Assembly: GCA_016182915.1 (NCBI GenBank) | Contig: JACPFP010000002.1 | Span: 155,188 to 219,187 of the forward strand | Reading direction: 5' to 3' | DNA from: Candidatus Dojkabacteria bacterium | GTDB taxonomy: Bacteria > Patescibacteriota > Dojkabacteria > SC72 | DNA length: 64,000 bases | Part shown: positions 1 to 64,000 of the stretch, in pieces | How the letters are laid out: every line of letters begins with the position of its first letter | Position numbering within the stretch: the first letter of the stretch is position 1 | Notes under the pieces: generated by a model | What the model was told of the DNA's origin: nothing | Seen by the model: the letters and a program-made list of their open reading frames with translations, nothing else | The model's database searches: none | Made by a program: the position numbers and the translations under genes

Positions 1-827
1 ACCTCAGTATAGTCCCCTGAGACTTTAGCCTCTGAAAATATAGTTGAGAGTCTTTCAGTTATAAGTTTGAGAAGATTTAGGGAGTGACCTACCCCAGAGA
101 TAGCTTTTGAGTCAGTATAATCTAAGAAGATTCTGTAGTTTGAAGGTATGTACAATCCTACCTTACCCTCCTTTGAGACAGTTACGTTGTAATCTGAACA
201 GCTAGTAGAACAGACCTTTAATAGAACATTCTCCCCTTTTCTCTCTGTCACATACTCTCTAAATTCGTAAGAATACTTTAGTTCTTTCCCGTCAATTGAG
301 ACTATAGTTCCAGAATTTGGTAGCTGAGCCTGCTGAGCCATTCCATCCTTTGCAACCTCTGAGTATTTAACATCCCCTTTCCTTTCGAGTGAAATCTTAC
401 CTACCACTGGCTTAAATGTCCTTGCCTGTTCCCCTAACTCCCATTTATATGAAGAGGATATAATAAACCCGTAGTATATTGATATTGCAAAGATAAGGTT
501 CATTGTTACTCCGGCAAGAAGAATAACCACCTGTTTCCATCTGCCGATATTCTTAAAATTCCTCGGATTTTTCGTTTCGCTACTATCAAGAACCTCATCT
601 CCTTCTCCCAATATCTTTACATAGCCTCCGAGAGGAAACATATTTATTCTATACTCAGTTTCTCCAATTGTTTTTCCAAATATTTTCGGTCCCAAACCTA
701 TTGCAAATGCCTCTACCTTTACCTTGAAATATTTAGCACTGAGAAAATGACCGAGCTCATGAATAGTTACTAGAAAGCCAATAATTAATAGCACTATAAT
801 TATATTCACAAGAATTTCAACCATCAT
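1..827 (-). CDS. rseP: RseP-like site-2 protease (M50 zinc metalloprotease with PDZ), N-terminal part; gene continues beyond window start
   Basis: Reverse-strand translation from ATG at 827 gives MMVEILVNIIIVLLIIGFLVTIHELGHF...NMFPLGGYVK, with the HExxH and LGG motifs of the RseP family. It runs off the window edge and lies downstream of frr as in the conserved frr-uppS-cdsA-rseP neighbourhood. Confidence 0.8.
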   Translation of the reverse strand, partial: MMVEILVNIIIVLLIIGFLVTIHELGHFLSAKYFKVKVEAFAIGLGPKIFGKTIGETEYRINMFPLGGYVKILGEGDEVLDSSETKNPRNFKNIGRWKQVVILLAGVTMNLIFAISIYYGFIISSSYKWELGEQARTFKPVVGKISLERKGDVKYSEVAKDGMAQQAQLPNSGTIVSIDGKELKYSYEFREYVTERKGENVLLKVCSTSCSDYNVTVSKEGKVGLYIPSNYRIFLDYTDSKAISGVGHSLNLLKLITERLSTIFSEAKVSGDYTE

Positions 828-861
828 GATACGCAATTATTTTAATATAAGGGTTTATAGA

Positions 862-1407
862 CTATACAGTCATAAGTTCAGATTCCTTCTTCTCTCTAAT
901 CTCCTCGATTCTCTCATTCGTCTTCTTTACAATCTTCTCCGCCTCTTCTTTAGCTCTTTTTCCCTCATCCTGAGAAACCCCAGACGAAACCATAGCTTCG
1001 GTATTTTGCATAAATTCATGCCTTACATTTCGAACAGCAATTCTTCCTGTTTCAATCTTTTCCTTCATTACACGTACGAACTCCTTCCTTCTCTCTTCAT
1101 TCAACTCAGGAATCCTAACTCGAACATAATCACCTTCAATTGAGGGTTGGAACCCTAGATTAGAGGCACTAACTCCCTTTTCAATACTTTCAACTAAAGA
1201 CTTATCCCATGGCTGTATCAGCAATGATCTGCTGTCTGAGACCGAAATATTAGCAACTGATTTCATATTGGAAATTCCACCGTATGCGTTTACCTTTATA
1301 TCCTCAACAAGTTCAGGAGTTGCACGTCCAGTATGAATCTGGGAGAGATCAGCTTGAAGTTTCTCAATACATTTATCTAGGTTTGTTTGAAATTCATTCA
1401 AATCCAT
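862..1407 (-). CDS. frr: ribosome recycling factor
   Basis: 181 aa with RRF-like sequence throughout (…VRNVRHEFM…KRAKEEAEK…). Positioned downstream of tsf. Confidence 0.9.
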   Translation of the reverse strand: MDLNEFQTNLDKCIEKLQADLSQIHTGRATPELVEDIKVNAYGGISNMKSVANISVSDSRSLLIQPWDKSLVESIEKGVSASNLGFQPSIEGDYVRVRIPELNEERRKEFVRVMKEKIETGRIAVRNVRHEFMQNTEAMVSSGVSQDEGKRAKEEAEKIVKKTNERIEEIREKKESELMTV

Positions 1408-1469
1408 AATGCTAATACATAAACTTATTAGAAAATTATACCATCAATTTTAAGGAATAACAGAGTGTA

Positions 1470-2183
1470 CTACTTACCTAACTCCCAAATCATTATTCTT
1501 CTGATTGTGAGAGGTTCACCAAGTTTCTGGATATTCTCATCCAGAAGAGATTGAATAGTTTTTGATTCATCTTTAAACCACTTCTGTTCAAGAAGGCAAT
1601 GCTCACTATAGAATTTTGCAAATTTTCCTTCAGAGATTTTATCCCACATATTTTCTGGTTTTCCTTCCTCTTTAAGCTCTCGTGCAAAGAGTTCTTTAAG
1701 TTCATCTTTCTTCTCCTGAGGAACCTGATCCTTTGATACATACTGTGGTTTCATCGCTGCAACTTGTAGGGCAACTTCATGTACGAAAGATTTGAACTCG
1801 TCGTTTCTCGCAACAAAATCTGTCTTACATGCAACCTCAACAACAGACATAAGCCTTTTATCTAGTCCATGTACATACGCGTCTATCATTCCTTCAACCT
1901 TTTCTGAAGTATCATTACCTACTGGATCGTTCCAACCTCTCTCATTGATTATTGCGACGGCCTTCTCAAAATCATTACCTGCATCTTCAAGGGCTAATTT
2001 ACAAAGCCCAATCTTTGCTCCTGTGAGGTTCCTTAATCTACTGACAACATCACTCTTGGAGTTTATATATTCAACAGCCTTCTGCATATCTCCTCCTGCA
2101 CTTTCCAAGGCTTCTTTACACAGTCCCATTCCAGCAGAGGTCTTTGCTCTTAGCGCTTTAATATCGTCAAGTGTGTATGACAT
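1470..2183 (-). CDS. tsf: elongation factor Ts with duplicated N-terminal UBA-like module
   Basis: 237 aa. Two consecutive copies of the EF-Ts N-terminal motif (LRAKTSAGMGLCKEALESAGGDMQKAVEYI and LRNLTGAKIGLCKLALEDAGNDFEKAVAII), followed by the EF-Ts core. Sits between rpsB and frr. Confidence 0.9.
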   Translation of the reverse strand: MSYTLDDIKALRAKTSAGMGLCKEALESAGGDMQKAVEYINSKSDVVSRLRNLTGAKIGLCKLALEDAGNDFEKAVAIINERGWNDPVGNDTSEKVEGMIDAYVHGLDKRLMSVVEVACKTDFVARNDEFKSFVHEVALQVAAMKPQYVSKDQVPQEKKDELKELFARELKEEGKPENMWDKISEGKFAKFYSEHCLLEQKWFKDESKTIQSLLDENIQKLGEPLTIRRIMIWELGK

Positions 2184-2217
2184 TAGATGTATATAATAAA
2201 AGTTATGTAAAAGTCTC

Positions 2218-3111
2218 TTACTTAGCCTTGCTTACAACTCTAACGGTTCTTGTTGAAGCTTCGTCTATTGACTTACCCTCTTTAAGAGCCTTAATTCTCT
2301 CTCTCTCCTGTTCTTCCATAAGTCTCTTCTTCTCAACATCTGCGGCATATGCCTCAGCCATTTTAAGAAGTTTGTTCTCTTCTTCCTTTCTTAATGTGAG
2401 GAGTGACTTAGCTCTGATTCCTTCCTTAATAGCAAGACCAAACATCTTTATGAAAAGGGAGATACTCTTGATTGAATCATCATTAGCAGGGACTGGGAAT
2501 GTAACGAGTTTTGGATCACTGTTTGTATCGATAAGAGAAACAATTGGCATTCCAACATTCTTAGCTTCTTTAACTGCATTCTTCTCCAACTTACTGTCAA
2601 TAACAACCATTAATGTTGGAAGTTTATCCATGAATTTGATTCCACTGTAGATCTTGTTTAGTCTTTCAACATCTCTCTTCATAAGTAGCTGCTCTTTCTT
2701 AACTAGCCCTTCTCCACCTGATGCTAATGTTTCTTCCATTGAGACTAGCTTATCGACACTCTTCTTGATTGCTTTAAAGTTTGTAAAAAGTCCACCTGGC
2801 CATCTTTTATTAATGTAGAAAGCTCCACTCTCTTCTGCCATTACCTGTACTAGAGAAGCTGCCTGTCCTTTTGTTCCGACAACTAGAATATTTCCTGTAT
2901 CAGAAGCAGACTTGATTGCAGTTAAAGCTTTCTTTAACTGTGTAAGGGTAGAGATTAGGTCAATGATATGTACCCCATTTCTTTGGGCATATATAAATGG
3001 TTTCATTTTTGGATTCCAGGCACTGGTCTTATGACCGAAGTGTACTCCTGCAGCTAAAAGCTCATCGAGAGATGGGAGTGTAAACTCCACTGTTTTTGTA
3101 GGTTCTTGCAT
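2218..3111 (-). CDS. rpsB: 30S ribosomal protein S2 with K/E-rich C-terminal extension
   Basis: VHFGHKTSAWNPKMKPFIY... is the S2 signature. 297 aa with a ~60 aa charged tail. Confidence 0.95.
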   Translation of the reverse strand: MQEPTKTVEFTLPSLDELLAAGVHFGHKTSAWNPKMKPFIYAQRNGVHIIDLISTLTQLKKALTAIKSASDTGNILVVGTKGQAASLVQVMAEESGAFYINKRWPGGLFTNFKAIKKSVDKLVSMEETLASGGEGLVKKEQLLMKRDVERLNKIYSGIKFMDKLPTLMVVIDSKLEKNAVKEAKNVGMPIVSLIDTNSDPKLVTFPVPANDDSIKSISLFIKMFGLAIKEGIRAKSLLTLRKEEENKLLKMAEAYAADVEKKRLMEEQERERIKALKEGKSIDEASTRTVRVVSKAK

Positions 3112-3341
3112 AATTTTTGTTCCTTTCCTTATACACCTATCTCATAAAGGGAAGATCATTCCCAGGAAAAGGTATGAGATATGTGAGCTAAATAAATATA
3201 TTAATTACAGGGAGGATAATACCAGAAATGGGGCATCGTCACAAGAGTATGGAGATCTAATTGTTAATCTAACACTATACCCGCAATCAGTTATAGGATA
3301 GCATTATATATCTCAATTACGGAAGCTTTTGGCATTAGGTA

Positions 3342-4376
3342 TTAATTCTTAACTACCTTCGCCTCCTCATAGTGTTCACGAATAATCTCTTCTACCTGCT
3401 TCATAGCATCCTCAATGCTCTGGGCTTTAATCGTAAAGCCTGCTCCAGTTACATGCCCGCCACCCTTTAGATACTTGGCTAAGATTGTGCAATCAACGGT
3501 ATCTAACTTTGATCTGAAAGATCCGGTATACGTAACGCCATCACTAAACGTTTCATCTGGAGCTAATGTATAGCAGAAATCAACCCCAAATATGCAGTTA
3601 AGAACCTGATCTACGTAATATCTTCTCGCCTTTTTATAGTTATGTACACTCATCTTACCTTTCATCTCCTGGTTATATTCATCCATTGTTATATATGCCC
3701 GTGCATGCTTTTCTCCGTACGACACATGCTGCCCAAACTTCGACATCACAACCAGATCCATATTTGTAAATCCAAAAAGCCTGTCACTAATATCCCTTAT
3801 GTTATATCCCCTATCCAAAAGATCCGCGAAGACTTCAAAAGTATCTCGGTAACCGTCCATTTTATAGTAGAAACGATAGGTATCACCAATAACCCCAGTC
3901 ATATATGTTTCTTCCCACCCTTCGTAAGTTTTCCAACCCTCCCTCTTAACGAGAACTTCGTAAATTACATCTGCACATGAGAATCTCTCCTCTCTTACAT
4001 AGAAATCAAAGTCCTTATCCCCCATTGAGTGATGATCAAACATTGCTGATTTCCTCCCTTTCAGTAGCTTAATAAGCTCATCAGTGGAGTATGTAAACCT
4101 ATCTAAACGATTACCGTCTACAAGGGCGACTAGTTCTGCTTCGTTCTCCTTAACTTTCTCTAAAATACCTCCATACTGAATCTCACTAAACCCTTTTAAG
4201 TAATTTAGGTTATCAAACGGCTCCTCTGAATCAATAACCATAGTTACTTTTACATTTGGATAGTTTTCTTTGATTAGATTACCCAAAAAAAGAACTGAGG
4301 CATATGCGTCAAAATCTGGGGTTTGATGACCAGCAATAAGAACACTTTTAACTTGGGATACTAAATCCTTAAACAT
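3342..4376 (-). CDS. DHH/DHHA1 family phosphoesterase (NrnA-like)
   Basis: N-terminal DHH motifs (HQTPDFDAYAS, DHH) and C-terminal DHHA1 GGGH motif (GGGHVTGAGF). Confidence 0.8.
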   Translation of the reverse strand: MFKDLVSQVKSVLIAGHQTPDFDAYASVLFLGNLIKENYPNVKVTMVIDSEEPFDNLNYLKGFSEIQYGGILEKVKENEAELVALVDGNRLDRFTYSTDELIKLLKGRKSAMFDHHSMGDKDFDFYVREERFSCADVIYEVLVKREGWKTYEGWEETYMTGVIGDTYRFYYKMDGYRDTFEVFADLLDRGYNIRDISDRLFGFTNMDLVVMSKFGQHVSYGEKHARAYITMDEYNQEMKGKMSVHNYKKARRYYVDQVLNCIFGVDFCYTLAPDETFSDGVTYTGSFRSKLDTVDCTILAKYLKGGGHVTGAGFTIKAQSIEDAMKQVEEIIREHYEEAKVVKN

Positions 4377-4446
4377 TTAATGGCAACGATTTAAGTTATG
4401 ACGGTAAATATACTCTAAAAAGAGGAGAAAAAGAAGTGAGGATACA

Positions 4447-5172
4447 CTAGTATCCCATCTCCTGGATAATTTCTGAGAAGTCATTGATTACGAAGTCCGG
4501 AACAACCCTTATTTGCATATCCTGCCCCATTGGATTACCATCCTCTGGTGGGTCAAACATACCCGCTCTTATACCTACTAACTGGGCTCCTCTGATATCA
4601 TTTTTATAGTTATTCCCCAACATTATAGTTTCTTTAGCCTCAACCTCTAACTTTGATATAGCAAGGGTGAAGAGAGCACCGAAAGGTTTCTCGAAGATTA
4701 CCTCTTCAGAAGCAAATATCTGGTCTAGGTACGGTATTAGACCTGCAGCCTTAACCTTTTTAATTCTCAGCCCCAGAGCACCATCTGAGATAACCGATAT
4801 CTTTACTCCATGTTCCCGAAGGGTCTTTAATGTACTTTTAACGTTATCGTAAACGACAATATGCTCAAGAAAGTACTGCCAATACATATCTTCAACATCA
4901 GGCAGAATTGAAAGATCATATACTTTAACAACCTCATCCAAAGCCATTCTGAATACAAGAATTCTACTGTGTCTTGTATGAACACTTGGAAAACTTCTCT
5001 GAATAATCATCTCTTTATCCATTACTGTATTAAAGAAGGTTTTCTCATCGAGTGAAAATCTTTTGGTTAGATGCTTTGTAACATGCAAAAGCGCCTTGTC
5101 ATAGAGAGTATTACTTTTAATCAGGGTATCGTCTAAATCTAGGAGTAATGCTTTGTATTTCTTGGTTTTCAT
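4447..5172 (-). CDS. HAD superfamily hydrolase
   Basis: Motif I LLDLDDTLI near the N-terminus. 241 aa. Confidence 0.75.
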   Translation of the reverse strand: MKTKKYKALLLDLDDTLIKSNTLYDKALLHVTKHLTKRFSLDEKTFFNTVMDKEMIIQRSFPSVHTRHSRILVFRMALDEVVKVYDLSILPDVEDMYWQYFLEHIVVYDNVKSTLKTLREHGVKISVISDGALGLRIKKVKAAGLIPYLDQIFASEEVIFEKPFGALFTLAISKLEVEAKETIMLGNNYKNDIRGAQLVGIRAGMFDPPEDGNPMGQDMQIRVVPDFVINDFSEIIQEMGY

Positions 5173-5217
5173 AATGGCAGTTTCTGTAAATTATGGGCAA
5201 ATCTGGTATATCATACA

Positions 5218-5850
5218 CTATATTTCCACCCTACTCCAACCGTTTTCGCTAATAACCAGATGATCTAGAAGTACAAGACCCACAATATCGAAACTTTTTT
5301 TGAGGTTTTTTGTAAATTCGATATCCTCATTACTCGGAGTGTGGTCTCCGGAAGGATGATTATGTGCAATAACTATAAACGCACAGTTCTGAGTAAGGGC
5401 TGGGAAGATAATATCCCTGGGTTTAACAGATATCCTGCTTAAACCACCGATCGCAATTGTCTGTTTTTTGAGAATCTCGTATCTCGCATTTAAAAATATG
5501 GCAACGAAGTGTTCCTTCTTGTATTTACTGATGTAACTGAGGATGTTCCACGCTTCCTGAGTGTTGATAACTCTGGTCTTCTTATCCTTATGTAGATTAT
5601 ATATTCTCACACCAAGCTCTATACCTGCCAAGATCTGCATCGCTTTCACCCTACCTACTCCCTTCACACTTTGTATTTCTAGGAAAGGATTTAGTCCTTG
5701 TGAAACAGAATGCTCAAGTGATGCTTCAACCCTCCTTGCAACCGTTCTAAAGTTATACCCTTTAACTCCATTTGACAGTATAATAGCAATCAAATCTTGA
5801 TTACTTAAAGCTCGAACTCCTCTCATTTGAAACTTCTCTCTAGGTTGCAT
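5218..5850 (-). CDS. radC: RadC-like JAB/MPN domain protein
   Basis: C-terminal JAMM motif HNHPSGDHTPSNED, with an N-terminal HhH-like region. Confidence 0.85.
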   Translation of the reverse strand: MQPREKFQMRGVRALSNQDLIAIILSNGVKGYNFRTVARRVEASLEHSVSQGLNPFLEIQSVKGVGRVKAMQILAGIELGVRIYNLHKDKKTRVINTQEAWNILSYISKYKKEHFVAIFLNARYEILKKQTIAIGGLSRISVKPRDIIFPALTQNCAFIVIAHNHPSGDHTPSNEDIEFTKNLKKSFDIVGLVLLDHLVISENGWSRVEI

Positions 5851-5884
5851 AGAGAAATTGTACAGGACGAAGATGAAATATTTC

Positions 5885-7975
5885 TTAACTTTCCTTTTTC
5901 GCCTTCTTTATATACTTACACTTAGGGTATGCACTACACCCGGTAAATGTTTTTCCCCACCTTCCTTTTCTTTCAACCAGATTACTACCACATTCAGGAC
6001 ATTTCTCAAGAAGTCTTAATGGCAAAGCCGTTTTACACTTAGGATAATCGATACATGCCCAATATCTACCAAACTTACCGTTCTTAATAATCATATCCTT
6101 ACCACATGTTGCGCATTTATCCTCTTTAACATACTTATTCTCATCTAGTACAAAGTCATCACTCTCAAGATTCTTCATACCTTTACACTCAGGGAAGTTC
6201 GAGCAGCTAAGGAACTTACCGAATCTACCAAGCTTAACAACCATATCAGATCCACACTCAGGACATTTCTCGTCGGACTTCTCTAAAACGACAATGTCTT
6301 CCTTCTTAACTTCCTTATCAATTCTTTCAATATCGGCCATCAGTGGCTTATACTCTTGATCTATGAATGGCTCATATTTTACCTTACCTAAAGCAATTCC
6401 ATCCAATCCATCTTCAACCTTAGCTGTGTATTTATAGTCAACCATCCTTGTAAAATGGCTTACTAAAAATCCATTCACAATCATACCTATATCTGTAGGA
6501 GCAAGCTTCTTCTCGATCTTAACTACATATCCCCTATCCATGATTGTGCTTATTGTAGTGGCATATGTAGAAGGTCTCCCTACTCCCAATAGTTCAAGCT
6601 GTTTTACAAGAGTCGCCTCTGTATATCTTGATTTCGGTTCTGTAAATTTCTGCAAAGGCGTTACCTCTTTCTTATCAAGTAGATCTCCCTGCTCAATCTT
6701 GCTAATCTCCTGAACATCCTCATCTTCCTTACCGTACTTCACATTCCAAAGCTTTTTGAATCCTTCAAAAGTACAGTTCTGAGCCTTAACATTGAATGTA
6801 TACTTCTCTTTCATCCCCTCAGGAGAGGCATCGATATTGTAGGTGTCGTAGAGGGCTGGTGACATCTGAGAAGCTAATGCTCTATTTCTTATAAGGTCGT
6901 AGAGCTTCTTCTCCTGAGCCTCAGCGTCTCCAAGCGCTGCACTTGATTTACTTATATCTGTAGGTCTAATTGCTTCGTGAGCTTCCTGAGCCAACTTACT
7001 ACTCTTCTTAAAGTAGTTTGGAGTTGCAGGAACGTAGCTATCTCCAAAACTCTTACTTATATAACCTCTAAAGGCATCAATTGCGTCCTTACTTAAGTTC
7101 ACAGAGTCTGTTCTCATGTATGTAATGTGCCCTTTCTGATACAAACCTTGAGCTAGTGCCATAGTTTTCTTTGCTGAGTATCCAAGATGGTTGTTTCCAG
7201 CCTGCTGTAGGGTTGAAGTTGTAAATGGAGGTGGTGCACTAGCGACCCTTTTTCCTTTCTTAACGGCCTCAATTGAATATTTAGGCGAATTAATATCTTG
7301 TAGTATTTCTTCTATTTGAGCTGAGTTATTTGCTTTGAATGTTTTACCGTTTACCTTTACAAGTTTGAACCTCACAACATCCCCATTCTGTGTAATCAGG
7401 TCAACATAAACTTCCCAATACTCCTGGGGAATGAAGGATGTAATTTCACTTTCTCGTTCGGCAATAAGTCTGAGGGCAACTGACTGAACTCTTCCTGCAG
7501 ATAGTCCATAACGGATCTTTTTCCAAAGCAGACCTGATACCTTATATCCTACCAATCTATCTAGTACTCTTCTGGCAAACTGAGCTGTAACGAGATCCAT
7601 ATCGACAACTCTTGGTGAGTTTATAGACTTAAGTACTGCATCTTTTGTAATCTCGTTGAAGGTAATTCTCTTTGGATCTTTAAGCTTTAAAGCCTGTGCA
7701 GCATGGTATGCGATAGCCTCTCCCTCACGGTCAGGGTCCATGGCTAGGTATACCGAACCATCTTTAGGAACTTCTTTCCTTAGCTTTGTAAGTAGGGTTC
7801 CCTTCCCCTTTATAGTTACAAAATCAGGCTTATATCCGTTATCTACATCAACCGCAAGTTTATTTTTAGGCAAATCTATAACATGTCCAAGGGTAGCAAA
7901 TACTTTATATTCTTTCCCAAGATACTTCTCAATTGTTTTTGCTTTTGCAGGTGACTCTACAAGTACTAAGTTCAT
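5885..7975 (-). CDS. topA: DNA topoisomerase I with three C-terminal C4 zinc ribbons
   Basis: Toprim N-terminus (LVLVESPAKAKTIEKYLG) and a Topo IA core. Three CPECG/CATCG...C zinc-ribbon repeats at the C-terminus. Confidence 0.95.
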   Translation of the reverse strand: MNLVLVESPAKAKTIEKYLGKEYKVFATLGHVIDLPKNKLAVDVDNGYKPDFVTIKGKGTLLTKLRKEVPKDGSVYLAMDPDREGEAIAYHAAQALKLKDPKRITFNEITKDAVLKSINSPRVVDMDLVTAQFARRVLDRLVGYKVSGLLWKKIRYGLSAGRVQSVALRLIAERESEITSFIPQEYWEVYVDLITQNGDVVRFKLVKVNGKTFKANNSAQIEEILQDINSPKYSIEAVKKGKRVASAPPPFTTSTLQQAGNNHLGYSAKKTMALAQGLYQKGHITYMRTDSVNLSKDAIDAFRGYISKSFGDSYVPATPNYFKKSSKLAQEAHEAIRPTDISKSSAALGDAEAQEKKLYDLIRNRALASQMSPALYDTYNIDASPEGMKEKYTFNVKAQNCTFEGFKKLWNVKYGKEDEDVQEISKIEQGDLLDKKEVTPLQKFTEPKSRYTEATLVKQLELLGVGRPSTYATTISTIMDRGYVVKIEKKLAPTDIGMIVNGFLVSHFTRMVDYKYTAKVEDGLDGIALGKVKYEPFIDQEYKPLMADIERIDKEVKKEDIVVLEKSDEKCPECGSDMVVKLGRFGKFLSCSNFPECKGMKNLESDDFVLDENKYVKEDKCATCGKDMIIKNGKFGRYWACIDYPKCKTALPLRLLEKCPECGSNLVERKGRWGKTFTGCSAYPKCKYIKKAKKES

Positions 7976-8023
7976 TTAGTTAGGTATAAAAATTAGCCTT
8001 TATCACGATCAAATTGATTTATA

Positions 8024-8731
8024 TTATACACCACGACTACAAATGTCCAATATTTCATATAAATAGTTAATTGAACTATAACCAGATTTCAAGAGTAAAA
8101 CATTACCACCATATCCTCTATCGAGGAGGTTAATTTTATCGTTTACATAGACCCTTCTTCCTAGTTTCCCTGCGTAGTGAACAGTACTCATGGTTCCACT
8201 TCTAATATCACCTTTGAACATAATTAACAGGTGGCACATAGAAGAGATAACCCAGTTTCTCTGTAGGAACATTTTCTTCTGCAATACAATCGTGTCGGGA
8301 TATAACCATAGGTATAAGATATTTGGCTGAGATTCTTCAGTGTTACAAGATCTAAGTTTTTTAAATGGGGTGACAACTACAACCTTCCCCTTATACTTAA
8401 TAATCGAATTTAAAGCTACATTATCTACCCCTCTCGCTCCACCAATAATGAAAATAATCCTATTCCCTGTTCTCTCAATCAATCTTCTAATTGTATCTGT
8501 AACTAACTCTTCCACATGTATATCTAATACCCTAGAACCTGTAATACATATATATAAATCTCTTTCATTGACCAGCAGATCTAAATTACCTGATATATAT
8601 ATTTCATTCGGAGGCTTTGGAATAGCAAGGATTCGTTTAGGATATATGTTGGAGGTCGAGGATATAATTTGGATTCCGTTATTAAAGATAGACGCATCCT
8701 CCCACAGCCCGAAATTGAAAAGATTATTCAT
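8024..8731 (-). CDS. dprA: DNA processing protein DprA/Smf (Rossmann domain only)
   Basis: GGARGVD motif typical of DprA. 235 aa (short form), adjacent to topA as in many bacteria. Confidence 0.8.
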   Translation of the reverse strand: MNNLFNFGLWEDASIFNNGIQIISSTSNIYPKRILAIPKPPNEIYISGNLDLLVNERDLYICITGSRVLDIHVEELVTDTIRRLIERTGNRIIFIIGGARGVDNVALNSIIKYKGKVVVVTPFKKLRSCNTEESQPNILYLWLYPDTIVLQKKMFLQRNWVISSMCHLLIMFKGDIRSGTMSTVHYAGKLGRRVYVNDKINLLDRGYGGNVLLLKSGYSSINYLYEILDICSRGV

Positions 8732-8766
8732 GAGAATAATTATACAGTGGGGAAATGAACTTTTCG

Positions 8767-10770
8767 TTACTTAGCCTGATAGTCCACCCACCAATCTATA
8801 AATTCACGAGCAACTTTTGCCGCATAGAAACTTTCCCCACCATCTTCAAGAAGAACTACAAATGAATACTTAGGTTTTTCGTAAGGGAAGAAACCTGTAA
8901 CCCAAGCATGAGTATGCTCATAGATACCTTTTGAGTTAAGTTTCCCGAATTCCGCCGTTCCCGTTTTTCCTGCGACCTCAACTTTTGCATCGGTAAGGGG
9001 GAAGATAACTCTTCTGGATCCGTTTACCGCTGACCACATACCCTCTCTAACCGTCGCAAGGGCGGTTGCTGATGCAATCTTTGTATGTAGTGGGTTATAC
9101 TGCAATTTACTCTCAATTCCTTCGGAGCTTACCAATTTTGCCCCTACATGAGGAGTTTGTAAAGTCCCACCATTGGCAATTGCGGCAACCCAATTAGACA
9201 TCTGAATTGGAGTCACAGTTGTTATTCCCTGCCCTATAACCGAGTTACATGAATCCCCCTCTGGGTACCATATCGGGTCAAGCCAAGGGCTGGTACTCTT
9301 TGCCAAGGCAATCTTATTTTCCGGAGAGGGTAACATTCCCGCCCCCTCACCCGGGATATCTATATATGTATATTGGCCTATTCCAAACTTCTCTAGGTAT
9401 GGAACCAACTTATTCATATCCCAGTTTCTAATTGTCTCACAGAAAAAAAGGTTGGAAGAGACCGTAAGAGCACCAACAACTGTAAGAGGACCATATGATT
9501 TATCCCGATACTCCTGGAATCTAGCGCCGTTTGAGAATGTATATCCAGGTCGGCTTACGTAAACAGTACTAGTATTTATGGCTCCTGCATCAAGTGCAGC
9601 GGCAGCAACAATTGTTTTGAAAGTTGATCCAGGCGGTATCTGAGCTCCAATAGCCCTATTATTTAAAGGAGTCCTCTTGTCATTAAGCAGTTTATTGTAC
9701 TCTTTAATAGAAATACCCCCTATAAACTTGTTGTTATCATAACTTGGATATGAGGCCAGAACCAGAAGCTCACCTGTATTTACATCCTGGAGAATTCCAA
9801 CTGCACCTGTTGCCTTATAATCTTTAACTCCCTTCTCTAGTATTTTATACATCTGATTCTGGGCTTTAGAATCAAGTGTTAGATATAAACTGTCTCCTGA
9901 TTTTGCCTTCTCTAAAGTAATCTCCGAATCAGAGAGGATATTCCCAACACTATCTACCTCCCTCGCCTTCTTACCATCTTCTCCAAAAAGTTCCTCATCA
10001 TAGGATTTTTCAATCCCGCTTTTCCCTATAACATCATTCAGCTTAACGTAATCTAGATTCTCAAGCTCTTCTTCATATACATCCCCTGTATATCCAAGAA
10101 TGTGACCAAGAGATATCCCAGCTGGATATGATCTTTGAGAAGCATCATCGACTGTAATTCCTGGAAGAGACTCAGAGAGAGATTTAACCTGAATTGCCGT
10201 TTGATTATCTATACCTCTAACAATTACTAACGTTTTGGCCAAGAATTTCTCCGTCTCATTCATCTTATCTATTGTTGTAAAGACTTTTTCAGAAATATCT
10301 TCCGGCCGATGTTTTTCAGGGACAAGGGTCTCTATCTTTTCTAGGGTTTTGGCTATACCATCGTAGTTAAACTCTGCCCCTACTTTGTACTCACGGAGGT
10401 CTATTGAAATATTAATAGAAGGAATATTTTCAGCAAGTTTCTTCCCATTTCTATCAAAAATCACTCCCCTTTTTGCAGGAATGGCAACTATCTCTAGTTT
10501 GTTGTTTACAGATCTGTCATAGAGCTCGTTTCCATTTACAACCTGTAGATTAAAAAGCGACGAGAGAACTGTTACCAGAAAAAGAATAATTATTAGAAAC
10601 GGGACAACATAGTTCCACTTTGATATAACGACATCCTCCTTATGTTTCTTTTTAAGGGAATCAACAGCAGTCTTCTTAATTTTCTCAACATCTCCTAAAT
10701 TGAAATACTGTTTAAAATTAAGGGATGAGCGATTCTCTTTCTCAAGTTTTTTGGAAAGTTTTAAATCCAC
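8767..10770 (-). CDS. mrdA: penicillin-binding protein 2 (elongasome transpeptidase)
   Basis: N-terminal TM anchor, SxxK (STFK), SSN and KTGTA motifs. Follows mreBCD. Confidence 0.9.
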   Translation of the reverse strand: MDLKLSKKLEKENRSSLNFKQYFNLGDVEKIKKTAVDSLKKKHKEDVVISKWNYVVPFLIIILFLVTVLSSLFNLQVVNGNELYDRSVNNKLEIVAIPAKRGVIFDRNGKKLAENIPSINISIDLREYKVGAEFNYDGIAKTLEKIETLVPEKHRPEDISEKVFTTIDKMNETEKFLAKTLVIVRGIDNQTAIQVKSLSESLPGITVDDASQRSYPAGISLGHILGYTGDVYEEELENLDYVKLNDVIGKSGIEKSYDEELFGEDGKKAREVDSVGNILSDSEITLEKAKSGDSLYLTLDSKAQNQMYKILEKGVKDYKATGAVGILQDVNTGELLVLASYPSYDNNKFIGGISIKEYNKLLNDKRTPLNNRAIGAQIPPGSTFKTIVAAAALDAGAINTSTVYVSRPGYTFSNGARFQEYRDKSYGPLTVVGALTVSSNLFFCETIRNWDMNKLVPYLEKFGIGQYTYIDIPGEGAGMLPSPENKIALAKSTSPWLDPIWYPEGDSCNSVIGQGITTVTPIQMSNWVAAIANGGTLQTPHVGAKLVSSEGIESKLQYNPLHTKIASATALATVREGMWSAVNGSRRVIFPLTDAKVEVAGKTGTAEFGKLNSKGIYEHTHAWVTGFFPYEKPKYSFVVLLEDGGESFYAAKVAREFIDWWVDYQAK

Positions 10771-10772
10771 TA

Positions 10773-11270
10773 TTACAGTTTTATTATTTTATGACCTGTT
10801 CCACCGGAAAAGTATGTTCGGAACATGCTGATTAAGAGTAGGACTGAGGACATTATAAAGGAGTATAGTAAAGAAGAAGCTAGTTCTTGAAAGTTCTCAA
10901 ATGCTCTAAATCCACTTCCGCTACTAAGATTCATAAAGATCTCCAATGATACATAGAAAAGAAAGAAAGATATCGTTGTGAAGATTAAATCTAATGTTCT
11001 AGTTTCATTAGGGATAACCCTCTTAATTATTATATCGAAAATATATGAGACGTAGATCGAAATAAAAGTTGAACCGAAAAGAAGATGGAAAGTTACATCA
11101 TTAAGAAGACTCAATATAAAGATTGTAATATAGACCCAAAGATTATGTGAGTATCTTAGAACTAGAAGAGAGAAGAGTGCAGTTACGTTAATACCCAAGA
11201 AACCGTAGAAAAACGGAGAAAGAATAGGCATAAGAAAAATCCCAAAGATTGTAATAATTACTTCGCTCAT
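10773..11270 (-). CDS. mreD: rod shape-determining protein MreD (polytopic membrane protein)
   Basis: 165 aa multi-TM protein located between mreC and mrdA. Assignment is mainly by conserved position. Confidence 0.55.
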   Translation of the reverse strand: MSEVIITIFGIFLMPILSPFFYGFLGINVTALFSLLVLRYSHNLWVYITIFILSLLNDVTFHLLFGSTFISIYVSYIFDIIIKRVIPNETRTLDLIFTTISFFLFYVSLEIFMNLSSGSGFRAFENFQELASSLLYSFIMSSVLLLISMFRTYFSGGTGHKIIKL

Positions 11271-12097
11271 TGTATTTCTATAATATATCTATTTAAATCA
11301 TAGTAGTTAACTGAGATTTCAATACTGGAGGTAATGGATGAGGAAGCAGGATCTCGATCAAGATCCTTAATCCTTCCGAGAACAAGATAGCTCCCTATCT
11401 TAGGGTCATTTGTTATTACAAAATCGCCATCTGCGACCCCTTTATCAGTACTTATATTCTCGACTGATACCCAATCTCCCTTCCCTATCGCAACTGCTTT
11501 GGATTTCGTCTTTTCCGAAACCAGTCTCTTCAGTTGATCAGTATTTAAACCCTCAATATTAGTTGGTTTAATAACTGAGACCTGGATAAAACTGGATCTA
11601 TTATATGGGAGTTTAACTGTTCCTGAAGACCTATCCAAGCTATCAATAAATCCAACATAATACTGACCATATTGAACAACCCCTCCCTTTTTAACTCCGT
11701 TGTCACTACCTAAATCAATATAGCCAATCTCCAATCCCTCTCCCATGAACATATTTACTTCGGAGTATTTTGATTTCTTTGCAAGAAACCTTTCAGACTT
11801 TTTAAGTTGAGTATTCTCTTCTATTAGGAATGATATGGTATCCAGTTGAGATTTAAGCGTTGAGTTTTCGTCACGAAGTTTTTCATTTTCATTCTTTATC
11901 TCAATTATTTCTGAAAAAAGGGTGAAGTAGTTCTTGACCTGCCTACCGTTAACCACTTGATCGTGAGAAGTATTTGTATATACATACGAAATATAATTCC
12001 TTAGCCAGCTCATCTGAGAGCTTAAAAAAAGAAGAATTACGCTTAGGACAAGAAAGAAAAGTATATATAATTTATTTTCATTCTGATTACTCTCCAT
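11267..12097 (-). CDS. mreC: rod shape-determining protein MreC
   Basis: N-terminal TM helix, coiled-coil region and C-terminal beta domain. 4-bp overlap with mreD, directly downstream of mreB. Confidence 0.7.
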   Translation of the reverse strand: MESNQNENKLYILFFLVLSVILLFLSSQMSWLRNYISYVYTNTSHDQVVNGRQVKNYFTLFSEIIEIKNENEKLRDENSTLKSQLDTISFLIEENTQLKKSERFLAKKSKYSEVNMFMGEGLEIGYIDLGSDNGVKKGGVVQYGQYYVGFIDSLDRSSGTVKLPYNRSSFIQVSVIKPTNIEGLNTDQLKRLVSEKTKSKAVAIGKGDWVSVENISTDKGVADGDFVITNDPKIGSYLVLGRIKDLDRDPASSSITSSIEISVNYYDLNRYIIEIQ

Positions 12098-12113
12098 TCA
12101 ATAGTATATTGTG

Positions 12114-13169
12114 CTATATAATTTCATTCCATGATCTTTGAATACGCTCAAGAAGCTCAATGTGATCAAGCATTAACGAGGTACCTCTTGCAACCGTAGA
12201 CATAGGGTCATTTACAATATTTACAGGGACATTCAGTTCACTCTGCCACAATTTGTCGAGTCCGCGAATCAGTGCTCCCCCACCCGCCAAATTAATACCC
12301 GAGGTGAGTAGATCTGTAAGAAGTTCTGGTGGGGTTTCTTCAATAGCATCTTTAACTGCATCTGTAATCTGTTCGATAGAGTTCAGCATTGCCTCTCTTG
12401 CTTCCACACTTGTAAACTCAACAGACTTTGGGAGTCCTGTAATAAGGTCGCGACCCTGTATTATAACAGTCTGCTCTTCTTCTAATGGCGAGGCGGAACC
12501 TATTGCAATTTTAACATCTTCAGCCGTTCGCTCTCCTATTAAAATATTATATTTATCCCTAACATAATCAATTATATCCTGATCCATCTCATCTCCCGCA
12601 ATCCTAATCGTCTTGTCTACAACAATATCTCCTAAGGAGAGAACCGCAATATCTGAAGTCCCCCCTCCGATATCAACAATCATACTTCCTGAAGCCTGTT
12701 CAACAGGTAATCCAGCTCCAATCGCCGCTGCCATTGCCTCTTCAACTATAAAGACCTCACGAGCTCCAGCCGTCTTACACGCATCAATAACAGCCTGACG
12801 TTCAACCTCTGTTACAGAGGATGGTACGCCAACAATAACTCTTGGTTTTGGAATCTTAAATGATTTAGCAACATAGGTATGAGTAAGGCCAATAAAATGA
12901 TGGATCATTGCCTGCGTAGTATCGAAATCTGTAATTACACCATCACGCAAAGGCCTCACAGCAACTACGTTTGCAGGGGTTCTTCCAATCATCTGCCTTG
13001 CATCCTTTCCAACTGCTAGTACCCTGTTGGTCTTCTTATCTATAGCAACAACGGAAGGCTCAGAGACAACAATTCCTTTACCTCTCAGGTATACCATTGT
13101 ATTGGCAGTTCCTAGGTCTATACCGATATAGTATGTAATAAGTTCTAGAAGGGAATTAATAATATTCAT
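12114..13169 (-). CDS. mreB: rod shape-determining actin homolog MreB
   Basis: YIGIDLGTANTMVY..., DIGGGTSD and GGGALIRGL actin-fold motifs. Confidence 0.95.
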   Translation of the reverse strand: MNIINSLLELITYYIGIDLGTANTMVYLRGKGIVVSEPSVVAIDKKTNRVLAVGKDARQMIGRTPANVVAVRPLRDGVITDFDTTQAMIHHFIGLTHTYVAKSFKIPKPRVIVGVPSSVTEVERQAVIDACKTAGAREVFIVEEAMAAAIGAGLPVEQASGSMIVDIGGGTSDIAVLSLGDIVVDKTIRIAGDEMDQDIIDYVRDKYNILIGERTAEDVKIAIGSASPLEEEQTVIIQGRDLITGLPKSVEFTSVEAREAMLNSIEQITDAVKDAIEETPPELLTDLLTSGINLAGGGALIRGLDKLWQSELNVPVNIVNDPMSTVARGTSLMLDHIELLERIQRSWNEII

Positions 13170-13225
13170 TAAATAGCCAATAAAATAACTCTAGCTATTG
13201 TAACATTAAAGGGGGGATATTTCAG

Positions 13226-13441
13226 CTATGCTGTTTGATCTTTTTTCAATCTCTTGTAGCACTTCATACATACCTCTGTGCGTACAACCTGACCATCAAC
13301 CTCAAGATCTAACTTTTTAAGATTAGGTTTGAATACTCTAACAGTCTTTGGTGCTTTAAATCTCCACTGAATGGAGTGATGATGTTGAATTCTTCTTCCC
13401 GCGATTCTTCCTTTACCGCAAATTGCACAGATTTTTGTCAT
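13226..13441 (-). CDS. rpmB: 50S ribosomal protein L28
   Basis: 71 aa (MTKICAICGKGRIAGRRIQHHHSIQWRFKAPK...), an L28 family pattern. Confidence 0.85.
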   Translation of the reverse strand: MTKICAICGKGRIAGRRIQHHHSIQWRFKAPKTVRVFKPNLKKLDLEVDGQVVRTEVCMKCYKRLKKDQTA

Positions 13442-13494
13442 GATATGTATTTGAATACTAAAATGCTAGGTGATATTATCAAAAAGTAACGTTT

Positions 13495-14118
13495 TTGACA
13501 AGCACTATGCATATGGACACATTATATTGGATTATTTTTGCAATTCCCTCAATTGTAGTTGCGTCTACTGTACATGAATATGCTCATGCCTGGACTGCAT
13601 ACAAATTAGGCGATCCTACAGCCAAAGCAGAAGGTAGGCTTACATTAAATCCTCTCGTCCATATAGATCCAATTGGAGCCCTTATGCTTATAATAGCAAG
13701 GATTGGTTGGAGCAAACCAGTACCAATCTACGAAGGAAACTTCAAAAATCCAGTACAGGGAACTGCTCTTACTGCCATAGCAGGACCATTAAGCAACCTC
13801 CTTCTTACCCTTATAACAGCAGTTATATACAACATCTTCCTTACAAACTCTTCACTCTTTGTTCAATCATTCGTTCTAACCTTCGCCCTGATTAACCTCT
13901 CACTTATGGTCTTCAACCTTCTGCCAATTCCTCCATTGGACGGACACAAAATTGTAAGGGCATTCCTTCCGCTAAAACTGAGGTACTCATGGGAGATGTT
14001 AGATAAATATGCTATATGGTTAATAATTATTCTTTTCCTCCCAATCTCACCTTTGCAGACCTACACATCCCGATTTATCTCTACAATACTAGACTTTTTC
14101 CTCAAACTCCTCTTTTAG
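13495..14118 (+). CDS. site-2 protease family (M50) membrane metalloprotease without PDZ
   Basis: HEYAHA (HExxH) in the first TM helix, a LNPLVHIDPIGA motif and multiple TM helices. Confidence 0.8.
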   Translation: MTSTMHMDTLYWIIFAIPSIVVASTVHEYAHAWTAYKLGDPTAKAEGRLTLNPLVHIDPIGALMLIIARIGWSKPVPIYEGNFKNPVQGTALTAIAGPLSNLLLTLITAVIYNIFLTNSSLFVQSFVLTFALINLSLMVFNLLPIPPLDGHKIVRAFLPLKLRYSWEMLDKYAIWLIIILFLPISPLQTYTSRFISTILDFFLKLLF

Positions 14119-14306
14119 TACTACAACCCTAAAGTTATTATTGCCTAGAAAAATTATCTAGGTTAGAATTAATTGCTCTAGTGGAAGTACAAGAGAGTGT
14201 TTGGCTCCGTAACCAACGTTATGGGACTTCAACATTGCTTGGCTCTTTGGAGTCAGGTTGCGAAAACCCACTTTTTTGGAGCAGAGCTCCAAAACCTCTC
14301 TTTCCG

Positions 14307-14327
14307 CTAGAGCGCTTTCTTTCTATG
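14307..14327. repeat. left copy of 21-bp direct repeat CTAGAGCGCTTTCTTTCTATG
   Basis: 20/21 identical to the copy at 14948-14968. Together the copies bracket the hypothetical gene 14397-14951. Confidence 0.8.
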
Positions 14328-14396
14328 ATGTTATGACCAAGTTATCAATTCCCGTACTTTTCTGAAAAACACTTATATAGTGGTATAATATCAACT

Positions 14397-14951
14397 ATGA
14401 GGAGTAATAATAGTTTGCAAGACGCGCTTGATAGTTTTAAACCAGAGCTAGACATTCCAGCGGATCGCCTCTCTCCTGCTCAATTTGCAGAAGTTCTTAG
14501 TGAGCTTGGAGTTGTCTGTAACGAAGATGCAATATTTTCTTACATTACATGTACTAGACCCGATTTCTGTGGTGATAGGTACGATTTAAGGTTTTTCAGA
14601 GAAGATACCGACACCGCCCCTTCAATCGAATTGGCAGTAACAATGGTGAAGGATCTTGAAAAATGGAGAGTACATCAAATCTTCGATCCCCGTGAACCAT
14701 ATAGATTACATGAATGGGAATCCAAACCGACAAAGACCCAATGGCTAAAAAAAATGGATAGCTCATCACCAATTGAATTGCACGAAGTAACCTACAACAC
14801 CGCCGATTCCAAAATGTTTTCAGGTTCAACTGTATATACAATAACAACAGATGAAAAATTAGAGATAGAACTATCCCCCGTCGAACTATTAAATGCAATT
14901 TTAAAAGCAAAGGAAAACGGTCCTTTTAATTTCATAATCCTTCTGGACTAG
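14397..14951 (+). CDS. hypothetical acidic protein (no recognisable domain), GC-richer than neighbours
   Basis: 184-aa ORF. Codon composition is visibly richer in G/C than flanking genes. Flanked by near-identical 21-bp direct repeats. Confidence 0.4.
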   Translation: MRSNNSLQDALDSFKPELDIPADRLSPAQFAEVLSELGVVCNEDAIFSYITCTRPDFCGDRYDLRFFREDTDTAPSIELAVTMVKDLEKWRVHQIFDPREPYRLHEWESKPTKTQWLKKMDSSSPIELHEVTYNTADSKMFSGSTVYTITTDEKLEIELSPVELLNAILKAKENGPFNFIILLD

Positions 14952-14968
14952 AGCGCTTTCTTTTTATG
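14948..14968. repeat. right copy of 21-bp direct repeat CTAGAGCGCTTTCTTTTTATG
   Basis: Overlaps the stop codon of 14397-14951 and the 3' end of the convergent TrmB-like gene. Confidence 0.8.
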
Positions 14969-15799
14969 TAGTTTCTTACGCATTTCTTCAACCTTCTCCT
15001 CCCACTCTTTCTGACTTAGTGGCTTTGCCATTCCCCAAAAAGCTTTGAATATCTGCCTTTGCATCTTTGCAAATTTAGCATCCGTTATTTCAACCCCGTA
15101 TACATCTCCCTTAAGCCAGTTAAATATGACAACAGTATCATTATATATATCCATCTCAATTGTAATATCTAGCTCCTCAGGTTCAATATACCTAATCTCA
15201 TCCCCTACGAAGGGCATTAAATCACCGCTCGCCATCATCTCGCTTTTTAAAAATTCAACAGACCTTAAATCCCTAATTTCAATTCCCCTGACCACACACT
15301 CACTCGACCACTTGTGAAAGAACTTATCCCCTGTAATCTCATTAAGAATTCTGTATGAATACACAAGAATCTCTTTTTCAGCACGAAGTTCATTCCAAAG
15401 TACCTGTTTGATACCTTCAACTCCTTTATAGAACTTTACATTGGTGGGGAGTGAGGACTGCCTATATTCACCAACAATATTAAGAAAGCTTGGGAGGTTC
15501 TTTGATATAAAGGTAGTCTTATTGATAACTTCTTCAGCATGACGTTGTAGGACGGAGAGGTCACAGGCCTGTAGAAACCTCTTATTGAATTCCAATCTCT
15601 CAACTACAATCCCCTTCTCTATAAGTCCTTCAAGAAGTCTATATAGCTTAGTTCTTTCAATACCTGAACTGCGAGAAAGATTGAGAATTGTCATTTCCCC
15701 CTTTATTAGAAGGTTCGTGTATATAGTGATTTCCTCTTCACCATAGCCTAAATCCTTCAGGTATCTATTTAAGAAATCTATATTATCCATGTTGTGCAA
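14948..15799 (-). CDS. TrmB-family transcriptional regulator (N-terminal wHTH plus C-terminal effector domain)
   Basis: N-terminus LNLSRSSGIERTKLYRLLEGLIEKGIV is a TrmB-like winged helix. 283 aa. Confidence 0.7.
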   Translation of the reverse strand: MHNMDNIDFLNRYLKDLGYGEEEITIYTNLLIKGEMTILNLSRSSGIERTKLYRLLEGLIEKGIVVERLEFNKRFLQACDLSVLQRHAEEVINKTTFISKNLPSFLNIVGEYRQSSLPTNVKFYKGVEGIKQVLWNELRAEKEILVYSYRILNEITGDKFFHKWSSECVVRGIEIRDLRSVEFLKSEMMASGDLMPFVGDEIRYIEPEELDITIEMDIYNDTVVIFNWLKGDVYGVEITDAKFAKMQRQIFKAFWGMAKPLSQKEWEEKVEEMRKKLHKKKAL

Positions 15800-15846
15800 A
15801 TTTTACACAGATTTATAAAAGTTAACAAGAGAGAGAAAATGCATGT

Positions 15847-16356
15847 ATGAATACAAAGGAAAAGGCACTCAAAATACTCGAAGAAAATCTGTACATGACC
15901 CTCTCAACCGTTGACCCAGAGGGCAACCCTTGGATATCCAATGCGTACTTCGCCTACGATAAAGATATGAATATATACTGGTATTCCCCAAGAAAGAGTC
16001 AACATTCTACATATATTAGGAATAACCCGAATATTGCAATATCGATATTTAACTCCACCCTTACTGGGGAAGATGTCGATGCAATATACATAAAAGCCAA
16101 AGCAAAGGAGTTAACAAATCCCCTCGAGATCGCTAGAGGCCTAAAGATACTTGGAAAGAAATTACTTAAGACCAAGTTTGTAAATGGAAGAGACGAGATG
16201 AAAAAGTTTATATCATCCGTAAGAGACTTCAGATTAACCTCCCCACTTAGAATGTACATAGCTAAGTCTACAGAGATATTCAAGCTTGCACCCATCATGA
16301 TGTACAAAAAACATTACCTTGACAGCAAAATCAAGGTAGAGTTGGAAGAGAAATAA
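15847..16356 (+). CDS. pyridoxamine 5'-phosphate oxidase-like FMN-binding split-barrel protein
   Basis: MTLSTVDPEGNPWISNAYFAYD... is typical of the PNPOx-like/general stress protein 26 family. Confidence 0.7.
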   Translation: MNTKEKALKILEENLYMTLSTVDPEGNPWISNAYFAYDKDMNIYWYSPRKSQHSTYIRNNPNIAISIFNSTLTGEDVDAIYIKAKAKELTNPLEIARGLKILGKKLLKTKFVNGRDEMKKFISSVRDFRLTSPLRMYIAKSTEIFKLAPIMMYKKHYLDSKIKVELEEK

Positions 16357-16426
16357 CAGAGAAATCAAGAAGAGAATTATAAGAAATATAAGGTGGAGGC
16401 CTTAAACATATTCAGCATAGCTAGAA

Positions 16427-16450
16427 TTGACTATATCTTACTGATATAAT
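16427..16450 (+). promoter_or_regulatory. putative promoter for tRNA-Thr/Tyr (TTGACT ... extended -10 TGaTATAAT)
   Basis: TTGACT at 16427-16432 and tgNtataat at 16442-16450, ~13 nt upstream of the tRNA 5' end. The spacing to the -35 is short, so the call rests mainly on the extended -10. Confidence 0.4.
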
Positions 16451-16463
16451 ATCCTACATGCGC

Positions 16464-16540
16464 GCTGAAGTAGCTCAGTTGGTCAGAGCAGCTGTTTTGT
16501 AAACAGCAGGTCGAGAGTCCGAGTCTCTCCTTCAGCTCCA
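16464..16540 (+). tRNA. tRNA-Thr (anticodon TGT), CCA encoded
   Basis: Manual cloverleaf: acceptor GCTGAAG/CTTCAGC, D-arm GCTC...GAGC, anticodon stem GCTGT/ACAGC with loop TTTGTAA, T-arm GAGAG-TCCGAGT-CTCTC. Confidence 0.8.
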
Positions 16541-16544
16541 GTGA

Positions 16545-16627
16545 GCAAGGGTGGTGGAGTGGTCTAACACATCAGACTGTAAATCTGACGCCTTCGGGCT
16601 TCACAGGTTCAAATCCTGTCCCTTGCA
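16545..16627 (+). tRNA. tRNA-Tyr (anticodon GTA) with long variable arm
   Basis: Acceptor GCAAGGG/CCCTTGC, anticodon stem TCAGA/TCTGA with loop CTGTAAA, long variable arm CGCCTTCGGGCTTCA, T-arm CAGGT-TCAAATC-CTGTC. Confidence 0.8.
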
Positions 16628-16662
16628 CATTGGAAAACTTTAATACCTTATCAAAATAAAAA

Positions 16663-17022
16663 ATGGACTACACCTTAGTAGGTGCAATATCCAACGCAGG
16701 AAATGCATCGGATAAATATAGAGAACAACTACCTCCAGAGCCCTCAACTGACTTACCTGTCAATGTTGAAAGCATAGAGCAAACCCAGCTCTTTGTAATA
16801 ACCAAAATACAACTGAAGGGTTCGGAAGCCCCCCTTACCCTCGACGATCCCGTTCGAGTATTTAGAAATAGTTTTCGTATTGATGGCGTAATCACAGAGT
16901 TCGAGATTGAAAGAGATCCGCTAAAAGGCCATAAAATGTTTGTCCACGTGGAATCCCCAGTTTTTCCCGAAGGACCGATTAGATGTGACACGACTTTATA
17001 TCAAATCGTAAAGAAAAAATAA
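16663..17022 (+). CDS. hypothetical protein, GC-richer than surroundings
   Basis: 119-aa ORF directly after the tRNA pair. No recognisable motif. Confidence 0.35.
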   Translation: MDYTLVGAISNAGNASDKYREQLPPEPSTDLPVNVESIEQTQLFVITKIQLKGSEAPLTLDDPVRVFRNSFRIDGVITEFEIERDPLKGHKMFVHVESPVFPEGPIRCDTTLYQIVKKK

Positions 17023-17142
17023 CACATTAATCCATATATGATATAATGTACACGTACTTGGCGAAATAAGTGGGTGTATATATAAATAAAACATTTCCCC
17101 TATTTACGTAAGTTACGAATTTAATTTATTTTATTTATTTAC

Positions 17143-17487
17143 ATGTCCACAAAGTTATATTTGGGCAATCTCTCATACTCTCTCACAGAAGAGGACCTAA
17201 GGACTTTTCTTGCAGATTACGGCGACCTAGAGGAAGTAGTAATCATCAAGGATAAGTTTTCTGGTAGATCTAAGGGATTCGGTTTCGCAACTCTCGCAAG
17301 TGAAGAGATGGCAAAGAAAGCTATCGAAGAACTAAACGGAAAAGAGTTAGATGGTAGAAATATCGTTGTAAACGAATCTAGACCTATGGAAGATAGACCT
17401 AGAAGAGACAACAGAAGTGGTGGTGGATTCGGCGGTGGAAACCGTGGAGGAAGCAGCTACGGAAATAACAGAGGAGACAGATACTAG
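17143..17487 (+). CDS. RRM-type RNA-binding protein with Gly/Arg-rich tail
   Basis: RNP2 (KLYLGNL) and RNP1 (KGFGFATL) motifs, plus a C-terminal RGG/GGF repeat tail. Confidence 0.85.
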   Translation: MSTKLYLGNLSYSLTEEDLRTFLADYGDLEEVVIIKDKFSGRSKGFGFATLASEEMAKKAIEELNGKELDGRNIVVNESRPMEDRPRRDNRSGGGFGGGNRGGSSYGNNRGDRY

Positions 17488-17509
17488 TCTCACTGGTTGT
17501 TCGAAACTG

Positions 17510-17541
17510 AACAGGGGCAGAAATGCCCCTGTTTGTTTTTT
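17510..17541 (+). terminator. rho-independent terminator after RRM gene
   Basis: AACAGGGGC-agaaat-GCCCCTGTT hairpin followed by TGTTTTTT. Confidence 0.75.
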
Positions 17542-17584
17542 AGGGTTGTGCCAATTTACATTTACTAATATAATAACCACATAT

Positions 17585-17660
17585 GCTGAATTAGCTCAGT
17601 TGGTAGAGCATTCCCATGGTAAGGGAAAGGTCCTGAGTTCGATCCTCAGATTCAGCTCCA
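17585..17660 (+). tRNA. tRNA-Thr (anticodon GGT), CCA encoded
   Basis: Acceptor GCTGAAT/ATTCAGC, anticodon stem TTCCC/GGGAA with loop ATGGTAA, T-arm CTGAG-TTCGATC-CTCAG. Confidence 0.8.
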
Positions 17661-17698
17661 TTTGGTAATTGCTCAATTAATTTTGTTTAAGATTTGAA

Positions 17699-18202
17699 AT
17701 GGCAAAATCAGACTCCTCTATTCCCCCAGAATACAACATAAATTCCTTGGCCACTACAATGGACATGCAGGGAAAAGACGTACTATTAATTCAGAACGTT
17801 GAACAATTTAATAAGTATACAGAAGAACTAAAAGCAGGTGTGCTTGTTCTTACTAGTCAAGTAGCGAGCCCAGAATTAGTTAGAGATGATTTCAACTGCG
17901 CCGTTTTTGAGTATCTAGATGGAAATGATCACTTACCTACGATTTCCTCCCCTAAGTATTTACCTAGTTTCGATTACATTCTTTACGCAAAACATCAGGA
18001 AACTATACAACAGGTCTTTATATCTGTTGACCTCACCAAACTTACGGATCAACAGGTAGTCGCAGTCTTGAGCTTAATCTACGACATGTGCTCAGAAGAT
18101 GAAGGAGGAATAGGTAAAAAATTGAAGTTTATTATGCACGATGAGAGAATACCCACCAAAATCCTTTCAATAACAACAACCTTTGATGACACAGAAGAAT
18201 AA
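17699..18202 (+). CDS. hypothetical acidic protein
   Basis: 167-aa ORF with no recognisable domain. Occupies the position where tuf sits in the canonical thrT-tuf-secE arrangement. Confidence 0.35.
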   Translation: MAKSDSSIPPEYNINSLATTMDMQGKDVLLIQNVEQFNKYTEELKAGVLVLTSQVASPELVRDDFNCAVFEYLDGNDHLPTISSPKYLPSFDYILYAKHQETIQQVFISVDLTKLTDQQVVAVLSLIYDMCSEDEGGIGKKLKFIMHDERIPTKILSITTTFDDTEE

Positions 18203-18290
18203 AGCCAGGAGTAGTTTTTGTATATTTTCAACCTTAAACACCCTCTTTTTAACCCGATAAACATAAATAGATAGGTAGTAAAAATATAAT

Positions 18291-18319
18291 TTGACCCTTT
18301 TCTTCTTTTCTCCTATAAT
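18291..18319 (+). promoter_or_regulatory. consensus sigma-70-like promoter upstream of rpmG (TTGACC-17nt-TATAAT)
   Basis: TTGACC at 18291-18296, a 17-nt spacer and TATAAT at 18314-18319, ~40 nt upstream of the rpmG ATG. Confidence 0.6.
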
Positions 18320-18357
18320 CATTAGACTATAAACTTCTAAATTTAAATCCCTTAGAT

Positions 18358-18522
18358 ATGGCAAAAGTAAAAAGAAATATAATCGCCTTAAAATGTGAAG
18401 TCTGTTCTAATAAGAACTACACAATGTACAAGACGAAAAACGTTAAGGAGAAGATCGTTAAAAGTAAGTTCTGCAGCTTCTGCAAGAAGCATACAGATCA
18501 TAAAGAAACGAAAGCCAATTAG
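18358..18522 (+). CDS. rpmG: 50S ribosomal protein L33
   Basis: Unlisted small ORF MAKVKRNIIALKCEVCSNKNYTMYKTKNVKEKIVKSKFCSFCKKHTDHKETKAN. It has the L33 Cys4 zinc-ribbon pattern and sits in the conserved position before tRNA-Trp/secE. Confidence 0.85.
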   Translation: MAKVKRNIIALKCEVCSNKNYTMYKTKNVKEKIVKSKFCSFCKKHTDHKETKAN

Positions 18523-18531
18523 AAATAACTA

Positions 18532-18607
18532 GGGCCCATAGTTTCAATTGGTAAAACAACGGTCTCCAAAACCGTATTTTCCCGTTCGAGTCGGGATGGG
18601 CCTGCCA
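18532..18607 (+). tRNA. tRNA-Trp (anticodon CCA)
   Basis: Acceptor GGGCCCA/TGGGCCT, anticodon stem ACGGT/ACCGT with loop CTCCAAA, T-arm TCCCG-TTCGAGT-CGGGA, 3' CCA. Confidence 0.9.
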
Positions 18608-18638
18608 AAAAATCAAAATTAATAGTATATTTAATAGT

Positions 18639-18809
18639 ATGGCAAATGTAATAAAAGATATAGGACAGGAGCTTAAGAATACTTCCTGGCCAACAAGAAA
18701 GAACCTGTTTATGCTGGTACTGTACACGGTATTGGTTTGTGGTATAATCAGTCTGCTAATTCTAGGGTTAGACATTTTCCTTTTGAGATTAAGAGATATA
18801 ATTTTGTAG
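18639..18809 (+). CDS. secE: preprotein translocase subunit SecE (single-TM short form)
   Basis: 56-aa ORF MANVIKDIGQELKNTSWPTRKNLFMLVLYTVLVCGIISLLILGLDIFLLRLRDIIL, located between tRNA-Trp and nusG. Confidence 0.8.
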   Translation: MANVIKDIGQELKNTSWPTRKNLFMLVLYTVLVCGIISLLILGLDIFLLRLRDIIL

Positions 18810-18819
18810 AGATATTTAC

Positions 18820-19374
18820 ATGCCTAAGAAAGTTAAAAAAGAGAATTTGAATCTGAAGTGGTACGTACTCAACGTCCAGTCAGGACACGAAAGTAGTATC
18901 GCAAAAGCAATACAGCAAAGAGTTGAAGCGACTGGCAGTGAAGACAAGATGTCTGAAATTCTAATCCCTACACAGAAAAAGATTGTTGTTAAAGGTGGAA
19001 AACAGAGTATCAAGGAAGAGAGAATCTTCCCGGGATATGTACTAATCAAGATGGATTTAAGCGACGAGACATGGAGTTTGATTGCAAATACAGAAGGAGT
19101 GAAGGGATTTGTTAAAGTTGATAAGTTCCCACGACCACTTCCAGAAAACGAAGTAAAAGCAATTATGAAATTCATGGAAGTTGAGCAACCAACATATCAA
19201 ACCTCATTCAGTGTTGGAGAAGCAGTTAAGATCAATGATGGTGCATTTGCAGACTTCATTGGAAGTGTACAGAGAATCGATGAATCGAAGGGGAAGATTA
19301 CAGTTTTGATATCATTTTTGGGCCGAGAAGCACCTGTTGAATTAGAATTCACCCAGGTAAGTAAAATTAAGTAA
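18820..19374 (+). CDS. nusG: transcription termination/antitermination factor NusG
   Basis: NGN domain (KWYVLNVQSGHE) and a C-terminal KOW domain. Confidence 0.95.
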   Translation: MPKKVKKENLNLKWYVLNVQSGHESSIAKAIQQRVEATGSEDKMSEILIPTQKKIVVKGGKQSIKEERIFPGYVLIKMDLSDETWSLIANTEGVKGFVKVDKFPRPLPENEVKAIMKFMEVEQPTYQTSFSVGEAVKINDGAFADFIGSVQRIDESKGKITVLISFLGREAPVELEFTQVSKIK

Positions 19375-19391
19375 GTTTATATTAAATAGTA

Positions 19392-19814
19392 ATGGCAAAA
19401 AAAGTAACAAAAGTTCTAAAACTACTCATCCCAGCAGGTGCAGCAACACCAGCTCCTCCAATTGGACCAACCCTTGCACCATATGGAATCAGTACACAAC
19501 AGTTCTGCCAGGAGTTCAACGAAAAAACAAGAGAAAATAATGGAGTTTTAACACCAGTAGTACTAACAATCTACGAGGATAGAACATTCACATTTATTAC
19601 AAAAACTCCACCTACATCGGAACTAATCAGAAGAGAGATAAAGATACCTAAGGGTTCAGCAAGTCCAAACCTACAGAAAGTTGGTAAGATTACGAAAGAT
19701 CAGGTAAAGAAGATTGCAGAAGCAAAGATGATAGACCTAAACACAACAAACTTAGACCAAGCCGTTAAGATTATAGAAGGAACGGCAAGACAGATGGGTG
19801 TTGAAGTAATTTAA
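19392..19814 (+). CDS. rplK: 50S ribosomal protein L11
   Basis: L11 family sequence (…PAPPIGPTLAPYGI…). Confidence 0.95.
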   Translation: MAKKVTKVLKLLIPAGAATPAPPIGPTLAPYGISTQQFCQEFNEKTRENNGVLTPVVLTIYEDRTFTFITKTPPTSELIRREIKIPKGSASPNLQKVGKITKDQVKKIAEAKMIDLNTTNLDQAVKIIEGTARQMGVEVI

Positions 19815-19835
19815 ATAATATTAGGAAGAATTAAC

Positions 19836-20525
19836 ATGGCACGAAGAGGAAAGAAATATATAAGTATTGCGAAAAAGGTTGAGAGAAAAGAGTACACTCT
19901 TGCCCAGGCAGTAAAGGCGATTAAAGCATCTTCATATTCAACTTTTGTTGGTTCTGCAGAACTACATGTGTCAGTAAACCTTCCTAAAGATAAGGATGCA
20001 AAATCAATTAAAGGAGCAGTCACTCTCCCCCACTCTGTTGCAAAAAAAGTCTCTGTTTATGTATTTACAACTCCTGAGAATGCTAAAGTAGCTTTAGAGG
20101 CAGGTGCAGATAAAGCAGGTCTTGAAGAATTAGTAAAAGAGGTACAAAGCGGAAAGATTAACTTTGATGTTGCAATTGCAACCCCAGATGTTATGGCGAA
20201 AATAGCCGCTTTAGGAAAAGAGTTGGGACCAAAGGGTCTTATGCCTAATCCAAAGACTGGGACCGTTACAACAGATGTAGCAGGAACCGTATCAGCATAT
20301 AAGAAGGGAAAGATGACATTCAAAGCCGACAGTAATGGTGGAATCCATGTTGGAGTAGGAAAGCTTTCCCTTGAAGATGCACAGATTGTTGAAAATATAA
20401 CAACCGCAGTAACTGCAATTGAGGAAGCTCTTGGTAAACAACTTTCAACTATTGTAAAGAGTACATATCTTGCCCCAACAATGGGTAAGGCTGTAAAGTT
20501 CAAGTTTGAGAAAGTGGCAGCTTAA
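19836..20525 (+). CDS. rplA: 50S ribosomal protein L1
   Basis: 229 aa with L1 family sequence. Confidence 0.95.
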   Translation: MARRGKKYISIAKKVERKEYTLAQAVKAIKASSYSTFVGSAELHVSVNLPKDKDAKSIKGAVTLPHSVAKKVSVYVFTTPENAKVALEAGADKAGLEELVKEVQSGKINFDVAIATPDVMAKIAALGKELGPKGLMPNPKTGTVTTDVAGTVSAYKKGKMTFKADSNGGIHVGVGKLSLEDAQIVENITTAVTAIEEALGKQLSTIVKSTYLAPTMGKAVKFKFEKVAA

Positions 20526-20565
20526 GGTTTCCACATATTTGTAATATACCAATTAGATTTCCTAC

Positions 20566-20811
20566 TTAGTCTCCAACTGTTTCAACCGAGGTTGTCATCA
20601 ACTGTACCTGTTTTTTCATTAAATACACTTCGTTTTGAAGATCTACTATATCTTTTTCAATATCTGCAAACTTGAGACTTATTATATACATCATCCTATC
20701 TAGTTTCTTATCCAATTTCTCATCTATCTCTTCCTTAAATGCCCCAAACCGCTTATCCAAGCTCTGATCTAGCATCTCCTGAATTTTCGAAAAGTCTTGA
20801 ATACTTAACAT
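20566..20811 (-). CDS. questionable small coiled-coil ORF antisense within rplA-rplJ intergenic/L10-leader region
   Basis: 81-aa K/E/D-rich ORF. The region is expected to hold the rplJ leader RNA, so the ORF may be spurious. Confidence 0.2.
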   Translation of the reverse strand: MLSIQDFSKIQEMLDQSLDKRFGAFKEEIDEKLDKKLDRMMYIISLKFADIEKDIVDLQNEVYLMKKQVQLMTTSVETVGD

Positions 20812-20938
20812 GTGTAAATGATAATAAATTACTATCTATATTGTACAGAACTGAAATGAAATCTATATGAAGTGAATACTCTTCCCCTACTACTCTACGC
20901 ATATAGATATACATTAGAAATATATATAGGTTAAAAGG

Positions 20939-20968
20939 TTGACATCATAGTTTTAATTGTAGTATCAT
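20939..20968 (+). promoter_or_regulatory. putative rplJL promoter (TTGACA ... TATCAT)
   Basis: TTGACA at 20939-20944 with a -10-like TATCAT at ~20963-20968 (18-nt spacer). Followed by an ~80-nt leader before rplJ. Confidence 0.45.
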
Positions 20969-21047
20969 CCCTACAGCCGAAGAAACATGGTACAAAAATA
21001 AATCCGTGTGAGGCAAAGAAATTTTTCTAAACTAAATCTATAAAAAT

Positions 21048-21572
21048 ATGTCTAAGAATAGAACTCAGAAATCCGAGTTACTTTCGCAGTATACAGACCT
21101 ACTCAAAAATAACGGAGGTTATCTTTTGGTAGACACAAGCGGTCTAGATACTCCAACTGTAACCAAATTTAAGATTGCTTTGAAAGAATCAGGTTCAGAA
21201 TATACAGTTATAAAGAACTCTGTTTTCAAAATTGCTCTCCAAGAAGCAAATCAACCTGTACAAACACAGGATTTTGATGGACAGACAGCACTAATCAGCT
21301 ATAAAGAAGATCCTACAACCGCAGCAAAATTGATAAAGGCACTACAAGCAGAAACTGAGAAGTTTGGAGCAAAGCTGGGAACAATAAATGGTGCCTATAT
21401 TGATGCCTCCCAAGTAATGCAACTTGCAGAGATACCTTCAAGAGAGGTTCTTCTTGCAAAACTACTCGGATCTATGGTCTCCCCACTCTCAGGAGTTATG
21501 AATGCTATAACAGGTAATGTGAGAGGATTCACTATGGTACTTAAGCAGCTTTCTGAAAAAGAAGCTAAGTAA
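21048..21572 (+). CDS. rplJ: 50S ribosomal protein L10
   Basis: 174 aa with L10 family sequence. Located upstream of rplL. Confidence 0.9.
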   Translation: MSKNRTQKSELLSQYTDLLKNNGGYLLVDTSGLDTPTVTKFKIALKESGSEYTVIKNSVFKIALQEANQPVQTQDFDGQTALISYKEDPTTAAKLIKALQAETEKFGAKLGTINGAYIDASQVMQLAEIPSREVLLAKLLGSMVSPLSGVMNAITGNVRGFTMVLKQLSEKEAK

Positions 21573-21602
21573 TAAATATTTAATTTAATTACACAACTAG
21601 CA

Positions 21603-22004
21603 ATGGAAGAGAAAAATTTACCAAAGCTATCAGCAGATGCACAGAAAGTTCTTGAAGCTGTAGAGAAAATGACAGTTTTAGAACTTGCAGATCTTGTCAA
21701 AGTAATGGAAGACAAGTTCGGAGTAAGCGCAGCCGCTCCAGTAGCCGTTGCAGCAGCTCCAGCAGCAGCAGCAGAGGAAGTTGAAGAGAAAACAATGTTT
21801 AACATTGTTCTTCAAGATGCAGGTGCAAACAAGATCAGCGTGATCAAGGTTGTAAGAGAGTTGACAGAACTAGGTCTCAAAGAGGCTAAAGATCTCGTTG
21901 ACGCAGGTGCAGGATCCGTTCTTAAGGAGAATGTACAGAAAGATGCCGCTGAGGAAGCAAAGAAGAAGTTTGAGGAAGCAGGTGCTAAGGTTGAACTTAA
22001 GTAG
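21603..22004 (+). CDS. rplL: 50S ribosomal protein L7/L12
   Basis: Ala-rich hinge ([17 protein letters not shown]) and a C-terminal L12 domain. Confidence 0.95.
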
Positions 22005-22028
22005 TTAGCTTTTCAAATGGAAATTGAA

Positions 22029-22054
22029 AGACCGGAGCAATCCGGTCTTTTTTT
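22029..22054 (+). terminator. rho-independent terminator after rplL
   Basis: AGACCGGA-gcaa-TCCGGTCT hairpin followed by TTTTTT. Confidence 0.8.
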
Positions 22055-22171
22055 ACCTCCTAAAATGATTGAAAATATGCCCCTTAAATGCTATAATTAC
22101 GACATAAATTCCTCACTATGCCCTAGGTACTTTTACCTAGAAAAATCAAATTAAATTAGAATTTTTAAAAT

Positions 22172-22828
22172 ATGACAGAACTAACCCAGTGGCTACTCTC
22201 TCATGGTATTTCTATGGCAGTTTTGGAGATATTAGTATTTGTGCCTATCCTCGCCACCCTTGTAAACCTATCCCGATATTTTATTGGGTTTAAATCCTTT
22301 GGAATCTATGCACCAATAATATTAGGTCTTTCATATAGATATACAGGCCTTAGATACGGTTTAATCATAACTCTTCTTGTGGTACTCTCCTCTCTCATTG
22401 GATACTCCATAATGCGAAGGATACGTATGCACTATCTAGCGAGAGTCGCTATAAACTACTTAATTGTTGCCATTATTCTTCTTTTCGGAATTGCGGGATT
22501 AGACAGTCTTGAAATTTTAGGCTTCACAAACTTTGAAAGCATCAATCCCCTCGCCCTTATCTCCATTGCCGCCCTTTCTGACTTCTTTATAAAAATGTAT
22601 GTAAAAAAGAGCATTGCTGCTACAGTTAGAGTTCTCCTCGAAACCGTTCTAATTTCTGTAATAGGATGGGTGTTGATCTCTTCTGAAACAATAATCGGTT
22701 TTATGTTGAGTAATCTATGGATGTTAGGTGCAATACTTCTCTTCAATCTTCTGATTGGTAGATATACAGGACTACGAATCAAAGAATATTTTAGATTCAG
22801 CTTCGTCGTCAAAAATGACAATAAATGA
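22172..22828 (+). CDS. polytopic (approx. 6-7 TM) membrane protein, partner of RimK-like ATP-grasp
   Basis: 218 aa, almost entirely hydrophobic helices. 14-bp overlap with the downstream ATP-grasp gene suggests translational coupling. Confidence 0.6.
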   Translation: MTELTQWLLSHGISMAVLEILVFVPILATLVNLSRYFIGFKSFGIYAPIILGLSYRYTGLRYGLIITLLVVLSSLIGYSIMRRIRMHYLARVAINYLIVAIILLFGIAGLDSLEILGFTNFESINPLALISIAALSDFFIKMYVKKSIAATVRVLLETVLISVIGWVLISSETIIGFMLSNLWMLGAILLFNLLIGRYTGLRIKEYFRFSFVVKNDNK

Positions 22829-24305
22829 ACTAATCCGTTTAAATAAAGAGGTTCTGGGAATTAATAGACGAAACCAGGCTTTCGTTCGTGAGTTTAATCC
22901 TCTATCTGCGAAAGTAATTGCAGATAACAAGATTATAACCAAAAGGGTTTTAGCGAAGGTTGGGATAAAAAGCGCCGAACTATATAAGGTTATTAGAACG
23001 AAAAAGCAGTTGGAATTCCTTGATTGGGATTCAATACCAAATAGTTTTGTTCTTAAACCAAACCAAGGTACAGGTGGTAATGGAATTGTTGTGTTCTACG
23101 GCAAGAAGAAGGGAAAGTACGAATGGATTAGACCAAACGGTACAACAATGGATCAGAAAGACCTGATCCTACATATTGAAAATATCCTTGATGGGAGATT
23201 TTCAATGGGTAATAGGAACGATCTCGCGATCATCGAAGAAAGAATCAAAACAGACAGCACATTAAAACCCTTCACATATAAGGGAGTCCCTGATGTTAGA
23301 GTCATAGTTTTCAATAAGATTCCACTTCTGGCAATGCTAAGACTTCCAACCAAACGATCAAACGGTACTGCAAACCTTCACTCAGGAGCTATATGTGTAG
23401 GAATCGATATTGCCTCTGGAATTACAAGAGAAGGAATGTACTTAAAAAAGAGCCCTATCATTGAGGATACCTATACAAGCACAGATACCACCCTTGATCT
23501 TGAAGATAATATCCCTCTAATAGGTATTCAAATCCCATATTGGAATGAAATACTTGAGATCGCTGTTAAATCCCAGCAGGCAAGCGGATTAGGTTATATA
23601 GGTGTAGATATCGCTTTAGACAAAGAGAAGGGCCCTATGGTGCTTGAAATCAACGCAAGGCCGGGCTTAGGTATACAGGTAGCAAACAAAATCGGATTAA
23701 GAGCCAGATTAGAACGAGTAAAAGGGATTGAAGTTAAGAGTTTGAGACATGGAGTAAGACTTGCAAAGAATATTTTCGGAGGCGAGGTTGAGGAGGAGAT
23801 TGAAAATATCAGCGGTAAGACAGTTGTTAACCTCATAGAAAAGATTCTCCTTTTCCATAAACCAGAGATAGAGATGTCTAAAAAGAAACAGAAAAAAATC
23901 CTTGCTAAAAAGGAAGTCGTTAAAGCAATGCTTGATACCGGAATAATAACCTCACGTATTGACTGGGGAATAGCATCAAGAATTGGATACTTTAAGGCCT
24001 TGGACTTCTTTAGAAAGCTTGGAATTCCTGAGACCTTCCCAACACTCAAAGATGCACAGGATTATATTGATAAAACTGGAAGTGAAAACATGCTGCATCC
24101 TGAAATTATCAGACTCGCTAAAATCAGTGATGAGACTGGAAACCACATCCTTCCCGTAGTAGAGGTAGAGATAAAAATTGCGGGTGAGGTTAAAAAGGTT
24201 GAAATGGTAGTTAGCAGACAACAAGCCATCATATACCCAGTCCTGATAGGGAGAAAAGAGCTGAATAATTACCTTATAGATACAAGTAAAACATTTACAA
24301 ATTAA
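22815..24305 (+). CDS. RimK-like ATP-grasp amidoligase fused to C-terminal retropepsin-like (DTG) aspartic peptidase domain
   Basis: ATG at 22815 (MTINELIRLNKEVLGINRRNQ...). ATP-grasp core motifs (VLKPNQGTGGNGIVV, VRVIVFNKIPLLAMLRLPT, GVDIALDKEKGPMVLEINARPG). The C-terminal ~150 aa carry a DTG motif (AMLDTGIITSRID) in a retropepsin-like context. Confidence 0.7.
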   Translation: MTINELIRLNKEVLGINRRNQAFVREFNPLSAKVIADNKIITKRVLAKVGIKSAELYKVIRTKKQLEFLDWDSIPNSFVLKPNQGTGGNGIVVFYGKKKGKYEWIRPNGTTMDQKDLILHIENILDGRFSMGNRNDLAIIEERIKTDSTLKPFTYKGVPDVRVIVFNKIPLLAMLRLPTKRSNGTANLHSGAICVGIDIASGITREGMYLKKSPIIEDTYTSTDTTLDLEDNIPLIGIQIPYWNEILEIAVKSQQASGLGYIGVDIALDKEKGPMVLEINARPGLGIQVANKIGLRARLERVKGIEVKSLRHGVRLAKNIFGGEVEEEIENISGKTVVNLIEKILLFHKPEIEMSKKKQKKILAKKEVVKAMLDTGIITSRIDWGIASRIGYFKALDFFRKLGIPETFPTLKDAQDYIDKTGSENMLHPEIIRLAKISDETGNHILPVVEVEIKIAGEVKKVEMVVSRQQAIIYPVLIGRKELNNYLIDTSKTFTN

Positions 24306-24328
24306 CCTTAATACTTTAACCTCAGGAT

Positions 24329-25303
24329 ATGGAAAAAGATTTTTTGAAAATAGCCGGGAATGTACATCTCGCATACTACATTGAAGCTGCTGATATCCTT
24401 GGAATCAAGTATGAAGTTATATTTAGAAACCTAACCGCTCGTTTTGAACATCAAGGTAAACACTGGTTTATAAACAATACCGCCCTACCAGTAAATAACG
24501 CACCCAGCTCAAGATTAGCCAGAGGAAAACACTTTGCAAGTAGAATTCTCGATTTAGCAGGTATCCCAGTACCCCAACAAGCTAGTGTTGAGAATGTAGA
24601 GGAAGCAATCTCTTTCTTTAACGAGCATAATGAGGTTGTAGTTAAGCCTTCTCAAAATCTTGGAGGAAAGGGTATATCAATCCTTCCGGCCAATGCAGAG
24701 GATCTATCCAAGGCATACGAGTATGCTAAAGGCTACGATAAACATGGAAAGGTATTAATTGAGAAGTATATCCACGGAGATAATTATAGACTTCTAGTAG
24801 TCGGAGACACAGTCGTTGGTGTTGTAAGGAGGCTTCCTGCCACTATCACAGGCAGTGGTAGTTCAACTATAAAACAGCTAATTGAAGAGAAAAATATAGA
24901 GAGAAAGGCCCGAATGCTCATGCCAATACCTATAGATGAAGAAACAGTTAAACACCTTCAACATAAAGGGTTTACACTAGACACAGTTCTTCCTGCCGGC
25001 GTGATAACAACAGTCAGATCAAACACAAACCTAACAACAGGTGGTACAACTGAAGAGTGCAGTGAGATTGTCCACCCATACTATAAAGATATTGCAGTAA
25101 AGACAATAAAAGCTCTGGATTTGGAGTTCGCAGGAATAGATTTGATTACCAAAGATATCACTACCCCATCCGAATGTGCCGTTAACGAAGTGAATTACAA
25201 CCCAGGACTAAGACTTCACTATAAAGTAGATAAAGGAGAGATTAAAAAGGTTGCCATTCCTATTATGGAATATATTAGAGATCGCTATGCGAAAACGAAG
25301 TAG
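24329..25303 (+). CDS. stand-alone cyanophycin-synthetase-like (CphA G-domain-like) ATP-grasp ligase
   Basis: YRLLVVGDTVVGVVRRLPATITGSGSSTIKQLIEE..., TNLTTGG and AGIDLITKDITTP resemble CphA ATP-grasp motifs. No Mur-ligase domain is present. Confidence 0.65.
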   Translation: MEKDFLKIAGNVHLAYYIEAADILGIKYEVIFRNLTARFEHQGKHWFINNTALPVNNAPSSRLARGKHFASRILDLAGIPVPQQASVENVEEAISFFNEHNEVVVKPSQNLGGKGISILPANAEDLSKAYEYAKGYDKHGKVLIEKYIHGDNYRLLVVGDTVVGVVRRLPATITGSGSSTIKQLIEEKNIERKARMLMPIPIDEETVKHLQHKGFTLDTVLPAGVITTVRSNTNLTTGGTTEECSEIVHPYYKDIAVKTIKALDLEFAGIDLITKDITTPSECAVNEVNYNPGLRLHYKVDKGEIKKVAIPIMEYIRDRYAKTK

Positions 25304-25362
25304 TTCGATCTATCTTGCTCCGCTCTTTTAACTAAATATTTATAACTCAAACCCGTGTTTAT

Positions 25363-26340
25363 ATGCACAACAACTATTTCGAAGTAAGCGCTGAAAACAA
25401 CTTTGAACTTGGATTACAATTAGGAAAACTGTTTAGAGAAAATTTAAATGAGACCTTAAAGGAGGCTCATCTCAATCCTAACTGGGATCAAGTGGTTGAA
25501 CAATCTTCAATGTATCTCAAGAAGACAAAAGATTTGTTCCCACACCTTATTGAAGAACTCAAAGGATATGCTAAAGGAGCAGACGTCGATTTTATGAATT
25601 TATGGGCGCTTAGCCTTGAGGATGAATTATACTTTGAAGAAAAGTGTTCAACAGTGATTACAAACAATGGCATGTTAGTTGGACACAACGAAGACTATAA
25701 GGATGCAGAAGAAAAAGTCTGTATACTTAAAAAAACGATTAAAGGAAAAACAATCCTCGAACTATACTATCTACATACCCTAGGCGGGAATTCAATCTCT
25801 ATAAACTCAAACGGATATATCCACGCAATTGACTCACTTTCACAATCAGATCGTAAAGTCGGAATTCCCAAGAATGTGATTGCAAGATGGTTCTCTGAAA
25901 CATCATCTCCTTCGGATGATTTTCAAAAATTATCTACTTTAGATAGGTCTTCAGGATTTTGTCATAATATAGTAAACATCACAGGAGAAGTAATAACTAT
26001 TGAATCTACTGCCACAAAACAACTGATTGAGACCATAGAAACTCCTTTCGTACATACAAACCACTATTTAACAGACTTAAAGACTTTTGAAGCCAACGAT
26101 AATTCAACCTGCACATTTGAAAGATTCAAAAGTGCAAGAGAAAATATTAAAGAGCAAATGAAAGTTACAGAGATGCAATCACTCCTTTCATTGAATAATA
26201 ATGGTCCTCAGGCTAGCCTCTTTAACGAAAGAACAGTTGGAAGAATGATTATAGATAATACAGAAAGATTGGCGTATATATGGCTAGGTAGAGAAAAGGA
26301 GAAAGGTTGGATTAAATATAATCTCAATTTTATTGTATGA
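25363..26340 (+). CDS. Ntn-hydrolase-like protein (tentatively peptidase C45/acyltransferase-like)
   Basis: A candidate nucleophile Cys in EEKCSTVITNNGMLVGHNEDY is reminiscent of the C45/linear-amide hydrolase family. The family call is tentative. Confidence 0.4.
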   Translation: MHNNYFEVSAENNFELGLQLGKLFRENLNETLKEAHLNPNWDQVVEQSSMYLKKTKDLFPHLIEELKGYAKGADVDFMNLWALSLEDELYFEEKCSTVITNNGMLVGHNEDYKDAEEKVCILKKTIKGKTILELYYLHTLGGNSISINSNGYIHAIDSLSQSDRKVGIPKNVIARWFSETSSPSDDFQKLSTLDRSSGFCHNIVNITGEVITIESTATKQLIETIETPFVHTNHYLTDLKTFEANDNSTCTFERFKSARENIKEQMKVTEMQSLLSLNNNGPQASLFNERTVGRMIIDNTERLAYIWLGREKEKGWIKYNLNFIV

Positions 26341-28024
26341 TAGATATATGAAAACACAGGTACTCCAAGGTGCAAACCTTATAAATACAGTGACAACTGT
26401 AAATATAACCCTTGATACAACTCCAAAAACAGAGTTTATAGAAGAAATCCAGAAGATTCATCCACTCTTTTTAGATGAGTTTATGGTGGAAGGTAAGACG
26501 ATAAGTATACAAACCAAACTCCCCCATCTATGGAAGGAAGCAGCAGTTGCCCTAAATAACTACTCCAACGGAGAATGGAGCTATGACCTAACAAAGTCAT
26601 TCCTATATGAGACACTAATCAAAAAACAAATTCTCTCTATGTCCACCATTCCAATACTGAGAGCAGCCCACGAACTAGGTTATGAAACAACCCAATATTT
26701 TATAGAGGAGGGCTTCACACCTGAAGGAGTTCTTAAAAAGTATAATAGATACTATGCAATTGGCGTAGGACAGGAAACTGAAACTATGATCTCAATAGCA
26801 AGCAGTGGTGATTCCAACCTTGCAAAGATGATTCAGGAGGATAAGTGGCTCACCAATATTATGCTTGACAGATTAAAACTCCCTATTGCTAAATGGGAAC
26901 TAATCCCAAGCAAGGATAGCCTTAAGGAGCTACACGAGAAGTATAGAAAGCCATATGTAATCAAACCTGTCGGTCTCACAGGCGGACACGGCGTTACAAC
27001 AAACATAGAAAGCCTTGATCAAGCTAAATCTGCCTACGATGTTGCAAATAAATCTATTGAATCAAAGGAGAGAAAAGATTGGCAGAAAAAGATAATGATA
27101 CAGGAACAAGTTTCTGGAGAAGACTACAGGCTTCTCGTTATCAATGGAGTCTTGGAGATTGTAACAAAAAGAATACCTGCCTTCGTAGTCGGTAACGGAA
27201 GCTCAACCATAGAAGAGTTAATAGTAGAAACTAATAAAGACCCACGAAGAGACACTTCCCTCCCAACCCATATCTTAAAACCAATCGTTATAGACGACCA
27301 GCTTAAAAGCTTCCTTAAAGAACAGGATCTCAATCTAAAGCATATCCCTAAAGCAGACGAGAAAGTATATGTAAGAAAGGTAGCAAGTATGAGTCAGGGA
27401 GGAATTACTGAAGACTTCACAGACCAGGTAAGTAAACAGATTAGATATATTGTAGAATCCCTTGCTAAATCCCTGCACGCCTATGCACTAGGGGTAGATA
27501 TCATCTGCCAGGACATATCAAAACCATTAACAATGGAAAACGGGTCAATCATTGAGTGCAACACAATGCCAGAATCATATCTTAATGCCTTCCCTGTAAT
27601 TGGAAAACAGTATCCTAATATAGGAAAAATCGTAGTAGAGGGATTAATCGGAAAGAAACCTAAAACAAAGAAATATGTATATATTGGAAAAAATATGAAG
27701 AAATTTGAGACTTTCCTTGCATTAAATACGGATGAGTCGGAAGATAGAGTTGGAATATATAGAAACGGAGAAGTAATTATTAATAACGAAGTTATAAACA
27801 GGTCGGTAGAAACTTGGAGAGCTATAGAGGCTCTTAAACTTAACTCATCCCTCTCTGTAATAGTCCTCCACTATCTATCGTTTGATGAGGTAGAAGAGTA
27901 TGGACTGGGTTTTGACTATACAGATGCAGTGGTTATCGAAAAAGAGCTTGAATCAACGAAACAATATTCCACAATACAAGGTCTTTCAAACATGGGAGTT
28001 GTTACAAAGGTGGAGACTATTTAG
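26333..28024 (+). CDS. cyanophycin-synthetase-like protein with N-domain plus ATP-grasp G-domain, lacking Mur-ligase M-domain
   Basis: DYRLLVINGVLEIVTKRIPAFVVGNGSSTIEELIVETNKDPRRDTS... matches the CphA G-domain GDGxSTIxELI...DPRRG pattern. An ~200-aa N-terminal domain is also present. The protein is 563 aa against ~900 aa for CphA. The track start is TTG at 26333, with an alternative ATG at 26348. Confidence 0.7.
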   Translation: MYDRYMKTQVLQGANLINTVTTVNITLDTTPKTEFIEEIQKIHPLFLDEFMVEGKTISIQTKLPHLWKEAAVALNNYSNGEWSYDLTKSFLYETLIKKQILSMSTIPILRAAHELGYETTQYFIEEGFTPEGVLKKYNRYYAIGVGQETETMISIASSGDSNLAKMIQEDKWLTNIMLDRLKLPIAKWELIPSKDSLKELHEKYRKPYVIKPVGLTGGHGVTTNIESLDQAKSAYDVANKSIESKERKDWQKKIMIQEQVSGEDYRLLVINGVLEIVTKRIPAFVVGNGSSTIEELIVETNKDPRRDTSLPTHILKPIVIDDQLKSFLKEQDLNLKHIPKADEKVYVRKVASMSQGGITEDFTDQVSKQIRYIVESLAKSLHAYALGVDIICQDISKPLTMENGSIIECNTMPESYLNAFPVIGKQYPNIGKIVVEGLIGKKPKTKKYVYIGKNMKKFETFLALNTDESEDRVGIYRNGEVIINNEVINRSVETWRAIEALKLNSSLSVIVLHYLSFDEVEEYGLGFDYTDAVVIEKELESTKQYSTIQGLSNMGVVTKVETI

Positions 28025-29408
28025 AAACCCTCTTCTTCTTAATCATCCCCGAAACTTTTAAGCTTCCGAATATTAGCGCAGCAAGGCCAACGGTAATTCC
28101 TGCAAACATAAGAGTTTTTTTAGGAACCTTATTTATCATTCCTATAGGATTTTTATTATTTTCCCTTTTGTATTCATCAAACTTCTTCAAAAGATAACTC
28201 TGACCAGGGAAATATGGGAGTCTATTGATCATATCCCTCACTACCCTCCTATTACTTACCCTCTTTCCCTTTACACTCACATACTGTGCATATATATCGT
28301 ATGTGCGTTTTGCAATATCTGACCAGTCCCAGTTGTCAACTTTATGCCTTGCTCTTTTACAAATATCTGTATAATCATTCTGTGAAAGATCGGCAATCTT
28401 TCTAACACTTTTCGCGAACTCTTTTGGAGATGCCTTCCTATCTATCCATATACCCACAGAGCTATCAACAAGCTCGTCAATCGTCTCGTTTGAAAGCCCT
28501 ACGATAGGTTTTCCAGCAGCCAACGCCTCGATAACCGACAAAGCCTGCACCTCAGCAATAGAGGCTGATACGAAAATATGTGATTTTTCCAAATACCCCG
28601 GTATTTTATCCGGGCTAACTCCATCTATAATCTCTACATTTCTATACTTTGAAGCCATCTTCCTGAAACTTTTCTCGTAATCCTCGAAAAGGAAACGTCC
28701 AATTAGAGTCAATCTGAAGTTCTTTGGGAAATATTTCATAACTTTCAAGAGATATTCCTGATTTTTTCTCTTTGAAATTGATCCTACGAAGATGAGATTT
28801 CTTTCCTTTTTTTTCTGAGATTGTAGTTCCAAAGAATTTAATCTTTCAAGAAACCTACCATTCGGAACAATATGCATATTTCCTGTGTATCCATAGTTAC
28901 GAAGTTCATTGGAAGCCACCTGGTTTAAAGCTATGACAGCAGTGCAATTCTTTAGATAATCCTGAAAATACTGCTTAAAGATCATCTCATTCATCATCTT
29001 GTAAACAAAGGAATCTGCTGATACATCAAAGAAACTTGCTATTTTGGTTGGGAGATAGTGAGAGGTATAGAAATATGGGATATTGTTATTGACAGCCCAA
29101 ATCTGCCCAATGAACGGTGCTAACCATCCACTATGCGAATGAACAATATCAGGTTTAAAGCTATCCAGAAAATCAAAGAAGAATTGGACTGTGTTAGGAG
29201 TGAATACTCCTAGCTCTCCACTTTCATAATCTCCACCCTGTAGTGTAACCTTAAGCATCCCATCCTCTTTATATATCCTGTTCTCTGTACCTGTGAAAAC
29301 AAGTGCTGTCTCTGCATATTCTGACATTGCCTGTGAAATTTCCATTGCAACCCTCGTCTCCCCTCCTAGGGTCTCTTCGGTTCCTGCAGCTAAATAGACA
29401 ACTTTCAT
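28017..29408 (-). CDS. GT4 family glycosyltransferase with C-terminal TM anchor
   Basis: GT-B fold motifs (EVQALSVIEALAAGKPIV) and a C-terminal hydrophobic helix LMFAGITVGLAALIFGSL. Confidence 0.85.
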   Translation of the reverse strand: MKVVYLAAGTEETLGGETRVAMEISQAMSEYAETALVFTGTENRIYKEDGMLKVTLQGGDYESGELGVFTPNTVQFFFDFLDSFKPDIVHSHSGWLAPFIGQIWAVNNNIPYFYTSHYLPTKIASFFDVSADSFVYKMMNEMIFKQYFQDYLKNCTAVIALNQVASNELRNYGYTGNMHIVPNGRFLERLNSLELQSQKKKERNLIFVGSISKRKNQEYLLKVMKYFPKNFRLTLIGRFLFEDYEKSFRKMASKYRNVEIIDGVSPDKIPGYLEKSHIFVSASIAEVQALSVIEALAAGKPIVGLSNETIDELVDSSVGIWIDRKASPKEFAKSVRKIADLSQNDYTDICKRARHKVDNWDWSDIAKRTYDIYAQYVSVKGKRVSNRRVVRDMINRLPYFPGQSYLLKKFDEYKRENNKNPIGMINKVPKKTLMFAGITVGLAALIFGSLKVSGMIKKKRVSK

Positions 29409-30235
29409 TACTTAGTATTAATAAACTCTTTAATAACATTGTATGATTTCTCCGGCTCAAAGGAAAGATGTCTGTGATTAAGAGCATTTATAATAACGGG
29501 CTTAACATGGAGCATATCTGCAATCTCCTGGGTAAACTGCTTGAAATACCACGGTTCATTAGCATTATATATAACCAAACTCTCCCCTTTGAAGTTATTA
29601 AGTCCCTTCTGATCTAGATCCTTCAGTGTAAAAACCGGTGTCATACTACTCTCAACGTCCCCATTCATTGCGTCTAAAAATATGAGATTTATATAGTACC
29701 TTGCCTTAGACAGATACAATCTCGAAGTGAGAAGCTCCAAAGCATATATAAGTTTAATATTAAATCTTAAGATAGCCAAAGGTATCCTTAACTTCCTAAA
29801 ACCATCGTAAACAGAAGCATTAAGACTTAATCGGGACTTCGTTTCAAAGATATTCTTCCTGCTGTGAAAACCCGATACAACAATATTCTTGCTTGGATTA
29901 ATATACCCCATTGATATAGCATGCAAGATGAATGTAACACCAAGAGAATACCCTGCTACACCGTAATCCTTAAATTCAAAAGAGTTTATGAATTTGGAGA
30001 TAAAAAGAACATATGAATCAAAATCTTTGACCTTAAGCAACTGTTTTGACTTACTCCCCCATCCAGGAAGATTTGCTCGTATAACTCTAATACCATCATC
30101 TTTCATAAGTTTGGTAATCCCATCAAAAGCAATACTTGATGATCCCCAAGGCGGTATAAAAAAGAGCGGGAATCCCTCCCCCTCATCTAGGTATGTAATC
30201 TCAATTCCATCAATCTTTCTACTTAGGTACTCCAT
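29408..30235 (-). CDS. alpha/beta hydrolase fold protein
   Basis: GxSxG nucleophile elbow (GYSLG). 275 aa, cotranscribed with the GT4 gene. Confidence 0.75.
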   Translation of the reverse strand: MEYLSRKIDGIEITYLDEGEGFPLFFIPPWGSSSIAFDGITKLMKDDGIRVIRANLPGWGSKSKQLLKVKDFDSYVLFISKFINSFEFKDYGVAGYSLGVTFILHAISMGYINPSKNIVVSGFHSRKNIFETKSRLSLNASVYDGFRKLRIPLAILRFNIKLIYALELLTSRLYLSKARYYINLIFLDAMNGDVESSMTPVFTLKDLDQKGLNNFKGESLVIYNANEPWYFKQFTQEIADMLHVKPVIINALNHRHLSFEPEKSYNVIKEFINTK

Positions 30236-30322
30236 ATTCCTCAGTATATCACAACATTAACAGTTCATCAGGATACTGCTATAATGACAATTATAGCTAT
30301 TTAATATAACTAAACATACCTA

Positions 30323-31264
30323 GTGAAATACCTAATCCTTGATAAAAAGCAGAGAATACATATAGAGAATAAGTACTCATATGTACTAACTAGAATAGTC
30401 GAAGAACTGGAAAAGATGGGAGCAGAATATAAAGTGGCATACAATGACGAGATTGAAGTAGCATTTATAGAAGGAAAGACTACAATAAGTGTACAGGGTG
30501 AAAATATAGAGAATTTTTCTCACATAATGTTCAGAGGAATGAGGTTAGACAGGCAGATTGAATATGAAACACGAAAGATCATTGTAGACTATATTGAGCA
30601 ATATAATATCTCAAACCCAAGCAAAGCCATTAAGGTTCAAAATCTTAAAGCCATAAAAAGGACTCATTTCTACGATAAGATATTCATAACCCACCTATGT
30701 GTACAGAATGGAGTTGCAATAATGAACACACTTTATAGGCCTATGGGTAACTACTCCGTGGAACATTCGCCTCTTAAATACCCTATGATTGTAAAACAGT
30801 ACGCAGGAGAGAACGATATAAGAGTGATTGAAGGAAAGGAGACCGTTAAAAAGAATGTCTTTCTCGTAAATAGCCCTGAGGAATTCCAGCAGGAGCACCT
30901 TAGAGATAGAAATCTCTCTGAATACATAATTCAGGAATTCATACCCTCAGGTGAAGACTTCAGAGTATTCGTTTCCAAAGGAAAAGCCCATTCAGGTTTT
31001 GGAAGAAAAGCTACCACCAACTTCATGACTGTAAATGCCGGTGAATATGCCAAACTCGACTTAGAGAAAAGGTCAGATCTCAAAGAATTTGCCCAGAAGG
31101 TTTCCTCAGTTTTCGGAGCAGACTTCATCGCAGTTGATATGATGATGAAAAATGGAAAACCCGTGCTACAAGAAATTAGCTTCAATCCAGGCTTTAAAGC
31201 CTTTGAAACCAAAACCGATGGTGAGTTTATTAATATGGCAAAGGTAATAATCGAATCTCTTTAA
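30323..31264 (+). CDS. ATP-grasp family ligase (RimK/GshB-like)
   Basis: GTG start. ATP-grasp features (DFRVFVSKGK..., ADFIAVDMMMKNGKPVLQEISFNPG). Confidence 0.7.
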   Translation: MKYLILDKKQRIHIENKYSYVLTRIVEELEKMGAEYKVAYNDEIEVAFIEGKTTISVQGENIENFSHIMFRGMRLDRQIEYETRKIIVDYIEQYNISNPSKAIKVQNLKAIKRTHFYDKIFITHLCVQNGVAIMNTLYRPMGNYSVEHSPLKYPMIVKQYAGENDIRVIEGKETVKKNVFLVNSPEEFQQEHLRDRNLSEYIIQEFIPSGEDFRVFVSKGKAHSGFGRKATTNFMTVNAGEYAKLDLEKRSDLKEFAQKVSSVFGADFIAVDMMMKNGKPVLQEISFNPGFKAFETKTDGEFINMAKVIIESL

Positions 31265-32418
31265 ATCCCTAATCTCTTGAAAATCTGGTTAACCTTCTCA
31301 GGATCTAATACTAGTTTTGCCTTTGGAATAAGGCCATCTTCAACCCAGGAGACCTGCTTCATACTAATCTTTCCAGCATACAGCTTTTCGTAGAGGGAGG
31401 AATCCTTCGCAATTGCCTTCCTAACTCTCCTATATCCCCTAAAATACACGACATCCTTATAATATAGTCCTGGTAGTGATGTATCGCCTAACCCCCTTTT
31501 AACGCGGTATGCGAAGTCAAATGCGAGATTCTTAGCAAGAAACGCTGTCATTGCATTATATAGGTCCCTGAAACTTACAGCCTCCCCCCAATACAATAAC
31601 CAACTAAAGGTTGCTTTCCTCTTCAAGGCATCAAAAGTGAGGACTTTCATAAGTTCCTCATTATATGTTGCCAATCCCTCTTCAATATCCTGATATTCCG
31701 GCAAATTGGATTTATATAGAACGGGTACTCCAGAGTGGATTCCGTTATATGACCTTAATACATGCGTCCCAATCTCATGAACAATCGATTTCCTAAGGTC
31801 GATTTTGGAGCGGGAGATATCCCCAGAAAGCAGTACTTCCTTCCTCTTTACCCCTACTTTCATAGCCTCATCTGCAATTCTTCCAGACTTAGCAACGGTC
31901 CAATCAGAAAACCCCAATTCACCTAGAAATTTAGTCATAATCCTCTCTATTTCAGCATATTCATACTCTCTTCCCTCTTTCTTCTGTTCTACAAGGTCGT
32001 AGTTTGAAACTTTTCCCCTTAAAACGAGAGATGCATTTTTGAATAGTCTTGCTGATGGTCTACCAAACCTCTTCCTAGAGATCTCTGTAATTAACCGATT
32101 ATCCCCTACTGCATTAAGCATATCGTTAACCTCTGATTTAGATTCTATGAGTTTCAGATAGAATTCTGAGATTCTTGGATCAACGTCAGAAATACTGGTT
32201 ATATCAGCTAACTCACGAAGGAGAGAGGAATTAACATTCTTAACAGGCTTATATTTAAAGTTAGGACTGTATGTCTCCGATTCAATAAACTTCTGCTTCT
32301 CCTCATCCAAGTTTATAGGCGTAAATACGTATGAAGTTGGGAGTTTAAGAAGATCTAGTTTCGCAACAACCTCTTCCTGTGTAACAACTCTTTTTCCCCT
32401 TCTACTAAATATAAACAC
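31261..32418 (-). CDS. DUF1704/MATCAP-like QEGLA-motif putative metallocarboxypeptidase
   Basis: EEGLATY (a QEGLA-like motif) and an HExxxH-type motif VHEIGTHVL. 4-bp convergent overlap with the ATP-grasp gene. Confidence 0.65.
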   Translation of the reverse strand: MFIFSRRGKRVVTQEEVVAKLDLLKLPTSYVFTPINLDEEKQKFIESETYSPNFKYKPVKNVNSSLLRELADITSISDVDPRISEFYLKLIESKSEVNDMLNAVGDNRLITEISRKRFGRPSARLFKNASLVLRGKVSNYDLVEQKKEGREYEYAEIERIMTKFLGELGFSDWTVAKSGRIADEAMKVGVKRKEVLLSGDISRSKIDLRKSIVHEIGTHVLRSYNGIHSGVPVLYKSNLPEYQDIEEGLATYNEELMKVLTFDALKRKATFSWLLYWGEAVSFRDLYNAMTAFLAKNLAFDFAYRVKRGLGDTSLPGLYYKDVVYFRGYRRVRKAIAKDSSLYEKLYAGKISMKQVSWVEDGLIPKAKLVLDPEKVNQIFKRLGI

Positions 32419-32464
32419 GACTTTATTGCTATAAAATAATTTCTATACGTTATTTTACCATAAT

Positions 32465-33721
32465 CTACCAATCTAAATCAGAGAGGAAGGCTCCAAGAAG
32501 AAACCAAACCCAGGGTGTCATGAAAAAATCGTATGTTATATTTCCGACGACGATGATTGAAAAGAGGCCCAATATAAGCGGAGACTTCCTTTTAAGTAAC
32601 TCAAGACCTAGGGAAATCACTACAAAACCAAAGGATAGAATCCCAATAATTCCCCCTTCTGCAAGCATTTTGGCATATACGGAATGTGGGGTAGCAAACT
32701 GGACCCTACTATCTATATTTTCCCTGTAATATTGAGGGAAATTCCCTATTCCAATTCCTAACACAGGATGTTTAAGAAAGATTTTAATAGATTGAATCCA
32801 GTAGTTTATATGTTCATTCGCTGAAAAATCGGCAAGGGTCAACCTTGTTAAAGCAAGAGGAAGGAATGAGGAATACACACGGCCTTTAACACCATCCTTA
32901 CGCATTATGAATCTATGACCATAGTAGACAATGAATCCTACTATTAATGCTAAATAGCCCGTTCTTGATGCCGTTAGAAGAATCATAGCAAGAGATAAAA
33001 TAAGAACAGATGTCGATAGAAGCATACTCTTTCTCTTATTAATCAGATCTACAGAAAAAACTGAAATCATAGCAAGAAAAACAGCAAATACATTAGTATC
33101 AATCATTAATGAACTAGGCCTGAGAAACAGTCCATTATCGGCAGTCCTAATATTGAATGCTGAGGCAGAAACAAAACCGCCTTTATCAAATACGCTAATA
33201 AACCATCCTAAATCCTGATTCATTCGATAATCCACATACTGCGTTAATCCAACAATAATCAGGATGAGAGCAGAAAAAAGTAATCCTTTCTTAAAAGTAT
33301 CACTGTCGCTCTTTTTAGGTAGTACAATTCCGACAAGGAATAGAGAGATGAGTATAGAATAATATCCTAACCCCATAATACTCTCATTAAGATTGTAAGA
33401 GGTCAGTAAAGATATAGCGGAAGCTAGGAGAAAGACACCTAAAGAGATAAATACAACCTTATACCGGATGAAAGCGGTGACAACAGCATCGAAAAGAGTA
33501 CGGAGACTTTTTCGGCAATATATCAAGTAGATTGCTAATAGAACCAAATATACAACTATCCATAATACTTTAGTCAGAGTTCTTGGACTTATCTCTCCTT
33601 CTGCTAAAATATCAACTATAAATGAGAGCCTTCCGGAAATAAGAATAAATAGAAATACGGATAGTATATATCCCATATTATGATGATATCTCTTTAGTAA
33701 ATACTCTATCTCCACTTGCAA
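32465..33721 (-). CDS. O-antigen ligase/polymerase-like (Wzy_C) polytopic membrane protein
   Basis: >10 TM helices. LTASRTGYLALIVG and HSVYAKMLAEGGIIG match the Wzy_C family R/H motifs. The true start is probably the internal Met near 33676. Confidence 0.6.
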   Translation of the reverse strand: MQVEIEYLLKRYHHNMGYILSVFLFILISGRLSFIVDILAEGEISPRTLTKVLWIVVYLVLLAIYLIYCRKSLRTLFDAVVTAFIRYKVVFISLGVFLLASAISLLTSYNLNESIMGLGYYSILISLFLVGIVLPKKSDSDTFKKGLLFSALILIIVGLTQYVDYRMNQDLGWFISVFDKGGFVSASAFNIRTADNGLFLRPSSLMIDTNVFAVFLAMISVFSVDLINKRKSMLLSTSVLILSLAMILLTASRTGYLALIVGFIVYYGHRFIMRKDGVKGRVYSSFLPLALTRLTLADFSANEHINYWIQSIKIFLKHPVLGIGIGNFPQYYRENIDSRVQFATPHSVYAKMLAEGGIIGILSFGFVVISLGLELLKRKSPLILGLFSIIVVGNITYDFFMTPWVWFLLGAFLSDLDW

Positions 33722-34691
33722 TCAGTTCAAGAGCCATACCAGTACCCTTAGCCACACAGAACATAGGTTCATCTGCAACATGAGCAGGTACACCCGTTGC
33801 CTTGGAGAAGAGCTTATCCAGATTTTTCAAGAGTGACGTTCCTCCGCTCATAACCATCCCTCTATCGATTATATCAGCGGCTAACTCTGGAGGAGTTTTC
33901 TCCAAAACCTCTTTTATAGCGCCAATAATCTTTGATAGTGCAAATTTCAAAGCCTCCGCAATCTCATTTGAATCAATCTTAATTGATTTTGGCATTCCCC
34001 CTGCTACATCCCTACCCTTTATCTCCATCTCCTTAGGATTCTGAACCTTAATTGCGGAACCAATTTTCATCTTAATACTCTCTGCTGTCTGCTCTCCAAT
34101 CAAGATTCCTCTCTTCCTTCTCATGTATGCAATTATGGATTCATTTAGGGCATCTCCAGCAACGCGTAGAGAGTTGAATTCAACAATACCGTCAAGTGAT
34201 ATAACTGCAATCTCTGCTGTACCACCACCAAGGTTAACAATCATATTTCCAGAAGAGGTTTCAATAGGTAGGCCTGCACCAAGGGATGCCAGAAGAGGTT
34301 CAGGAAGAAGACTTACTTTTCTCGCCCCTGCTCCCATAGCAGCCTTTAATACAGCTCTTTCCTCAACAGATGTAATTCCTGCAGGCACACTAATCATTAC
34401 TTCAGGCTTGAAGAACTTTGATGTTCCCAATGCCTTATTTAAAAAGTATTTTAACAACGCCTCTGTTACTCTGGAATCTGCAATTACACCGCTTCTAAGA
34501 GGCCTTTTAGCAACGATATTATCTGGAGTTTTACCTATCATTTCTTTTGCCTGCTGCCCTACCGCTATCACTGTGAACTTATTCACATCGATAGCTACAA
34601 CTGTAGGCTCCATAAGGACAATACCTTCTCCCTCAACAAAAACTATTGAGTTAGCAGTTCCTAGATCTATTCCTACCTTTTTTCCAAACAT
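33678..34691 (-). CDS. second MreB-like actin homolog (paralog)
   Basis: VGIDLGTANSIVFV..., NLGGGTAEIAVISL and MSGGTSLLKNL motifs. Confidence 0.85.
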   Translation of the reverse strand: MFGKKVGIDLGTANSIVFVEGEGIVLMEPTVVAIDVNKFTVIAVGQQAKEMIGKTPDNIVAKRPLRSGVIADSRVTEALLKYFLNKALGTSKFFKPEVMISVPAGITSVEERAVLKAAMGAGARKVSLLPEPLLASLGAGLPIETSSGNMIVNLGGGTAEIAVISLDGIVEFNSLRVAGDALNESIIAYMRRKRGILIGEQTAESIKMKIGSAIKVQNPKEMEIKGRDVAGGMPKSIKIDSNEIAEALKFALSKIIGAIKEVLEKTPPELAADIIDRGMVMSGGTSLLKNLDKLFSKATGVPAHVADEPMFCVAKGTGMALELIASGDRVFTKEISS

Positions 34692-34731
34692 AGTTGATTA
34701 TATGACAAATAACTGAATAGAACCAACCTGC

Positions 34732-36204
34732 TTAGTATTTAATCAACATAGCTTCTTTCATCTGATCAGCCACTCCTCTAGCTATCCCCCTTACCTTCTT
34801 ACTCCCTTCGAGCGCCTTTCTTAGTAATTCTTCCTTCATACCTTCAGCAACCTTTCTCCTCTCTCTTATTGGGGTTAGGAACTCATTCATTACTTTGAAA
34901 AGAATCTCTTTAACCTCAACATCCCCTATCCTCCCTTCTCTATATCTCCTTTTTAACTCTTCTACCTGCTGCTTATCCTCATTAAAAAGGTCGTGGTATG
35001 CAAAGGCGATATTACCTTCGACAGTTCCCTTATCCGTTGCGCTCTTCCTATTTGGATCTGTATATACACTAAAGACCTTCTTTCTAAGGACCTCTTCACT
35101 ATCTGAAAGGTATATAGCATTATTTAAACTCTTCCCCATCTTCGAGTTCCCATCAATACCTGGAACATTGGTTGCAACTCCATACAGTCCTTCAGGCTGG
35201 TGTAAGTACTTCACTTTATATGTACTATTAAACTTCCTTACAATCTCTCTTGTATCTTCAATCATAGGGGCCTGATCCTTTCCTACGGGAACCAAATCCG
35301 CGTTAACACACAATATATCTGCAGCCTGGTGAATAGGATATACAAAGAAACCAAGTGGCGTGGACTCCTCCATATTATTCTGTTTAATCTCAGTTTTAAT
35401 AGTTGGGTTATGCATAATCTGCTGAACAGAGGTGAAGTTTGCCAAATACATAAATATTTCATGTACCTCAGGTACTTCAGACTGAATATACACAGTACTC
35501 TTATCGAAATCTATTCCTACAGCATAGTAGTCACAGAGAAGTTCAAGAATACTTTCTTTAACCATCTGAGGATTATCTGCATTGTCACTAAGGGCATGGA
35601 TATTTGCAATGAGGATAAACTGCTCGTACTCATCTTGTAAGGCAACCCTATTTTTAAGAGTGCCCATATAATGACCTACATGCATCTTTCCAGTTGGCCT
35701 ATCACCAGTTAAGATCCTCTTCTTTCCACTTACAGAACGCTCTGATGGCGCGGTGAATTTTCCAATAGTCCCTCTTGTGATAGTTAAAAGATCCTTTGGA
35801 GCAAGTTGAATATCAGTAAATTCATCTCCAGCACCTCCATTAATTACCTTTCTCTCCAGTAGTGATTCATCCATATAGTATTTTAGTGATGGATGGTAAA
35901 CCCCAACTGCGCCAACGGTAAATCCGAAATTGTTCTTTACCTCTTCAGGGGTTGCCATGTTTAAACTCTTAACTCCCATCAGCTTCTTCAGTTCATTGGA
36001 TAGGATTTTCCTGTCATCCCTTCTATGCACACCAACGAATCCTTTTTCAGTTTTAAAGATAAGGGTAGAGACTCCATCCTCGAATGATATATTTACCGCT
36101 CTAACTCCTTCTTCAACTGTGAATACGGCTCCATGCTTAACAAAGCTTACTTCCTTTAAGCCTAACTCCTTAACCCTATTTTGTAATACCTCTAAGTTAC
36201 TCAT
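34732..36204 (-). CDS. trpS: tryptophanyl-tRNA synthetase with N-terminal YbaK/ProX-like deacylase domain
   Basis: C-terminal class I core (TGDRPTGKMHVGHYMG HIGH region; KMGKS). The N-terminal ~170 aa resemble the YbaK trans-editing domain (TLIFKTEKGFVGV..., GFTVGAVGVY, VINGGAGD). Confidence 0.85.
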   Translation of the reverse strand: MSNLEVLQNRVKELGLKEVSFVKHGAVFTVEEGVRAVNISFEDGVSTLIFKTEKGFVGVHRRDDRKILSNELKKLMGVKSLNMATPEEVKNNFGFTVGAVGVYHPSLKYYMDESLLERKVINGGAGDEFTDIQLAPKDLLTITRGTIGKFTAPSERSVSGKKRILTGDRPTGKMHVGHYMGTLKNRVALQDEYEQFILIANIHALSDNADNPQMVKESILELLCDYYAVGIDFDKSTVYIQSEVPEVHEIFMYLANFTSVQQIMHNPTIKTEIKQNNMEESTPLGFFVYPIHQAADILCVNADLVPVGKDQAPMIEDTREIVRKFNSTYKVKYLHQPEGLYGVATNVPGIDGNSKMGKSLNNAIYLSDSEEVLRKKVFSVYTDPNRKSATDKGTVEGNIAFAYHDLFNEDKQQVEELKRRYREGRIGDVEVKEILFKVMNEFLTPIRERRKVAEGMKEELLRKALEGSKKVRGIARGVADQMKEAMLIKY

Positions 36205-36491
36205 ATTTATTTAGAATAAAATAAAAAATCCCCATATAACTAGACTAACATATTTTCAAAGTTAATCTAACTATATGGGGACGATATGGATAATCGTGGT
36301 ACCACCCCTATTCTCTTAGTATATTATACTAAGACTCATCGACTTTATATAAACATCGATTGAACCTTTACAGTGTTCCTCTGGCGCTCATACTTTCTTT
36401 TCAGATTTCTGTTTGCTGCTCCGGGGCCCATTCTCCCCATCAACGCATTTATTACTCAATTGTATTACATTATACCATACAGAAACGCTTC

Positions 36492-38063
36492 ATGTTATAC
36501 TTTACAACAGTGAAAAAGAAATTAGGAATTATCACAAAGATCATCATTCAGGTTATAGTTGCTCTCCTTGCAACAGCTTTTGTTGTAGCTGGAACCATCT
36601 TCGTCTACTACTATGCCAAAGGATATAGAATTGACCTAAAGTCTCGTGATCTCAGAAAAACAGGCGTTATAAACGTTGAAAGCCGTCCAAGTAAAGCCAA
36701 TATCACTATAAACGGAGAGAAGAACGGAAAAACTCCAAAGACCGTGGCTTCACTTGATGATGGAACCGTTGATGTTAAACTTACACGATCCGGATACCTT
36801 GATTGGAACAAGAAGGTTCCAATACTAAGCGAGAAATCCACCCCAATTATAGCCGAACTCTTTAAAGAAGAGCCTGAAGTTACGCAACAGATAGAGCTAA
36901 GTGCAGATTCACAATTACATACGACAATCAAATCTCTGAATGGTGAGGTTCTTATATATCTCACCAAAAGTCCAAAAAATGTGTATACCCTATGGAGATA
37001 CGATTTAAATAAGAGCTTCTGGAATCTGAGCAATAACCCACATATAGTATCCTCATTCACAGGATCCGACATTAAAAATATTAGAATCCTCCTCTCTCCA
37101 TCCGGCCAGAATCTTGTTGTACTATATGCCAAAACAGAGAAGAAAGTAGTTACAAACATCATAAATCTATATAACACCCAACTTACAGAAACCACAGGCC
37201 ATCCATTGGCTCTAACCAAATTTACGACAGACTATATCCTAACCTGGTCAGAGTCAGAAAACTACATAATATTAGACTCGACAAGTGACATTTTAGCCTT
37301 CAATATAACAAATCAAGCCAAGTATCTTCTTTATAAAAAAGCCCCGGATGAAAAGGTTGTATGGACAACAGATAGTCAAAATAACTTCTACTATACCCAG
37401 AAGTCTCTCGATGAAGCAGGTGGGTACCTAACTCTGGAACAATCCAGTCTTGACGGAACAGGAAGCAAAACCCTAATACCAAGAATATACTACAGTAATG
37501 ATGAAGGGTATATTGAAGCACTTAGACGGGACGATGCGATACATTCACCTTTCACAAACTCACCCCAAAACACTAGATTTGTAGGAGAGATATCCTCAAT
37601 CAAAGTAAACCAGGATACCAAAGGTATATTCCTCTCCACACAGTATAGTTCATACTGGTATGTAACCGAAGTAGATAAATATATTGTCATAAACCCATAC
37701 GAAACAACCTTCCTTTCTTTCTCGCCTAACAACAGATCCCTTCTTTTCACAGATGTAAGTAATAAAAAGGTAGGAGTATTTACGTTTATACAAGAGGTCA
37801 GCAACCCGATTAAGCAGCTAGGATCCAAGATTGTCCTTAGAGATGCAGATGATCTAACAAATATTGATTGGATAAGCAGTACAAATATTTCATATCAGAA
37901 AGGAGATTCGGTAAACTTGATCGATAAAGACGGGGACAATAACTATGAGATTAAAATTACATCATCCCCACATATATTCTCATTCACAGGCGGGGGAAAG
38001 TATGTACATACCATTGAAACGATAGAAGAGAACCTCAAACTAACGAAATATACTATTCAATAG
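36492..38063 (+). CDS. membrane-anchored PEGA-domain protein with beta-rich C-terminal region
   Basis: ATG at 36492 (MLYFTTVKKK...). TM helix, PEGA-like segment (ANITINGEKNGKTPKTV...VDVKLTRSGY), then a repeat-like beta region. Confidence 0.55.
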   Translation: MLYFTTVKKKLGIITKIIIQVIVALLATAFVVAGTIFVYYYAKGYRIDLKSRDLRKTGVINVESRPSKANITINGEKNGKTPKTVASLDDGTVDVKLTRSGYLDWNKKVPILSEKSTPIIAELFKEEPEVTQQIELSADSQLHTTIKSLNGEVLIYLTKSPKNVYTLWRYDLNKSFWNLSNNPHIVSSFTGSDIKNIRILLSPSGQNLVVLYAKTEKKVVTNIINLYNTQLTETTGHPLALTKFTTDYILTWSESENYIILDSTSDILAFNITNQAKYLLYKKAPDEKVVWTTDSQNNFYYTQKSLDEAGGYLTLEQSSLDGTGSKTLIPRIYYSNDEGYIEALRRDDAIHSPFTNSPQNTRFVGEISSIKVNQDTKGIFLSTQYSSYWYVTEVDKYIVINPYETTFLSFSPNNRSLLFTDVSNKKVGVFTFIQEVSNPIKQLGSKIVLRDADDLTNIDWISSTNISYQKGDSVNLIDKDGDNNYEIKITSSPHIFSFTGGGKYVHTIETIEENLKLTKYTIQ

Positions 38064-38068
38064 AAAGT

Positions 38069-38144
38069 TGGCGCACCCGGCCGGAATCGAACCGACAACC
38101 TGCTCGTTAGGAGTGAGCTGCTCTTCCAATTGAGCTACAGGTGC
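38069..38144 (-). tRNA. tRNA-Arg (anticodon CCT), CCA encoded
   Basis: Reverse complement gives GCACCTG...GCTCA-CTCCTAA-CGAGC...TTCGATT...CGGGTGC-G-CCA. Confidence 0.85.
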
Positions 38145-38170
38145 AAATCGGCATATTTTAACATAAAAGA

Positions 38171-38797
38171 CTACTTTAATCCCCTATCCCTATCGATTAA
38201 CTCCCGTAAGTACTCAGACTTATTCATCCCAATACTATCCCCCATTTTTTCCAAATATTTAATCTGAGACTTCGTAAGTAACATATTAAACCTCTCAGAA
38301 TATATCTCTTTCCTATATTTAGTTAGAAACTTCCCCACTATCTCATCAATATTCTCCACATTATATTTTGCACCATGAAAGTACCTATTCTTAATTTTAA
38401 TGCTCATATCTTGGTGGATTGACAGACATAGGACATGCTTTTTATCCTGCATCGCCAATGTTGCCTCATGCCCAAGCTGAAAGCCAGGTAGGCTGATCTC
38501 AATAATTACGATATCCGATAACTCGATACCCTTTCGAATGGCTGAATAATGTATGGATCGCAGATCCCTAATCTTCATCTTCTCCTTGTCTGCAATCAGT
38601 TTCAAGTAGTTACCTAACTCTGGGGATATTACATCTCTTTCAACCTTTAAAATTGCGTTTAACACCGCATCATAGTATTTCTGATAGCTCTTCTTTCCCT
38701 TGTACGAAGCTGTATAAAAGACCTTCATATACATATATACATACCAAATTAGCATTAACACAATAGCACAATTGAGATATAATCTCCATGTATACAT
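38171..38797 (-). CDS. hypothetical membrane-anchored protein with possible C-terminal ribbon-helix-helix
   Basis: N-terminal TM helix. The C-terminus SQIKYLEKMGDSIGMNKSEYLRELIDRD is RHH-like. Confidence 0.35.
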   Translation of the reverse strand: MYTWRLYLNCAIVLMLIWYVYMYMKVFYTASYKGKKSYQKYYDAVLNAILKVERDVISPELGNYLKLIADKEKMKIRDLRSIHYSAIRKGIELSDIVIIEISLPGFQLGHEATLAMQDKKHVLCLSIHQDMSIKIKNRYFHGAKYNVENIDEIVGKFLTKYRKEIYSERFNMLLTKSQIKYLEKMGDSIGMNKSEYLRELIDRDRGLK

Positions 38798-38816
38798 AAA
38801 TTATTAAGTTAAATAT

Positions 38817-39257
38817 ATGAAAATAACTAAATTCGGGATTCATATTAAATCAAAAGACCTCCAATCTTCCTACGATTTCTACAAAGCCTTCAATTTAAAG
38901 GCAATATTCGCATATGGGAATGAAGAATGGACAGAGAAAGTGAAAGGCGATTTCCCTGAAATTGGTACAGCTCCAGAAAAGTACCAGGGTTGTACCTTCG
39001 AGATTGGGAATTCCCTCCTAGAAGTAGCAGATGGGCATATTGCCGTAAAGCCAGAGGTTTTTAAAGAAGAAATACCTTCCTCTAAAGTATCTGCAATGAT
39101 TGATACAGATTCAATAGATGAAATAGTTCAAATCTGTGCAAAAAATAACTTTGAAATAGCTTCAGAACCTAAAGAGTACTACTGGGGAACAAGAGAGGTT
39201 GTTGTAAAAGATCCCGATGGATTTATATTAGTATTCAGGGAACCTTTAAAGAAGTAA
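38817..39257 (+). CDS. VOC/glyoxalase-family protein
   Basis: 146 aa with two beta-alpha-beta-beta-beta modules typical of glyoxalase/bleomycin-resistance folds. Confidence 0.6.
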   Translation: MKITKFGIHIKSKDLQSSYDFYKAFNLKAIFAYGNEEWTEKVKGDFPEIGTAPEKYQGCTFEIGNSLLEVADGHIAVKPEVFKEEIPSSKVSAMIDTDSIDEIVQICAKNNFEIASEPKEYYWGTREVVVKDPDGFILVFREPLKK

Positions 39258-39270
39258 ACTCAATCCTCAA

Positions 39271-42147
39271 TTGCATGATATAATTAATGTCATGCAAGAA
39301 TATATTGAAATTAAAAACGCAAAGGTACACAACCTCAAGAACGTTACAGTTAAAATACCTAAAAATAAATTAGTAGTTATAACTGGTGTATCAGGAAGTG
39401 GTAAGTCATCACTTGCTTTTGACACCCTCTATGCAGAAGGACAGAGAAGATATGTTGAATCCCTCTCCTCCTATGCAAGACAGTTCCTGGGACTTATGGA
39501 GAAGCCAGACGTAGAATCTATAACAGGCCTCTCCCCAGCTATATCCATTGACCAGAAAACCTCAGGGAATAACCCTCGATCAACCGTTGGTACAGTAACA
39601 GAGATATACGACTATATGAGACTCCTTTTCGGTCACGTGGGAATATCTCACTGTCCGAATTGCGGAGATATTATTGAAGCCCAGACAATACAAGAGATAG
39701 TAGATAGTATAAATAAGCTATCAAAGGTTGAAGATAAATTGCAGATTCTCTCCCCTATCGTTCAATCCCAGAAAGGAACCTTCAAGGAGATTCTAAACGG
39801 CCTCCTTTCTAAAGGATATCTAAGGGTGATAATAGATGGGAAGAACTACAACCTGGATGAGATAGAGAACTTGAAGATAGACAAAAATAAGAAACACAGC
39901 ATTGATCTAATCATCGATAGATTGTCAGTTAAGTCTCAGGACGATTCCGACTATCAGAGAAGACTTACAGATGCTGTAGAGCTAGGTAGTAATATGTCAG
40001 AAGGCGAGATAAAGGTAATCCTCAATGACACTCAGCATGTTTTCTCCGAAAATAATACATGTAGAAGATGTAAGATCTCCTTTCCAGCTATCAAACCTGC
40101 AACCTTCTCCTTCAACTCACCGCATGGTGCATGTCTAAAGTGTTCCGGACTGGGTACCCTTAAAGAGATTGATATCTCAAAGATATATAACCCACGCCTT
40201 TCTATAAAAGAAGGAGGCATCTTCCCATGGTCAAATATGACTACAACCGATTCCTGGACCTTAAAGGTACTAGAAGCAGTAGCGATTGAGCATGGCGTTA
40301 AGTTAACCACCCCAATTGGAGAGTATAGTGATGAGATATTCAATCTAATCTTCTATGGAAAGGATGCTAAACCCGTGTACACTCTCGCCTACATTAACAG
40401 AAACGGATATAAGCGCGTTTATGATTCAAAATATGAAGGTGTAATTACCCAATTAGAAAGAAGATATCTAGAAACGGACTCAGAATATATAAGAGAAGAG
40501 ATTGACAAATACATGATCGAGAAAGAATGTTCAGAATGTAAAGGACAGAGGTTACAAGCATACGCCCTAGCTGTCACCATAAATAAGAAAGGTATAAATC
40601 AACTAACCGCCTTACAGATCTCCGAGCTTATCTCCTTCTTCGACAGGCTCAAACTTACAGGTAACAAAGCAGAGATTGCCCGCCCTATAATCAAGGAGAT
40701 AGTAACAAGATTAACCTTCTTAAACGACGTAGGTTTGAACTACCTAACCCTCTCAAGAAAAGCCAACACGCTTTCGGGTGGAGAGTCACAAAGAATTAGA
40801 TTGGCATCTCAAATTGGTACAGGTTTAACAGGCGTTCTATACGTTCTAGACGAGCCTTCAATTGGATTACACTCAAAAGATGTAGACAAGTTAATTAAAT
40901 CGTTAGAGAAGCTAAGAGATTTAGGGAATTCAGTGGTGGTAGTAGAACATGACTACGATACAATTTCAAAGGCGGATTGGATTATTGATGTTGGACCAGA
41001 AGCTGGCAATAACGGAGGCCTAATAGTAGCCGAAGGAACTCTCAAACAAATCAGGCAAGCAAAGACTCTAACTGCTAAGTATATAAACAAATCGCTGAAG
41101 GTCGGACAGGATTTAAAAGTCGGTGCTCAGCCCCCTATACTCCCTAACAAGCTAACCCTTGAAGGCGTAACAACCCATAACCTAAAAGATGTAAACATTA
41201 CCGTTCCTCTTGGAAAGTTCGTTACAGTAACGGGAGCATCCGGAAGTGGGAAATCTTCACTAATAAACGATACTTTAGTCCCCATACTCCTAAAGCATGT
41301 TGGTATGAATGCTCCAACAGAAGGCACCTACAAATCCGTTGACGGATTAGATTACATTAACAAGGTAATTGAGATAGATCAGTCACCAATCGGTAGAACA
41401 CCTAGATCAAATACCGCGACCTACACTGGTATCTTTAACCATATTAGAGAGCTCTATACTCAAACCCAAGAATCAAGAGCACGTGGATATACCGCTTCCA
41501 GATTCAGTTTTAATGTAAAAGGGGGAAGATGTGAGACATGTAAGGGAGACGGTCAGATAAAGATTGAAATGCAGTTCCTTCCTGATATGTACGTCACCTG
41601 TGAGAGCTGTTTAGGTAAGAGATATAACAAGGAGGCCCTTCAAATTGATTATAAAGGCCAGAGTATAGCCGATGTACTAGCAATGACTGTTGCAGATGCA
41701 TCTATCTTCTTTGAAAACTTCACCCCTATAAAGAGAAAGTTAGATATCCTCAACGAGGTTGGTTTAGGATATATCCAGCTTGGACAACCTGCTACTACTC
41801 TTTCTGGGGGAGAATCACAGAGAATCAAGCTTGCAAAAGAACTTTCCAAAGCAACCAGAGGCCATACAATGTACGTTCTTGATGAACCAACCACGGGACT
41901 CCACTTCCATGATGTAGACAAACTCCTTCTACTCCTAAAGAAACTAGTTGAGAAAGGCAATTCAGTACTGGTTATAGAACATAACCTAGATATCATAAAA
42001 CATTCAGACTGGATAATAGATTTAGGGCCTGAAGGGGGAGATAAAGGTGGGGAAATTGTAGGTTTTGGGACCGTAAAGGATATTATTAACAACGAGAAAA
42101 GTTACACAGGGAAATACCTTAAAGAATACCTTGAAGACGGGAGATAA
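39271..42147 (+). CDS. uvrA: excinuclease ABC subunit A
   Basis: Two ABC ATPase modules (GVSGSGKSSL; GASGSGKSSL), LSGGESQRI signatures and zinc-finger Cys clusters. 958 aa. Confidence 0.97.
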   Translation: MHDIINVMQEYIEIKNAKVHNLKNVTVKIPKNKLVVITGVSGSGKSSLAFDTLYAEGQRRYVESLSSYARQFLGLMEKPDVESITGLSPAISIDQKTSGNNPRSTVGTVTEIYDYMRLLFGHVGISHCPNCGDIIEAQTIQEIVDSINKLSKVEDKLQILSPIVQSQKGTFKEILNGLLSKGYLRVIIDGKNYNLDEIENLKIDKNKKHSIDLIIDRLSVKSQDDSDYQRRLTDAVELGSNMSEGEIKVILNDTQHVFSENNTCRRCKISFPAIKPATFSFNSPHGACLKCSGLGTLKEIDISKIYNPRLSIKEGGIFPWSNMTTTDSWTLKVLEAVAIEHGVKLTTPIGEYSDEIFNLIFYGKDAKPVYTLAYINRNGYKRVYDSKYEGVITQLERRYLETDSEYIREEIDKYMIEKECSECKGQRLQAYALAVTINKKGINQLTALQISELISFFDRLKLTGNKAEIARPIIKEIVTRLTFLNDVGLNYLTLSRKANTLSGGESQRIRLASQIGTGLTGVLYVLDEPSIGLHSKDVDKLIKSLEKLRDLGNSVVVVEHDYDTISKADWIIDVGPEAGNNGGLIVAEGTLKQIRQAKTLTAKYINKSLKVGQDLKVGAQPPILPNKLTLEGVTTHNLKDVNITVPLGKFVTVTGASGSGKSSLINDTLVPILLKHVGMNAPTEGTYKSVDGLDYINKVIEIDQSPIGRTPRSNTATYTGIFNHIRELYTQTQESRARGYTASRFSFNVKGGRCETCKGDGQIKIEMQFLPDMYVTCESCLGKRYNKEALQIDYKGQSIADVLAMTVADASIFFENFTPIKRKLDILNEVGLGYIQLGQPATTLSGGESQRIKLAKELSKATRGHTMYVLDEPTTGLHFHDVDKLLLLLKKLVEKGNSVLVIEHNLDIIKHSDWIIDLGPEGGDKGGEIVGFGTVKDIINNEKSYTGKYLKEYLEDGR

Positions 42148-42208
42148 TCGCCACAACCTTTCTTCCTCCTATTGAAATCCCACCTATGTTCCACCGACAC
42201 GACAACCT

Positions 42209-42892
42209 TTATTTACCCCCGAACCTTCTCTGACGATTACCAAATTCATTAACTACCTCTCTGAATTTCTCTTTTGTGAAATCTGGGAAATAGTCATCAA
42301 CAAAAAAGAGTTCAGCATACACTGACTGCCATGGCATAAAACCACTTAGCCTCTTCTCTCCTGATGTTCTAACTATCATATCAGGATCAGCAACATCTGA
42401 AGTATCAAGGAACTTACCAAAATTCTCTTCGGAAAGTTCTTCTCCACTTTCAATAGCCTTCTTAATCCCACGAATAATCTCATTTCTGCCGCCATAATCA
42501 ATCGCGATACAAACTGTTCTTTCGCTATACTCCTTAGTGTCTTCTTCCACTTCGGTAATCATCTCAACCAGCTCTTTAGAGAGTCGATCTTTTCTTCCCA
42601 AATGTATAAACCTGGCTTTATGTTCTTTAAATTTAGGAATAAAGTGACGTCCCTGCTTCAGAAAGATATCCTGCATTAGATATGAGACCTCTCCCTCATC
42701 CCTACTCCAATTCTCAGTGGAAAATCCCCAAAATGTAATGACCTCAATCCCAAGTTCTGCAGCCTCCTCAACTAGTTCAAAGAGCCTTTTAACACCCTCC
42801 ATGTGCCCGTCAAAATCCTTTTTCCCTTTCCCCCTTGCCCATCTCCTATTCCCATCTGGAATTATAACAACGTGTTTAGGTAGATTTCCCAT
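42209..42892 (-). CDS. uppS: undecaprenyl diphosphate synthase
   Basis: IIPDGNRRWA motif and a cis-prenyltransferase fold. Confidence 0.9.
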   Translation of the reverse strand: MGNLPKHVVIIPDGNRRWARGKGKKDFDGHMEGVKRLFELVEEAAELGIEVITFWGFSTENWSRDEGEVSYLMQDIFLKQGRHFIPKFKEHKARFIHLGRKDRLSKELVEMITEVEEDTKEYSERTVCIAIDYGGRNEIIRGIKKAIESGEELSEENFGKFLDTSDVADPDMIVRTSGEKRLSGFMPWQSVYAELFFVDDYFPDFTKEKFREVVNEFGNRQRRFGGK

Positions 42893-42936
42893 TATCTATT
42901 TATTTAGATATAAAATAGTGAATTATGATAACACAG

Positions 42937-44667
42937 TTATAGGGATTTATTAACAACCCCCATTACCTTACCAAGTATATCTCCCTCGTTAACAATCTCT
43001 GCTGTATCTGAATTTCTCTCCTTAAATTCATATCCACCCTTCTCAAGGCTCCTATCACTAACAACTATCCTTATAGGTATACCAATTAAATCAGCATCAG
43101 CAAACTTTGCACCTGCACTCACATCTTCTCTTTCATCCCAAAGGACTTCAACTCCATTTTCTATAAGGTTGTTATATAAGGCGTCACTTTTTGAAACGGC
43201 ATCCTGTGATCCAAGAGTTATTAGATGAACATGATATGGAGAAATACCTATAGGCCAGACTATACCTTTTTCATCACTCATAATCTCAACAACTGCCGCC
43301 ATAGTTCTTCCAATTCCAATGCCATAGCAACCCATATAGTACTTCTTCTTCTTTCCATCTACATCAACAAACTCAGCATTCTTCATAAGGTTAGAATAGT
43401 GATATCCAAGCTGGAAAATATTACCAACTTCAATACCCTTTCTTGCAATCAGCTTAGAACCTGAGATAGATTTAAAACCCTCTCTGGCAAATGCGATATC
43501 ACCCTCTAAATCAGCTTTATAGTCTCTATCAATATTTACGTTTAGACTATCCTTGTTTAAGGCATTTGCCCCACCATATGCATTCTTGATAGTTCTTAAA
43601 GACCTATCTGCAACGATTAGCAGCTCAACAGACGAATCCATATTTTCTTTCATTCCTACTGGGGAGATAAATCCAGGTTCACTCTTAAGAAGAGTTCTAA
43701 TATCCTCTTCGCTTGCATGCTCCAAAGTTATACTACCCGTTAGATGACTTAGTTTTACTTCATTAACATCAAGATCTCCTCTTAACACAGCAAGGATATA
43801 TCTTCCCTTATCATCTTTATACATAACATCCTTTATCTGCATATGCATAGGAAGACCATGAAGCTTAACTCCATCTTCCATTGTTGTTCCTCTTACCGCA
43901 TCTATAACTTGCAAGGGTTTCATCTCTTCATCGACATTGATATCTTCAAGAGCGAATTCTGCAACCTCCTCATGAGCTGCATAACTTCCGTCTTCTGTAA
44001 CAAAGTATGTACTCTCACCTATCTCAGAATCTACAACAAATTCGTGACAATACTCTCCCCCAATATAGCCGTTATCTGCTAATACCATAGTTGTCTTCAA
44101 ACCCATTCTTTCAAAGATTCTTGTATATGTCTCTGCCATTTTCTGATACTCAAGTTTGAAACTTTCCTCATCCCTATCAAAAGAGTATGCATCCTTCATA
44201 ACGAACTCCCTAACTCTCAGGAGTCCTCCACGAGCTCTCATTTCATCTCTAAACTTGGTTGAAAACTGATATATATTACATGGGAGATCCTTATAAGACA
44301 TATTATACTTCCTAAAAACATCAACAAACATCTCTTCTGCTGTACCACCGAGTGCAAATTCCGCCCCTCTTCTATCCTTAACCTTCATTAACTCAAAGCC
44401 TGTTGTATTTGTCCTGTTTGTCTCTTTCCATAGTTCCAATGGATGAAGGATTGGAGAGATCATCTTCTGAGCTCCTGCTCTATCCATCTCCTCTTCAATT
44501 ATCTCCATGATCTTATCCTGAACTCTCATTCCTAAAGGAAGTATGAAGTATCGCCCTGCAACGCTCTCGGCAATGTATCCTGCCTGTAACAACAACTTGT
44601 GGGATACCATAGTTGCATCCTTAGAGATTGTTTTACTTGTCTTTCCAAATAGTTTTGAATATTTCAT
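42937..44667 (-). CDS. proS: prolyl-tRNA synthetase (bacterial type with INS editing domain)
   Basis: Class II motifs with N-terminus MKYSKLFGKTSK...HKLLLQAGYI. 576 aa. Confidence 0.9.
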   Translation of the reverse strand: MKYSKLFGKTSKTISKDATMVSHKLLLQAGYIAESVAGRYFILPLGMRVQDKIMEIIEEEMDRAGAQKMISPILHPLELWKETNRTNTTGFELMKVKDRRGAEFALGGTAEEMFVDVFRKYNMSYKDLPCNIYQFSTKFRDEMRARGGLLRVREFVMKDAYSFDRDEESFKLEYQKMAETYTRIFERMGLKTTMVLADNGYIGGEYCHEFVVDSEIGESTYFVTEDGSYAAHEEVAEFALEDINVDEEMKPLQVIDAVRGTTMEDGVKLHGLPMHMQIKDVMYKDDKGRYILAVLRGDLDVNEVKLSHLTGSITLEHASEEDIRTLLKSEPGFISPVGMKENMDSSVELLIVADRSLRTIKNAYGGANALNKDSLNVNIDRDYKADLEGDIAFAREGFKSISGSKLIARKGIEVGNIFQLGYHYSNLMKNAEFVDVDGKKKKYYMGCYGIGIGRTMAAVVEIMSDEKGIVWPIGISPYHVHLITLGSQDAVSKSDALYNNLIENGVEVLWDEREDVSAGAKFADADLIGIPIRIVVSDRSLEKGGYEFKERNSDTAEIVNEGDILGKVMGVVNKSL

Positions 44668-44965
44668 TCCAATATATTATCTATTAACTTATATAAATGC
44701 AAAACGCCCTTACAACAGAATACCTATAATTTAAGTATATTCTATTGCAAAGGCGTGTAATTTACGCGTTACCACTCTGCTTTTTAGTTATGTCACCATA
44801 ACTAACTTATCTACTGACTAACATCAGTTTATCTGTTTTCTAACTCTACAGATTAGAGAGAGGTTATGAGTAATGATTCTGTCCCTCTTCACTCCCCATT
44901 AGGATGGATCATAGTGATATGGGGGAATTATACATTATGAATTTAGGTTTAACAAGAAAAGGGTA

Positions 44966-45295
44966 CTAACTAGCCGGCTCGAAAGGATCTATATAGTCAA
45001 CTGTGACAGTGCCTAAGGCCTCAGAAAACTTTATATTTGCATGCATAGGCTTTGTTTCTGTGTAGCTATAAAACGCCGCTCTGACTACCTCTCCGTTTCG
45101 AAATGCATGCCTGTCGTTATGCTCTACATGTACACCACAATCCACAGGATTAAAAGAATTAAGTTTTGCATAATTCACAACTGCTTCAAGAAGAAAGAAA
45201 TCTACCATATCTTCACCACTATCGGATAGAGCTAATAATCCAGCTTCAACCGGTACCGTTCCTCTTACATTAAGTGACATACATAACATAAACAA
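44966..45295 (-). CDS. hypothetical small protein
   Basis: 109-aa ORF with no assignable family. Confidence 0.3.
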   Translation of the reverse strand: MFMLCMSLNVRGTVPVEAGLLALSDSGEDMVDFFLLEAVVNYAKLNSFNPVDCGVHVEHNDRHAFRNGEVVRAAFYSYTETKPMHANIKFSEALGTVTVDYIDPFEPAS

Positions 45296-45350
45296 AACTA
45301 AGCTATAGGGTGGACTATACCATTCATTAGTAAAATTTCAAAATAGGTCT

Positions 45351-45968
45351 CTATATATCTTTATATGGGAATAGCTTGAAGATGTAACATAGAAGCAGGG
45401 ATGTAACTATCCCTCCATATATATCTATTAGATAATGCGATCTCCCTATAATTATCAGCATTATAACTATTAGCCAGATGATAAAGAATATATACCCCCA
45501 CCTCCTATTTATATCGTATATAAACAGAGTTAAGAGAAGTGATAGCCCTGTATGTGCAGAGAAAAAGTATCCATTATAGTCGAAAATCATAGAATACAAT
45601 TCCATTTCAGTACGGGTATCATATCCCTCATAAGATGGCCCAACGGGATTAAGAATAATAGTGATAGATCTAAGGAGGTACATTGAAGCTAGAATCCAAA
45701 TATACCTGCTAAAGTTTCTAAAACCATTCTTAAACCCAATGTATATGAACGATATAATCATGAAAATAATTAGAATGTCGTTCAGAACAGGAGCAAAGGA
45801 CCAGTATGGTAACACTGAGAAGCTAATATCATGCATAACTGCTCTATCTGGCGCTAACAAAGGAATTAACACATTGCCAGAGTACATATTAAGAAGGAAA
45901 CCCATAAAGAGAAGAAAAATAGGAAAAAGGAATAGATATCTCTTAAAAAAACTCTGACTTACATTCAA
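45351..45968 (-). CDS. polytopic membrane protein (possibly PAP2-like phosphatase)
   Basis: 6 predicted TM helices. Weak PAP2-like motifs (SAHTG; GRSHYLID). Confidence 0.4.
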   Translation of the reverse strand: MNVSQSFFKRYLFLFPIFLLFMGFLLNMYSGNVLIPLLAPDRAVMHDISFSVLPYWSFAPVLNDILIIFMIISFIYIGFKNGFRNFSRYIWILASMYLLRSITIILNPVGPSYEGYDTRTEMELYSMIFDYNGYFFSAHTGLSLLLTLFIYDINRRWGYIFFIIWLIVIMLIIIGRSHYLIDIYGGIVTSLLLCYIFKLFPYKDI

Positions 45969-46040
45969 AGCATTAATGTTGAAAGCTTAATACTCAAATA
46001 TTACAGTATTTACTCTACCAAGTTAAGCAGGGCCTTTGCA

Positions 46041-46805
46041 CTATTTTAAAGTGAAACCTCCATCCACATATACAACCTGACCTGTCATCGAGTCATTTTT
46101 TGCTAGGAATATAAACGTATCTGCAACCTCATCAAGTGAAACATACCTTCCAGTTACCGTTTGAGCTATAAACCCACTCTTCATTTCTTCTGAAAATTTT
46201 TCATATCTTGGTACATATGTAAACCCTGGAGCTACGGCATTAACTAGAATTTTTGGTCCCCATAATTTAGCGAGTGTTTTTGTCAAAGAATTCACTGCCG
46301 CCTTTGAAGCCGAATATACAACAGCACTACCTCCCCCATATTCACCCCCCCTAATCGAGCTGGTATTTATTATCTTTCCCTTTATATGTTTTTTAGAAAA
46401 AATCTGATAACTCTTCTGGCATACACTCATCATACCGACAAGGTTAACACCTAGAAGTTCTAACATATCTTTCTGACTCTGTTGAAGAAAAGGTTTTGCA
46501 TCACTCCCTACCCCTGCATTGTTAACAACGATATCTAGTATCCCGAACTTGTTGATAACCGTTTTGAAGAGATTAGTGATTTCGGATTCACTCTTGAGGT
46601 CACATTTCACATAGATTACCTCAGCATTTTTCAAAGACTTCATAGTATCCTTCATACCTTGAAGATTGCTATTGTACGTAAGGATAAGACGGCATCCCTC
46701 ATTCGCAAACCTCTTTGCAAGATGTTGGCCAATACCACTAGAGGCCCCAGTTATTAAAACAACTTTTGCTTTAAGTTCCATTATATATCCCTGGATAAGT
46801 TCCAA
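46041..46805 (-). CDS. SDR family oxidoreductase
   Basis: TGASSGIG glycine motif and YSASK catalytic motif. Confidence 0.85.
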   Translation of the reverse strand: MELIQGYIMELKAKVVLITGASSGIGQHLAKRFANEGCRLILTYNSNLQGMKDTMKSLKNAEVIYVKCDLKSESEITNLFKTVINKFGILDIVVNNAGVGSDAKPFLQQSQKDMLELLGVNLVGMMSVCQKSYQIFSKKHIKGKIINTSSIRGGEYGGGSAVVYSASKAAVNSLTKTLAKLWGPKILVNAVAPGFTYVPRYEKFSEEMKSGFIAQTVTGRYVSLDEVADTFIFLAKNDSMTGQVVYVDGGFTLK

Positions 46806-47260
46806 ATCATATCGTAGACCTGATTAGCCATAGCAACAACAGAAGGATCCTTAATAACAACACCCCATGGATGCTCAGAATCGAGTGATGTATAGGTAAC
46901 GGTGTCCCCAAAGATAGCAAACATAACCTCTGCATCGTACCCTTCAGGCATAATTCTAGCCTGCTTAAGCGTCTTAGGATTACTTCTTTCTATTTCCAAA
47001 TCGCTGTCACTACTACAAATCAAATTCTGTATACTTATTCCCTTCTCAACTCGCGTTGAAATGACTTCACGAACCATCATATCCGTCTTCTTATGAAATT
47101 TAGCAACTTTGTGCCCATTAATAATCTGCTTAATGTGCTTTTCACCCGACTGAATTCTAAGGAGTAGAGGAATGGTATATCCATGCATTCCATCGTAGAA
47201 AGTAAAACTACCCTCTGGGAGTTTCTCAACCATATTTCTCAACCGTTCATTTATATCCAT
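46781..47260 (-). CDS. hypothetical protein
   Basis: 159-aa ORF, overlaps the SDR gene by 25 bp. Confidence 0.35.
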   Translation of the reverse strand: MDINERLRNMVEKLPEGSFTFYDGMHGYTIPLLLRIQSGEKHIKQIINGHKVAKFHKKTDMMVREVISTRVEKGISIQNLICSSDSDLEIERSNPKTLKQARIMPEGYDAEVMFAIFGDTVTYTSLDSEHPWGVVIKDPSVVAMANQVYDMIWNLSRDI

Positions 47261-47339
47261 ATTAATAGTATAATTAACATATATTATTTAACTACATAGG
47301 GATTATATTTCCTAAGCAGTAGTAGCTCAATCAACTATC

Positions 47340-48125
47340 ATGAATACTATTCTCCAAAAACTAGGATTAACTGAGAATGAATCTAAGATATATATTGGAT
47401 TTAGTAGAAATCCAAAAAGAAGCGCCGCGCAAATATCCCGAATTCTGCATATGGATAAGTCATCTGCATACAAAGCCGTAGACTCCCTTCTTTCCAAAGG
47501 GCTTCTTATAAGGGAAGGTTGGAAGACTGGAGCAATATACTCAGCTTCCTCTCCTGATGTCTTAAATGATCTATACAAAGCAAAGGAGATAGAGCTAAAG
47601 AATCAGAAGGATCTGCTATACGATTTCATCTTTAAACTTAAGAGTGAGAAAACAGATAAAAGGTCTACATACATATCTATTGAAAAAGGTATAGAAGGGC
47701 TCATGTTAAGAATGACAGAGAGTCTGGAAAGTAAAGAGAAATTAATTCGGGAGAGTTTTAGACATTTTGGGGTGTTTGAAGATCCTAAATATATTAAATT
47801 CGTAAAAGGGTATGCGAAAGAAAGAATAAAAAAGAAGATAAGGATAAAGGAGCTACAATCTTATAAAGATAGAGCCAAAGGAGTTAGGGTCTACGAGTCT
47901 ATAATGACCGATTTGAAGAAGTATATGAAGGAACAGAGAGACTTACCAACGACCTTTAAGGATAAGAATGGGTATAGAATATGGGATAATACAGCTACAA
48001 TATTAAGTTATGATAATAGCGGAGAATTCATTGTCCTTACAATTAAAGATGAGTATATAGTTACCCTCCTAAAAAGTATGTTTGACTACATCTGGGGACA
48101 AAGTACACCTGTGATTAAGAAGTAA
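47340..48125 (+). CDS. TrmB-family transcriptional regulator
   Basis: LGLTENESKIYIGF...ISRILHMDKSSAYKAVDSLLSKGLL winged-HTH. Confidence 0.65.
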   Translation: MNTILQKLGLTENESKIYIGFSRNPKRSAAQISRILHMDKSSAYKAVDSLLSKGLLIREGWKTGAIYSASSPDVLNDLYKAKEIELKNQKDLLYDFIFKLKSEKTDKRSTYISIEKGIEGLMLRMTESLESKEKLIRESFRHFGVFEDPKYIKFVKGYAKERIKKKIRIKELQSYKDRAKGVRVYESIMTDLKKYMKEQRDLPTTFKDKNGYRIWDNTATILSYDNSGEFIVLTIKDEYIVTLLKSMFDYIWGQSTPVIKK

Positions 48126-48191
48126 CAATAGCAATTCTCTTTAAATTATCCTAGAATATTACATCTCTAACTTATTATTTTGGACTAGTTC

Positions 48192-48869
48192 ATGAATAAA
48201 GCAGCAGTTATAACCGGTGGAAGCGATGGGATTGGTAAAGCACTAGCTATTAGACTAGCAAGCAGTGGTTTCAACGTAATTACAATAGGAAGGGATGAGA
48301 AAAAGCTTAAAGAACTCGATAAATACAACATCTCTTACCTCGTCGGAGATATTACAAACGATGACATATTCCAGAATTTCATATCCCTAGTCCGAAGTAA
48401 AACAAACTCCGTAGACTTACTCGTTAATAATGCTGGAGTACAGATTGGAAATGCCCTACTGGTTGAAGCTAGTTACTCAGACATTGAACAAATGCTAGAT
48501 ATTCATGTGAAAGTCCCCTTAAAACTAGTTCAAGAGCTAAAAGCAGATCTCAAAAAATCTCCCTCACCACAGATATTTAATATAGTAAGCGTGGTTGTAA
48601 AAAACTATTTAAAAGAGACATACGGTCCATATACGATTTCTAAATATGCAGAGTATGGACTTGGCAACATGCTCGTAAAGGAACTCGCAAAAGAGGATAT
48701 TAGAGTTACAAATGTCATACTAGGAGGGGCGAATACTAGTATCAGGGAGATGGAACGACCTGAATACCTGAACCCTGATGATGTATCGATAGTTCTTGAA
48801 AAGTTAACCCAAACTCCTGTTAATGTTTTCATGCCAGAACTTTTTATGAGCCCAAAGGTACAACTCTAA
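48192..48869 (+). CDS. SDR family oxidoreductase
   Basis: TGGSDGIG motif and YTISK catalytic motif. Confidence 0.8.
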   Translation: MNKAAVITGGSDGIGKALAIRLASSGFNVITIGRDEKKLKELDKYNISYLVGDITNDDIFQNFISLVRSKTNSVDLLVNNAGVQIGNALLVEASYSDIEQMLDIHVKVPLKLVQELKADLKKSPSPQIFNIVSVVVKNYLKETYGPYTISKYAEYGLGNMLVKELAKEDIRVTNVILGGANTSIREMERPEYLNPDDVSIVLEKLTQTPVNVFMPELFMSPKVQL

Positions 48870-48871
48870 AC

Positions 48872-48946
48872 ATCGGGGTGACCTGACTCGAACAGGCGAC
48901 CTCTACGTCCCGAACGTAGCGTTCTAGCCATCTGAACTACACCCCG
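48872..48946 (-). tRNA. tRNA-Pro (anticodon CGG)
   Basis: Reverse complement gives CGGGGTG...CTACG-TTCGGGA-CGTAG...TTCGAGT...CACCCCG-A. Confidence 0.85.
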
Positions 48947-48949
48947 AAA

Positions 48950-49816
48950 TTAATAAAACTTCTTATTGTATTCCTTAAGAGCCATCTTTCCACTAATATT
49001 TTTAATATCCTTAGGTTCAAAGATCGATACCCCTGCATTTATAGGTGTATTATTCTCATCTTCATACAGAAACTTCTCTCTATCCCAATTCTGTATTATC
49101 GCAAGGATACTCAGGAGACCAAGATGATGACCAATAACCATAACTTTCTTCCCAATATATTTCCTGTAAAGGTGTTTAAAGAAATCACTATGACGGTTTA
49201 TTACATCTAAAAGACTCTCCCCATTTGAATACCTAAAAGCATACCCCGACTCAATAGCTTTAAACAAAGCCTCTTTAGGCATAAATACATGAGCCAATCT
49301 AGCGTTATTGAAAATATCTTGAATTCCATGCTCCTGTTCTCTCAGACGGACATACTCGACAACCTTAACCTTACCTAATTCTGGCCATCCTTTAATCAGA
49401 TATTCAAGAGTTTGTTTCGTTCTTTTATAGGGAGAAACATATATTACATCAGGGAGCTCATAACCCTCCGCTCTCATCCCCATACCCGTCTTCAAGGCCT
49501 GATCTCTACCTGTTTTGGTTATTTCGGTTTCAAATGAACTCCCTTTTGATGGAAACTCCTTTATAACATCGTAAGCTAGGGCTTTAAGCTTCTCACTTGG
49601 ATACTCCTCCTTCAGAATTACAATCATTGCCTCCCCTATCTTTTTGCTATTAACGAGTTTAAGAATCTTTCCCCATTCCGCATCATCTAACTCTCGAAAC
49701 TTTTTGTATACAGGAGATTCCTCTATATCCTTCTTTAACTTATTGTACATAGACTCTCCATGACGAATATATACTATGGAAGAAGGAGAATATTTTGCAG
49801 TCTTAGTTTTAGACAT
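48950..49816 (-). CDS. histidine phosphatase superfamily protein (phosphoglycerate mutase-like)
   Basis: RHG motif (VYIRHGES) near the N-terminus. Confidence 0.75.
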   Translation of the reverse strand: MSKTKTAKYSPSSIVYIRHGESMYNKLKKDIEESPVYKKFRELDDAEWGKILKLVNSKKIGEAMIVILKEEYPSEKLKALAYDVIKEFPSKGSSFETEITKTGRDQALKTGMGMRAEGYELPDVIYVSPYKRTKQTLEYLIKGWPELGKVKVVEYVRLREQEHGIQDIFNNARLAHVFMPKEALFKAIESGYAFRYSNGESLLDVINRHSDFFKHLYRKYIGKKVMVIGHHLGLLSILAIIQNWDREKFLYEDENNTPINAGVSIFEPKDIKNISGKMALKEYNKKFY

Positions 49817-49856
49817 AACCCAAACTATTTAAATTAGTATAAATAGTAACGAGATT

Positions 49857-52463
49857 TTACATCTGCTCTACTGTATCTATCCCTAGAATATAAAGGGCTT
49901 TCTTAAGAATCTCAGTTGTAATATATACAAGCCTTAGTCTACTCTCTTTTACGTTTAAATCTCTCTCATTCTGAATATTGAATTCCCCATAGAATTTATT
50001 AAAGGATTCTGACAACTCATAGATATATCTGCAAAGAAGATGCGGAGATATATTATTTGCCGCATTCTTCACGAGTTCAGGATATTCACCTATCTTCTTT
50101 AATAGCTCTATCTCAACTTCACTATTAAGGACCTTATCCAATTCTAATTCCTTACTTCTAAATTCATACTTACAATTTCTTAGAATACTTAAACCTCTCG
50201 CATATGAATAGAGGATATATGGAGCCGCAAAGCCTGTCATACTCATAAACTTATCTATATCCCAGTTGATATCCTTATGAAGTTCATGTGAAAGTATTGC
50301 GAACTTCAGGGCCCCCATTGCAACAGTATGCGCAATTAAATCCTTCTCCTCATTACTATACCCTTTGTCTACACCTATACTCTTTCGAGCAATCTCCTCT
50401 GCCTCTGCTATAAGGTCAGTATATTTAACATTCTTTCCCGTTTTAGAACTCATCTTCTTGTTCTCGAAAAGCAACCATCCAAAACCAATATGCATATACT
50501 TTCCTTCAAGGTTAGGGAAGATAAGCTCGAGAGCTTTAATCATAGCCTTGAAGTATGCGTTCTGTTCTACTGACGTTGTTACAATGGCAAGATCTAAGGA
50601 AGGATAGTCAGTGAACTTTTTGACTGCTAAACCTAAGTCCTTACCAGAGTACGAAGGGAAACCGGCAGAGGTTAAGAACACCCATCTTTGAAGGCCATAT
50701 TTCTCGCCCTCAAAGATAACCGCTCCAGCATCCTTGGTAAAGACCTTTCCTATGTTCTCAGTTACAATCTCCTTCCCATTTTTCCATACAACAGATTCTG
50801 GATACTGTATATCATACTCAACTCCAAGCTCCTTAAATGCCTTATCCTGATGTTTGATACTAATCTCCCTTGTATATTCATAAAGCTCAATAATATTTTC
50901 ATCTGAGCGATTGTATATCTTCATATTTATATCTTTAACCTCTTCTAAAACATTCTCTTTCTCCGAAGACAGTTTTCTACCGAATACATACGATTGATCA
51001 AGATATCTAGCGGCTTCATCTATCCCCTTTTCCTTAACAATTTGGTCTAAACTCTCTTTAATTTCGGCAACATCCTCCTTTGAAAGCTTGCTATACCACG
51101 TCCCATTTCTGTTTATAACTCCCCATATACAGTTAGAGACCTGAAGACCAATATCCCCAAAGTAGTTAGCTTTGATTACATCGTATCCGAGATTGGCATA
51201 AAGTCTGGCAATTGGAAGACCTGTTACCGCACTTTTGAAGTGTCCTAGTTGTAGGGCTTTATGGGTGTTGGGCTGGCCAAACTCTACCATAACCTGTTTT
51301 CCCCTCCCGATATCTCCTTTTCCGTACTCCTCACTATAGCTATTTACAACGCTTTTAACCTCTTCACTCTTAATAAAGAAGTTTATATATCCTGGATTTA
51401 CGGTTTCAACTCTATCTATGAAATCAAGTTTCTTAATATTTCCGGCTAGTTCCTGCGCAATCTTAATTGGAGCCTTCTTAAGTTTTTCTGCAAGGTTCAT
51501 CGCTACTGTTGTAGAGTAGTCTCCAAACTTATTGTTATTATTTTTTATAATGACAACCCTATTCTTCCCTGCAAGAAGGTCTTTGGAAAGTGTAAGGACA
51601 GAGTCGTATACAATCACTTGTATCTTTTCCTCAATACTTCCTTCGTCATACTCGTAAGTCTTCTCCTCCTTCTTCTGAGCCTGTACTTTAACCTGGTCAA
51701 CTTTCTGAATTACAGGTATAGATACTCCTTCTATATCTTTAGACTTATAGTCGATTTCAACCTCGGGAGTTTCAATATCCAGGGTAATTACAAAACCTTT
51801 TCCTCCAAAGTTAGATGTTACATAATCTATAAATTCATTTGCCGCTTTCAATATATTTTTCTCGTTAATTCCTTTGAAACCATCCATAATGAAATATCCA
51901 TCTTTAGACTCCTCTGTTAGTTTTGTTCTTTCACACTGTCTCCAGTTTAACGAGAGGGTCGAAACATCATAATCATCGGCCCAGATAAGATCACCGATCT
52001 TTGGAGACTTAGCCTTTTCTTCTGAGATACCTAACCAATGTTCATCTCCTTTTGCAAACTTCATCACAAAATCACCGTAGACTTTGCTAAGATCCTCGCC
52101 ACCAAAAGGAGTAATGTACTTAATACTGAAGGAATTATATAGATCAACAATAGGATTAATTCTAGGAAGATTTCCACCCTCTACTACTCTTGATGCTAAA
52201 GCGAAATGTGTTGGTTTAGTTCTCTTAGGATTAGCCCCGAATTTCTCGAAGGCTTCAAAATACGCTTTTATGTATGGGTGGGAGACAATCTCATCACTCC
52301 CCTCTACTTCCTTTATAAGAGTCTTCTGAGCATTCTCTTTAAATTTTGTAAGGAGTTTCTCTTTATCTTCATTCCAACTATTATCAAATCCCTGAATAAT
52401 CGGGATTGCGACAAAAAGATCAGGGAATTTTTCGAATACCTCACTTTCAATTCTAAATTTCAT
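49857..52463 (-). CDS. argS: arginyl-tRNA synthetase fused to N-terminal B3/4 tRNA-binding domain
   Basis: C-terminal class I ArgRS (PNTHKALQLGH HIGH region, Arg_tRNA_synt_N-like segment, anticodon-binding tail). The N-terminal ~225 aa match the stand-alone B3/4 domain protein pattern (MKFRIESEVFEKFPDL..., LPRINPIVDLYNSFSIKYITPFGGEDL, WRQCERTKLTEESKD). 868 aa. Confidence 0.9.
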   Translation of the reverse strand: MKFRIESEVFEKFPDLFVAIPIIQGFDNSWNEDKEKLLTKFKENAQKTLIKEVEGSDEIVSHPYIKAYFEAFEKFGANPKRTKPTHFALASRVVEGGNLPRINPIVDLYNSFSIKYITPFGGEDLSKVYGDFVMKFAKGDEHWLGISEEKAKSPKIGDLIWADDYDVSTLSLNWRQCERTKLTEESKDGYFIMDGFKGINEKNILKAANEFIDYVTSNFGGKGFVITLDIETPEVEIDYKSKDIEGVSIPVIQKVDQVKVQAQKKEEKTYEYDEGSIEEKIQVIVYDSVLTLSKDLLAGKNRVVIIKNNNNKFGDYSTTVAMNLAEKLKKAPIKIAQELAGNIKKLDFIDRVETVNPGYINFFIKSEEVKSVVNSYSEEYGKGDIGRGKQVMVEFGQPNTHKALQLGHFKSAVTGLPIARLYANLGYDVIKANYFGDIGLQVSNCIWGVINRNGTWYSKLSKEDVAEIKESLDQIVKEKGIDEAARYLDQSYVFGRKLSSEKENVLEEVKDINMKIYNRSDENIIELYEYTREISIKHQDKAFKELGVEYDIQYPESVVWKNGKEIVTENIGKVFTKDAGAVIFEGEKYGLQRWVFLTSAGFPSYSGKDLGLAVKKFTDYPSLDLAIVTTSVEQNAYFKAMIKALELIFPNLEGKYMHIGFGWLLFENKKMSSKTGKNVKYTDLIAEAEEIARKSIGVDKGYSNEEKDLIAHTVAMGALKFAILSHELHKDINWDIDKFMSMTGFAAPYILYSYARGLSILRNCKYEFRSKELELDKVLNSEVEIELLKKIGEYPELVKNAANNISPHLLCRYIYELSESFNKFYGEFNIQNERDLNVKESRLRLVYITTEILKKALYILGIDTVEQM

Positions 52464-52485
52464 TTTTATACGACTTATTTATATG

Positions 52486-52559
52486 CGCGCCTGGAAGGAG
52501 TCGAACCCTCAACCCCTAGTTCCGAAGACTAGTGCTCTATCCAGTTGAGCTACAGGCGC
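52486..52559 (-). tRNA. tRNA-Arg (anticodon TCG)
   Basis: Reverse complement gives GCGCCTG...CTAGT-CTTCGGA-ACTAG...TTCGACT...CAGGCGC-G. Confidence 0.8.
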
Positions 52560-52638
52560 ATATTAAAAATACTATCTAATTTTTTAAGAACAATCTCTCT
52601 TTACTTCCATATTACACTACCGATCACATATTCATATG

Positions 52639-52712
52639 CGTACCTGAACGGAATCGAACCGTTAACCTTTGGTTCCGCAAACCAATGCTCTATCCAATTG
52701 AGCTACAGGTAC
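52639..52712 (-). tRNA. tRNA-Arg (anticodon GCG, unusual)
   Basis: Reverse complement gives GTACCTG...TTGGT-TTGCGGA-ACCAA...TTCGATT...CAGGTAC-G. Positions 34-36 read GCG. Confidence 0.7.
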
Positions 52713-52743
52713 ATGGGAAAATATAAGGATGGAAATTTTTAAA

Positions 52744-52820
52744 TGGCGTACCCGGCCGGAATCGAACCGACAACCTACTACTTAGAAGGCAGTTGCTCTA
52801 TCCAATTGAGCTACGGGTAC
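52744..52820 (-). tRNA. tRNA-Arg (anticodon TCT), CCA encoded
   Basis: Reverse complement gives GTACCCG...ACTGC-CTTCTAA-GTAGT (one G-U pair)...TTCGATT...CGGGTAC-G-CCA. Confidence 0.8.
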
Positions 52821-53419
52821 ATGCCATGGGTATTATATAACAAAAAACCCCATCCTTAAACCACATTACCTGTGATCTAGGGACGGAGTTACCGTGGTGC
52901 CACCCTACTTTACAAACTATATTATGATATAGCCTGACTTAATTACCTTCCCTACTTGCATAAATGCTTTCTTCGGGAGAAGACAAAAGCTCTTTTCTAC
53001 ATAACATACTATTAGGTTTACACTCTACCTAACTCACTATAAATATTGGTATGTATACTCTTCTTTATGTTTAGATTATATGAAAATTTTAGATCAATTA
53101 CAATATCTATTATGAATATCCCTAGATAAGGCGATGTATGTGTGAGTTCCACGGCTAATTTTAGGAAGTTTTACTTCGGATAGCGACCTTAGCTAAAGCG
53201 AAAAGTTTAACTCATCTTCCTCTATTCACGGAAGCCCTTCAAAAAAGGTAATTTCGACCTCAAGATGCGTGGAACTTAGCTCCAATTTTTATAGACTAAG
53301 GAGAAAGATACAAGACGAACCTTAGAAAGCTAGAGAGAGAGGATACCGGTATAATAAGAAAAGCCGGCGTTGAATCGTTTTGAACTTCGGCCCCTAATCA
53401 CCATGAAACATAAAGAGAA

Positions 53420-54589
53420 TTACTTCTCATTCAAAATCTTCTTTACGAGGTTGGAAATATCAAAAGCCTGTGCCTTTGAGATGCTCAAACCGGTGGGAAG
53501 ATTGATTATATGCCTTGAAATTTCCTCCGCAGTAGGACACTCACTCCACCTATACCCCATTGCTTCTATATTTGTGGATGCAGGATATACAAGGGGATTA
53601 TACCAGTTACCATAATATACATTTGCCTTATCTAAAGCCTTTTGCACTTTGTTTAGCACTTGATAATCATCAATAACCAGTGGGAAACGAACTGTAGAGA
53701 CTCCTCTTAAATGTGGAACACTCAAAGCACTAGCATATATATCGTTAATATATTCCCTGTGTGAAAGGTTTTCTTCAAGATCCTTCATTTGATCAAGTAT
53801 CACGTGCGAAAGAACATTAGGAAGTTTCCTGGGGTATCCGCTTGGCTTTATCCCTCTAAGTTCAGAACGGTAGAAACCCATATTTAGCAACCCAAGGCTA
53901 TTTAGAAAAAGTGAAACACCGGTTTGAAGACCCCTCAAGCTTCTAAGTCCCCTCCATACTACCGGATTAAGTAGCCAAAGGAACGTATCTATAATTCCAA
54001 GGTTCCTAATCTTTGAATACTCTCTATCTAACATAGGAATTAGCTCAGGATTATTTACAATTAATGCTCCACCCACTCTTGTTGAAAGAATCTTCTCAAT
54101 ACCAAAGCTGATAATAGCCGCATCACCCTTACTCCCCTGCTTATTATTTCCAAGTGAGTGAGCGCAGTCTTCCAACACATAAATCCCCTTAGATTTAGCA
54201 AACTTGAGCATTTCATCACTCAATCCACCAATACCAAAGGTATGCTGAGCAATCAGGACCTTTGTTCTTGTTGAAACCCTCTCCTTTAATGACTTAAAAT
54301 CCATACCGAAACTTTTAGGTGAGATATCAATGTACAGGGGGGTATGTTTTAGCCAAAGAATGGGGTTAACAACTGCATTACAGGTAAAAGCTTGAATTGC
54401 TACCTCTGTATCTAAAGGTAAATCAAGAGCTTTGAGGAAGAGATACTCAGCACTTCTCGCATTAGAAAATAGATATACTCTTTTAGCACCGTACATACTG
54501 CCAAGACTTTTCTCCAAACGACTACTGTAGTCCCCTTTATAGTACCTGGTAAAGCCAAATATCATCTTCAAATACTCGAGGTTCTGCAT
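53420..54589 (-). CDS. DegT/DnrJ/EryC1/StrS family PLP-dependent sugar aminotransferase
   Basis: Fold-type I aminotransferase pattern, including a SFGIEKILSTRVGGALI Lys-containing segment. Confidence 0.85.
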   Translation of the reverse strand: MQNLEYLKMIFGFTRYYKGDYSSRLEKSLGSMYGAKRVYLFSNARSAEYLFLKALDLPLDTEVAIQAFTCNAVVNPILWLKHTPLYIDISPKSFGMDFKSLKERVSTRTKVLIAQHTFGIGGLSDEMLKFAKSKGIYVLEDCAHSLGNNKQGSKGDAAIISFGIEKILSTRVGGALIVNNPELIPMLDREYSKIRNLGIIDTFLWLLNPVVWRGLRSLRGLQTGVSLFLNSLGLLNMGFYRSELRGIKPSGYPRKLPNVLSHVILDQMKDLEENLSHREYINDIYASALSVPHLRGVSTVRFPLVIDDYQVLNKVQKALDKANVYYGNWYNPLVYPASTNIEAMGYRWSECPTAEEISRHIINLPTGLSISKAQAFDISNLVKKILNEK

Positions 54590-54630
54590 CCAATTAATTT
54601 ACAATTTTATATAATACATTATACAACCCT

Positions 54631-55458
54631 TTACTCCAGATTGATAACTATATCCCCTGCTTTAACAGTATCAATATGTTTAATTCCAAGAGTATTAAAC
54701 CTCGATAGAGTTTCATTCCCAGGATGACCGTAACTGTTATCCTTACCATAACTACATATAACTAGTGAGGGAGATAAATATTCCAAAAATCTATATGAGG
54801 AGGAGCTGTTAGAGCAGTGATGACCCGCTTTGAGTATTTCTATGTCACTTGGTATAGCTTTACTGCTAATTAGCGATACCTCTCTCTCCGTTTCAACATC
54901 TCCGACATAGAGAATCCTCCTCCCCTTATCGTCCAACTCCAACACAACAGAGGAATTATTAACATCCTTCTGTGATTCAAAACATTTTTCAACAGTTTCT
55001 CCATAACTTACTGAATATCCATTACTATCTACATTAACCTTAATATAGTCGGAGTATATAACATCAGTCCTCTCACTGAGGTTATCGATAAGGTATCTCA
55101 AGGTATCATTGTTTACACAGGAAGTGGGAAGTACTAGATGTCTTATTCTATATCTCTTCACAACCTCAACTAAACCAAGCATATGATCTTCATGTGGATG
55201 TGTTAGTACTACATAATCTATTTCTTGATTAACATTTAGATACTTTTGAAGCTTTTGGACGAAAAAAGAATCAGGTCCTCCATCAATTAAGATCTCAACC
55301 TCATCAGACAGTTTAATTAATGAGGCATCCCCCTGTCCTACATCAAAAAATATAAGCCTTGGATATATACCTTGATCGTATAACAGTATACTATATAGGA
55401 TAGAGGATATAAGCAAGAGGAACATAAACCTGCTAGTACTGGATGCTAAGCCCATCAT
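54631..55458 (-). CDS. comEC: ComEC C-terminal metallo-beta-lactamase domain (separate ORF)
   Basis: HPHEDH and DVGQGD MBL motifs. The start overlaps the stop of the upstream comEC membrane ORF by ATGA. Confidence 0.75.
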   Translation of the reverse strand: MMGLASSTSRFMFLLLISSILYSILLYDQGIYPRLIFFDVGQGDASLIKLSDEVEILIDGGPDSFFVQKLQKYLNVNQEIDYVVLTHPHEDHMLGLVEVVKRYRIRHLVLPTSCVNNDTLRYLIDNLSERTDVIYSDYIKVNVDSNGYSVSYGETVEKCFESQKDVNNSSVVLELDDKGRRILYVGDVETEREVSLISSKAIPSDIEILKAGHHCSNSSSSYRFLEYLSPSLVICSYGKDNSYGHPGNETLSRFNTLGIKHIDTVKAGDIVINLE

Positions 55459-56945
55459 CGTAACACCACACTAATATCAGTCCTCATTCTAGCGAGAGAT
55501 ACTAGCAAAAGAGCGATTAACAGTATAACCGGTAATAGATAGCCCATATCAATTGCGGCGAGCTTCAGTTTACCACCGAATTCAACAACTATGCCTGTTG
55601 TGACGAATAGAATGCTAATTATTTTTGCAATAATTATACTTATATTCACTGAAATCTCTCTAAGAAACATATACATTATTCCCAGTGGCATCATAAACTC
55701 GAGAGTGCTTAATACTAGAAAATTAGTTATCACAGATATAGTTGAGACACTTCCAAAGTTAATGCTTGAAACAGGCATAACTACAGCTGAGCATACTAAA
55801 GGTATTAATATCGCATCTGTAATATTAACCATCTTTTTTATTGCGGGAACTATAAAAACAATACCAAACGTTGCTAAAAATGATAGCTGAAAGCCAATAT
55901 CAAATAGATATAGGGGGTTGAATATTAGCATTGTAATACAAACTAGGAAAAGATTAAAAAGAGGCGGCAATGGATATCCAGCAAAGTTAGCCAGTATACC
56001 AAATACATTTGAGAGCATTGCTCGAAGTACCGAGGCCGTGTTACCTGCTATAAAACAGTAAAGTAGGACAATTGGTACTGAAAGAAACTTACGTAAACGC
56101 ACATTCAGAAAGAAAAATAGACTCTCTGTAAGAGATTGTACAAAAAGAATATTATAACCAGATGCTGCAACGATATGAGACAGACCTGTAGCCCTTATAG
56201 CGCTTTGAAACTCCTCTGTGTACACACGATCATCCCCAAACATAATACCAATTAACAGCGAGGCATTGGGTTCATCTAATCCCCTTTCTATCCCTCTTAC
56301 AATATGACTTTTGATTATATGTAAGGTAAATATTGAGAGTCCCTCCTTCCTCACACAATCGATATGAAATAATCTTACCTGCAAATAGGTGTTACTGTTA
56401 ATTAAATACTTTGAAAACCCATCATCTCCCATTACGAAAGTTGGATCTCCCTGAAAAACGCACCTACTTCCCTTCTCTACCTCTGGATATCTAGGGACTT
56501 GCATGTAGATATTCGCTCCATTTTTAAGTTTTCCCCATACAATCTGGTACCTTGATTTCTGTTTTACACGATTTCTAACCTCCACATAGTACCTCCCCAC
56601 CCTTAACTCATCCTCTACCACCTCATGCGCCTTCTCAATCTGATTATCTATCTTACCCTTAACTACTAATATCGAGATTCCTGAAACTATAATGGAAACA
56701 AGTAGGATATAACCCAATCTTTTAAAATCCCTTTTTATGACAAAAGGGAGAATCAAAAGAAAGAGAAAGAGTGTATACAATAGATATGGACCTCCTAACA
56801 ACAATTTAAGGCCTAAGGATATAAGCAGAAATATTAGAATAGGAATAACTATCAAAGGGTTTACTATTAAATGGTAGTAGTACCAATCAAACTCTTTTTT
56901 AAAACGAAGTGCTGTGGAGATTAAGAGCCTTCTAACTATAAACAT
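55455..56945 (-). CDS. comEC: ComEC/Rec2 membrane competence channel (DUF4131 plus competence domain)
   Basis: Polytopic protein with a competence-domain signature (LSHIVAASGYNILFV). 496 aa. Confidence 0.8.
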   Translation of the reverse strand: MFIVRRLLISTALRFKKEFDWYYYHLIVNPLIVIPILIFLLISLGLKLLLGGPYLLYTLFLFLLILPFVIKRDFKRLGYILLVSIIVSGISILVVKGKIDNQIEKAHEVVEDELRVGRYYVEVRNRVKQKSRYQIVWGKLKNGANIYMQVPRYPEVEKGSRCVFQGDPTFVMGDDGFSKYLINSNTYLQVRLFHIDCVRKEGLSIFTLHIIKSHIVRGIERGLDEPNASLLIGIMFGDDRVYTEEFQSAIRATGLSHIVAASGYNILFVQSLTESLFFFLNVRLRKFLSVPIVLLYCFIAGNTASVLRAMLSNVFGILANFAGYPLPPLFNLFLVCITMLIFNPLYLFDIGFQLSFLATFGIVFIVPAIKKMVNITDAILIPLVCSAVVMPVSSINFGSVSTISVITNFLVLSTLEFMMPLGIMYMFLREISVNISIIIAKIISILFVTTGIVVEFGGKLKLAAIDMGYLLPVILLIALLLVSLARMRTDISVVLR

Positions 56946-57583
56946 ATTGCATCTTTTATCTGCTCAAATAGTTTATCGCTTATCCCAGCCCTACTTTTTA
57001 CCTCCTCAGCTTTACTGTATGGACGAGAGGCCATAATCTTCTTTGCTGATACTTCTCCAATACCATTTAGATCTTCAAGCTCCTTTTGAGTTGCATTATT
57101 TAGACTCACACAACCCTTTTCTCCTTCAGAATCAATATAATCATCTAGTTTTAAGTCTGCAACAAATGGGACATGCTCACATTTCAAATCATCTTCGAAT
57201 GGAAAGTATAACTTCTGGTTTCCTGTAAGCTTTTCTGCCAGGTTTATTCTCTGTGATACATATCTAGAAGCGGCTAAACGGTTGAGCCCCCCAGAGGCAT
57301 CTAATGCCTCACTGATAATGCTTTGGTCTGTGAAACAATACACTCCCGGCTTGTTAACCGCTCCTGCGACCTCTACCGGAAAGGTGCAGACCTCTTCTTT
57401 AGCTATCCCTTTAACGCTTTCTTCCCCCTCCTGTCCTATATCTGAGATATCCAAAGTTACTTTCTCTTTACGAGTATCAAATATTGAATCTATCGGAAAG
57501 AAATATCCTAATCCATAGCCAAAGGCCACACCAAAGAGGAATACGATTGAATATATGTATATAGGTTTTAATTTGTGAGGCAT
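56936..57583 (-). CDS. comEA: ComEA-like DNA receptor (TM anchor, SLBB and helix-hairpin-helix)
   Basis: C-terminal HhH (SLNNATQKELEDLNGIGEVSAKKIMASRPY). Located upstream of comEC. Confidence 0.8.
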   Translation of the reverse strand: MPHKLKPIYIYSIVFLFGVAFGYGLGYFFPIDSIFDTRKEKVTLDISDIGQEGEESVKGIAKEEVCTFPVEVAGAVNKPGVYCFTDQSIISEALDASGGLNRLAASRYVSQRINLAEKLTGNQKLYFPFEDDLKCEHVPFVADLKLDDYIDSEGEKGCVSLNNATQKELEDLNGIGEVSAKKIMASRPYSKAEEVKSRAGISDKLFEQIKDAICL

Positions 57584-57620
57584 ACTTAATGATACCTCAC
57601 CGTGATGAAATCAAAATGAA

Positions 57621-58463
57621 CTACTGTGCGCTTATTACAATCTCCTGAATCTTCACCTTGGAAGTTGGTTGGGAACTTGAGTTAACGTTTACCGCCTCAA
57701 TCTTATCAACCGTCTCAAAACCAGAAACAACCTTTCCAAAGACAGTATGCTTTCCATTTAGATACTCACCTGTATATCTCTTTGTTGTAATGAAGAACTG
57801 AGAACCGTTTGTATTTGGACCTGAGTTAGCCATTGCAAGAACGTAGGGTTCAAACTTAGCTGCACTCTTCCCTGCTGTATATCTATAACCTAACTTCTCA
57901 TAGAATTCCTTAACGGAGATATTTAGATTGGCATTAATCTCACTACTTGTATAGAAAGAACGAAGGAAGGTAGCATCACTAACCTTCAAACTACCAAGCC
58001 CCATGGCATCAGCATCTATTTCGTCTTCAAAAGTATATCCAGGACCACCAGTTCCATCTCCGACAGGATCTCCTCCTTGTATCACAAAGTCTCTTACAAC
58101 CCTATGGAATGTTAAGCCATCGTAGAACTTCTCATTAGCAAGAAATGCAAAACTACCTACTGTTATAGGAGCTTCATCTTCGAAAAGGTCAACAACAATC
58201 TGTCCGTAATCTGTGTATATTGTAGCGGTATAATCCTTACTTGGATCTATCTGGTCAACCTGACTCAAGGTATACTTCTTCCCATTACCTCCGGTACCAA
58301 CAAGGTCATCAATTCCCCCATTAGTTAAATCGTCACTTATTGTGAAAATATTACCACCACTTGAAAAAACATATCCTAATATAAGTACCATACCTACTAT
58401 TCCTAATGATCCTAAAATTATTTTTTTGTGATCTTTGAATACATCACCAAGATTGAATCCCAT
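57621..58463 (-). CDS. membrane-anchored cyclophilin-type peptidyl-prolyl isomerase
   Basis: HRVVRDFVIQGGDP...GTGGPGYTFEDE cyclophilin core, with an N-terminal TM helix. Confidence 0.9.
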   Translation of the reverse strand: MGFNLGDVFKDHKKIILGSLGIVGMVLILGYVFSSGGNIFTISDDLTNGGIDDLVGTGGNGKKYTLSQVDQIDPSKDYTATIYTDYGQIVVDLFEDEAPITVGSFAFLANEKFYDGLTFHRVVRDFVIQGGDPVGDGTGGPGYTFEDEIDADAMGLGSLKVSDATFLRSFYTSSEINANLNISVKEFYEKLGYRYTAGKSAAKFEPYVLAMANSGPNTNGSQFFITTKRYTGEYLNGKHTVFGKVVSGFETVDKIEAVNVNSSSQPTSKVKIQEIVISAQ

Positions 58464-58485
58464 ATCAAAGTACTAATTAATTTAC

Positions 58486-61400
58486 CTATTTCTCGATTGT
58501 GAGTTTAACATAAATAACCCCACTAGTTTTATTATACACCTGAATAGTATTACTATCATAATATTCAAAGTAGTACTCAGAACCAAGTCCCTTAGAGGTA
58601 AAACCGTATCCTTGAGAGTTATCTGACTTAATTATATTGATAGATGATGGAGTCGCGTTGAAGTTATGATGAACCTTCAGACTTGAGTTTGGAGATATCC
58701 TTACCCATTCACTTCGGTATATTCCCTTCCCCCCTACAGATCCTGTACCATCTACACTAAATACCACCTCTCCCTTAACATTCTTAATAACAAACATGTC
58801 ATTTATACTGCTACCAATCTCAAGAACAAGACTGCCACTCTCAGATTTAAGATGTCCTGCAATCAACAGATCCCCTCCTACAGAGAGATTCCCTCCTGAA
58901 TCAGAAACGAGACTACCATTGCCGATATTTAGAAGATTACCATTTAAGATACCAAAGTTTGCACTTGTTCCTTCAATCCTATTTACAGAAACTTCTTTAT
59001 CTGTCTTCAGCGAGTCCCCTTCAATTGTCCAACCGCTACCTTCACCCCCTAATCTACCACCAGAGTAATCGGAGAGAAGACTTGCCATCTCATCGCTCAC
59101 CCATTGTGGTTGATACCAAACCACATCTACAAATGCCATAACCTTACCTATGTAAATTGAATCTGAAAGGGTCAAGTTATATGTATTCATAAGAGTACCC
59201 CTTAAGGAAGCCTCGAATGAGTCTACAGGGACCTTGAAGCAAGGCTTAGATTCATTCTGCCCTTTATCCGCTGGCCACTTAATATCAGATATTGTGTTAA
59301 CAGTAGTACACGAAGCATCGCTCCAATCAAATGTATCTTCGAGAGCTTTGGCAACTATAATTCCAGAATCATTTCGAGTAACTCCAATACCGTCTAAAGC
59401 AGAAGCTGTTATCACATCACCCTTCTCTACGCTTCTTCCTGCTGTCATTACTTTCACAGGCAATCTACCTATAAGCCCTATAGGCCTCGAGTTATCCTTA
59501 TTGTTATCGTTCATCAGTAATCCTGGTGAGGTTGAGACTACCCCCATAACTGATGCTACATTATCCGGGTTTGCTTTCTGAACTTCACCAATTGCATTAG
59601 GATCCAAACTCACAAGATCCCCTGCCTCAATGGACAGATCGCTTACCTCATACATTTCAGCTAGGTCAGCGCTCTGTACACTAGTATTATTAGCATAGAT
59701 TGTACCTGCAGTGGCTCCAGCACACGCATCGGCATTTGATTTAACACAAAGTGCACCTACAACTTTAAGTTCAACATCGGGAGTTGCATCCCCAATCCCT
59801 ACAAATCCACTTCCTCTATACACATTTCCTCCAACTTCAGTCCATCCAGAACCTAGTGCACTCGCTCCACCTGATGTTGTGACATTGATTCTTAAATCTT
59901 GAGTTTGTCCTGAGTAGTTATACAACCTTGTGGTATTAGCATCAGTATTTACTAGTTTATATCCAGTTTTCCATGTTAACTGTACATTATATAGCGTTGG
60001 CTTATAGCTCTCATTTGTTGTAGTAAATACCGCTCGATACTGAATATAATTATTTACTGTCGACGTAATAGTAGATCCGGAGCTGTTTCTTAATAGCCTT
60101 TCACCTTTCATATTATCCAGCTGAATAGTAGTACTTGTAGGGATAATTGTCATTCTAATCTTGGTGACAGCATTTCTTAATGATTTATCAACATCTCTAA
60201 TATCCCAGTATACTTTTTGCCATGTATTTGCCCTATCTATATTAATAGTTTCTTCGTTTTCTGTGGCAGAACTTTCTCCAAAACCTAGTTTTAGTATATT
60301 TCCTGTAGTACCTGAGTATACCCATGCAGATATATAATCGTAATTTGAAAGATCCGTTGAGGTTATAGTATCTTCAGCATAACCATTAGCAGAAGTTGAA
60401 ACAAACTTCGAAATATTTCCAACAGTCCCTTCATCTTCATCCTCACTATAATCAATATTTCGAGTAGCATCACCGTCGGCCACGACACTCTGATTAGTAA
60501 CCGTCCAGTCACCAACAGTATTCATATTATTCAAGTCGATGTAATTAGTGCCCTGTGTAACCGGTTTCCAAGCTTCCCAAGTTCCATCCGTACTATTATT
60601 TGACGCACCGGATCTAGTTTGGAATTGGATATCTCCATATCCGTTATCGTTGAAGTTCCACGCAAGATTTCCATAATCTGTTGCCTGGTATGTAGGGATT
60701 TCTTCTGAGACAAATACACCATAGTTATATCCCGGTATTGTTGTGGATGTGAAAGTAGGTGTTGTAGTACCTGTTGGGTTAGTAGCTGAATATACAGCAA
60801 TTCTTCCAACGCCTCCAGCTCCACCATTGGCAGCATAAGAACCACCGCCCATATTTCCTGCTCCACCACTTCCTCCTGAGGTAGTACTTGCAGTACCAAG
60901 GGACACACTATTTCCAACAACCTTTATAGATCCACCAGCACCACCACCACCACCTCCTCCTCCCCAACCTCCTGATCCTGCGGCAGTAGTTCCCGCACTT
61001 CCAGCTGAAGTTAGATACCCAGAAACTGAAACTGTACTACCAGCAATAAATACTATACCTCCTCCATCTCCTCCTATCCCTCCATTGTAACTAGTAGTGT
61101 TACTCATTCCTCCACCACCATTTCCTCCAGAAGCACCAAAAAAGAGCTTGGTCAAATCTGAATCTCCATAGGTACCACCACCACCTCCTCCCCCTGCATA
61201 ACCATAAGTACTAGCTATTGAATTACCTCCGGCACCGCTCTGATTAGTAGAACCATTCCATCCTCCATTATTTAGGGCTCCGACTCCACCACTTCCCCCT
61301 CCTCCATAACCACCACCACCTCCTCCTCCTCCAATTCCATAATTACTTGATGAAGACGCACCGCCTGCACCACCCGCTCCACCAACAGCAATACCAGCTC

Positions 61401-63348
61401 CACCCGTTGAGTTTATATATCCAGCCCCACCACCACCACCACACTTATTGTTTGTATACCCAGCATATTGAGTACCATTATTACCTCCAGCACCACCTCC
61501 AGAATCCCCTGGTGGCGCTACGTTACCCGCACAAAAGGCTTCCCCTCCATATGCATATGTTGCATAACCAGTTGCGGTTGTTGATGCGGCGTAACCCCTA
61601 GCCCAAGCTGACACAATTCCTGCAACAGATACAGTTCCCGTCGCTCTAAAGAAGATAACCCCGCCTTCTCCAGCACCATTATTTACTGCTCCTGTTGGTT
61701 GTACCCACTCGTCAGGAGAGAAAATAGTTCCAACTTCAACAGTTACATCTGTATAATTAGGTACTCTTTGCAACATAACAGTTTGATTACCTACACCTAG
61801 CCCTATATTTGTATCATCACTTGTACCATTTCCATAATACTTAGTTTTAGAGGTTGCGAAGTTTACTGTAGTGCCGGAAATACTACTAATACGCAATGTC
61901 TCATAATTACCTACGTTTGCATACTGCGTACCCGTACCTCTTAGATTTATTAACAATACTTCGTCGTTGACACTTAAACATCCTGTTGAAGAAGCACTTT
62001 CTAATACAGCGCTTGTATTATCTGGGAACGATGTGACACTGTAGTTAACAGCGTCACCACCATCGGCACATGATCGACCCGGAGTATTTGATACATTTAT
62101 ATTTACATTTGTACTTATTGTTCTAGCACCATCACTTCCATTTCCAAGGTCATTTACAGTATTTTGAGCTACTTGATTTGGTCCTACTAACGTTCTTAGC
62201 TTTTTGTAATCAACTAAAGGATATTCAGTCAAGGTAAGCCTGTTAGATTGGTAGAAGTCTACATCTACGAGATTTTTCACTCTATTTGCATCAATAGTGT
62301 ACGTTCCCGAAGGGTTAGTATATCCAACTGTAATTGCGGACAAAGTTGGAGTATTGGCAGTATTGGAAGTCGTTAATATTGCCCTATACTGTATGTAATC
62401 GTTAGCTGTAGAGGTTATGGTTGAGCCTCCTGGAGTTGTTAGGTAACTCTCTGCTTTAATACTATCGATATATGCAACTGTTGTATTAGTAGGGAGTGTA
62501 ACTCTGAACTTTGTTACTGCATCCCTTGATGTACCAGTTATTCCAGAAATATCCCAATATACTTTCTGCCATGTATTTATAGAATCAACACTAATTATTT
62601 TTTCCTGTTCTGTACCCGCTGACTCCCCAAATCCTAGCTTAATCGAATTCCCAGCAAAAGAAGATCTAACCCAAGCTGTGATATATGTATACGAAGAAAG
62701 GTCAACAGAAGGCGACAAAGTTGTCTCAGCGTATCCGTTAGCTAATGTTGCAGTTAGTTTTGTTATATTTCCACTAGTAAATTCATCTTCATCTTCGTGG
62801 TAATCAATGTTTCGAGTTATATCACCATCAGCAACAGTTACATTTGTTCCCGTGAAATCCGTATGTGTATTTAGATCGTTAATGACAAGTGAAGAGGTAG
62901 TCGGCTTCCAAGCTTCCCAAGTGCCATCTTTAGAATTTGGTGTTGCACCCGACCTTGTTTGCAATTGAATTTCTGTTCCAGAAGGGAGACTTTCAGTCCA
63001 ACCAATATTGCCATACGAAGTTGCATCTGGAGTGTGTACTTCCTTGCTTATATAAACGGCGTAGCTATTATATGAGAGCGTAAATGTTTGCTGAGCCGGT
63101 GAAGAAGTTCCAGAAATTGAATTGGAATAGTAGACTGCGATTCTTCCACTTCCACCGGTACCACCATTGGATGCTCCAGTACCATTTCCAGCAACACCTG
63201 CCCCTCCTCCAGCACCGTAAGCCGAAGTATTTGCGTTTACTGTAACTGAATTACCGACAAGTTTTATAGATCCACCAGCACCACCACCACCACCACCGCC
63301 TCCCAATATATATGGCACCACCACCATCTCCAGCGACCCCTCCACCAT
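58486..63348 (-). CDS. giant Gly-rich tandem-repeat surface protein, C-terminal 1620 aa
   Basis: Two ~760-aa internal repeats (QTRSGA..DGTWEAWKP... blocks) separated by poly-Gly/GGxGG tracts. C-terminal beta-rich domain with a tail-fibre-like GFVGIGDATPDVELKVVG motif. Confidence 0.7.
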   Translation of the reverse strand: MVEGSLEMVVVPYILGGGGGGGGAGGSIKLVGNSVTVNANTSAYGAGGGAGVAGNGTGASNGGTGGSGRIAVYYSNSISGTSSPAQQTFTLSYNSYAVYISKEVHTPDATSYGNIGWTESLPSGTEIQLQTRSGATPNSKDGTWEAWKPTTSSLVINDLNTHTDFTGTNVTVADGDITRNIDYHEDEDEFTSGNITKLTATLANGYAETTLSPSVDLSSYTYITAWVRSSFAGNSIKLGFGESAGTEQEKIISVDSINTWQKVYWDISGITGTSRDAVTKFRVTLPTNTTVAYIDSIKAESYLTTPGGSTITSTANDYIQYRAILTTSNTANTPTLSAITVGYTNPSGTYTIDANRVKNLVDVDFYQSNRLTLTEYPLVDYKKLRTLVGPNQVAQNTVNDLGNGSDGARTISTNVNINVSNTPGRSCADGGDAVNYSVTSFPDNTSAVLESASSTGCLSVNDEVLLINLRGTGTQYANVGNYETLRISSISGTTVNFATSKTKYYGNGTSDDTNIGLGVGNQTVMLQRVPNYTDVTVEVGTIFSPDEWVQPTGAVNNGAGEGGVIFFRATGTVSVAGIVSAWARGYAASTTATGYATYAYGGEAFCAGNVAPPGDSGGGAGGNNGTQYAGYTNNKCGGGGGAGYINSTGGAGIAVGGAGGAGGASSSSNYGIGGGGGGGGYGGGGSGGVGALNNGGWNGSTNQSGAGGNSIASTYGYAGGGGGGGTYGDSDLTKLFFGASGGNGGGGMSNTTSYNGGIGGDGGGIVFIAGSTVSVSGYLTSAGSAGTTAAGSGGWGGGGGGGGAGGSIKVVGNSVSLGTASTTSGGSGGAGNMGGGSYAANGGAGGVGRIAVYSATNPTGTTTPTFTSTTIPGYNYGVFVSEEIPTYQATDYGNLAWNFNDNGYGDIQFQTRSGASNNSTDGTWEAWKPVTQGTNYIDLNNMNTVGDWTVTNQSVVADGDATRNIDYSEDEDEGTVGNISKFVSTSANGYAEDTITSTDLSNYDYISAWVYSGTTGNILKLGFGESSATENEETINIDRANTWQKVYWDIRDVDKSLRNAVTKIRMTIIPTSTTIQLDNMKGERLLRNSSGSTITSTVNNYIQYRAVFTTTNESYKPTLYNVQLTWKTGYKLVNTDANTTRLYNYSGQTQDLRINVTTSGGASALGSGWTEVGGNVYRGSGFVGIGDATPDVELKVVGALCVKSNADACAGATAGTIYANNTSVQSADLAEMYEVSDLSIEAGDLVSLDPNAIGEVQKANPDNVASVMGVVSTSPGLLMNDNNKDNSRPIGLIGRLPVKVMTAGRSVEKGDVITASALDGIGVTRNDSGIIVAKALEDTFDWSDASCTTVNTISDIKWPADKGQNESKPCFKVPVDSFEASLRGTLMNTYNLTLSDSIYIGKVMAFVDVVWYQPQWVSDEMASLLSDYSGGRLGGEGSGWTIEGDSLKTDKEVSVNRIEGTSANFGILNGNLLNIGNGSLVSDSGGNLSVGGDLLIAGHLKSESGSLVLEIGSSINDMFVIKNVKGEVVFSVDGTGSVGGKGIYRSEWVRISPNSSLKVHHNFNATPSSINIIKSDNSQGYGFTSKGLGSEYYFEYYDSNTIQVYNKTSGVIYVKLTIEK

Positions 63349-63700
63349 AAGTAGTTACTCCACCAACCGTACCACCACCACCACCACCACCTGCAGATCC
63401 GAAATATAATTTAGTAATTGCTGTATCACCATATGTACCGCCACCACCACCACCGCCTCCATAACCATATGTAACTATATTTCCAACCCCACCGTTACCG
63501 CTTTGATTAGTAGAGCCATCTGTTCCAGTGTTATTATACGCACCAATTCCTCCAGTACCACCTCCTCCATAACCACCACCAGCACCACCTCCTCCAACAC
63601 CATAATTGTTTGCAGAACTACCACCACCAGCCCCACCAGCGCCACCTAGAGCTGTTCCACTACTGCCAGTTCCACTATATCCACCACCAGCACCTCCACC
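58700..63700. repeat. approx. 2.3-kb coding tandem repeats plus Gly-codon (GGN/CCACC) microrepeat tracts inside giant gene
   Basis: Protein-level duplication of ~760-aa units. Long runs of ccacc/ggtgg in 60.9-61.5 kb and 63.25-63.7 kb. Confidence 0.7.
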
Positions 63701-64000
63701 ACACTTGTTGTTTGTATAACCATTCCATGACGTTCCGTTGTTACCTCCAGCAGCACCTCCTGAATCCGAACCAGGAGCTCCATTTCCTGCACAGAATGCC
63801 TCTCCACCATATGCATATGAAGAATATAAAGCATTAGTTGTTGTGCCTAGATAACCTTTACCTGTAGCATGAATACTTCCAGCAATTGAGACTGATCCGG
63901 TTGCTCTAAAGAACATTATTCCTCCTTCGCCGGCCCCATTATTTACTGCTCCAGTTGGTTGGACCCAATCAGCTGGATAGAAAGTCGCCCCGGAATTAAC
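63251..64000 (-). CDS. upstream continuation of the same Gly-rich giant protein (different frame; extends beyond window end)
   Basis: Translation continues upstream of the annotated Met (…FYPADWVQPTGAVNNGAGEGGIMFFRATGS…) and reproduces a third copy of the repeat unit. It is frame-shifted relative to 58486-63348 within a CCACC/GGN homopolymeric tract. Confidence 0.6.
   Translation of the reverse strand, partial: VNSGATFYPADWVQPTGAVNNGAGEGGIMFFRATGSVSIAGSIHATGKGYLGTTTNALYSSYAYGGEAFCAGNGAPGSDSGGAAGGNNGTSWNGYTNNKCGGGAGGGYSGTGSSGTALGGAGGAGGGSSANNYGVGGGGAGGGYGGGGTGGIGAYNNTGTDGSTNQSGNGGVGNIVTYGYGGGGGGGGTYGDTAITKLYFGSAGGGGGGGTVGGVTTYGGGVAGDGGGAIYIGRRWWWWWCWWIYKTCR

Follow-up and report, generated by a model that had tools for sequence, protein, structure and literature searches.

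The DUF1704 gene and the RimK-like ATP-grasp gene that converge on each other in the analysed Dojkabacteria DNA (a stretch of 64,000 nt, hereafter the window) probably, though by no means certainly, form the distal end of an Rlo-like peptide-ligase/peptidase system that builds and trims glutamate-type peptide tails. The unit comprises at least six genes encoding four ATP-grasp ligases, a 7TM_transglut membrane protein and two peptidases, one retropepsin-like and one of the DUF1704 family (Table 1), where the sequence-only reading had seen a pair of two genes. The proposal is anchored in observed folds, motifs, gene order, conservation and gene fusions, and the open reading frames, domain matches, motifs and MreB paralogue of the region are no chance matches.

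Both convergent open reading frames lie where they had been placed before, and encode proteins of 313 (plus strand) and 385 (minus strand) amino acids. Their stop codons coincide in a single TTAA, which confirms the 4-bp overlap of the 3' ends noted earlier. The same spacing of -4 is present in 27 of 75 loci, and the gap is at most 2 bp in 49 of the 75. No terminator was found between the two genes, and scans for Rfam families and tRNAs yielded tRNAs only, none of them within the cluster region.

Table 1 Features of the Rlo-like cluster and its surroundings, with positions in the window
Feature	Position	Strand	Evidence
7TM_transglut membrane protein (RloB-like), 218 aa	22172-22828	+	PF14402, 52.5 bits (gathering score 25)
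ATPgrasp_ST ligase (RloC-like, alpha-L-glutamate-ligase-like) with C-terminal retropepsin-like domain (RloA/RimB-like)	22755-24305	+	
ATP-grasp ligase (G324), 324 aa, similar to cyanophycin synthetase G domain/GshAB/NAGGN synthetase	24329-25303	+	
C45-family autoproteolytic acyltransferase/hydrolase	25363-26340	+	NF040521, 127.8 bits (cut-off 85); PF03417
Second cyanophycin-synthetase-like ATP-grasp ligase (G563), 563 aa	26333-28024	+	NF010623
GT4 glycosyltransferase	28017-29408	-	PF00534, PF13439
Alpha/beta-hydrolase-like gene	29408-30235	-	
Promoter-like site before the RimK-like gene	30257-30285	+	TTAACA-17-TATAAT
RimK-fold ATP-grasp ligase with non-canonical Mg site	30323-31264	+	PF08443, TIGR00768, Foldseek
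TTAA, stop codons of both convergent genes	31261-31264	.	Read off the sequence
DUF1704/MATCAP-family gluzincin, predicted cytoplasmic metallocarboxypeptidase	31261-32418	-	PF08014 match and motifs
Wzy_C/O-antigen-ligase-like membrane protein	32465-33721	-	PF04932, 53.8 bits
MreB paralogue 2 (MreB2)	33678-34691	-	PF06723, 437 bits; 5' of DUF1704, same strand

The minus-strand peptidase is a true member of the MATCAP family with an intact HExxxH...EEG site, and its assignment by the sequence-only reading holds. Of the two profiles named there, PF08014 (MATCAP, formerly DUF1704) matched residues 47-361 with 108.7 bits (gathering score 27, E=4.1e-31), whereas TIGR02421 ('QEGLA') gave 130.3 bits and stayed below its equivalog cut-off of 338.65. 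Judged by these scores, the protein is a member of the wider family outside the TIGR02421 equivalog. The motifs VHEIGTH (H214, E215 and H219; HEIGTH at residues 214-219) and EEGLA (E246-A250) are invariant across 43 DUF1704 orthologues and match human MATCAP (7z5g, E=1e-14) residue for residue. EEGLA had been read correctly before, while the accompanying label 'QEGLA-motif' does not fit the sequence. In the MATCAP family, HExxxH is the metal-binding and catalytic motif and the downstream EEG supplies the third ligand (PMC10499314). A basic R-x-KRG...KD motif is likewise common to the bacterial and the human protein; the conserved basic residues of the former are R222, R305, K307, R308 and K321. 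It has the fold of the MATCAP catalytic domain, with M32 carboxypeptidases as next structural relatives, and from this kinship together with the conserved basic residues we infer carboxypeptidase activity. As an annotation the result is no surprise: DUF1704/MATCAP-like is the label that the protein already has in databases, and some bacterial members carry the NCBI name 'tyrosine/phenylalanine carboxypeptidase domain-containing protein'. A full-text literature search returned no described function for DUF1704 or QEGLA proteins; the amidoligase survey by Iyer and Aravind of 2009 is the likeliest place for an earlier description of the ATP-grasp/DUF1704 context.

The convergent plus-strand gene encodes a RimK-like protein that matches PF08443 (RimK ATP-grasp) with 39.2 bits (gathering score 21) and TIGR00768 with 51.7 bits, missing the cut-off of 143.4 for the latter. 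The structures nearest to its AF2 model (pLDDT 91.8) are those of RimK (TM 0.71/0.76), and Foldseek ranked the RimK entries 7qys, 7qyr, 5zk6 and 5zct, the RimK-RpsF complex included, before LysX/ArgX. RimK, LysX and ArgX all ligate onto the C-terminal Glu of a protein. The Mg site reads QEISFNPG and aligns with ..EVNSSPG of RimK, in which E-x-N is canonical; among 72 orthologues the Asn position is occupied by Ser in 68, by Gly in three and by Asn in one. Because the site is E-x-S, the status of the protein as an active ligase is doubtful, and it may be an altered or accessory subunit. The promoter-like site preceding the gene is a consensus match alone, with 11 of 12 positions matching and an extended -10 TG.

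The same pair had been proposed as a bacterial analogue of the tyrosination/detyrosination cycle, in which a C-terminal Tyr or another aromatic residue, attached by the RimK-like ligase to MreB2 or some other protein, would be taken off again by DUF1704. We regard this as very improbable, even though the peptidase and the tubulin detyrosinase MATCAP are of one family, the NCBI naming points the same way and RimK/LysX-type ligases do work on protein C-termini. The RimK-like protein has no match to PF03133 (TTL family), no TTL structure is found among the best 50 structural matches of its model, and its Mg site is non-canonical; on the ATPgrasp_ST protein, PF03133 gives a sub-threshold 16-bit match only. 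All characterised relatives of the cluster ligases use Glu or Asp, and no conserved acceptor motif is present on MreB2, whose tails end in RR, IT or SS. Enzymes of the MATCAP family can remove Glu as well: TMCP1/2 and Tetrahymena TMCP are deglutamylases (PMC10499314), and MATCAP1 takes off Tyr first and Glu next (bioRxiv 10.1101/2025.08.14.670257). The question of which activity is the older one was raised by Nicot et al., who found the Tetrahymena homologue to be a deglutamylase that is unlikely to act on alpha-tubulin as a detyrosinase (PMC10499314). Since the characterised relatives (RimK/RimB, RloABC and TMCP1/2) handle glutamate and no TTL-like ligase is present, a glutamylation-type cycle is likelier than a tyrosination cycle.

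At its other end, directly 3' of rplJ-rplL, the cluster begins with the 7TM_transglut gene. PF14402 is the sole match of the 218-aa product, which is devoid of an inactive-transglutaminase ectodomain. The neighbouring gene, whose true start is probably an ATG near position 22815, encodes the RloC-type ligase; this protein matches PF14397 with 218.4 bits and TIGR02291 with 289.5 bits, just under the cut-off of 314.2. Its retropepsin-like part gives 25.9 bits with PF05618 and 36.2 bits with NF052264 (RloA3; cut-off 210), and the DTG motif is kept in 57-59 of 59 orthologues. G324 aligns with TIGR02068 over CphA positions 204-471 and, since its score of 218.8 bits is far under the cut-off of 850, represents the G domain alone. 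G563 scores 230.5 bits with NF010623 (cut-off 877) over CphA positions 185-572, and neither protein has the full CphA architecture of N, G and Mur-ligase-like M domains. An anti-phage defence function was discarded, as the six cluster proteins gave no PADLOC match. PADLOC does return TIR matches for P0178, an unrelated TIR-STAND-MATCAP fusion.

Several genes of the window are insertions. The C45-family gene is peculiar to the window's subclade and occurs in only two of 84 loci (L005 and L006); the GT4 and alpha/beta-hydrolase genes, which separate the RimK-like gene from the other ligase genes, are present only in L004-L007 and the window; and the Wzy_C gene, a subclade-specific insertion between MreB2 and DUF1704, has counterparts in only about four other loci. 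The GT4, alpha/beta-hydrolase and Wzy_C insertions would suit a system for a surface glycopeptide or teichuronopeptide-like polymer, in which the ligase-made peptide would be attached to a glycopolymer destined for export, with the 7TM protein as exporter or anchor and DUF1704 as a maturation or recycling peptidase. The Pfam name of PF14397, 'sugar-transfer associated ATP-grasp', and the MurJ, Mur-ligase and PKD-7TM genes that neighbour the Peregrinibacteria fusions described below agree with this idea. Nevertheless we consider it unlikely: more than 90% of the Dojkabacteria loci have no glycosyl genes in the cluster, and neither DUF1704 nor the retropepsin-like domain has a signal peptide, both being joined to cytoplasmic ligases by fusion or by gene adjacency. 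It also overlaps with the Rlo-like peptide-tail system that we favour, the acceptor being the sole difference.

Of 80 Dojkabacteria species loci, about 95% retain the Rlo-like cluster. Where enough flanking sequence was available, the order 7TM, ATPgrasp_ST, G324, G563, RimK-like and convergent DUF1704 was found in 43 of 46 loci, and the RimK-like gene adjoins DUF1704 in 66 of 69; the 7TM gene occupies the same position in 53 loci, and G324 and G563 are present in 64 and 67, respectively. Exceptions are L034, in which the RimK-like gene is missing, and L051, which has MreB2-DUF1704 but only genes unrelated to the cluster in the 8 kb beyond it. Because the housekeeping flanks UvrA, PEGA and rplL are equally syntenic, conservation within the phylum carries little weight by itself.

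DUF1704 faces the ligase operon tail to tail and is transcribed separately from it; it lies 3' of MreB2 on the same strand. MreB2 has this position in all of 71 loci, the two genes being about 12-90 bp apart wherever no insertion separates them, and DUF1704 is probably co-transcribed with MreB2. In the window, MreB2 stands two genes upstream of DUF1704 and shares 43% identity with the canonical MreB (MreB1, 12114-13169). MreB2 had been named as a candidate substrate whose tail should be inspected for acidic residues, and the sequences speak against this role: in 83 orthologues the C-termini are neither acidic nor conserved in their last residues (..FNKEFRR, ..FNKSIT, ..KEISS), leaving MreB2 without any mark of a substrate and as part of the context, not a demonstrated component. 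MreB1 ends in ..SWNEII. No conserved acceptor-like tail was seen on L7/L12, the 7TM protein or the ligases, rpsF was not found in the window, and a scan of all window ORFs for acidic C-termini returned only an unannotated 167-aa ORF (17699-18202) ending in ..DDTEE.

The proximity of DUF1704 to the ligase genes can also be read as synteny and nothing else. DUF1704 would then work together with MreB2 (and the Wzy_C-like protein in the subclade) and process a peptide related to peptidoglycan or a protein of the envelope or of cell shape, next to an unrelated ATP-grasp operon. The invariant linkage with MreB2, L051, which retains MreB2-DUF1704 without adjacent ligases, and the equal synteny of neighbouring housekeeping genes are in line with this view, as are the misshapen cells of Pseudomonas aeruginosa rloA mutants (PMC12239564). 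The non-acidic MreB2 tails with their variable C-terminal residue do not fit, nor do the fusions in Peregrinibacteria and the ATP-grasp adjacencies in Alphaproteobacteria, L111 and L132, all of which occur without MreB nearby, and we hold this explanation to be improbable.

These fusion proteins, which lead from ATPgrasp_ST via a retropepsin-like domain to MATCAP and measure 780-817 aa (typically ~795 aa), are common in Peregrinibacteria. The best 120 relatives of P0249 all have the ATPgrasp_ST-MATCAP architecture, and the named ones are mostly from Peregrinibacteria. Every fusion gene examined stands 3' of a 7TM_transglut gene, and the linker of the fusions shares homology with the retropepsin-like domain of Dojkabacteria. 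In 35 of 126 fusions (~28%) this linker no longer has the catalytic Asp, which suggests that MATCAP assumes the peptidase role. The core of 7TM protein, RloC-type ligase and DUF1704 with the same retropepsin-like middle domain is common to both groups, but in Peregrinibacteria it takes the form of a two-gene system consisting of one fused polypeptide and an upstream PKD-7TM_transglut gene, without the extra CphA-like or RimK-like ligases.

Adjacency of DUF1704 and ATP-grasp genes also occurs elsewhere. In the alphaproteobacterium Shinella, genes for FGase, a QEGLA protein (DUF1704) and a GshB-like ATP-grasp protein lie side by side, the metagenomic locus L111 combines DUF1704 with a RimK-like gene and FGase, and L132 has DUF1704 and a RimK-like gene. 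Proteobacterial TIGR02421 members ('flavohemoglobin expression-modulating QEGLA motif protein') resemble our case in that DUF1704 is encoded beside ATP-grasp and a glutamate-related amidohydrolase. They differ from it in carrying QEGLA instead of EEGLA and in the presence of an FGase gene, which the Dojkabacteria cluster lacks; rhizobial TIGR02421 proteins, moreover, have an extra N-terminal region of ~260 aa. In a metagenome scan with a query alignment of 24 sequences, an ATP-grasp gene was near DUF1704 in only six of 80 diverse loci. The DUF1704 family is therefore not generally tied to ligases, and an ATP-grasp link as a family-wide trait is ruled out; the co-occurrence that the sequence-only reading had anticipated is real in Dojkabacteria but lineage-specific.

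From the absence of ATP-grasp neighbours at most diverse DUF1704 loci, the M29 or M42 aminopeptidase genes that adjoin some of them and the solitary QEGLA gene of Pseudoalteromonas, one could conclude that DUF1704 is a general cytoplasmic carboxypeptidase for housekeeping peptide catabolism without a dedicated partner. This is very unlikely in view of the invariant Dojkabacteria arrangement and of the fusions of the MATCAP domain not only to ATPgrasp_ST but also to STAND NTPases, which show that the domain has been recruited as a dedicated effector. Altogether, a real functional link between the MATCAP family and ATP-grasp ligases is supported by the fusions, the adjacencies and the 66 of 69 Dojkabacteria loci. 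Ligase-peptidase coupling as originally suggested survives in this form, although the partner that the fusions imply would be the RloC-type ATPgrasp_ST ligase and not specifically the overlapping RimK-like gene.

Comparison with known systems points to what the cluster may do. The closest parallel is RloABC of P. aeruginosa, where the peptidase genetically antagonises the ligase and the membrane protein (mBio 2025, PMC12239564): in vitro, poly-Glu is a substrate of the retropepsin RloA from a length of eight residues upwards, deletion of rloB or rloC rescues the rloA1-3 mutant, and rloA mutants have cell-shape defects. A 7TM_transglut protein (RloB), an ATPgrasp_ST/TIGR02291-type ligase (RloC) and a DTG retropepsin-like peptidase (RloA) are common to both systems. 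In contrast to RloABC, the 7TM protein of Dojkabacteria lacks the inactive-transglutaminase ectodomain, and the system, whose host is a CPR bacterium, has a MATCAP-like carboxypeptidase and three further ATP-grasp ligases. Furthermore, RloA is a separate protein secreted with a signal peptide, while the Dojkabacteria retropepsin-like domain is cytoplasmic, because it has no signal peptide and is fused to the ligase. RimK/RimB (with RimA) is a bacterial add/remove cycle for C-terminal alpha-Glu that likewise pairs a RimK-fold ATP-grasp enzyme with a cytoplasmic peptidase; RimK adds and RimB removes Glu on RpsF (PMC12239564). Here, by comparison, the RimK-like protein misses the TIGR00768 cut-off and has Ser for the Mg-binding Asn, and the partner peptidase is a gluzincin exopeptidase and not a retropepsin only. 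With the tubulin code (TTL/TTLL versus MATCAP1/2 = TMCP1/2, VASH and CCP), the cluster shares the peptidase family PF08014 with its motifs and fold, as well as the division of labour at acidic C-terminal tails between a writer of the ATP-grasp type and an eraser that is a carboxypeptidase. Unlike the eukaryotic situation, the genome has no tubulin, the cluster contains no TTL-family ligase, the residue is likely Glu and not Tyr, and the bacterial protein consists of the MATCAP catalytic domain only.

In the Rlo-like system that we propose, the cytoplasmic RloC-type ATPgrasp_ST ligase would act at the RloB-type 7TM_transglut membrane protein, assisted by the two cyanophycin-synthetase-G-like ligases and the RimK-fold protein. 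Together, the ligases would lengthen an alpha-linked acidic, most likely Glu-rich, peptide at the C-terminus of a putative acceptor, Glu or another acidic residue being the presumed building block by analogy with the characterised relatives. Opposing them in the cytoplasm, the retropepsin-like part of the RloC-type ligase would act as an endopeptidase comparable to RimB/RloA, while the DUF1704/MATCAP-like enzyme would trim residues singly from the C-terminus in the cytoplasm and would share its substrate with the ligases. The balance between the ligases and the two peptidases could set the length of the chain or erase it.

The locus concerns prokaryotic relatives of the MATCAP/TMCP enzymes, whose discovery as erasers of the tubulin code is recent. 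At least two CPR phyla link the MATCAP domain with an RloC-type enzyme, similar to glutamate ligases, and with the 7TM partner of that enzyme; in some lineages the domain apparently stands in place of a retropepsin of the polyglutamate-cleaving kind. This leads to the prediction that bacterial DUF1704 proteins remove C-terminal Glu from what the ligases have made. The locus also points to a biochemical way of approaching the product of Rlo-type systems, which in Pseudomonas influence cell shape, biofilm formation and tolerance to antibiotics, and it is a plausible evolutionary precursor of the writer/eraser logic seen in eukaryotes. A bolder and improbable extension is that the Dojkabacteria cluster and the Peregrinibacteria fusions constitute a reversible C-terminal (poly)glutamylation 'tail code' on a cellular protein (MreB2, ribosomal or of envelope synthesis) and possibly the prokaryotic source of the MATCAP eraser of eukaryotes. 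If true, such a source would parallel the bacterial origin proposed for TTL-type writers.

Both open reading frames of the convergent pair described in the sequence-only reading were recovered exactly, and their stop codons have TTAA (31261-31264) in common. By profile, motifs and fold, the minus-strand product is a member of Pfam family PF08014 (MATCAP, formerly DUF1704), as had been proposed. Its sequence agrees 100% with that of a protein in a Candidatus Dojkabacteria (WS6, CPR) genome. The match reached 108.7 bits (E=4.1e-31) with a gathering score of 27, while the 130 bits obtained for NCBIfam TIGR02421 ('QEGLA motif protein') lie below the cut-off of 338.65 and place the protein outside that equivalog. 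VHEIGTH and EEGLA are invariant in 43 orthologues and align with identical motifs in human MATCAP/KIAA0895L (7z5g, E=1e-14), as does a basic block (R-V-KRG-L-G-DTSLPG...KD) downstream of EEGLA. In the plus-strand product, the RimK ATP-grasp domain (PF08443) is recognised at 39.2 bits (gathering score 21). The structures nearest to its model (pLDDT 91.8) are those of RimK, including the RimK-RpsF complex, followed by LysX/ArgX. Coordinates, profile matches, motifs and this model thus confirm what had been observed in the DNA.

The canonical Mg-binding motif of ATP-grasp enzymes is E-x-N. The RimK-like protein has the RimK fold, stays below the TIGR00768 cut-off and departs from this motif: in 72 Dojkabacteria orthologues the Asn position is occupied by Ser (68), Gly (3) or Asn (1). 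According to their translations, E-x-N is retained in the three remaining ligases. Judging from these residues, the RimK-like protein may be an ATP-grasp that is altered or lacks catalytic activity. With a median identity of 44% it diverges more than any other enzyme of the cluster, and all organism-named sequences among its 107 matches are from Dojkabacteria/WS6.

Upstream of the pair, a 7TM membrane protein gene precedes that of an ATPgrasp_ST ligase carrying a retropepsin-like domain (TIGR02291, 289.5 vs 314.2; PF05618, 25.9 bits; NF052264 'RloA3', 36 bits). Two plus-strand ATP-grasps of 324 and 563 aa follow, with matches confined to the G-domain region of cyanophycin synthetase (CphA). 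The C45 gene between them, which gives this form of the cluster a third peptidase-like enzyme, is shared only with the two closest relatives of the window (84 loci). In 38 loci (L002 and L008 among them; 21603-22828 in the window), the ligase cluster comes immediately after rplJ-rplL in the same orientation, a slot usually taken by rpoB/rpoC; co-transcription with the ribosomal protein genes is possible. PADLOC defence models did not match the cluster, and a scan for non-coding RNA revealed no structured RNA in the region. Minus-strand genes for a GT4 glycosyltransferase and an alpha/beta-hydrolase separate the ligase block from the RimK-like gene. With GT4 and a Wzy_C-like protein nearby, the cluster might be thought to synthesize a surface glycopeptide polymer; the insertions of GT4 with the hydrolase, of Wzy_C and of C45 are limited to the subclade of the window, and we regard this interpretation as improbable.

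Features of the window discussed in the text
Feature	Position	Strand	Remarks
167-aa ORF	17699-18202	+	unannotated, no Pfam match; some 4 kb before the ligase cluster, flanked by tRNA genes and nusG
rplJ-rplL	21048-22004	+	first in order upstream of the pair
7TM_transglut membrane protein	22172-22828	+	PF14402
ATPgrasp_ST/TIGR02291-like ligase with C-terminal retropepsin-like domain	22755-24305	+	PF14397, 218 bits
Retropepsin-like domain of the ATPgrasp_ST protein	23890-24305	+	
C45-family autoproteolytic acyltransferase/hydrolase	25363-26340	+	between the two CphA-like ligase genes
Promoter-like site before RimK-like gene	30257-30285	+	11/12 consensus matches, extended -10
RimK-like gene	30323-31264	+	313 aa
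Non-canonical Mg motif Q-E-I-S-F-N-P-G	31172-31195	+	residues ~284-291 of RimK-like protein
DUF1704/MATCAP gene	31261-32418	-	385 aa
TrpRS	34732-36204	-	N-terminal YbaK/tRNA_edit domain, unusual fusion
ArgRS	49857-52463	-	868 aa; N-terminal B3_4 domain, unusual fusion
Three tRNA-Arg genes	52485-52820	-	directly upstream of the ArgRS gene
1620-aa ORF	58486-63348	-	no Pfam match at E<=1e-3

Scanning one genome per GTDB species yielded 202 relatives, of which 80 loci were retrieved. Titles naming a phylum mostly gave Dojkabacteria/WS6, and many records had been deposited as uncultured Ca. Saccharibacteria. Mapping of the window's proteins onto these loci revealed a near-invariant order: rplL, 7TM, ATPgrasp_ST, the 324-aa and 563-aa ligases, RimK-like, convergent DUF1704, the second MreB paralogue (MreB2), (TrpRS), PEGA and UvrA. 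Among the 69 loci that extend at least 1.3 kb beyond DUF1704, 66 have the RimK-like gene, and among the 46 that extend at least 7.5 kb, 43 have all five cluster genes; the 4-bp stop overlap occurs in 27 of 75 loci, and the gap is at most 2 bp in 49 of 75. Locus L034 is an exception without the RimK-like gene. In L051 (11215-19455), MreB2-DUF1704 is retained, and downstream of DUF1704 the ligase block gives way to a gene for a 385-aa protein without Pfam match, one for a histidine kinase of the HisKA_7TM type, and a TOMM-like RiPP cluster (YcaO, nitroreductase, C39-peptidase and ABC). In the window, a minus-strand run of genes (TrpRS, MreB2, Wzy_C-like protein, DUF1704) ends with DUF1704, and MreB2 lies upstream of it in 71 of 71 loci; we see only a small chance that the peptidase works for MreB2 and the envelope genes of this probable common transcript. 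The housekeeping genes on either side show as much synteny, so conservation inside the phylum does not by itself prove a functional link.

Beyond the phylum, 1.84 billion representatives were searched exhaustively with HMMER, which returned 1735 DUF1704 clusters. Fusion proteins of ~780-817 aa, an abundant type, have ATPgrasp_ST (up to 235 bits) as N-terminal and MATCAP as C-terminal domain. The top 120 relatives of one of them, P0249, all share this architecture, and those with names are mostly from Candidatus Peregrinibacteria. A 7TM_transglut gene directly precedes the fusion gene in all three contexts examined (two with PKD domains) and in three of four metagenomic fusion loci. Two CPR phyla thus share the 7TM protein, the RloC-type ligase and DUF1704, with ligase and peptidase encoded separately in one phylum and joined in a fusion protein in the other. 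The linker of the fusions (residues ~285-440) is homologous to the Dojkabacteria retropepsin-like domain. The catalytic triad is kept in Dojkabacteria (D 59/59, T 59/59, G 57/59); in the fusions D-[TS]-[GS] persists in 64 of 126 and Asp is lost in 35 of 126. From this comparison, the MATCAP domain occupies the place of an apparently decaying retropepsin. The fusions point to ATPgrasp_ST (RloC-type), and not specifically the gene overlapping DUF1704, as the evolutionary partner. As no N-terminal hydrophobic signal was found in the DUF1704 protein sequence and the Peregrinibacteria homologue is fused to a cytoplasmic ligase, the peptidase most likely acts in the cytoplasm.

Adjacencies without fusion also occur. 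In the metagenomic locus L111 (5393-8081), DUF1704 is immediately followed by a RimK-like ligase in the same direction and then by an FGase-family amidohydrolase, and in L132 (8001-9858) immediately by a same-direction RimK-like ligase; both ligases have canonical E-C-N. Against the profile of the TTL family, the L111 ligase reaches 30 bits (gathering score 20.1), with no one stretch passing alone. A Shinella plasmid carries FGase, a 617-aa QEGLA protein and a GshB-like ATP-grasp together, and FGase adjoins QEGLA on Sinorhizobium pSymB. In a diverse set of 80 DUF1704 loci from metagenomes (identity to a distant representative, 30-39%), however, an ATP-grasp matching HMMs of the cluster's ligases was present anywhere in only six, many contigs being short. 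The anticipated co-conservation of the pair thus holds in Dojkabacteria and fails family-wide, and the DUF1704-ligase link is real but lineage-specific. Among 114 immediate neighbours, RimK (2) and 7TM_transglut (3) were rarer than TPR/AAA_16 STAND-like proteins (9-11), RNase HII (9), CorA (8), PTH2 (7) and M48 peptidases (7). The proteins P0178 (1216 aa) and P0180 (1265 aa) are TIR/NB-ARC (STAND NTPase)-TPR-MATCAP fusions. The family is also recruited elsewhere, e.g. to STAND NTPases, and the MATCAP domain of some lineages appears to be an effector of STAND-type, conflict-like systems. A general catabolic carboxypeptidase could well stand alone, as the solitary QEGLA gene of Pseudoalteromonas does; set beside the ligase fusions, such a role is very unlikely.

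Which amino acid is handled can be approached through characterised relatives. RimK polyglutamylates RpsF and RimB trims the chain; the Pseudomonas aeruginosa retropepsin RloA cuts poly-Glu of at least eight residues, and an rloA1-3 mutant is rescued by deletion of the 7TM protein RloB or the ATP-grasp RloC (PMC12239564). TMCP1/2 (MATCAP1/2) and a Tetrahymena homologue shorten polyglutamate chains (PMC10499314). MATCAP1 removes Tyr first and then the penultimate Glu (bioRxiv 10.1101/2025.08.14.670257). A bacterial tyrosination cycle had originally been raised as a possibility. Profile searches and a structure search with the RimK-like model found no TTL-like ligase in the cluster, TTL structures being absent from the top 50 structural matches; as the characterised relatives all handle glutamate, we consider tyrosination highly improbable. 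FGase neighbours in other lineages indicate glutamate chemistry. Together with the glutamate-handling relatives, they make a glutamate-type (acidic) add/trim cycle the best-supported interpretation, if an indirect one.

For such a glutamate-type cycle we propose, with slightly better than even confidence in the mechanism as a whole, that ligases extend an acidic C-terminal peptide which peptidases shorten or erase. The cytoplasmic RloC-type ligase would act at its 7TM partner, assisted by the CphA-G-like ligases and the RimK-fold protein, and an acidic alpha-peptide would be lengthened at its C-terminus. A free peptide, a protein tail and an envelope precursor are all possible acceptors. The fused retropepsin-like endopeptidase and the MATCAP-like exopeptidase would then trim or erase the acidic peptide. 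MreB2, earlier named as a candidate substrate, bears no mark of one: its tails (..FNKEFRR, ..FNKSIT, ..KEISS) are not acidic and the last residue is variable. The canonical MreB1, 43% identical to MreB2, ends in ..SWNEII. No acceptor-like tail was found on L7/L12, the 7TM protein or the ligases, and rpsF was not found in the window. The sole credible window ORF with an acidic C-terminus (..TTFDDTEE) is that of 167 aa.

Judged from its genes, the cluster would work like both RloABC and RimK/RimB, although the transglutaminase ectodomain and secreted protease that define RloABC are missing. Databases already carry the labels DUF1704, 'tyrosine/phenylalanine carboxypeptidase domain-containing' and, for the fusions at JGI, 'alpha-L-glutamate ligase-like protein/TIGR02421 family', so the observation is not new at the level of annotation. 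In the literature searched, which did not include one survey likely to mention it, neither experiments on the bacterial system nor a description of it were found. The finding is valuable mainly for a prediction that can be tested, namely that bacterial homologues of MATCAP are deglutamylases in partnership with RloC-type ligases; beyond this, these homologues may represent a prokaryotic root of the tubulin-code eraser.

What the first reader, a model, noticed from the sequence alone, without database searches (positions are those of the whole stretch)
34732..36204. Tryptophanyl-tRNA synthetase fused to a YbaK/ProX-like aminoacyl-tRNA deacylase domain
TrpRS is not known to need editing, yet the N-terminal ~170 aa show the YbaK trans-editing domain pattern (TLIFKTEKG..., GF.VGAVGV, NGGAGD). 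A complete TrpRS core follows (HIGH-like TGDRPTGKMHVGHYMG; KMGKS). Together with the ArgRS-B3/4 fusion, this indicates lineage-specific remodelling of aaRS quality control.
Basis: partly seen in the sequence, partly recalled or inferred. Interest (0 to 1): 0.6.

Follow-up and report, generated by a model that had tools for sequence, protein, structure and literature searches.

The report
TrpRS with rewired editing-like N-domain
A candidate-phyla bacterium (Dojkabacteria) makes a tryptophan-charging enzyme fused to a proofreading-type domain that lacks the family's hallmark lysine and has an arginine beside that position instead, hinting at an undescribed error-checking module for tryptophan and tyrosine tRNAs whose activity is still untested.

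Summary
ORF 34732-36204 (-) is one 490-aa protein: an INS/YbaK-superfamily domain (PF04073, E 5e-18; model TM 0.87 to T. thermophilus ProX and APE2540) joined to a complete TrpRS (TIGR00233 253 bits; KMGKS). A Trp-specific T-box leader (UGG in a very short Stem I) precedes it, so it behaves as a genuine trpS.

The domain is not a canonical YbaK or ProX deacylase. The superfamily's conserved lysine is Ser46 here, and the proline of the GXXXP loop is Val. The domain belongs to a distinct Lys-less "RRDD" clade in which Arg/Lys61, cross-strand from position 46 in the model, replaces the lost lysine (59 domains with the swap, 107 canonical, 1 with both).

This clade is tied to class-Ic synthetases in several CPR lineages: N- or C-terminal TrpRS fusions, tandem copies, a TyrRS fusion, a B3/4+INS+TrpRS triple fusion, and split adjacent genes. 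The same window encodes ProRS with an intact INS domain and ArgRS fused to a CtdA-like deacylase.

Best reading (about 0.45): a rewired cis-proofreading module acting on tRNA-Trp. Main rival (about 0.35): a non-catalytic tRNA-end-binding appendage, as in Plasmodium TrpRS. I found no published description. It is a new variant of a known kind.

The parts
34732..36204 (-). Whole gene: 490-aa fusion protein (INS-like domain + linker + TrpRS); stop codon at 34732-34734
   Evidence: ORF list and sequence; Pfam and NCBIfam; 24 fused homologues among the best 120
35749..36204 (-). N-terminal INS/YbaK-superfamily domain, aa 1-152 (Pfam match aa 24-141 = 35782-36135)
   Evidence: PF04073 E 4.7e-18. Profile against PDB: APE2540 1e-17, ProRS INS 8e-14, YbaK 1e-10. 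AF2 model pLDDT 92.8; Foldseek TM 0.87 to 2z0k and 1wdv
36067..36069 (-). Codon for Ser46, at the position of the superfamily's conserved catalytic lysine (Hi YbaK K46 by my numbering of the FKTL motif)
   Evidence: Aligned to the K of VKTL/VKSL/AKTM/YKTL/FKTL/IKSV in six solved relatives. The column is S18/A6/K1 in 25 fused proteins
36013..36024 (-). Codons for Arg61-Arg62-Asp63-Asp64, the 'RRDD' clade signature. Arg61 is the proposed stand-in for the lost lysine
   Evidence: Near-invariant in the fused family. Hairpin E44-52/E55-62 in both models places residue 61 opposite residue 46. Covariation table
35899..35913 (-). Codons for Gly98-Ala-Val-Gly-Val102, the remodelled GXXXP loop (Gly kept, Pro replaced by Val)
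   Evidence: G98 is invariant. Position 102 is P in 19 of 25 fused proteins but V/L/I in the window's own subclade. Pro102 is present in 55% of Lys-less domains and 97% of canonical ones
35722..35748 (-). Inter-domain linker, aa 153-161
   Evidence: pLDDT below 50 at residues 156-159 in the full-length model. Region of variable length in alignment A1
34735..35721 (-). TrpRS catalytic core and anticodon-binding helices, aa 162-490. HIGH-like TGKMHVGH at 35671-35694; KMGKS at 35128-35142
   Evidence: TIGR00233 253 bits against 176.75. Foldseek: C. trachomatis TrpRS 6ncr and D. radiodurans TrpRS II 1yi8, target-normalised TM 0.85-0.89. Motif residues invariant in A1
36274..36452 (-). T-box leader RNA with a very short Stem I: GGGG 36435-36438, loop AGAAUGGG 36427-36434 with UGG at 36428-36430, CCCC 36423-36426. 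T-box sequence GGGGUGGUACCACG at 36295-36308
   Evidence: RF00230 66.6 bits, E 2.3e-14, below the gathering score of 93. Conserved in L082 at 54.5 bits, E 2.5e-11, with compensatory Stem I changes and an invariant loop. tRNA-Trp(CCA) with G73 lies at 18532-18607
36215..36280 (-). Intrinsic terminator of the T-box: arms 36266-36280 and 36230-36244, U-run 36215-36229. Its 5' arm overlaps the 3' side of the antiterminator
   Evidence: Read directly from the sequence. The CCCCAUA and UGGGGAUUUU elements are conserved in L082
36469..36477 (-). Candidate extended -10 promoter element, TGGTATAAT
   Evidence: Read from the sequence. The same nonamer is present in the L082 leader. This is a consensus match only, not tested

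Best explanation
The gene is a genuine trpS of a Candidatus Dojkabacteria (CPR) genome. A Trp-specific T-box leader controls its transcription. Whether the genome has a second trpS could not be checked. Its product is a complete TrpRS with an N-terminal domain of about 150 aa from the INS (YbaK/ProX) editing superfamily.

That domain belongs to a distinct subfamily for which I found no description. In it, the superfamily's catalytic lysine on strand beta2 is replaced by a small residue (Ser46 here). A basic residue appears at the directly cross-strand position on beta3 (Arg61, in an 'RRDD' motif).

I propose that the domain still binds the aminoacylated 3' end of tRNA. Arg61 would take over the lysine's role of positioning the A76 phosphate, and the small residue at 46 would enlarge the pocket. 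On this reading the domain acts in cis, after transfer, to hydrolyse tRNA-Trp carrying a wrong aromatic residue, such as a Trp analogue, Tyr, Phe or possibly D-Trp.

Shown: the architecture, the fold, the Lys-to-small-residue and Arg61 pattern, the genomic linkage to TrpRS and TyrRS, and the T-box. Inferred: the spatial equivalence of Arg61 and the lysine, any hydrolytic activity, and the substrate.
For: - Domain identity and fold.
- The domain is maintained rather than decaying. T47, K73, G98, D112 and G124 are invariant, and R61, R62, D63 and D64 are at least 90% conserved across fused proteins that share only 36% mean identity in this domain.
- Charge relocation. Among 178 domain instances, 107 have K/R at column 46 with no basic residue at 61, 59 have the reverse, 1 has both and 11 have neither. 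Within the clade, P0008 is K46/A61 while its relative P0013 is A46/K61. DSSP on both models gives a hairpin E44-52/E55-62, which pairs residue 46 with residue 61.
- Rosetta-stone linkage to class-Ic synthetases:
  - N-terminal fusions on several TrpRS types and in Dojkabacteria, Doudnabacteria and Shapirobacteria genomes
  - a C-terminal TrpRS fusion (P0175)
  - a tandem copy (P0121)
  - a TyrRS fusion (P0125, TIGR00234 291 bits)
  - a B3/4+INS+TrpRS protein (P0130)
  - two independent split versions, with the domain gene 6-10 nt upstream of trpS
- A free-standing Lys-less member exists in a complete genome (P0138), so the subfamily can function on its own, as an enzyme would.
- In-genome precedent: ArgRS in this window is fused to a domain most similar to the canavanyl-tRNA(Arg) deacylase CtdA (E 1e-24; PMC12449066). 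That is a trans-editing factor joined to the synthetase of its own tRNA.
- The T-box with a UGG loop shows the gene is regulated as trpS.
Against: - Both motifs used by all INS members characterised to date are altered (PMC11286415). The lysine is absent, and the GXXXP proline is kept in only 55% of the clade and is Val in this protein.
- The domain evolves about twice as fast as the core, 36% against 73% mean pairwise identity.
- Many Dojkabacteria have an unfused TrpRS with no INS-like gene within 3 kb. Others carry a C-terminal tRNA_bind domain instead (P0067). So the module is dispensable in close relatives.
- The Lys/Arg covariation is mostly one ancestral event, one clade of 60 with about 3 changes by parsimony. 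It is not many independent events.
- No coordinates were available, so the Arg61 geometry rests only on the strand register.
- TrpRS has no known editing requirement. The closest precedents, the Plasmodium TrpRS AlaX-like domain and the yeast ProRS N-terminal domain, are described as non-editing (title cited).
Confidence: 0.45

Rival explanations
1. Non-catalytic appendage. The INS-like domain has lost editing chemistry and serves only to bind or hold tRNA-Trp, or its 3' end. This would raise tRNA affinity or shield Trp-tRNA-Trp in an organism with a minimal translation apparatus. The AlaX-like domain of Plasmodium TrpRS is the model for this.
For: - The hallmark Lys is absent and the GXXXP Pro is lost in this protein.
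- The domain evolves faster than the core.
- Sister Dojkabacteria TrpRSs are unfused, or carry a C-terminal tRNA_bind (PF01588) domain that could do an equivalent job.
Against: - Invariant or near-invariant polar and acidic residues (T47, D63, D64, D112) around the canonical site are not what a generic RNA-binding surface needs.
- A basic residue reappears exactly cross-strand of the lost Lys.
- The domain is not basic: mean pI 7.0, net charge about 0.
- Free-standing and split-gene members exist.
- The same window fuses a CtdA-like deacylase to ArgRS.
Confidence: 0.35
2. A conventional YbaK/ProXp-type trans-editing factor for tRNA-Pro (Cys- or Ala-tRNA-Pro), or for another non-Trp tRNA, that is merely tethered to TrpRS for co-expression or stability.
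For: - The nearest solved relatives are ProX, YbaK and ProRS INS proteins that act on tRNA-Pro.
- YbaK is known to work in complexes with ProRS (PMC6344894, listed).
Against: - The YbaK equivalog model scores 29 bits against a cut-off of 153.
- The catalytic Lys is absent.
- ProRS in the same window already has an INS domain with the Lys retained.
- The partner is consistently a class-Ic synthetase and never ProRS, across fusions, tandem copies and split genes.
Confidence: 0.08
3. Artefact: two adjacent genes merged by a sequencing, assembly or frameshift error, or a wrong start codon, so that no fusion protein is made. This is what NCBI's 380-aa call implies.
For: - NCBI annotates only a 380-aa product starting at Met111.
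- Split two-gene versions do exist elsewhere.
Against: - The reading frame is continuous in the window and in at least 24 independent homologues from different samples.
- The first 110 aa are conserved at protein level, 59% identity to P0002 over the domain.
- They are needed to complete a confidently folded domain, pLDDT 92.8.
- The T-box terminator ends about 10 nt before the ATG at 36204.
- Met111 lies inside the domain.
Confidence: 0.02

Closest known systems
Free-standing INS-superfamily trans-editing proteins: T. thermophilus ProX TTHA1699 (2cx5, 2z0k) and A. pernix APE2540 (1wdv)
   Same: Same fold and size. Best sequence and structure matches: TM 0.87, rmsd 1.7-2.0 A, 25-26% identity; profile E 1e-17 to 1wdv.
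   Different: These keep the VK(T/S)L lysine and the GXXXP proline and are single-domain proteins. The window's domain has Ser46, Arg61, the RRDD motif and Val102, and it is covalently joined to TrpRS.
INS editing domain of bacterial ProRS (cis editing of Ala-tRNA-Pro), including the copy in this window at 42937-44667
   Same: Same superfamily, built into a synthetase so that editing acts in cis. Profile E 8e-14 to 5znj. The 'RGD/RRDD' strand aligns.
   Different: INS is inserted between motifs 2 and 3 of a class II enzyme and keeps the lysine (IKDV in the window's ProRS). Here the domain is an N-terminal appendage on a class I enzyme and lacks the lysine.
Plasmodium falciparum cytosolic TrpRS with an N-terminal AlaX-like domain (PMC3240968, PMC3680381)
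   Same: The only described TrpRS that carries a homologue of a trans-editing factor at its N-terminus. That domain is also non-canonical.
   Different: It has a different fold (AlaX, not INS) on a eukaryotic-type TrpRS, and is reported as restricted to alveolates. The authors concluded tRNA binding rather than editing. It shows no relocated catalytic residue.
S. cerevisiae ProRS N-terminal INS/ProXp-ala-like domain ('defunct editing domain', SternJohn et al. 2007, seen only as a citation)
   Same: An INS-like domain appended at the N-terminus of a synthetase and reported as inactive in editing. The details are from my own knowledge; the paper was not readable here.
   Different: It is attached to ProRS, the family's usual partner. 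I know of no conserved replacement basic residue and no dedicated subfamily with split, tandem or C-terminal variants.
CtdA canavanyl-tRNA(Arg) deacylase (9f7e, 9mkl; PMC12449066) and its fused form on the ArgRS of this window
   Same: A trans-editing factor linked to the synthetase whose tRNA it acts on, and an in-genome parallel to the TrpRS fusion.
   Different: It has a B3/4 fold, not INS. The pocket residues N, G, E and Q appear conserved in the ArgRS fusion, whereas the INS-like domain on TrpRS has lost its hallmark residues.
Deinococcus radiodurans TrpRS II (1yi8) and Chlamydia TrpRS (6ncr), for the synthetase core
   Same: Closest solved cores: 42-46% identity, target-normalised TM 0.85-0.89.
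   Different: These are single-domain enzymes. That TrpRS II tolerates Trp analogues is my recollection only and was not tested here.

Membership tests
INS / YbaK / ProX editing superfamily (Pfam PF04073 tRNA_edit) | Profile match above the curated threshold | tested here: met
   65.9 bits against a gathering score of 25.5, E 4.7e-18, covering profile positions 1-122 of 123
INS / YbaK / ProX editing superfamily (Pfam PF04073 tRNA_edit) | YbaK-type alpha/beta fold | tested here: met
   AF2 model pLDDT 92.8, pTM 0.87. Foldseek TM 0.87 to 2z0k and 1wdv, 0.79-0.82 to the YbaKs, and the first 37 hits are all family members or scaffolds derived from them. This is a predicted structure, not a solved one
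INS / YbaK / ProX editing superfamily (Pfam PF04073 tRNA_edit) | Highly conserved catalytic lysine on beta2, used by all members characterised to date (PMC11286415) | tested here: not met
   Ser46 aligns to that Lys in 1wdv, 2cx5, 5znj, 2dxa, 1dbu and 2j3l. In 25 fused proteins the column is S18/A6/K1
INS / YbaK / ProX editing superfamily (Pfam PF04073 tRNA_edit) | GXXXP loop | tested here: not met
   The window has G98-A-V-G-V102: Gly kept, Pro replaced. In the Lys-less clade G98 is present in 98% and P102 in 55%, against 97% in canonical members
INS / YbaK / ProX editing superfamily (Pfam PF04073 tRNA_edit) | Hydrolysis of a mischarged aminoacyl-tRNA | not testable with these tools
   Needs deacylation assays
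YbaK sensu stricto (Cys-tRNA(Pro) deacylase, TIGR00011 / NF007951) | Equivalog model score above the cut-off | tested here: not met
   TIGR00011 scores 29.2 bits against a cut-off of 153.25
Bacterial tryptophanyl-tRNA synthetase (TIGR00233 trpS) | Equivalog model score above the cut-off | tested here: met
   253 bits against 176.75, covering profile positions 2-326 of 328. tyrS scores only 45 bits
Bacterial tryptophanyl-tRNA synthetase (TIGR00233 trpS) | Class I signature motifs (HIGH-like and KMSKS) and the TrpRS fold | tested here: met
   TGKMHVGH at aa 171-178 and KMGKS at aa 355-359, with most motif residues (T171, G172, H175, G177, H178; K355, M356, K358, S359) invariant in A1. Foldseek top 50 are almost all TrpRS structures (one is a design on that scaffold), best 6ncr and 1yi8
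T-box leader (Rfam RF00230) | Covariance-model score at or above the gathering score | tested here: not met
   66.6 bits against a gathering score of 93, although E is 2.3e-14. The shortfall comes from about 70 nt of Stem I being absent
T-box leader (Rfam RF00230) | T-box sequence in an antiterminator bulge that competes with a terminator, and a specifier codon matching the regulated gene | tested here: met
   GGGGUGGUACCACG plus an overlapping terminator with a U-run. UGG lies in the invariant Stem I loop, with compensatory stem changes in L082. The bulge base is U or C, either of which can pair with G73 of tRNA-Trp. That the specifier sits in a terminal loop is inferred, not shown

The most novel reading that the evidence does not exclude
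The Lys-less 'RRDD' INS-like domains would be the first dedicated post-transfer editing system for the class-Ic synthetases TrpRS and TyrRS, enzymes thought not to need editing. They would use a rewired active site, with Arg on beta3 in place of Lys on beta2 and an enlarged pocket. Their job would be to clear aromatic non-protein amino acids, oxidised Trp or Tyr derivatives, or D-Trp and D-Tyr from tRNA-Trp and tRNA-Tyr in CPR bacteria. Together with the ArgRS-CtdA fusion, this would show that streamlined CPR genomes hard-wire trans-editing factors onto their cognate synthetases.
Probability: 0.3. Interest if true: 0.8.

Novelty: new variant of a known kind. Interest (0 to 1): 0.62.

Why it matters
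TrpRS and TyrRS are textbook examples of synthetases that rely on active-site selectivity alone. A conserved editing-superfamily module is genomically tied to both of them, by fusion at either end, duplication and adjacent split genes. That would either extend proofreading to class Ic, or give a clean natural example of an editing fold repurposed as a tRNA-handling domain.

The apparent relocation of the essential basic residue, from Lys on beta2 to Arg on the neighbouring strand, is a concrete hypothesis about how the INS active site works, and it can be tested by mutagenesis.

There is also an annotation consequence. The public gene call for this genome starts inside the domain, so fusions of this kind may be missed elsewhere too. 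The ArgRS-CtdA-like fusion in the same window suggests a wider pattern in CPR bacteria.

Tried and rejected
- A word-indexed homologue search with the N-domain alone found nothing. With the N-domain alignment it found only 4 proteins. The exhaustive profile search was needed instead.
- The N-domain alignment was too divergent to back-translate for a genome scan.
- Rfam at gathering threshold missed the T-box. It was found only with the E-value threshold.
- No T-box was detected upstream of more distant fused or unfused relatives. The leader may be confined to the window's close lineage, or too divergent to detect.
- I computed a Fisher test on the 46/61 covariation (p about 1e-34) but do not rely on it. 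The NJ tree shows essentially one clade and about 3 changes.
- Domain charge and pI do not separate the binding and catalytic hypotheses.
- The AFDB50 fold library was unavailable.
- Model coordinates are not exposed, so the Arg61-to-Lys distance could not be measured.
- Cluster look-up returned no organism names for the unusual architectures.
- Literature searches:
  - No paper describes a YbaK/INS-TrpRS fusion.
  - No paper links D-aminoacyl-tRNA deacylase with Patescibacteria.
  - Bartholow 2014, SternJohn 2007 and Kuzmishin Nagy 2020 are not held. I therefore could not check whether one of the nine INS clusters in the 2020 review corresponds to this clade.
- I considered and rejected a canonical YbaK or ProXp-ala function and a gene-merging artefact (see the rival explanations).
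Full report
**1. Observation**

The window holds one uninterrupted 490-aa ORF at 34732-36204 on the minus strand.
- Pfam places PF04073 (tRNA_edit, the INS/YbaK/ProX editing superfamily) at aa 24-141, with E 4.7e-18 and 65.9 bits against a cut-off of 25.5.
- Pfam places PF00579 (class I Trp/Tyr synthetase) at aa 162-443, with E 2.3e-60.
- The curated trpS equivalog TIGR00233 scores 253 bits against a cut-off of 176.75, while tyrS scores 45.
- The best homologues come from Candidatus Dojkabacteria, a CPR/Patescibacteria lineage. 24 of the best 120 have the same two-domain architecture at 488-522 aa.
- NCBI's own product for this exact sequence (P0001) is 380 aa and starts at Met111, inside the domain. 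The public annotation therefore hides the fusion.

**2. Regulation and context**

The 5' leader at 36274-36452 matches the T-box family with 66.6 bits and E 2.3e-14. This is below Rfam's gathering score of 93 because about 70 nt of Stem I are missing.
- The leader has the T-box sequence GGGGUGGUACCACG.
- It has a terminator whose 5' arm overlaps the antiterminator, followed by a U-run that ends about 10 nt before the ATG.
- Stem I is reduced to a 4-bp hairpin with the loop AGAAUGGG.
- In the closest fused relative (P0002, locus L082) synteny is conserved and the leader is again a T-box, with 54.5 bits and E 2.5e-11.
- There the stem differs by compensatory changes (GGGG/CCCC against CAGG/CCUG) while the loop is identical. 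The loop contains UGG, the Trp codon.
- The discriminator-pairing base is U in the window and C in L082. Both can pair with G73 of the tRNA-Trp(CCA) encoded at 18532-18607.

So the gene is regulated as a genuine trpS, and the leader abuts the 490-aa start rather than Met111.

**3. What the N-terminal domain is**

- A profile of 25 N-domains hits solved INS-superfamily proteins only: APE2540 (1e-17), ProRS INS (8e-14), E. coli and H. influenzae YbaK (1e-10), and ProXp-ala, ProX and PrdX homologues (1e-5 to 1e-6).
- An AlphaFold2 model of aa 1-152 is confident, with pLDDT 92.8 and pTM 0.87.
- It superposes on T. thermophilus ProX (TM 0.87, rmsd 2.0 A) and APE2540 (TM 0.87, rmsd 1.7 A), then on the YbaKs and ProRS INS domains.
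- Superfamily and fold membership are therefore met.
- It is not YbaK in the strict sense: TIGR00011 scores 29 bits against a cut-off of 153.

**4. The hallmark residues are not there**

- In every alignment to a solved member, that lysine (VKTL, VKSL, AKTM, YKTL, FKTL, IKSV) aligns to Ser46 of the window protein.
- Across 25 fused proteins the column is S18/A6/K1.
- In the GXXXP loop the Gly (G98) is invariant. The Pro (position 102) is Val here, and V/L/I in the window's own subclade.
- The N-domain averages 36% pairwise identity against 73% for the TrpRS core.
- It nevertheless keeps its own fixed set. T47, K73, G98, D112 and G124 are invariant. R61, R62, D63 and D64 are at least 90% conserved.

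**5. A relocated basic residue**

DSSP on both models gives a beta-hairpin, E44-52 and E55-62 with a two-residue turn. That register puts residue 61 directly opposite residue 46, with both side chains on the same face of the sheet.

I tabulated 178 domain instances from an exhaustive profile search of 1.8 billion representatives, together with the fused homologues.

| Column 46 | Column 61 | Count |
|---|---|---|
| K/R | not basic | 107 |
| not basic | R/K | 59 |
| K/R | R/K | 1 |
| not basic | not basic | 11 (several are gaps) |

- The single fused protein that keeps K46 (P0008) has A61. Its relative P0013 has A46 and K61.
- On an NJ tree the Lys-less domains form essentially one clade of 60, with P0219 outside and about 3 parsimony changes.
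- This is therefore a clade signature with a few correlated reversals, not many independent events.
- In the same clade the GXXXP proline is kept in 55%, against 97% of canonical domains.

**6. What the clade is attached to**

The Lys-less domain occurs in these forms:
- At the N-terminus of several different TrpRS types (P0124, P0126, P0128, P0133, P0137, P0142, P0176, P0219).
- In fused ORFs in Dojkabacteria, Doudnabacteria and Shapirobacteria genomes (L010, L008, L052).
- At the C-terminus of a TrpRS (P0175).
- In tandem before a TrpRS (P0121).
- Before a bona fide TyrRS (P0125, TIGR00234 291 bits).
- Behind a B3/4 domain on a TrpRS (P0130).
- As a separate gene. In two independent samples it sits 6-10 nt upstream of an unfused trpS. 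In L086 the junction reads TAA, then a 10-nt spacer with a second stop, then ATG and a canonical TrpRS N-terminus.
- As a free-standing member (P0138) in a complete 1.45-Mb genome, with no translation genes nearby.

Lys-retaining relatives are overwhelmingly free-standing proteins of about 150 aa. One Lys-retaining copy is C-terminal on an archaeal-type TyrRS (P0174).

Many Dojkabacteria TrpRSs are truly unfused, starting MKKRILTGDRPTG, with no INS-like ORF within 3 kb. Two have a C-terminal tRNA_bind domain instead.

**7. The rest of the window**

- ProRS (42937-44667) is a bacterial-type enzyme with its own INS domain, and the lysine is retained (IKDV). Ala-tRNA-Pro editing is probably already covered.
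- ArgRS (49857-52463; TIGR00456 343 bits) has an N-terminal B3/4 domain. Its best solved relatives are the canavanyl-tRNA(Arg) deacylases CtdA 9mkl and 9f7e (E about 1e-24), not PheRS.
- The pocket residues named in PMC12449066 appear mostly conserved in that alignment (DLYN, GGE, NWRQ).
- That paper does not contain the words 'fused' or 'fusion'.
- This is an in-genome example of a trans-editing factor joined to the synthetase of its own tRNA.

**8. Mechanism**

My best reading, at about 0.45, is that the domain is a rewired cis-proofreading module.
- It binds the aminoacylated CCA end of tRNA-Trp after transfer.
- Arg61 replaces the lysine in positioning A76.
- The small residue at 46 opens the pocket.
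- It hydrolyses non-cognate aromatic aminoacyl-tRNA-Trp.

The support is the maintained polar and acidic core, the compensating basic residue, the Rosetta-stone linkage to TrpRS and TyrRS in every configuration, the free-standing members and the ArgRS-CtdA parallel.

The main rival, at about 0.35, is a non-catalytic tRNA-end-binding appendage. This was concluded for the AlaX-like domain of Plasmodium TrpRS (PMC3680381) and reported for the N-terminal INS-like domain of yeast ProRS (title cited). It is favoured by the loss of both hallmark motifs, the fast evolution and the fact that sister lineages do without the module.

A conventional tRNA-Pro editing role (about 0.08) and an artefact (about 0.02) are poorly supported.

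No activity has been shown. The substrate is an inference, and the idea of D-Trp and D-Tyr clearance is speculation prompted by the TrpRS/TyrRS pairing.

**9. Novelty and limits**

I found no paper describing an INS or YbaK domain on TrpRS or TyrRS, or a Lys-less INS subfamily. The key review of INS clusters was not readable, so the clade may correspond to one of its uncharacterised clusters.

The architecture is visible in automated Pfam annotations of public proteins. What is new is the recognition and the anatomy, not the sequences. I rate it a new variant of a known kind.

Limits:
- no model coordinates
- a 25-sequence alignment behind the models
- an NJ tree on a short domain
- no whole-genome view, so the presence of dtd, a second trpS or a free ybaK could not be checked

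Noticed in passing
window 49857-52463 (-): The 868-aa ArgRS carries an N-terminal B3/4 domain. Its closest solved relatives are the canavanyl-tRNA(Arg) deacylases CtdA (9mkl E 1e-24, 9f7e E 3e-24), not the PheRS editing domain. Most CtdA pocket residues look conserved. This would be a cis-fused version of a recently discovered trans-editing factor, and the CtdA paper I read does not mention fusions.
   Followed up: partly
window 36274-36452 (-); L082 5764-5942: The T-box riboswitch has Stem I reduced to a 4-bp hairpin whose 8-nt terminal loop (AGAAUGGG) carries the UGG specifier. It scores below Rfam's gathering score and was missed by the default scan. It is conserved, with compensatory changes, in a second Dojkabacteria genome. 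It recalls the 'ultrashort Stem I' T-boxes of Actinobacteria (my recollection), but here a transcription terminator is present.
   Followed up: partly
window 34732-36204 (-); protein P0001: NCBI's annotation of this same sequence calls a 380-aa TrpRS that starts at Met111, inside the INS-like domain. P0029 (a contig-edge fragment) and P0030 (a short call) also look like truncated versions of fused genes. Automated start-codon choice may be hiding other fusions of this kind.
   Followed up: partly
window 42937-44667 (-): The bacterial-type ProRS (576 aa) has an INS editing domain at aa 261-371 that retains the family lysine (IKDV). tRNA-Pro(CGG) is nearby at 48872-48947.
   Followed up: partly
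proteins P0125, P0130, P0121/P0271, P0175, P0174 (not in the window): The same INS-like domain appears in other architectures: N-terminal on a TyrRS, B3/4 + INS-like + TrpRS, a tandem pair + TrpRS (791 aa in full), C-terminal on a TrpRS, and a Lys-retaining copy C-terminal on an archaeal-type TyrRS. The organisms could not be identified.
   Followed up: partly
L086 3001-4510; JGI 3300050046 contig of 6928 bp: Natural split versions exist: a 167-168-aa INS-like gene ending in the linker motif PNLNRQ, then 6-10 nt, then a separate 331-aa trpS. They were seen in two independent samples.
   Followed up: yes
proteins P0067, P0101 (Dojkabacteria-like TrpRS, not in the window): Close relatives of the TrpRS core (73-74% identity) carry a C-terminal PF01588 tRNA_bind (Trbp111/EMAP-like) domain instead of the N-terminal INS-like domain. 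The TrpRS of this lineage has picked up different appended domains.
   Followed up: no
window 31261-32418 (-), next to mreB at 33678-34691: A 385-aa protein matches PF08014 MATCAP (microtubule-associated tyrosine carboxypeptidase, E 4e-31). It sits near MreB (an O-antigen-ligase-like gene lies between them here). In L082 the MreB and MATCAP genes are directly adjacent. This is an odd family to find in a CPR bacterium.
   Followed up: no
window 34735-35721 (-): The TrpRS core is of the type found in Chlamydia, Streptococcus and Clostridium, and in D. radiodurans TrpRS II (46% identity to 1yi8). From memory, TrpRS II accepts Trp analogues, which would be relevant to an editing need. This was not checked.
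   Followed up: no

What the first reader, a model, noticed from the sequence alone, without database searches (positions are those of the whole stretch)
49857..52463. Arginyl-tRNA synthetase with an N-terminal B3/4 tRNA-binding domain fusion
ArgRS is normally ~550-600 aa; this ORF is 868 aa. The first ~225 aa match the stand-alone B3/4 domain protein family (MKF.I...VFE.FP.L; LP.IN..VD.YN..S.KY..P.GG.DL; W..RE..RTKLTE). A ~150-aa linker and a complete ArgRS follow. B3/4 domains occur in PheRS-beta editing modules. The fusion suggests added tRNA binding or proofreading on ArgRS, possibly linked to the unusual tRNA-Arg set.
Basis: partly seen in the sequence, partly recalled or inferred. Interest (0 to 1): 0.6.

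Follow-up and report, generated by a model that had tools for sequence, protein, structure and literature searches.

The report
Arginyl-tRNA synthetase with built-in CtdA proofreader
This candidate-phylum (Dojkabacteria) bacterium makes an arginyl-tRNA synthetase whose N-terminus carries a complete copy of CtdA, the recently discovered free-standing enzyme that strips the toxic arginine mimic canavanine off tRNA-Arg. ArgRS has until now been described as lacking any editing domain, so here it appears to have acquired a built-in proofreading module.

Summary
Window 49857-52463 (-) is one uninterrupted 868-aa ORF: a B3/4 module (aa 1-237; PF03483, 78 bits), a roughly 40-aa disordered linker (not ~150 aa), and a complete ArgRS (aa 277-868; TIGR00456, 343 bits).

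The module is not a generic PheRS-type B3/4 domain. It is a full-length homologue of CtdA, the stand-alone canavanyl-tRNA(Arg) deacylase (PDB 9f7e/9mkl; E~1e-24; TM 0.85-0.88). The mutationally essential CtdA residues Y104, N105 and E118 are invariant. Two pocket residues differ systematically (C166→Thr, E191→Asp).

The fusion is not an artefact:
- It occurs in about 70 diverged protein clusters and in 25 of 38 species-representative genomes hit, all Patescibacteria (Dojkabacteria, Microgenomates).
- Three genomes carry the same pair as adjacent genes, and one close relative has lost the module.
- The module is the most conserved part of the protein.

Sister modules fused to LysRS and TyrRS change the substrate-binding Glu, as expected for a partner-tuned editing domain.

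Best reading (confidence ~0.7): a tethered post-transfer editing domain for mischarged tRNA-Arg. I found no published description.

The suggested link to the tRNA-Arg set is not supported. However, the gene does sit behind an Arg-specific T-box leader and three tRNA-Arg genes.

The parts
49857..52463 (-). Single CDS, 868 aa plus stop: CtdA-type B3/4 module, linker, ArgRS
   Evidence: ORF list and translation. Identical to P0001, 'arginine--tRNA ligase [Candidatus Dojkabacteria bacterium]'.
51753..52463 (-). aa 1-237: CtdA-like B3/4 aminoacyl-tRNA deacylase module, including the CtdA-specific three-helix insert (helices at aa 32-52, 56-74, 85-94)
   Evidence: PF03483 at 78 bits. phmmer to 9mkl_A at 1.5e-24 and 9f7e_A at 4.1e-24. 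Foldseek TM 0.85-0.88 over 230 of 231 CtdA residues. pLDDT mostly above 90.
52095..52139 (-). Codons for Y109, N110, S113, G121, G122, E123, the equivalents of CtdA Y104, N105, S108, G116, G117, E118 (catalytic / oxyanion / substrate-carboxylate region)
   Evidence: Mapping from the alignment, with coordinates checked. Near-invariant across 73 ArgRS-fused domain instances: G116 73/73, E118 72/73, N105 71/73, Y104 70/73, S108 70/73, G117 63/73 (Ala in 9). Mutational importance from PMC12268091 and PMC12449066.
51882..51959 (-). Codons for pocket residues T169, Q176, I192, D194, the equivalents of CtdA C166, Q173, I189, E191. The 'T-Q-I-D' signature differs from characterised CtdA ('C-Q-I-E').
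51636..51752 (-). aa 238-276: flexible linker, rich in K/E/V/D/Q and poorly conserved
   Evidence: pLDDT below 50 at aa 256-264. 23% mean identity, and projected length of 17-248 aa among orthologues.
49857..51635 (-). aa 277-868 plus stop: complete ArgRS body (Add1 N-domain, Rossmann catalytic domain with Q-L-G-H and K-M-S-S-K motifs, DALR anticodon-binding domain)
   Evidence: Foldseek to ArgRS crystal structures with TM 0.78-0.88. Motifs read.
52485..52559 (-). tRNA-Arg (anticodon TCG), 21 nt upstream of the argS start codon
52638..52712 (-). tRNA-Arg (anticodon GCG)
52744..52820 (-). tRNA-Arg (anticodon TCT), with G73 and an encoded CCA. It matches the T-box specifier AGA.
52826..53074 (-). 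T-box leader (Rfam match at 52876-53074) with specifier AGA (Arg), T-box bulge UGGC, and a terminator hairpin plus U-tract (52826-52905)
   Evidence: RF00230 at 79.8 bits, full-length but below the gathering score of 93. Orthologous hits in L001, L006, L007, L032. Specifier rule from TBDB. Terminator fold of -33.6 kcal/mol, z = -4.3.
53075..53103 (-). Promoter-like site TTGTAA-17-TATAAT, immediately upstream of the T-box leader
   Evidence: Consensus scan, 10 of 12 matches. This is a consensus match only.

Best explanation
The gene encodes the cell's arginyl-tRNA synthetase with a catalytically competent CtdA-type aminoacyl-tRNA deacylase tethered to its N-terminus by a short flexible linker.

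Proposed mechanism:
1. The ArgRS body charges tRNA-Arg.
2. When it mistakenly attaches an arginine look-alike, the 3' end of that mischarged tRNA is captured by the adjacent B3/4 pocket. Canavanine is the known substrate of CtdA. Another guanidino analogue is possible, given the Thr169/Asp194 pocket.
3. Capture could happen on the enzyme or immediately after release.
4. The ester bond is then hydrolysed, using the Tyr109/Asn110/Gly121-Gly122 oxyanion and water-positioning site. The two acidic residues Glu123 and Asp194 hold the guanidinium group.

In effect, the free-standing 'third sieve' CtdA has become a built-in post-transfer editing domain.

What is shown: the architecture, the homology, conservation of the catalytic residues, recurrence of the fusion, the split-operon forms, and the partner-dependent pocket residue.

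What is inferred: the deacylase activity itself, the identity of the misacylated amino acid, and whether editing occurs in cis (3'-end shuttling) or as tethered trans-editing.
For: 1. Sequence and fold identity with CtdA over its whole length, ahead of any PheRS B3/B4 domain.
2. The residues whose mutation abolishes CtdA activity are near-invariant in 73 ArgRS-fused domains. Y104, N105 and E118 are from PMC12268091. N105, G116 and Q173 are from PMC12449066. Counts: G116 73/73, E118 72/73, N105 71/73, Y104 70/73; Q173 is less strict, Gln in 57/73 and Glu in 14.
3. The module is the most conserved region of the fused proteins: 54% mean identity, against 36% for the catalytic core and 23% for the linker.
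4. Rosetta-stone and neighbourhood evidence:
   - 42 fused proteins among the top 120 ArgRS hits.
   - 27 further fused representatives in the exhaustive 50%-identity library.
   - 25 fused loci among 38 species-representative genomes.
   - Three genomes (L016-L018) have the stand-alone module directly upstream of a separate argS, with three different junctions.
5. The same module family is fused to LysRS-I, LysRS-II and TyrRS. The substrate-binding E118 position is Glu in 72/73 ArgRS fusions but in only 1/9 Lys/TyrRS fusions (His or Tyr with TyrRS; Asp or Gln with LysRS).
6. The biochemistry fits. ArgRS is the entry point of canavanine, and CtdA acts on its product (PMC10018355, PMC12449066).
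Against: - No activity was measured.
- Cys166, described as strictly conserved in the characterised CtdA-1 clade and as a modulator of Can/Arg selectivity, is Thr here.
- The essential Glu191 is Asp here. The substrate may therefore not be canavanine.
- The S. enterica C166S variant hydrolysed Arg-tRNA(Arg) effectively. A hydroxyl residue at this position could therefore imply poorer discrimination against the cognate product.
- Canavanine is a legume product, whereas several of these MAGs carry groundwater-type names (e.g. 'NC_groundwater', the GW2011 series). The source environments were not otherwise checked. This is an inference.
- A close relative (L001/P0009, 70% identical ArgRS, same synteny) lacks the module, so it is dispensable in some lineages.
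- The relative geometry of the two active sites could not be examined, because neither PAE nor coordinates were available.
- The partner/pocket statistic is not corrected for phylogeny and rests on only 9 non-ArgRS fusions.
Confidence: 0.7

Rival explanations
1. The module is an active deacylase, but its physiological target is not canavanyl-tRNA(Arg). Candidates are another arginine analogue (homoarginine, indospicine-like or hydroxy-guanidino amino acids, or biosynthetic intermediates taken up by these auxotrophic symbionts), or a broader substrate range that includes weak turnover of Arg-tRNA(Arg). This is a variant of the best explanation that differs only in substrate.
For: - The systematic pocket changes C166→Thr (41/73 ArgRS fusions) and E191→Asp (56/73), compared with C/E in the characterised CtdAs.
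- Residue 166 tunes specificity in S. enterica CtdA.
- The authors of PMC12449066 themselves raise activity against other amino acids for CtdA homologues in organisms not exposed to canavanine.
- Several of the MAGs that carry the fusion have groundwater-type names. Their source environments were not checked further.
Against: - Both acidic pocket residues and Q173 are retained, so a guanidino-type side chain of arginine length is still the simplest fit.
- 29/73 ArgRS fusions keep Cys, and 17/73 keep Glu191.
- The C. perfringens-type pocket (Glu at position 173) is reported as functional on canavanine.
Confidence: 0.35
2. The module is a catalytically silent appendage that only adds tRNA affinity (or acts as a chaperone or scaffold), like the OB-fold, B2 or EMAPII-type domains appended to other synthetases.
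For: - CPR synthetases do acquire RNA-binding appendages. B2/OB fusions to TyrRS and LysRS are reported in PMC5370408.
- CtdA has a positively charged surface proposed to bind the CCA end.
Against: - Near-invariance of the residues needed only for hydrolysis (Y104, N105, the G116-G117-E118 loop) across about 70 diverged fusions.
- The module is more conserved than the synthetase core.
- The pocket residue E118 changes with the synthetase partner, which has no rationale for a generic tRNA-binding domain.
Confidence: 0.07
3. The long ORF is an artefact: two adjacent genes (ctdA-like and argS) joined by a sequencing or assembly frameshift or a lost stop codon.
For: Adjacent two-gene versions do exist in some Patescibacteria (L016-L018).
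Against: - The ORF is continuous, with a roughly 40-aa in-frame linker and no internal start at the ArgRS boundary.
- The identical protein appears in two assemblies.
- The 74%-identical WS6 genome L006 has an 862-aa fused ORF.
- 25 fused species representatives and about 70 protein clusters come from NCBI, JGI, ENA and Logan sources.
Confidence: 0.01
4. The fused protein is a paralogue with a non-translational role (for example an ArgRS-like enzyme in secondary metabolism or cell-wall aminoacylation), and a separate housekeeping ArgRS exists elsewhere in the genome.
For: Only 64 kb of the genome was available, so a second argS cannot be excluded.
Against: - It scores above the trusted cutoff of the argS equivalog model.
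- It occupies the same conserved locus as the unfused argS of a relative: T-box(Arg), then three tRNA-Arg genes, then argS, then tRNA-Pro.
- Patescibacteria have small genomes with few paralogues (own knowledge).
Confidence: 0.04

Closest known systems
CtdA, canavanyl-tRNA(Arg) deacylase (P. canavaninivorans PDB 9f7e; S. enterica PDB 9mkl; CtdA-1 clade)
   Same: - Same fold over the full length, including the CtdA-specific three-helix insert (TM 0.85-0.88).
- E~1e-24 sequence match.
- Same Y-N...S...G-G-E catalytic loop, plus Q173 and I189.
- Same client tRNA is implied, since it is fused to ArgRS.
   Different: - It is not a stand-alone protein but the N-terminal domain of ArgRS.
- Cys166 is Thr and Glu191 is Asp.
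- It occurs in Patescibacteria, which are not listed among the main CtdA-bearing phyla in PMC12449066.
- Its activity is untested.
PheRS beta-subunit B3/B4 editing domain
   Same: A distantly related fold used as a cis post-transfer editing site within a synthetase. The conserved Asn (N105 / E. coli N254) is shared.
   Different: - No PheRS B3/B4 chain appears among the 50 Foldseek matches listed, whereas both CtdA structures rank 21-23.
- The published CtdA-versus-PheRS B3/B4 comparisons give 14% sequence identity or 7-12% in a structure-based alignment.
- The pocket residues are CtdA-type: Gly where PheRS has His265, and Gln where PheRS has Gly318.
- It is attached by a flexible linker to a class I monomeric enzyme, rather than embedded in the class II (alpha-beta)2 PheRS.
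ThrRS N-terminal editing domain / free-standing ThrRS-ed in archaea; likewise ProRS INS / YbaK-ProXp and AlaRS / AlaX
   Same: The same evolutionary pattern: one editing module that exists fused to its synthetase in some lineages and as a separate gene in others. Here these are the fused form, the split operon (L016-L018) and the unlinked stand-alone forms.
   Different: Unrelated folds and different client amino acids. For ArgRS, no fused form had been described ('no editing domain in ArgRS', PMC10018355).
Canonical bacterial ArgRS (e.g. E. coli 4oby/5yym, T. thermophilus 1iq0)
   Same: The complete Add1, catalytic and DALR architecture, with an equivalog-level HMM score.
   Different: - It carries 276 extra N-terminal residues.
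- The first His of the HIGH motif is Gln (Q-L-G-H), as in its unfused CPR relatives.

Membership tests
Arginyl-tRNA synthetase (argS, TIGR00456) | Equivalog HMM score above the curated cutoff | tested here: met
   343.2 bits against a cutoff of 261.65, over aa 300-868.
Arginyl-tRNA synthetase (argS, TIGR00456) | Add1 N-domain plus class I catalytic domain plus DALR anticodon-binding domain, with an ArgRS fold | tested here: met
   PF03485, PF00750 and PF05746 all above their cutoffs. Foldseek TM 0.78-0.88 to ArgRS crystal structures.
Arginyl-tRNA synthetase (argS, TIGR00456) | Arginylation of tRNA-Arg; sole housekeeping copy | not testable with these tools
   Only the 64-kb window is available. 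Its position at the conserved T-box(Arg)/tRNA-Arg/argS locus supports a housekeeping role.
CtdA (canavanyl-tRNA(Arg) deacylase, CtdA-1 clade) | B3/B4 fold with the long CtdA-specific helical insert IS1 | tested here: met
   PF03483 at 78 bits. Model helices at aa 32-52, 56-74 and 85-94. TM 0.85-0.88 over 230 of 231 residues of 9f7e/9mkl. The IS1 definition is from PMC12268091.
CtdA (canavanyl-tRNA(Arg) deacylase, CtdA-1 clade) | Residues whose mutation abolishes activity: Y104, N105, E118 (also G116 and Q173) | tested here: met
   Y109, N110, E123, G121 and Q176 are present here. In 73 fused domains: G116 73/73, E118 72/73, N105 71/73, Y104 70/73, Q173 57/73 with Glu in 14.
CtdA (canavanyl-tRNA(Arg) deacylase, CtdA-1 clade) | Glu191 at the base of the pocket (E191V is inactive) | tested here: inconclusive
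   It is Asp194 here, and Asp in 56/73 ArgRS fusions. The negative charge is kept but the side chain is shorter, and the effect is unknown.
CtdA (canavanyl-tRNA(Arg) deacylase, CtdA-1 clade) | Strictly conserved Cys166 (specificity modulator) | tested here: not met
   It is Thr169 here. Among ArgRS fusions it is Thr in 41/73 and Cys in 29/73.
CtdA (canavanyl-tRNA(Arg) deacylase, CtdA-1 clade) | Stand-alone single-domain protein | tested here: not met
   Covalently fused to ArgRS.
CtdA (canavanyl-tRNA(Arg) deacylase, CtdA-1 clade) | [quoted passage not shown] | not testable with these tools
   Requires biochemistry.
CtdA-2 clade | About 20% identity to CtdA-1; C166 position missing or different; Chloroflexi, Bacillota and archaea | not tested
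   No CtdA-2 reference sequences were available. The module is closer to CtdA-1 (phmmer E~1e-24 to both solved CtdA-1 structures; adjacent in the NJ tree).
PheRS beta B3/B4 editing domain | PheRS-type pocket (His265, Gly318, Glu334 in E. coli numbering) and the bacterial IS3 insert | tested here: not met
   The positions that align with His265 and Gly318 via CtdA are Gly121 and Gln176. No PheRS structure appears among the 50 Foldseek matches listed.
T-box leader (RF00230), for the upstream element | Rfam gathering score | tested here: not met
   79.8 bits against 93. However, it is a full-length match with E 6.5e-18, and four orthologous loci score 67-80 bits.
T-box leader (RF00230), for the upstream element | Specifier codon, UGGN bulge and downstream gene all agree on one amino acid; terminator/antiterminator present | tested here: met
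   Specifier AGA by the TBDB +0 rule. UGGC pairs with G73 of the tRNA-Arg genes. argS lies downstream. The terminator folds at -33.6 kcal/mol, z = -4.3.

The most novel reading that the evidence does not exclude
The CtdA-type B3/4 fold is not a dedicated canavanine detoxifier. It is a portable post-transfer editing cassette that Patescibacteria, and some other uncultured lineages, have attached to at least four synthetases described as lacking a hydrolytic editing domain. These are ArgRS, class I LysRS, class II LysRS and TyrRS. In each case the pocket is retuned to the partner's near-cognate amino acids: Glu for Arg-like, Asp or Gln for Lys-like, His or Tyr for Tyr-like.

On this reading, the Thr/Asp-pocket ArgRS fusion in this window would be the first natural editing ArgRS. 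It would act on an arginine analogue other than, or in addition to, plant canavanine. It would reflect the exposure of amino-acid-scavenging symbionts to uncontrolled amino-acid pools.
Probability: 0.4. Interest if true: 0.8.

Novelty: new variant of a known kind. Interest (0 to 1): 0.66.

Why it matters
ArgRS is one of the synthetases described as having no editing domain (PMC10018355). Its only known proofreader, CtdA, was discovered in 2023 and has been treated as a strictly stand-alone, single-domain enzyme.

A natural, widespread and strongly conserved CtdA-ArgRS fusion would matter in several ways:
1. It gives independent genomic ('Rosetta stone') confirmation that this B3/4 family works with ArgRS.
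2. It provides a natural system for asking how CtdA recognises tRNA and how the 3' end is handed over, which the CtdA papers list as unknown.
3. It offers natural pocket variants (Thr166/Asp191) for dissecting canavanine/arginine discrimination.
4. Together with the LysRS and TyrRS fusions, it suggests that the family has several specificities, and that reduced-genome CPR bacteria invest in translational quality control.

It is also directly testable with standard aminoacylation and deacylation assays.

Tried and rejected
- Frameshift or assembly artefact: rejected (identical protein in two assemblies; dozens of fused orthologues).
- '~150-aa linker': rejected; it is about 40 aa.
- Link between the fusion and the tRNA-Arg gene set: rejected. 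The same cluster precedes the unfused argS in L001 and is absent from the Microgenomates fusions.
- A relocated PheRS editing domain: rejected on fold ranking and pocket residues.
- L002: the 661-aa ORF next to the stand-alone module is not an ArgRS and has no Pfam hit.
- A single origin of all ArgRS fusions: could not be decided. NJ trees (no bootstrap) and nearest-neighbour BLAST show two pocket types (T/C-Q-I/V-D and C-E-V/I-E) and stand-alone proteins interleaved. Fusion, fission and loss are all likely, but the number of events is unresolved.
- Literature searches for any report of a B3/4- or CtdA-ArgRS fusion found none. 'B3/B4' cannot be used as a search term, and subscription journals are not covered.
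No coordinates or PAE were available, so inter-domain geometry was not assessed.
- The literature search for T-box leaders followed by tRNA genes returned nothing relevant.
Full report
**1. Observation**

It lies on the minus strand, is 868 aa long, has an ATG start, and has no internal stop.

Pfam-A places four domains, each above its curated cutoff:
- B3_4 (PF03483) at aa 70-198: 78.0 bits against 29.3.
- Arg_tRNA_synt_N at aa 302-364.
- tRNA-synt_1d at aa 385-731.
- DALR_1 at aa 750-868.

The NCBIfam argS equivalog TIGR00456 scores 343 bits against a cutoff of 262. The quoted sequence motifs are present.

The one factual error concerns the linker.
- The unfused orthologue P0009 aligns so that its first residue corresponds to residue 277.
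- The AlphaFold2 model (110-sequence alignment, mean pLDDT 94.4, pTM 0.77) is confident everywhere except about aa 250-270. The first ArgRS helix begins at 277.
- The layout is therefore: module aa 1-237, linker aa 238-276 (about 40 aa), ArgRS aa 277-868.

**2. What the N-terminal module is**

A sequence search of aa 1-293 against all PDB chains gives only two significant hits. Both are the recently solved canavanyl-tRNA(Arg) deacylase CtdA: 9mkl_A at E 1.5e-24 and 9f7e_A at E 4.1e-24.

In a Foldseek search of the full-length model, aa 277-868 superpose on ArgRS crystal structures (TM 0.78-0.88). The N-terminal module superposes on the whole of CtdA: 230-231 aligned columns over chains of 226-231 residues, TM 0.85-0.88. 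No PheRS B3/B4 domain appears among the 50 matches listed. The model also contains the long helical insert that distinguishes CtdA from the PheRS domains.

CtdA is a free-standing enzyme, discovered in 2023. It hydrolyses canavanyl-tRNA(Arg), the product ArgRS makes when it mistakes the plant antimetabolite canavanine for arginine (PMC10018355, PMC12449066). The module fused to this ArgRS is therefore a homologue of the one known proofreader of ArgRS's own errors.

**3. Active-site audit**

Two papers define the functionally tested residues.
- Y104F, N105D, E118Q and E191V abolish activity in the P. canavaninivorans enzyme (PMC12268091).
- N105A, G116H/W and Q173G inactivate the S. enterica enzyme, and C166 tunes Can/Arg selectivity (PMC12449066).

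Mapped through the alignment, with coordinates verified, this protein has:

| CtdA residue | This protein |
|---|---|
| Y104 | Y109 |
| N105 | N110 |
| S108 | S113 |
| G116 | G121 |
| G117 | G122 |
| E118 | E123 |
| Q173 | Q176 |
| I189 | I192 |
| C166 | **T169** |
| E191 | **D194** |

Across 73 ArgRS-fused domain instances:
- The catalytic set is essentially invariant: G116 73/73, E118 72/73, N105 71/73, Y104 70/73, S108 70/73. G117 is Gly in 63/73 and Ala in 9.
- The C166 position is Thr in 41 and Cys in 29.
- The E191 position is Asp in 56 and Glu in 17.

Among 35 fused orthologues, the module is the most conserved part of the protein:
- Module: mean identity 54%.
- ArgRS catalytic domain: 36%.
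- Add1 domain: 28%.
- Linker: 23%, with projected length ranging from 17 to 248 aa (median 42).

This is the signature of a working enzyme on a flexible tether, not of a decaying or purely structural appendage.

**4. The fusion is real, recurrent and evolutionarily dynamic**

- The identical protein is annotated in an NCBI Dojkabacteria MAG and recurs in an independent Logan assembly.
- Among the 120 best ArgRS homologues, 42 carry the N-terminal module, down to 29% identity.
- An exhaustive HMMER scan of 1.84 billion 50%-identity representatives finds 2,190 homologues of the module. Among the best 150 it adds 27 further full-length ArgRS fusions.
- A scan of one genome per GTDB species returned 38 loci, of which 25 are fused. 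All 25 are Patescibacteria: WS6/Dojkabacteria, Woese-, Shapiro-, Ames- and Collierbacteria, and Microgenomates. Several TPA MAGs among them are labelled 'Gammaproteobacteria', which looks mistaken.
- Every hit from outside the CPR (Bryobacterales, Thermoleophilaceae, Clostridiales, Mobilicoccus, Chloroflexota, Collinsella, Thermoplasmatota) is a stand-alone gene.
- In three Patescibacteria (L016-L018) a 236-238-aa stand-alone module lies immediately upstream of a separate 606-675-aa argS. The three junctions differ: a 4-bp overlap in another frame, a 64-nt gap, and a 262-nt gap. These are genuine split operons.
- Locus L001 is syntenic with the window: DegT, three tRNA-Arg genes, argS, tRNA-Pro, TrmB, SDR. 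Its 592-aa ArgRS is 70% identical but has no module. It nests inside the fused Dojkabacteria clade in an NJ tree, which implies secondary loss.
- Stand-alone proteins are the nearest neighbours of 10 of 73 fused domains, and two pocket types occur among the ArgRS fusions. Fusion, fission and loss have therefore all happened, though the number of events is unresolved.

**5. Support from other synthetases**

Among the close relatives of the module are proteins in which it is fused to other synthetases. All are confirmed above curated NCBIfam cutoffs:
- Class I LysRS, at the N- or the C-terminus.
- Class II LysRS, at the N- or the C-terminus.
- TyrRS, at the N-terminus.

In all of them the N105, S108 and G116 positions are retained. 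The E118 position, which in CtdA is required at the bottom of the side-chain pocket, varies with the partner:

| Partner | Residue at the E118 position |
|---|---|
| ArgRS (73 domains) | Glu in 72 |
| TyrRS (4 domains) | His ×3, Tyr ×1 |
| LysRS (5 domains) | Asp ×3, Gln ×1, Glu ×1 |

The Fisher test gives p = 2e-9. It is not corrected for phylogeny, and there are only 9 non-ArgRS fusions. Stand-alone family members also include His-, Asp- and Tyr-types.

A pocket that varies with the partner while the catalytic residues are kept is what an editing domain should show. A generic tRNA-binding domain should not show it.

**6. Mechanism proposed**

Shown: the architecture, the homology, conservation of the catalytic machinery, the tether, and co-occurrence with ArgRS.

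Inferred:
- The module hydrolyses mis-acylated tRNA(Arg) made by the attached synthetase.
- Tyr109, Asn110 and the Gly121-Gly122 loop act at the ester.
- Glu123 and Asp194 bind the guanidinium-type group.
- The variable, disordered linker argues for tethered capture of the acceptor end, either on the enzyme or immediately after release, rather than a rigid two-site channel.

The default substrate is canavanyl-tRNA(Arg). The Thr169/Asp194 pocket leaves room for a different arginine analogue or a broader specificity, as does the occurrence of the fusion in MAGs with groundwater-type names. The S. enterica C166S variant remained active on Can-tRNA but also hydrolysed Arg-tRNA. [quoted passage not shown]

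**7. Genomic context and the tRNA-Arg idea**

Three tRNA-Arg genes lie directly upstream on the same strand: TCT at 52744-52820, GCG at 52638-52712, and TCG at 52485-52559. The last one ends 21 nt before the ATG.

A targeted Rfam search revealed a full-length T-box leader at 52876-53074 (-). It scores 79.8 bits, below the gathering score of 93, with E 6.5e-18. Several features identify it as an Arg-specific T-box:
- The hallmark AGGGUGGCACCACG sequence.
- A terminator hairpin with a U-tract (-33.6 kcal/mol, z = -4.3).
- The specifier AGA, read with the TBDB rule on the cmscan structure line.
- A UGGC bulge that pairs with the G73 discriminator of the adjacent tRNA-Arg genes.
- Orthologous leaders in L001, L006, L007 and L032 at 67-80 bits. 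AGA-G is invariant in the four close leaders, and CGC-G is found in L032.

The unit is therefore: promoter-like site, then T-box(Arg), then three tRNA-Arg genes, then argS. This arrangement is a Dojkabacteria trait. It also precedes the unfused argS of L001, and it is absent from the Microgenomates fused loci.

**8. Comparison with what is known, and novelty**

The module works like CtdA and passes most of its membership tests: fold, insert and catalytic residues. It fails two: it is not a stand-alone protein, and it lacks the strictly conserved Cys166. One further test (Glu191→Asp) is inconclusive. I therefore file it as a CtdA-type domain, not as CtdA itself.

The evolutionary pattern of fused, split and free forms mirrors ThrRS/ThrRS-ed, ProRS-INS/YbaK and AlaRS/AlaX.

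On the literature:
- Hauth et al. state that no editing domain in ArgRS had been described.
- The four CtdA-related papers contain no mention of fusions, and the 2025 NAR paper treats CtdA as a stand-alone, single-domain family.
- Broader searches found nothing.
- Mukai et al. 2017 noted only B2/OB fusions to CPR TyrRS and LysRS.

The proteins are in public databases, simply annotated as 'arginine--tRNA ligase'. Within the limits of the searchable literature, this is an undescribed variant of a known kind.

**9. Verdict**

- Observation: confirmed, with the linker corrected.
- Interpretation: partly supported. Proofreading is supported and sharpened to CtdA. The link to the tRNA-Arg set is not.
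- Best explanation: an ArgRS with a built-in CtdA-type post-transfer editing domain. Confidence is about 0.7 for editing of mischarged tRNA(Arg), and lower for canavanine specifically.
- Interest: 0.66.

Noticed in passing
window 52826-53074 (-); also L001 1470-1677, L006 2878-3113, L007 2921-3124, L032 2620-2906: An Arg-specific T-box leader (specifier AGA, UGGC bulge, strong terminator) lies upstream of three tRNA-Arg genes and argS, not directly upstream of a coding gene. It scores below Rfam's gathering score (67-80 against 93 bits) but is full-length and conserved at orthologous loci. A conserved TATAAT follows the terminator U-tract, so the tRNAs may also have their own promoter. I found no literature on tRNA genes inside a T-box-controlled unit.
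   Followed up: yes
P0261, P0309 (class I LysRS); P0278, P0279, P0344 (class II LysRS); P0296, P0350, P0372, P0381 (TyrRS): The same CtdA-type B3/4 module is fused, at the N- or the C-terminus, to LysRS of both classes and to TyrRS in other metagenomic proteins. The residue at the CtdA E118 position changes with the partner: Asp or Gln for LysRS, His or Tyr for TyrRS. Stand-alone His-, Asp- and Tyr-type family members also exist.
   Followed up: partly
P0013 (1124 aa): This ArgRS carries two tandem B3/4 modules. The second has diverged (S108→Glu; pocket V-Q-V-D).
   Followed up: no
L016 3501-6028, L017 3501-6098, L018 3501-6506; L001 2036-3814: Split-operon forms, with a stand-alone module directly upstream of a separate argS and three different junctions. 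L001 is a syntenic Dojkabacteria locus in which the module has been lost.
   Followed up: yes
window 52485-52820 (-) and 38069-38144 (-): The tRNA-Arg set seen is TCT, GCG, TCG and CCT. The CGN box is served by GCG plus TCG rather than by the usual bacterial ACG (inosine) tRNA (own knowledge). Only the TCT and CCT genes encode the 3' CCA. The same set is present in L001, L006, L007 and L027.
   Followed up: partly
window aa 396-407 of the ORF (about 51243-51278, -): The class I 'HIGH' signature reads Q-L-G-H, with the first His replaced by Gln. It is the same in the unfused relative P0009, so this is a clade trait rather than a consequence of the fusion. The KMSKS-like motif is K-M-S-S-K.
   Followed up: no
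L010, L014, L015, L017, L020, L023 (record titles): Several TPA MAGs that carry Patescibacteria-type fused argS genes are labelled 'uncultured Gammaproteobacteria', and L007 is labelled 'Saccharibacteria'. These are probably taxonomic mislabels in the records.
   Followed up: no
L002 1122-3107: A 661-aa ORF with no Pfam hit lies immediately downstream of a stand-alone T-Q-I-D-type B3/4 gene (P0121). It is not an ArgRS.
   Followed up: partly
L004 8625-12164: Near the fused argS of another CPR genome lies a 742-aa protein combining IF-2B-like and RuBisCO large-subunit domains. It is followed by a glycosyl-transferase-3 (AMP phosphorylase-like) gene. This looks like a fused version of the CPR/archaeal nucleoside-salvage RuBisCO pathway.
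   Followed up: no
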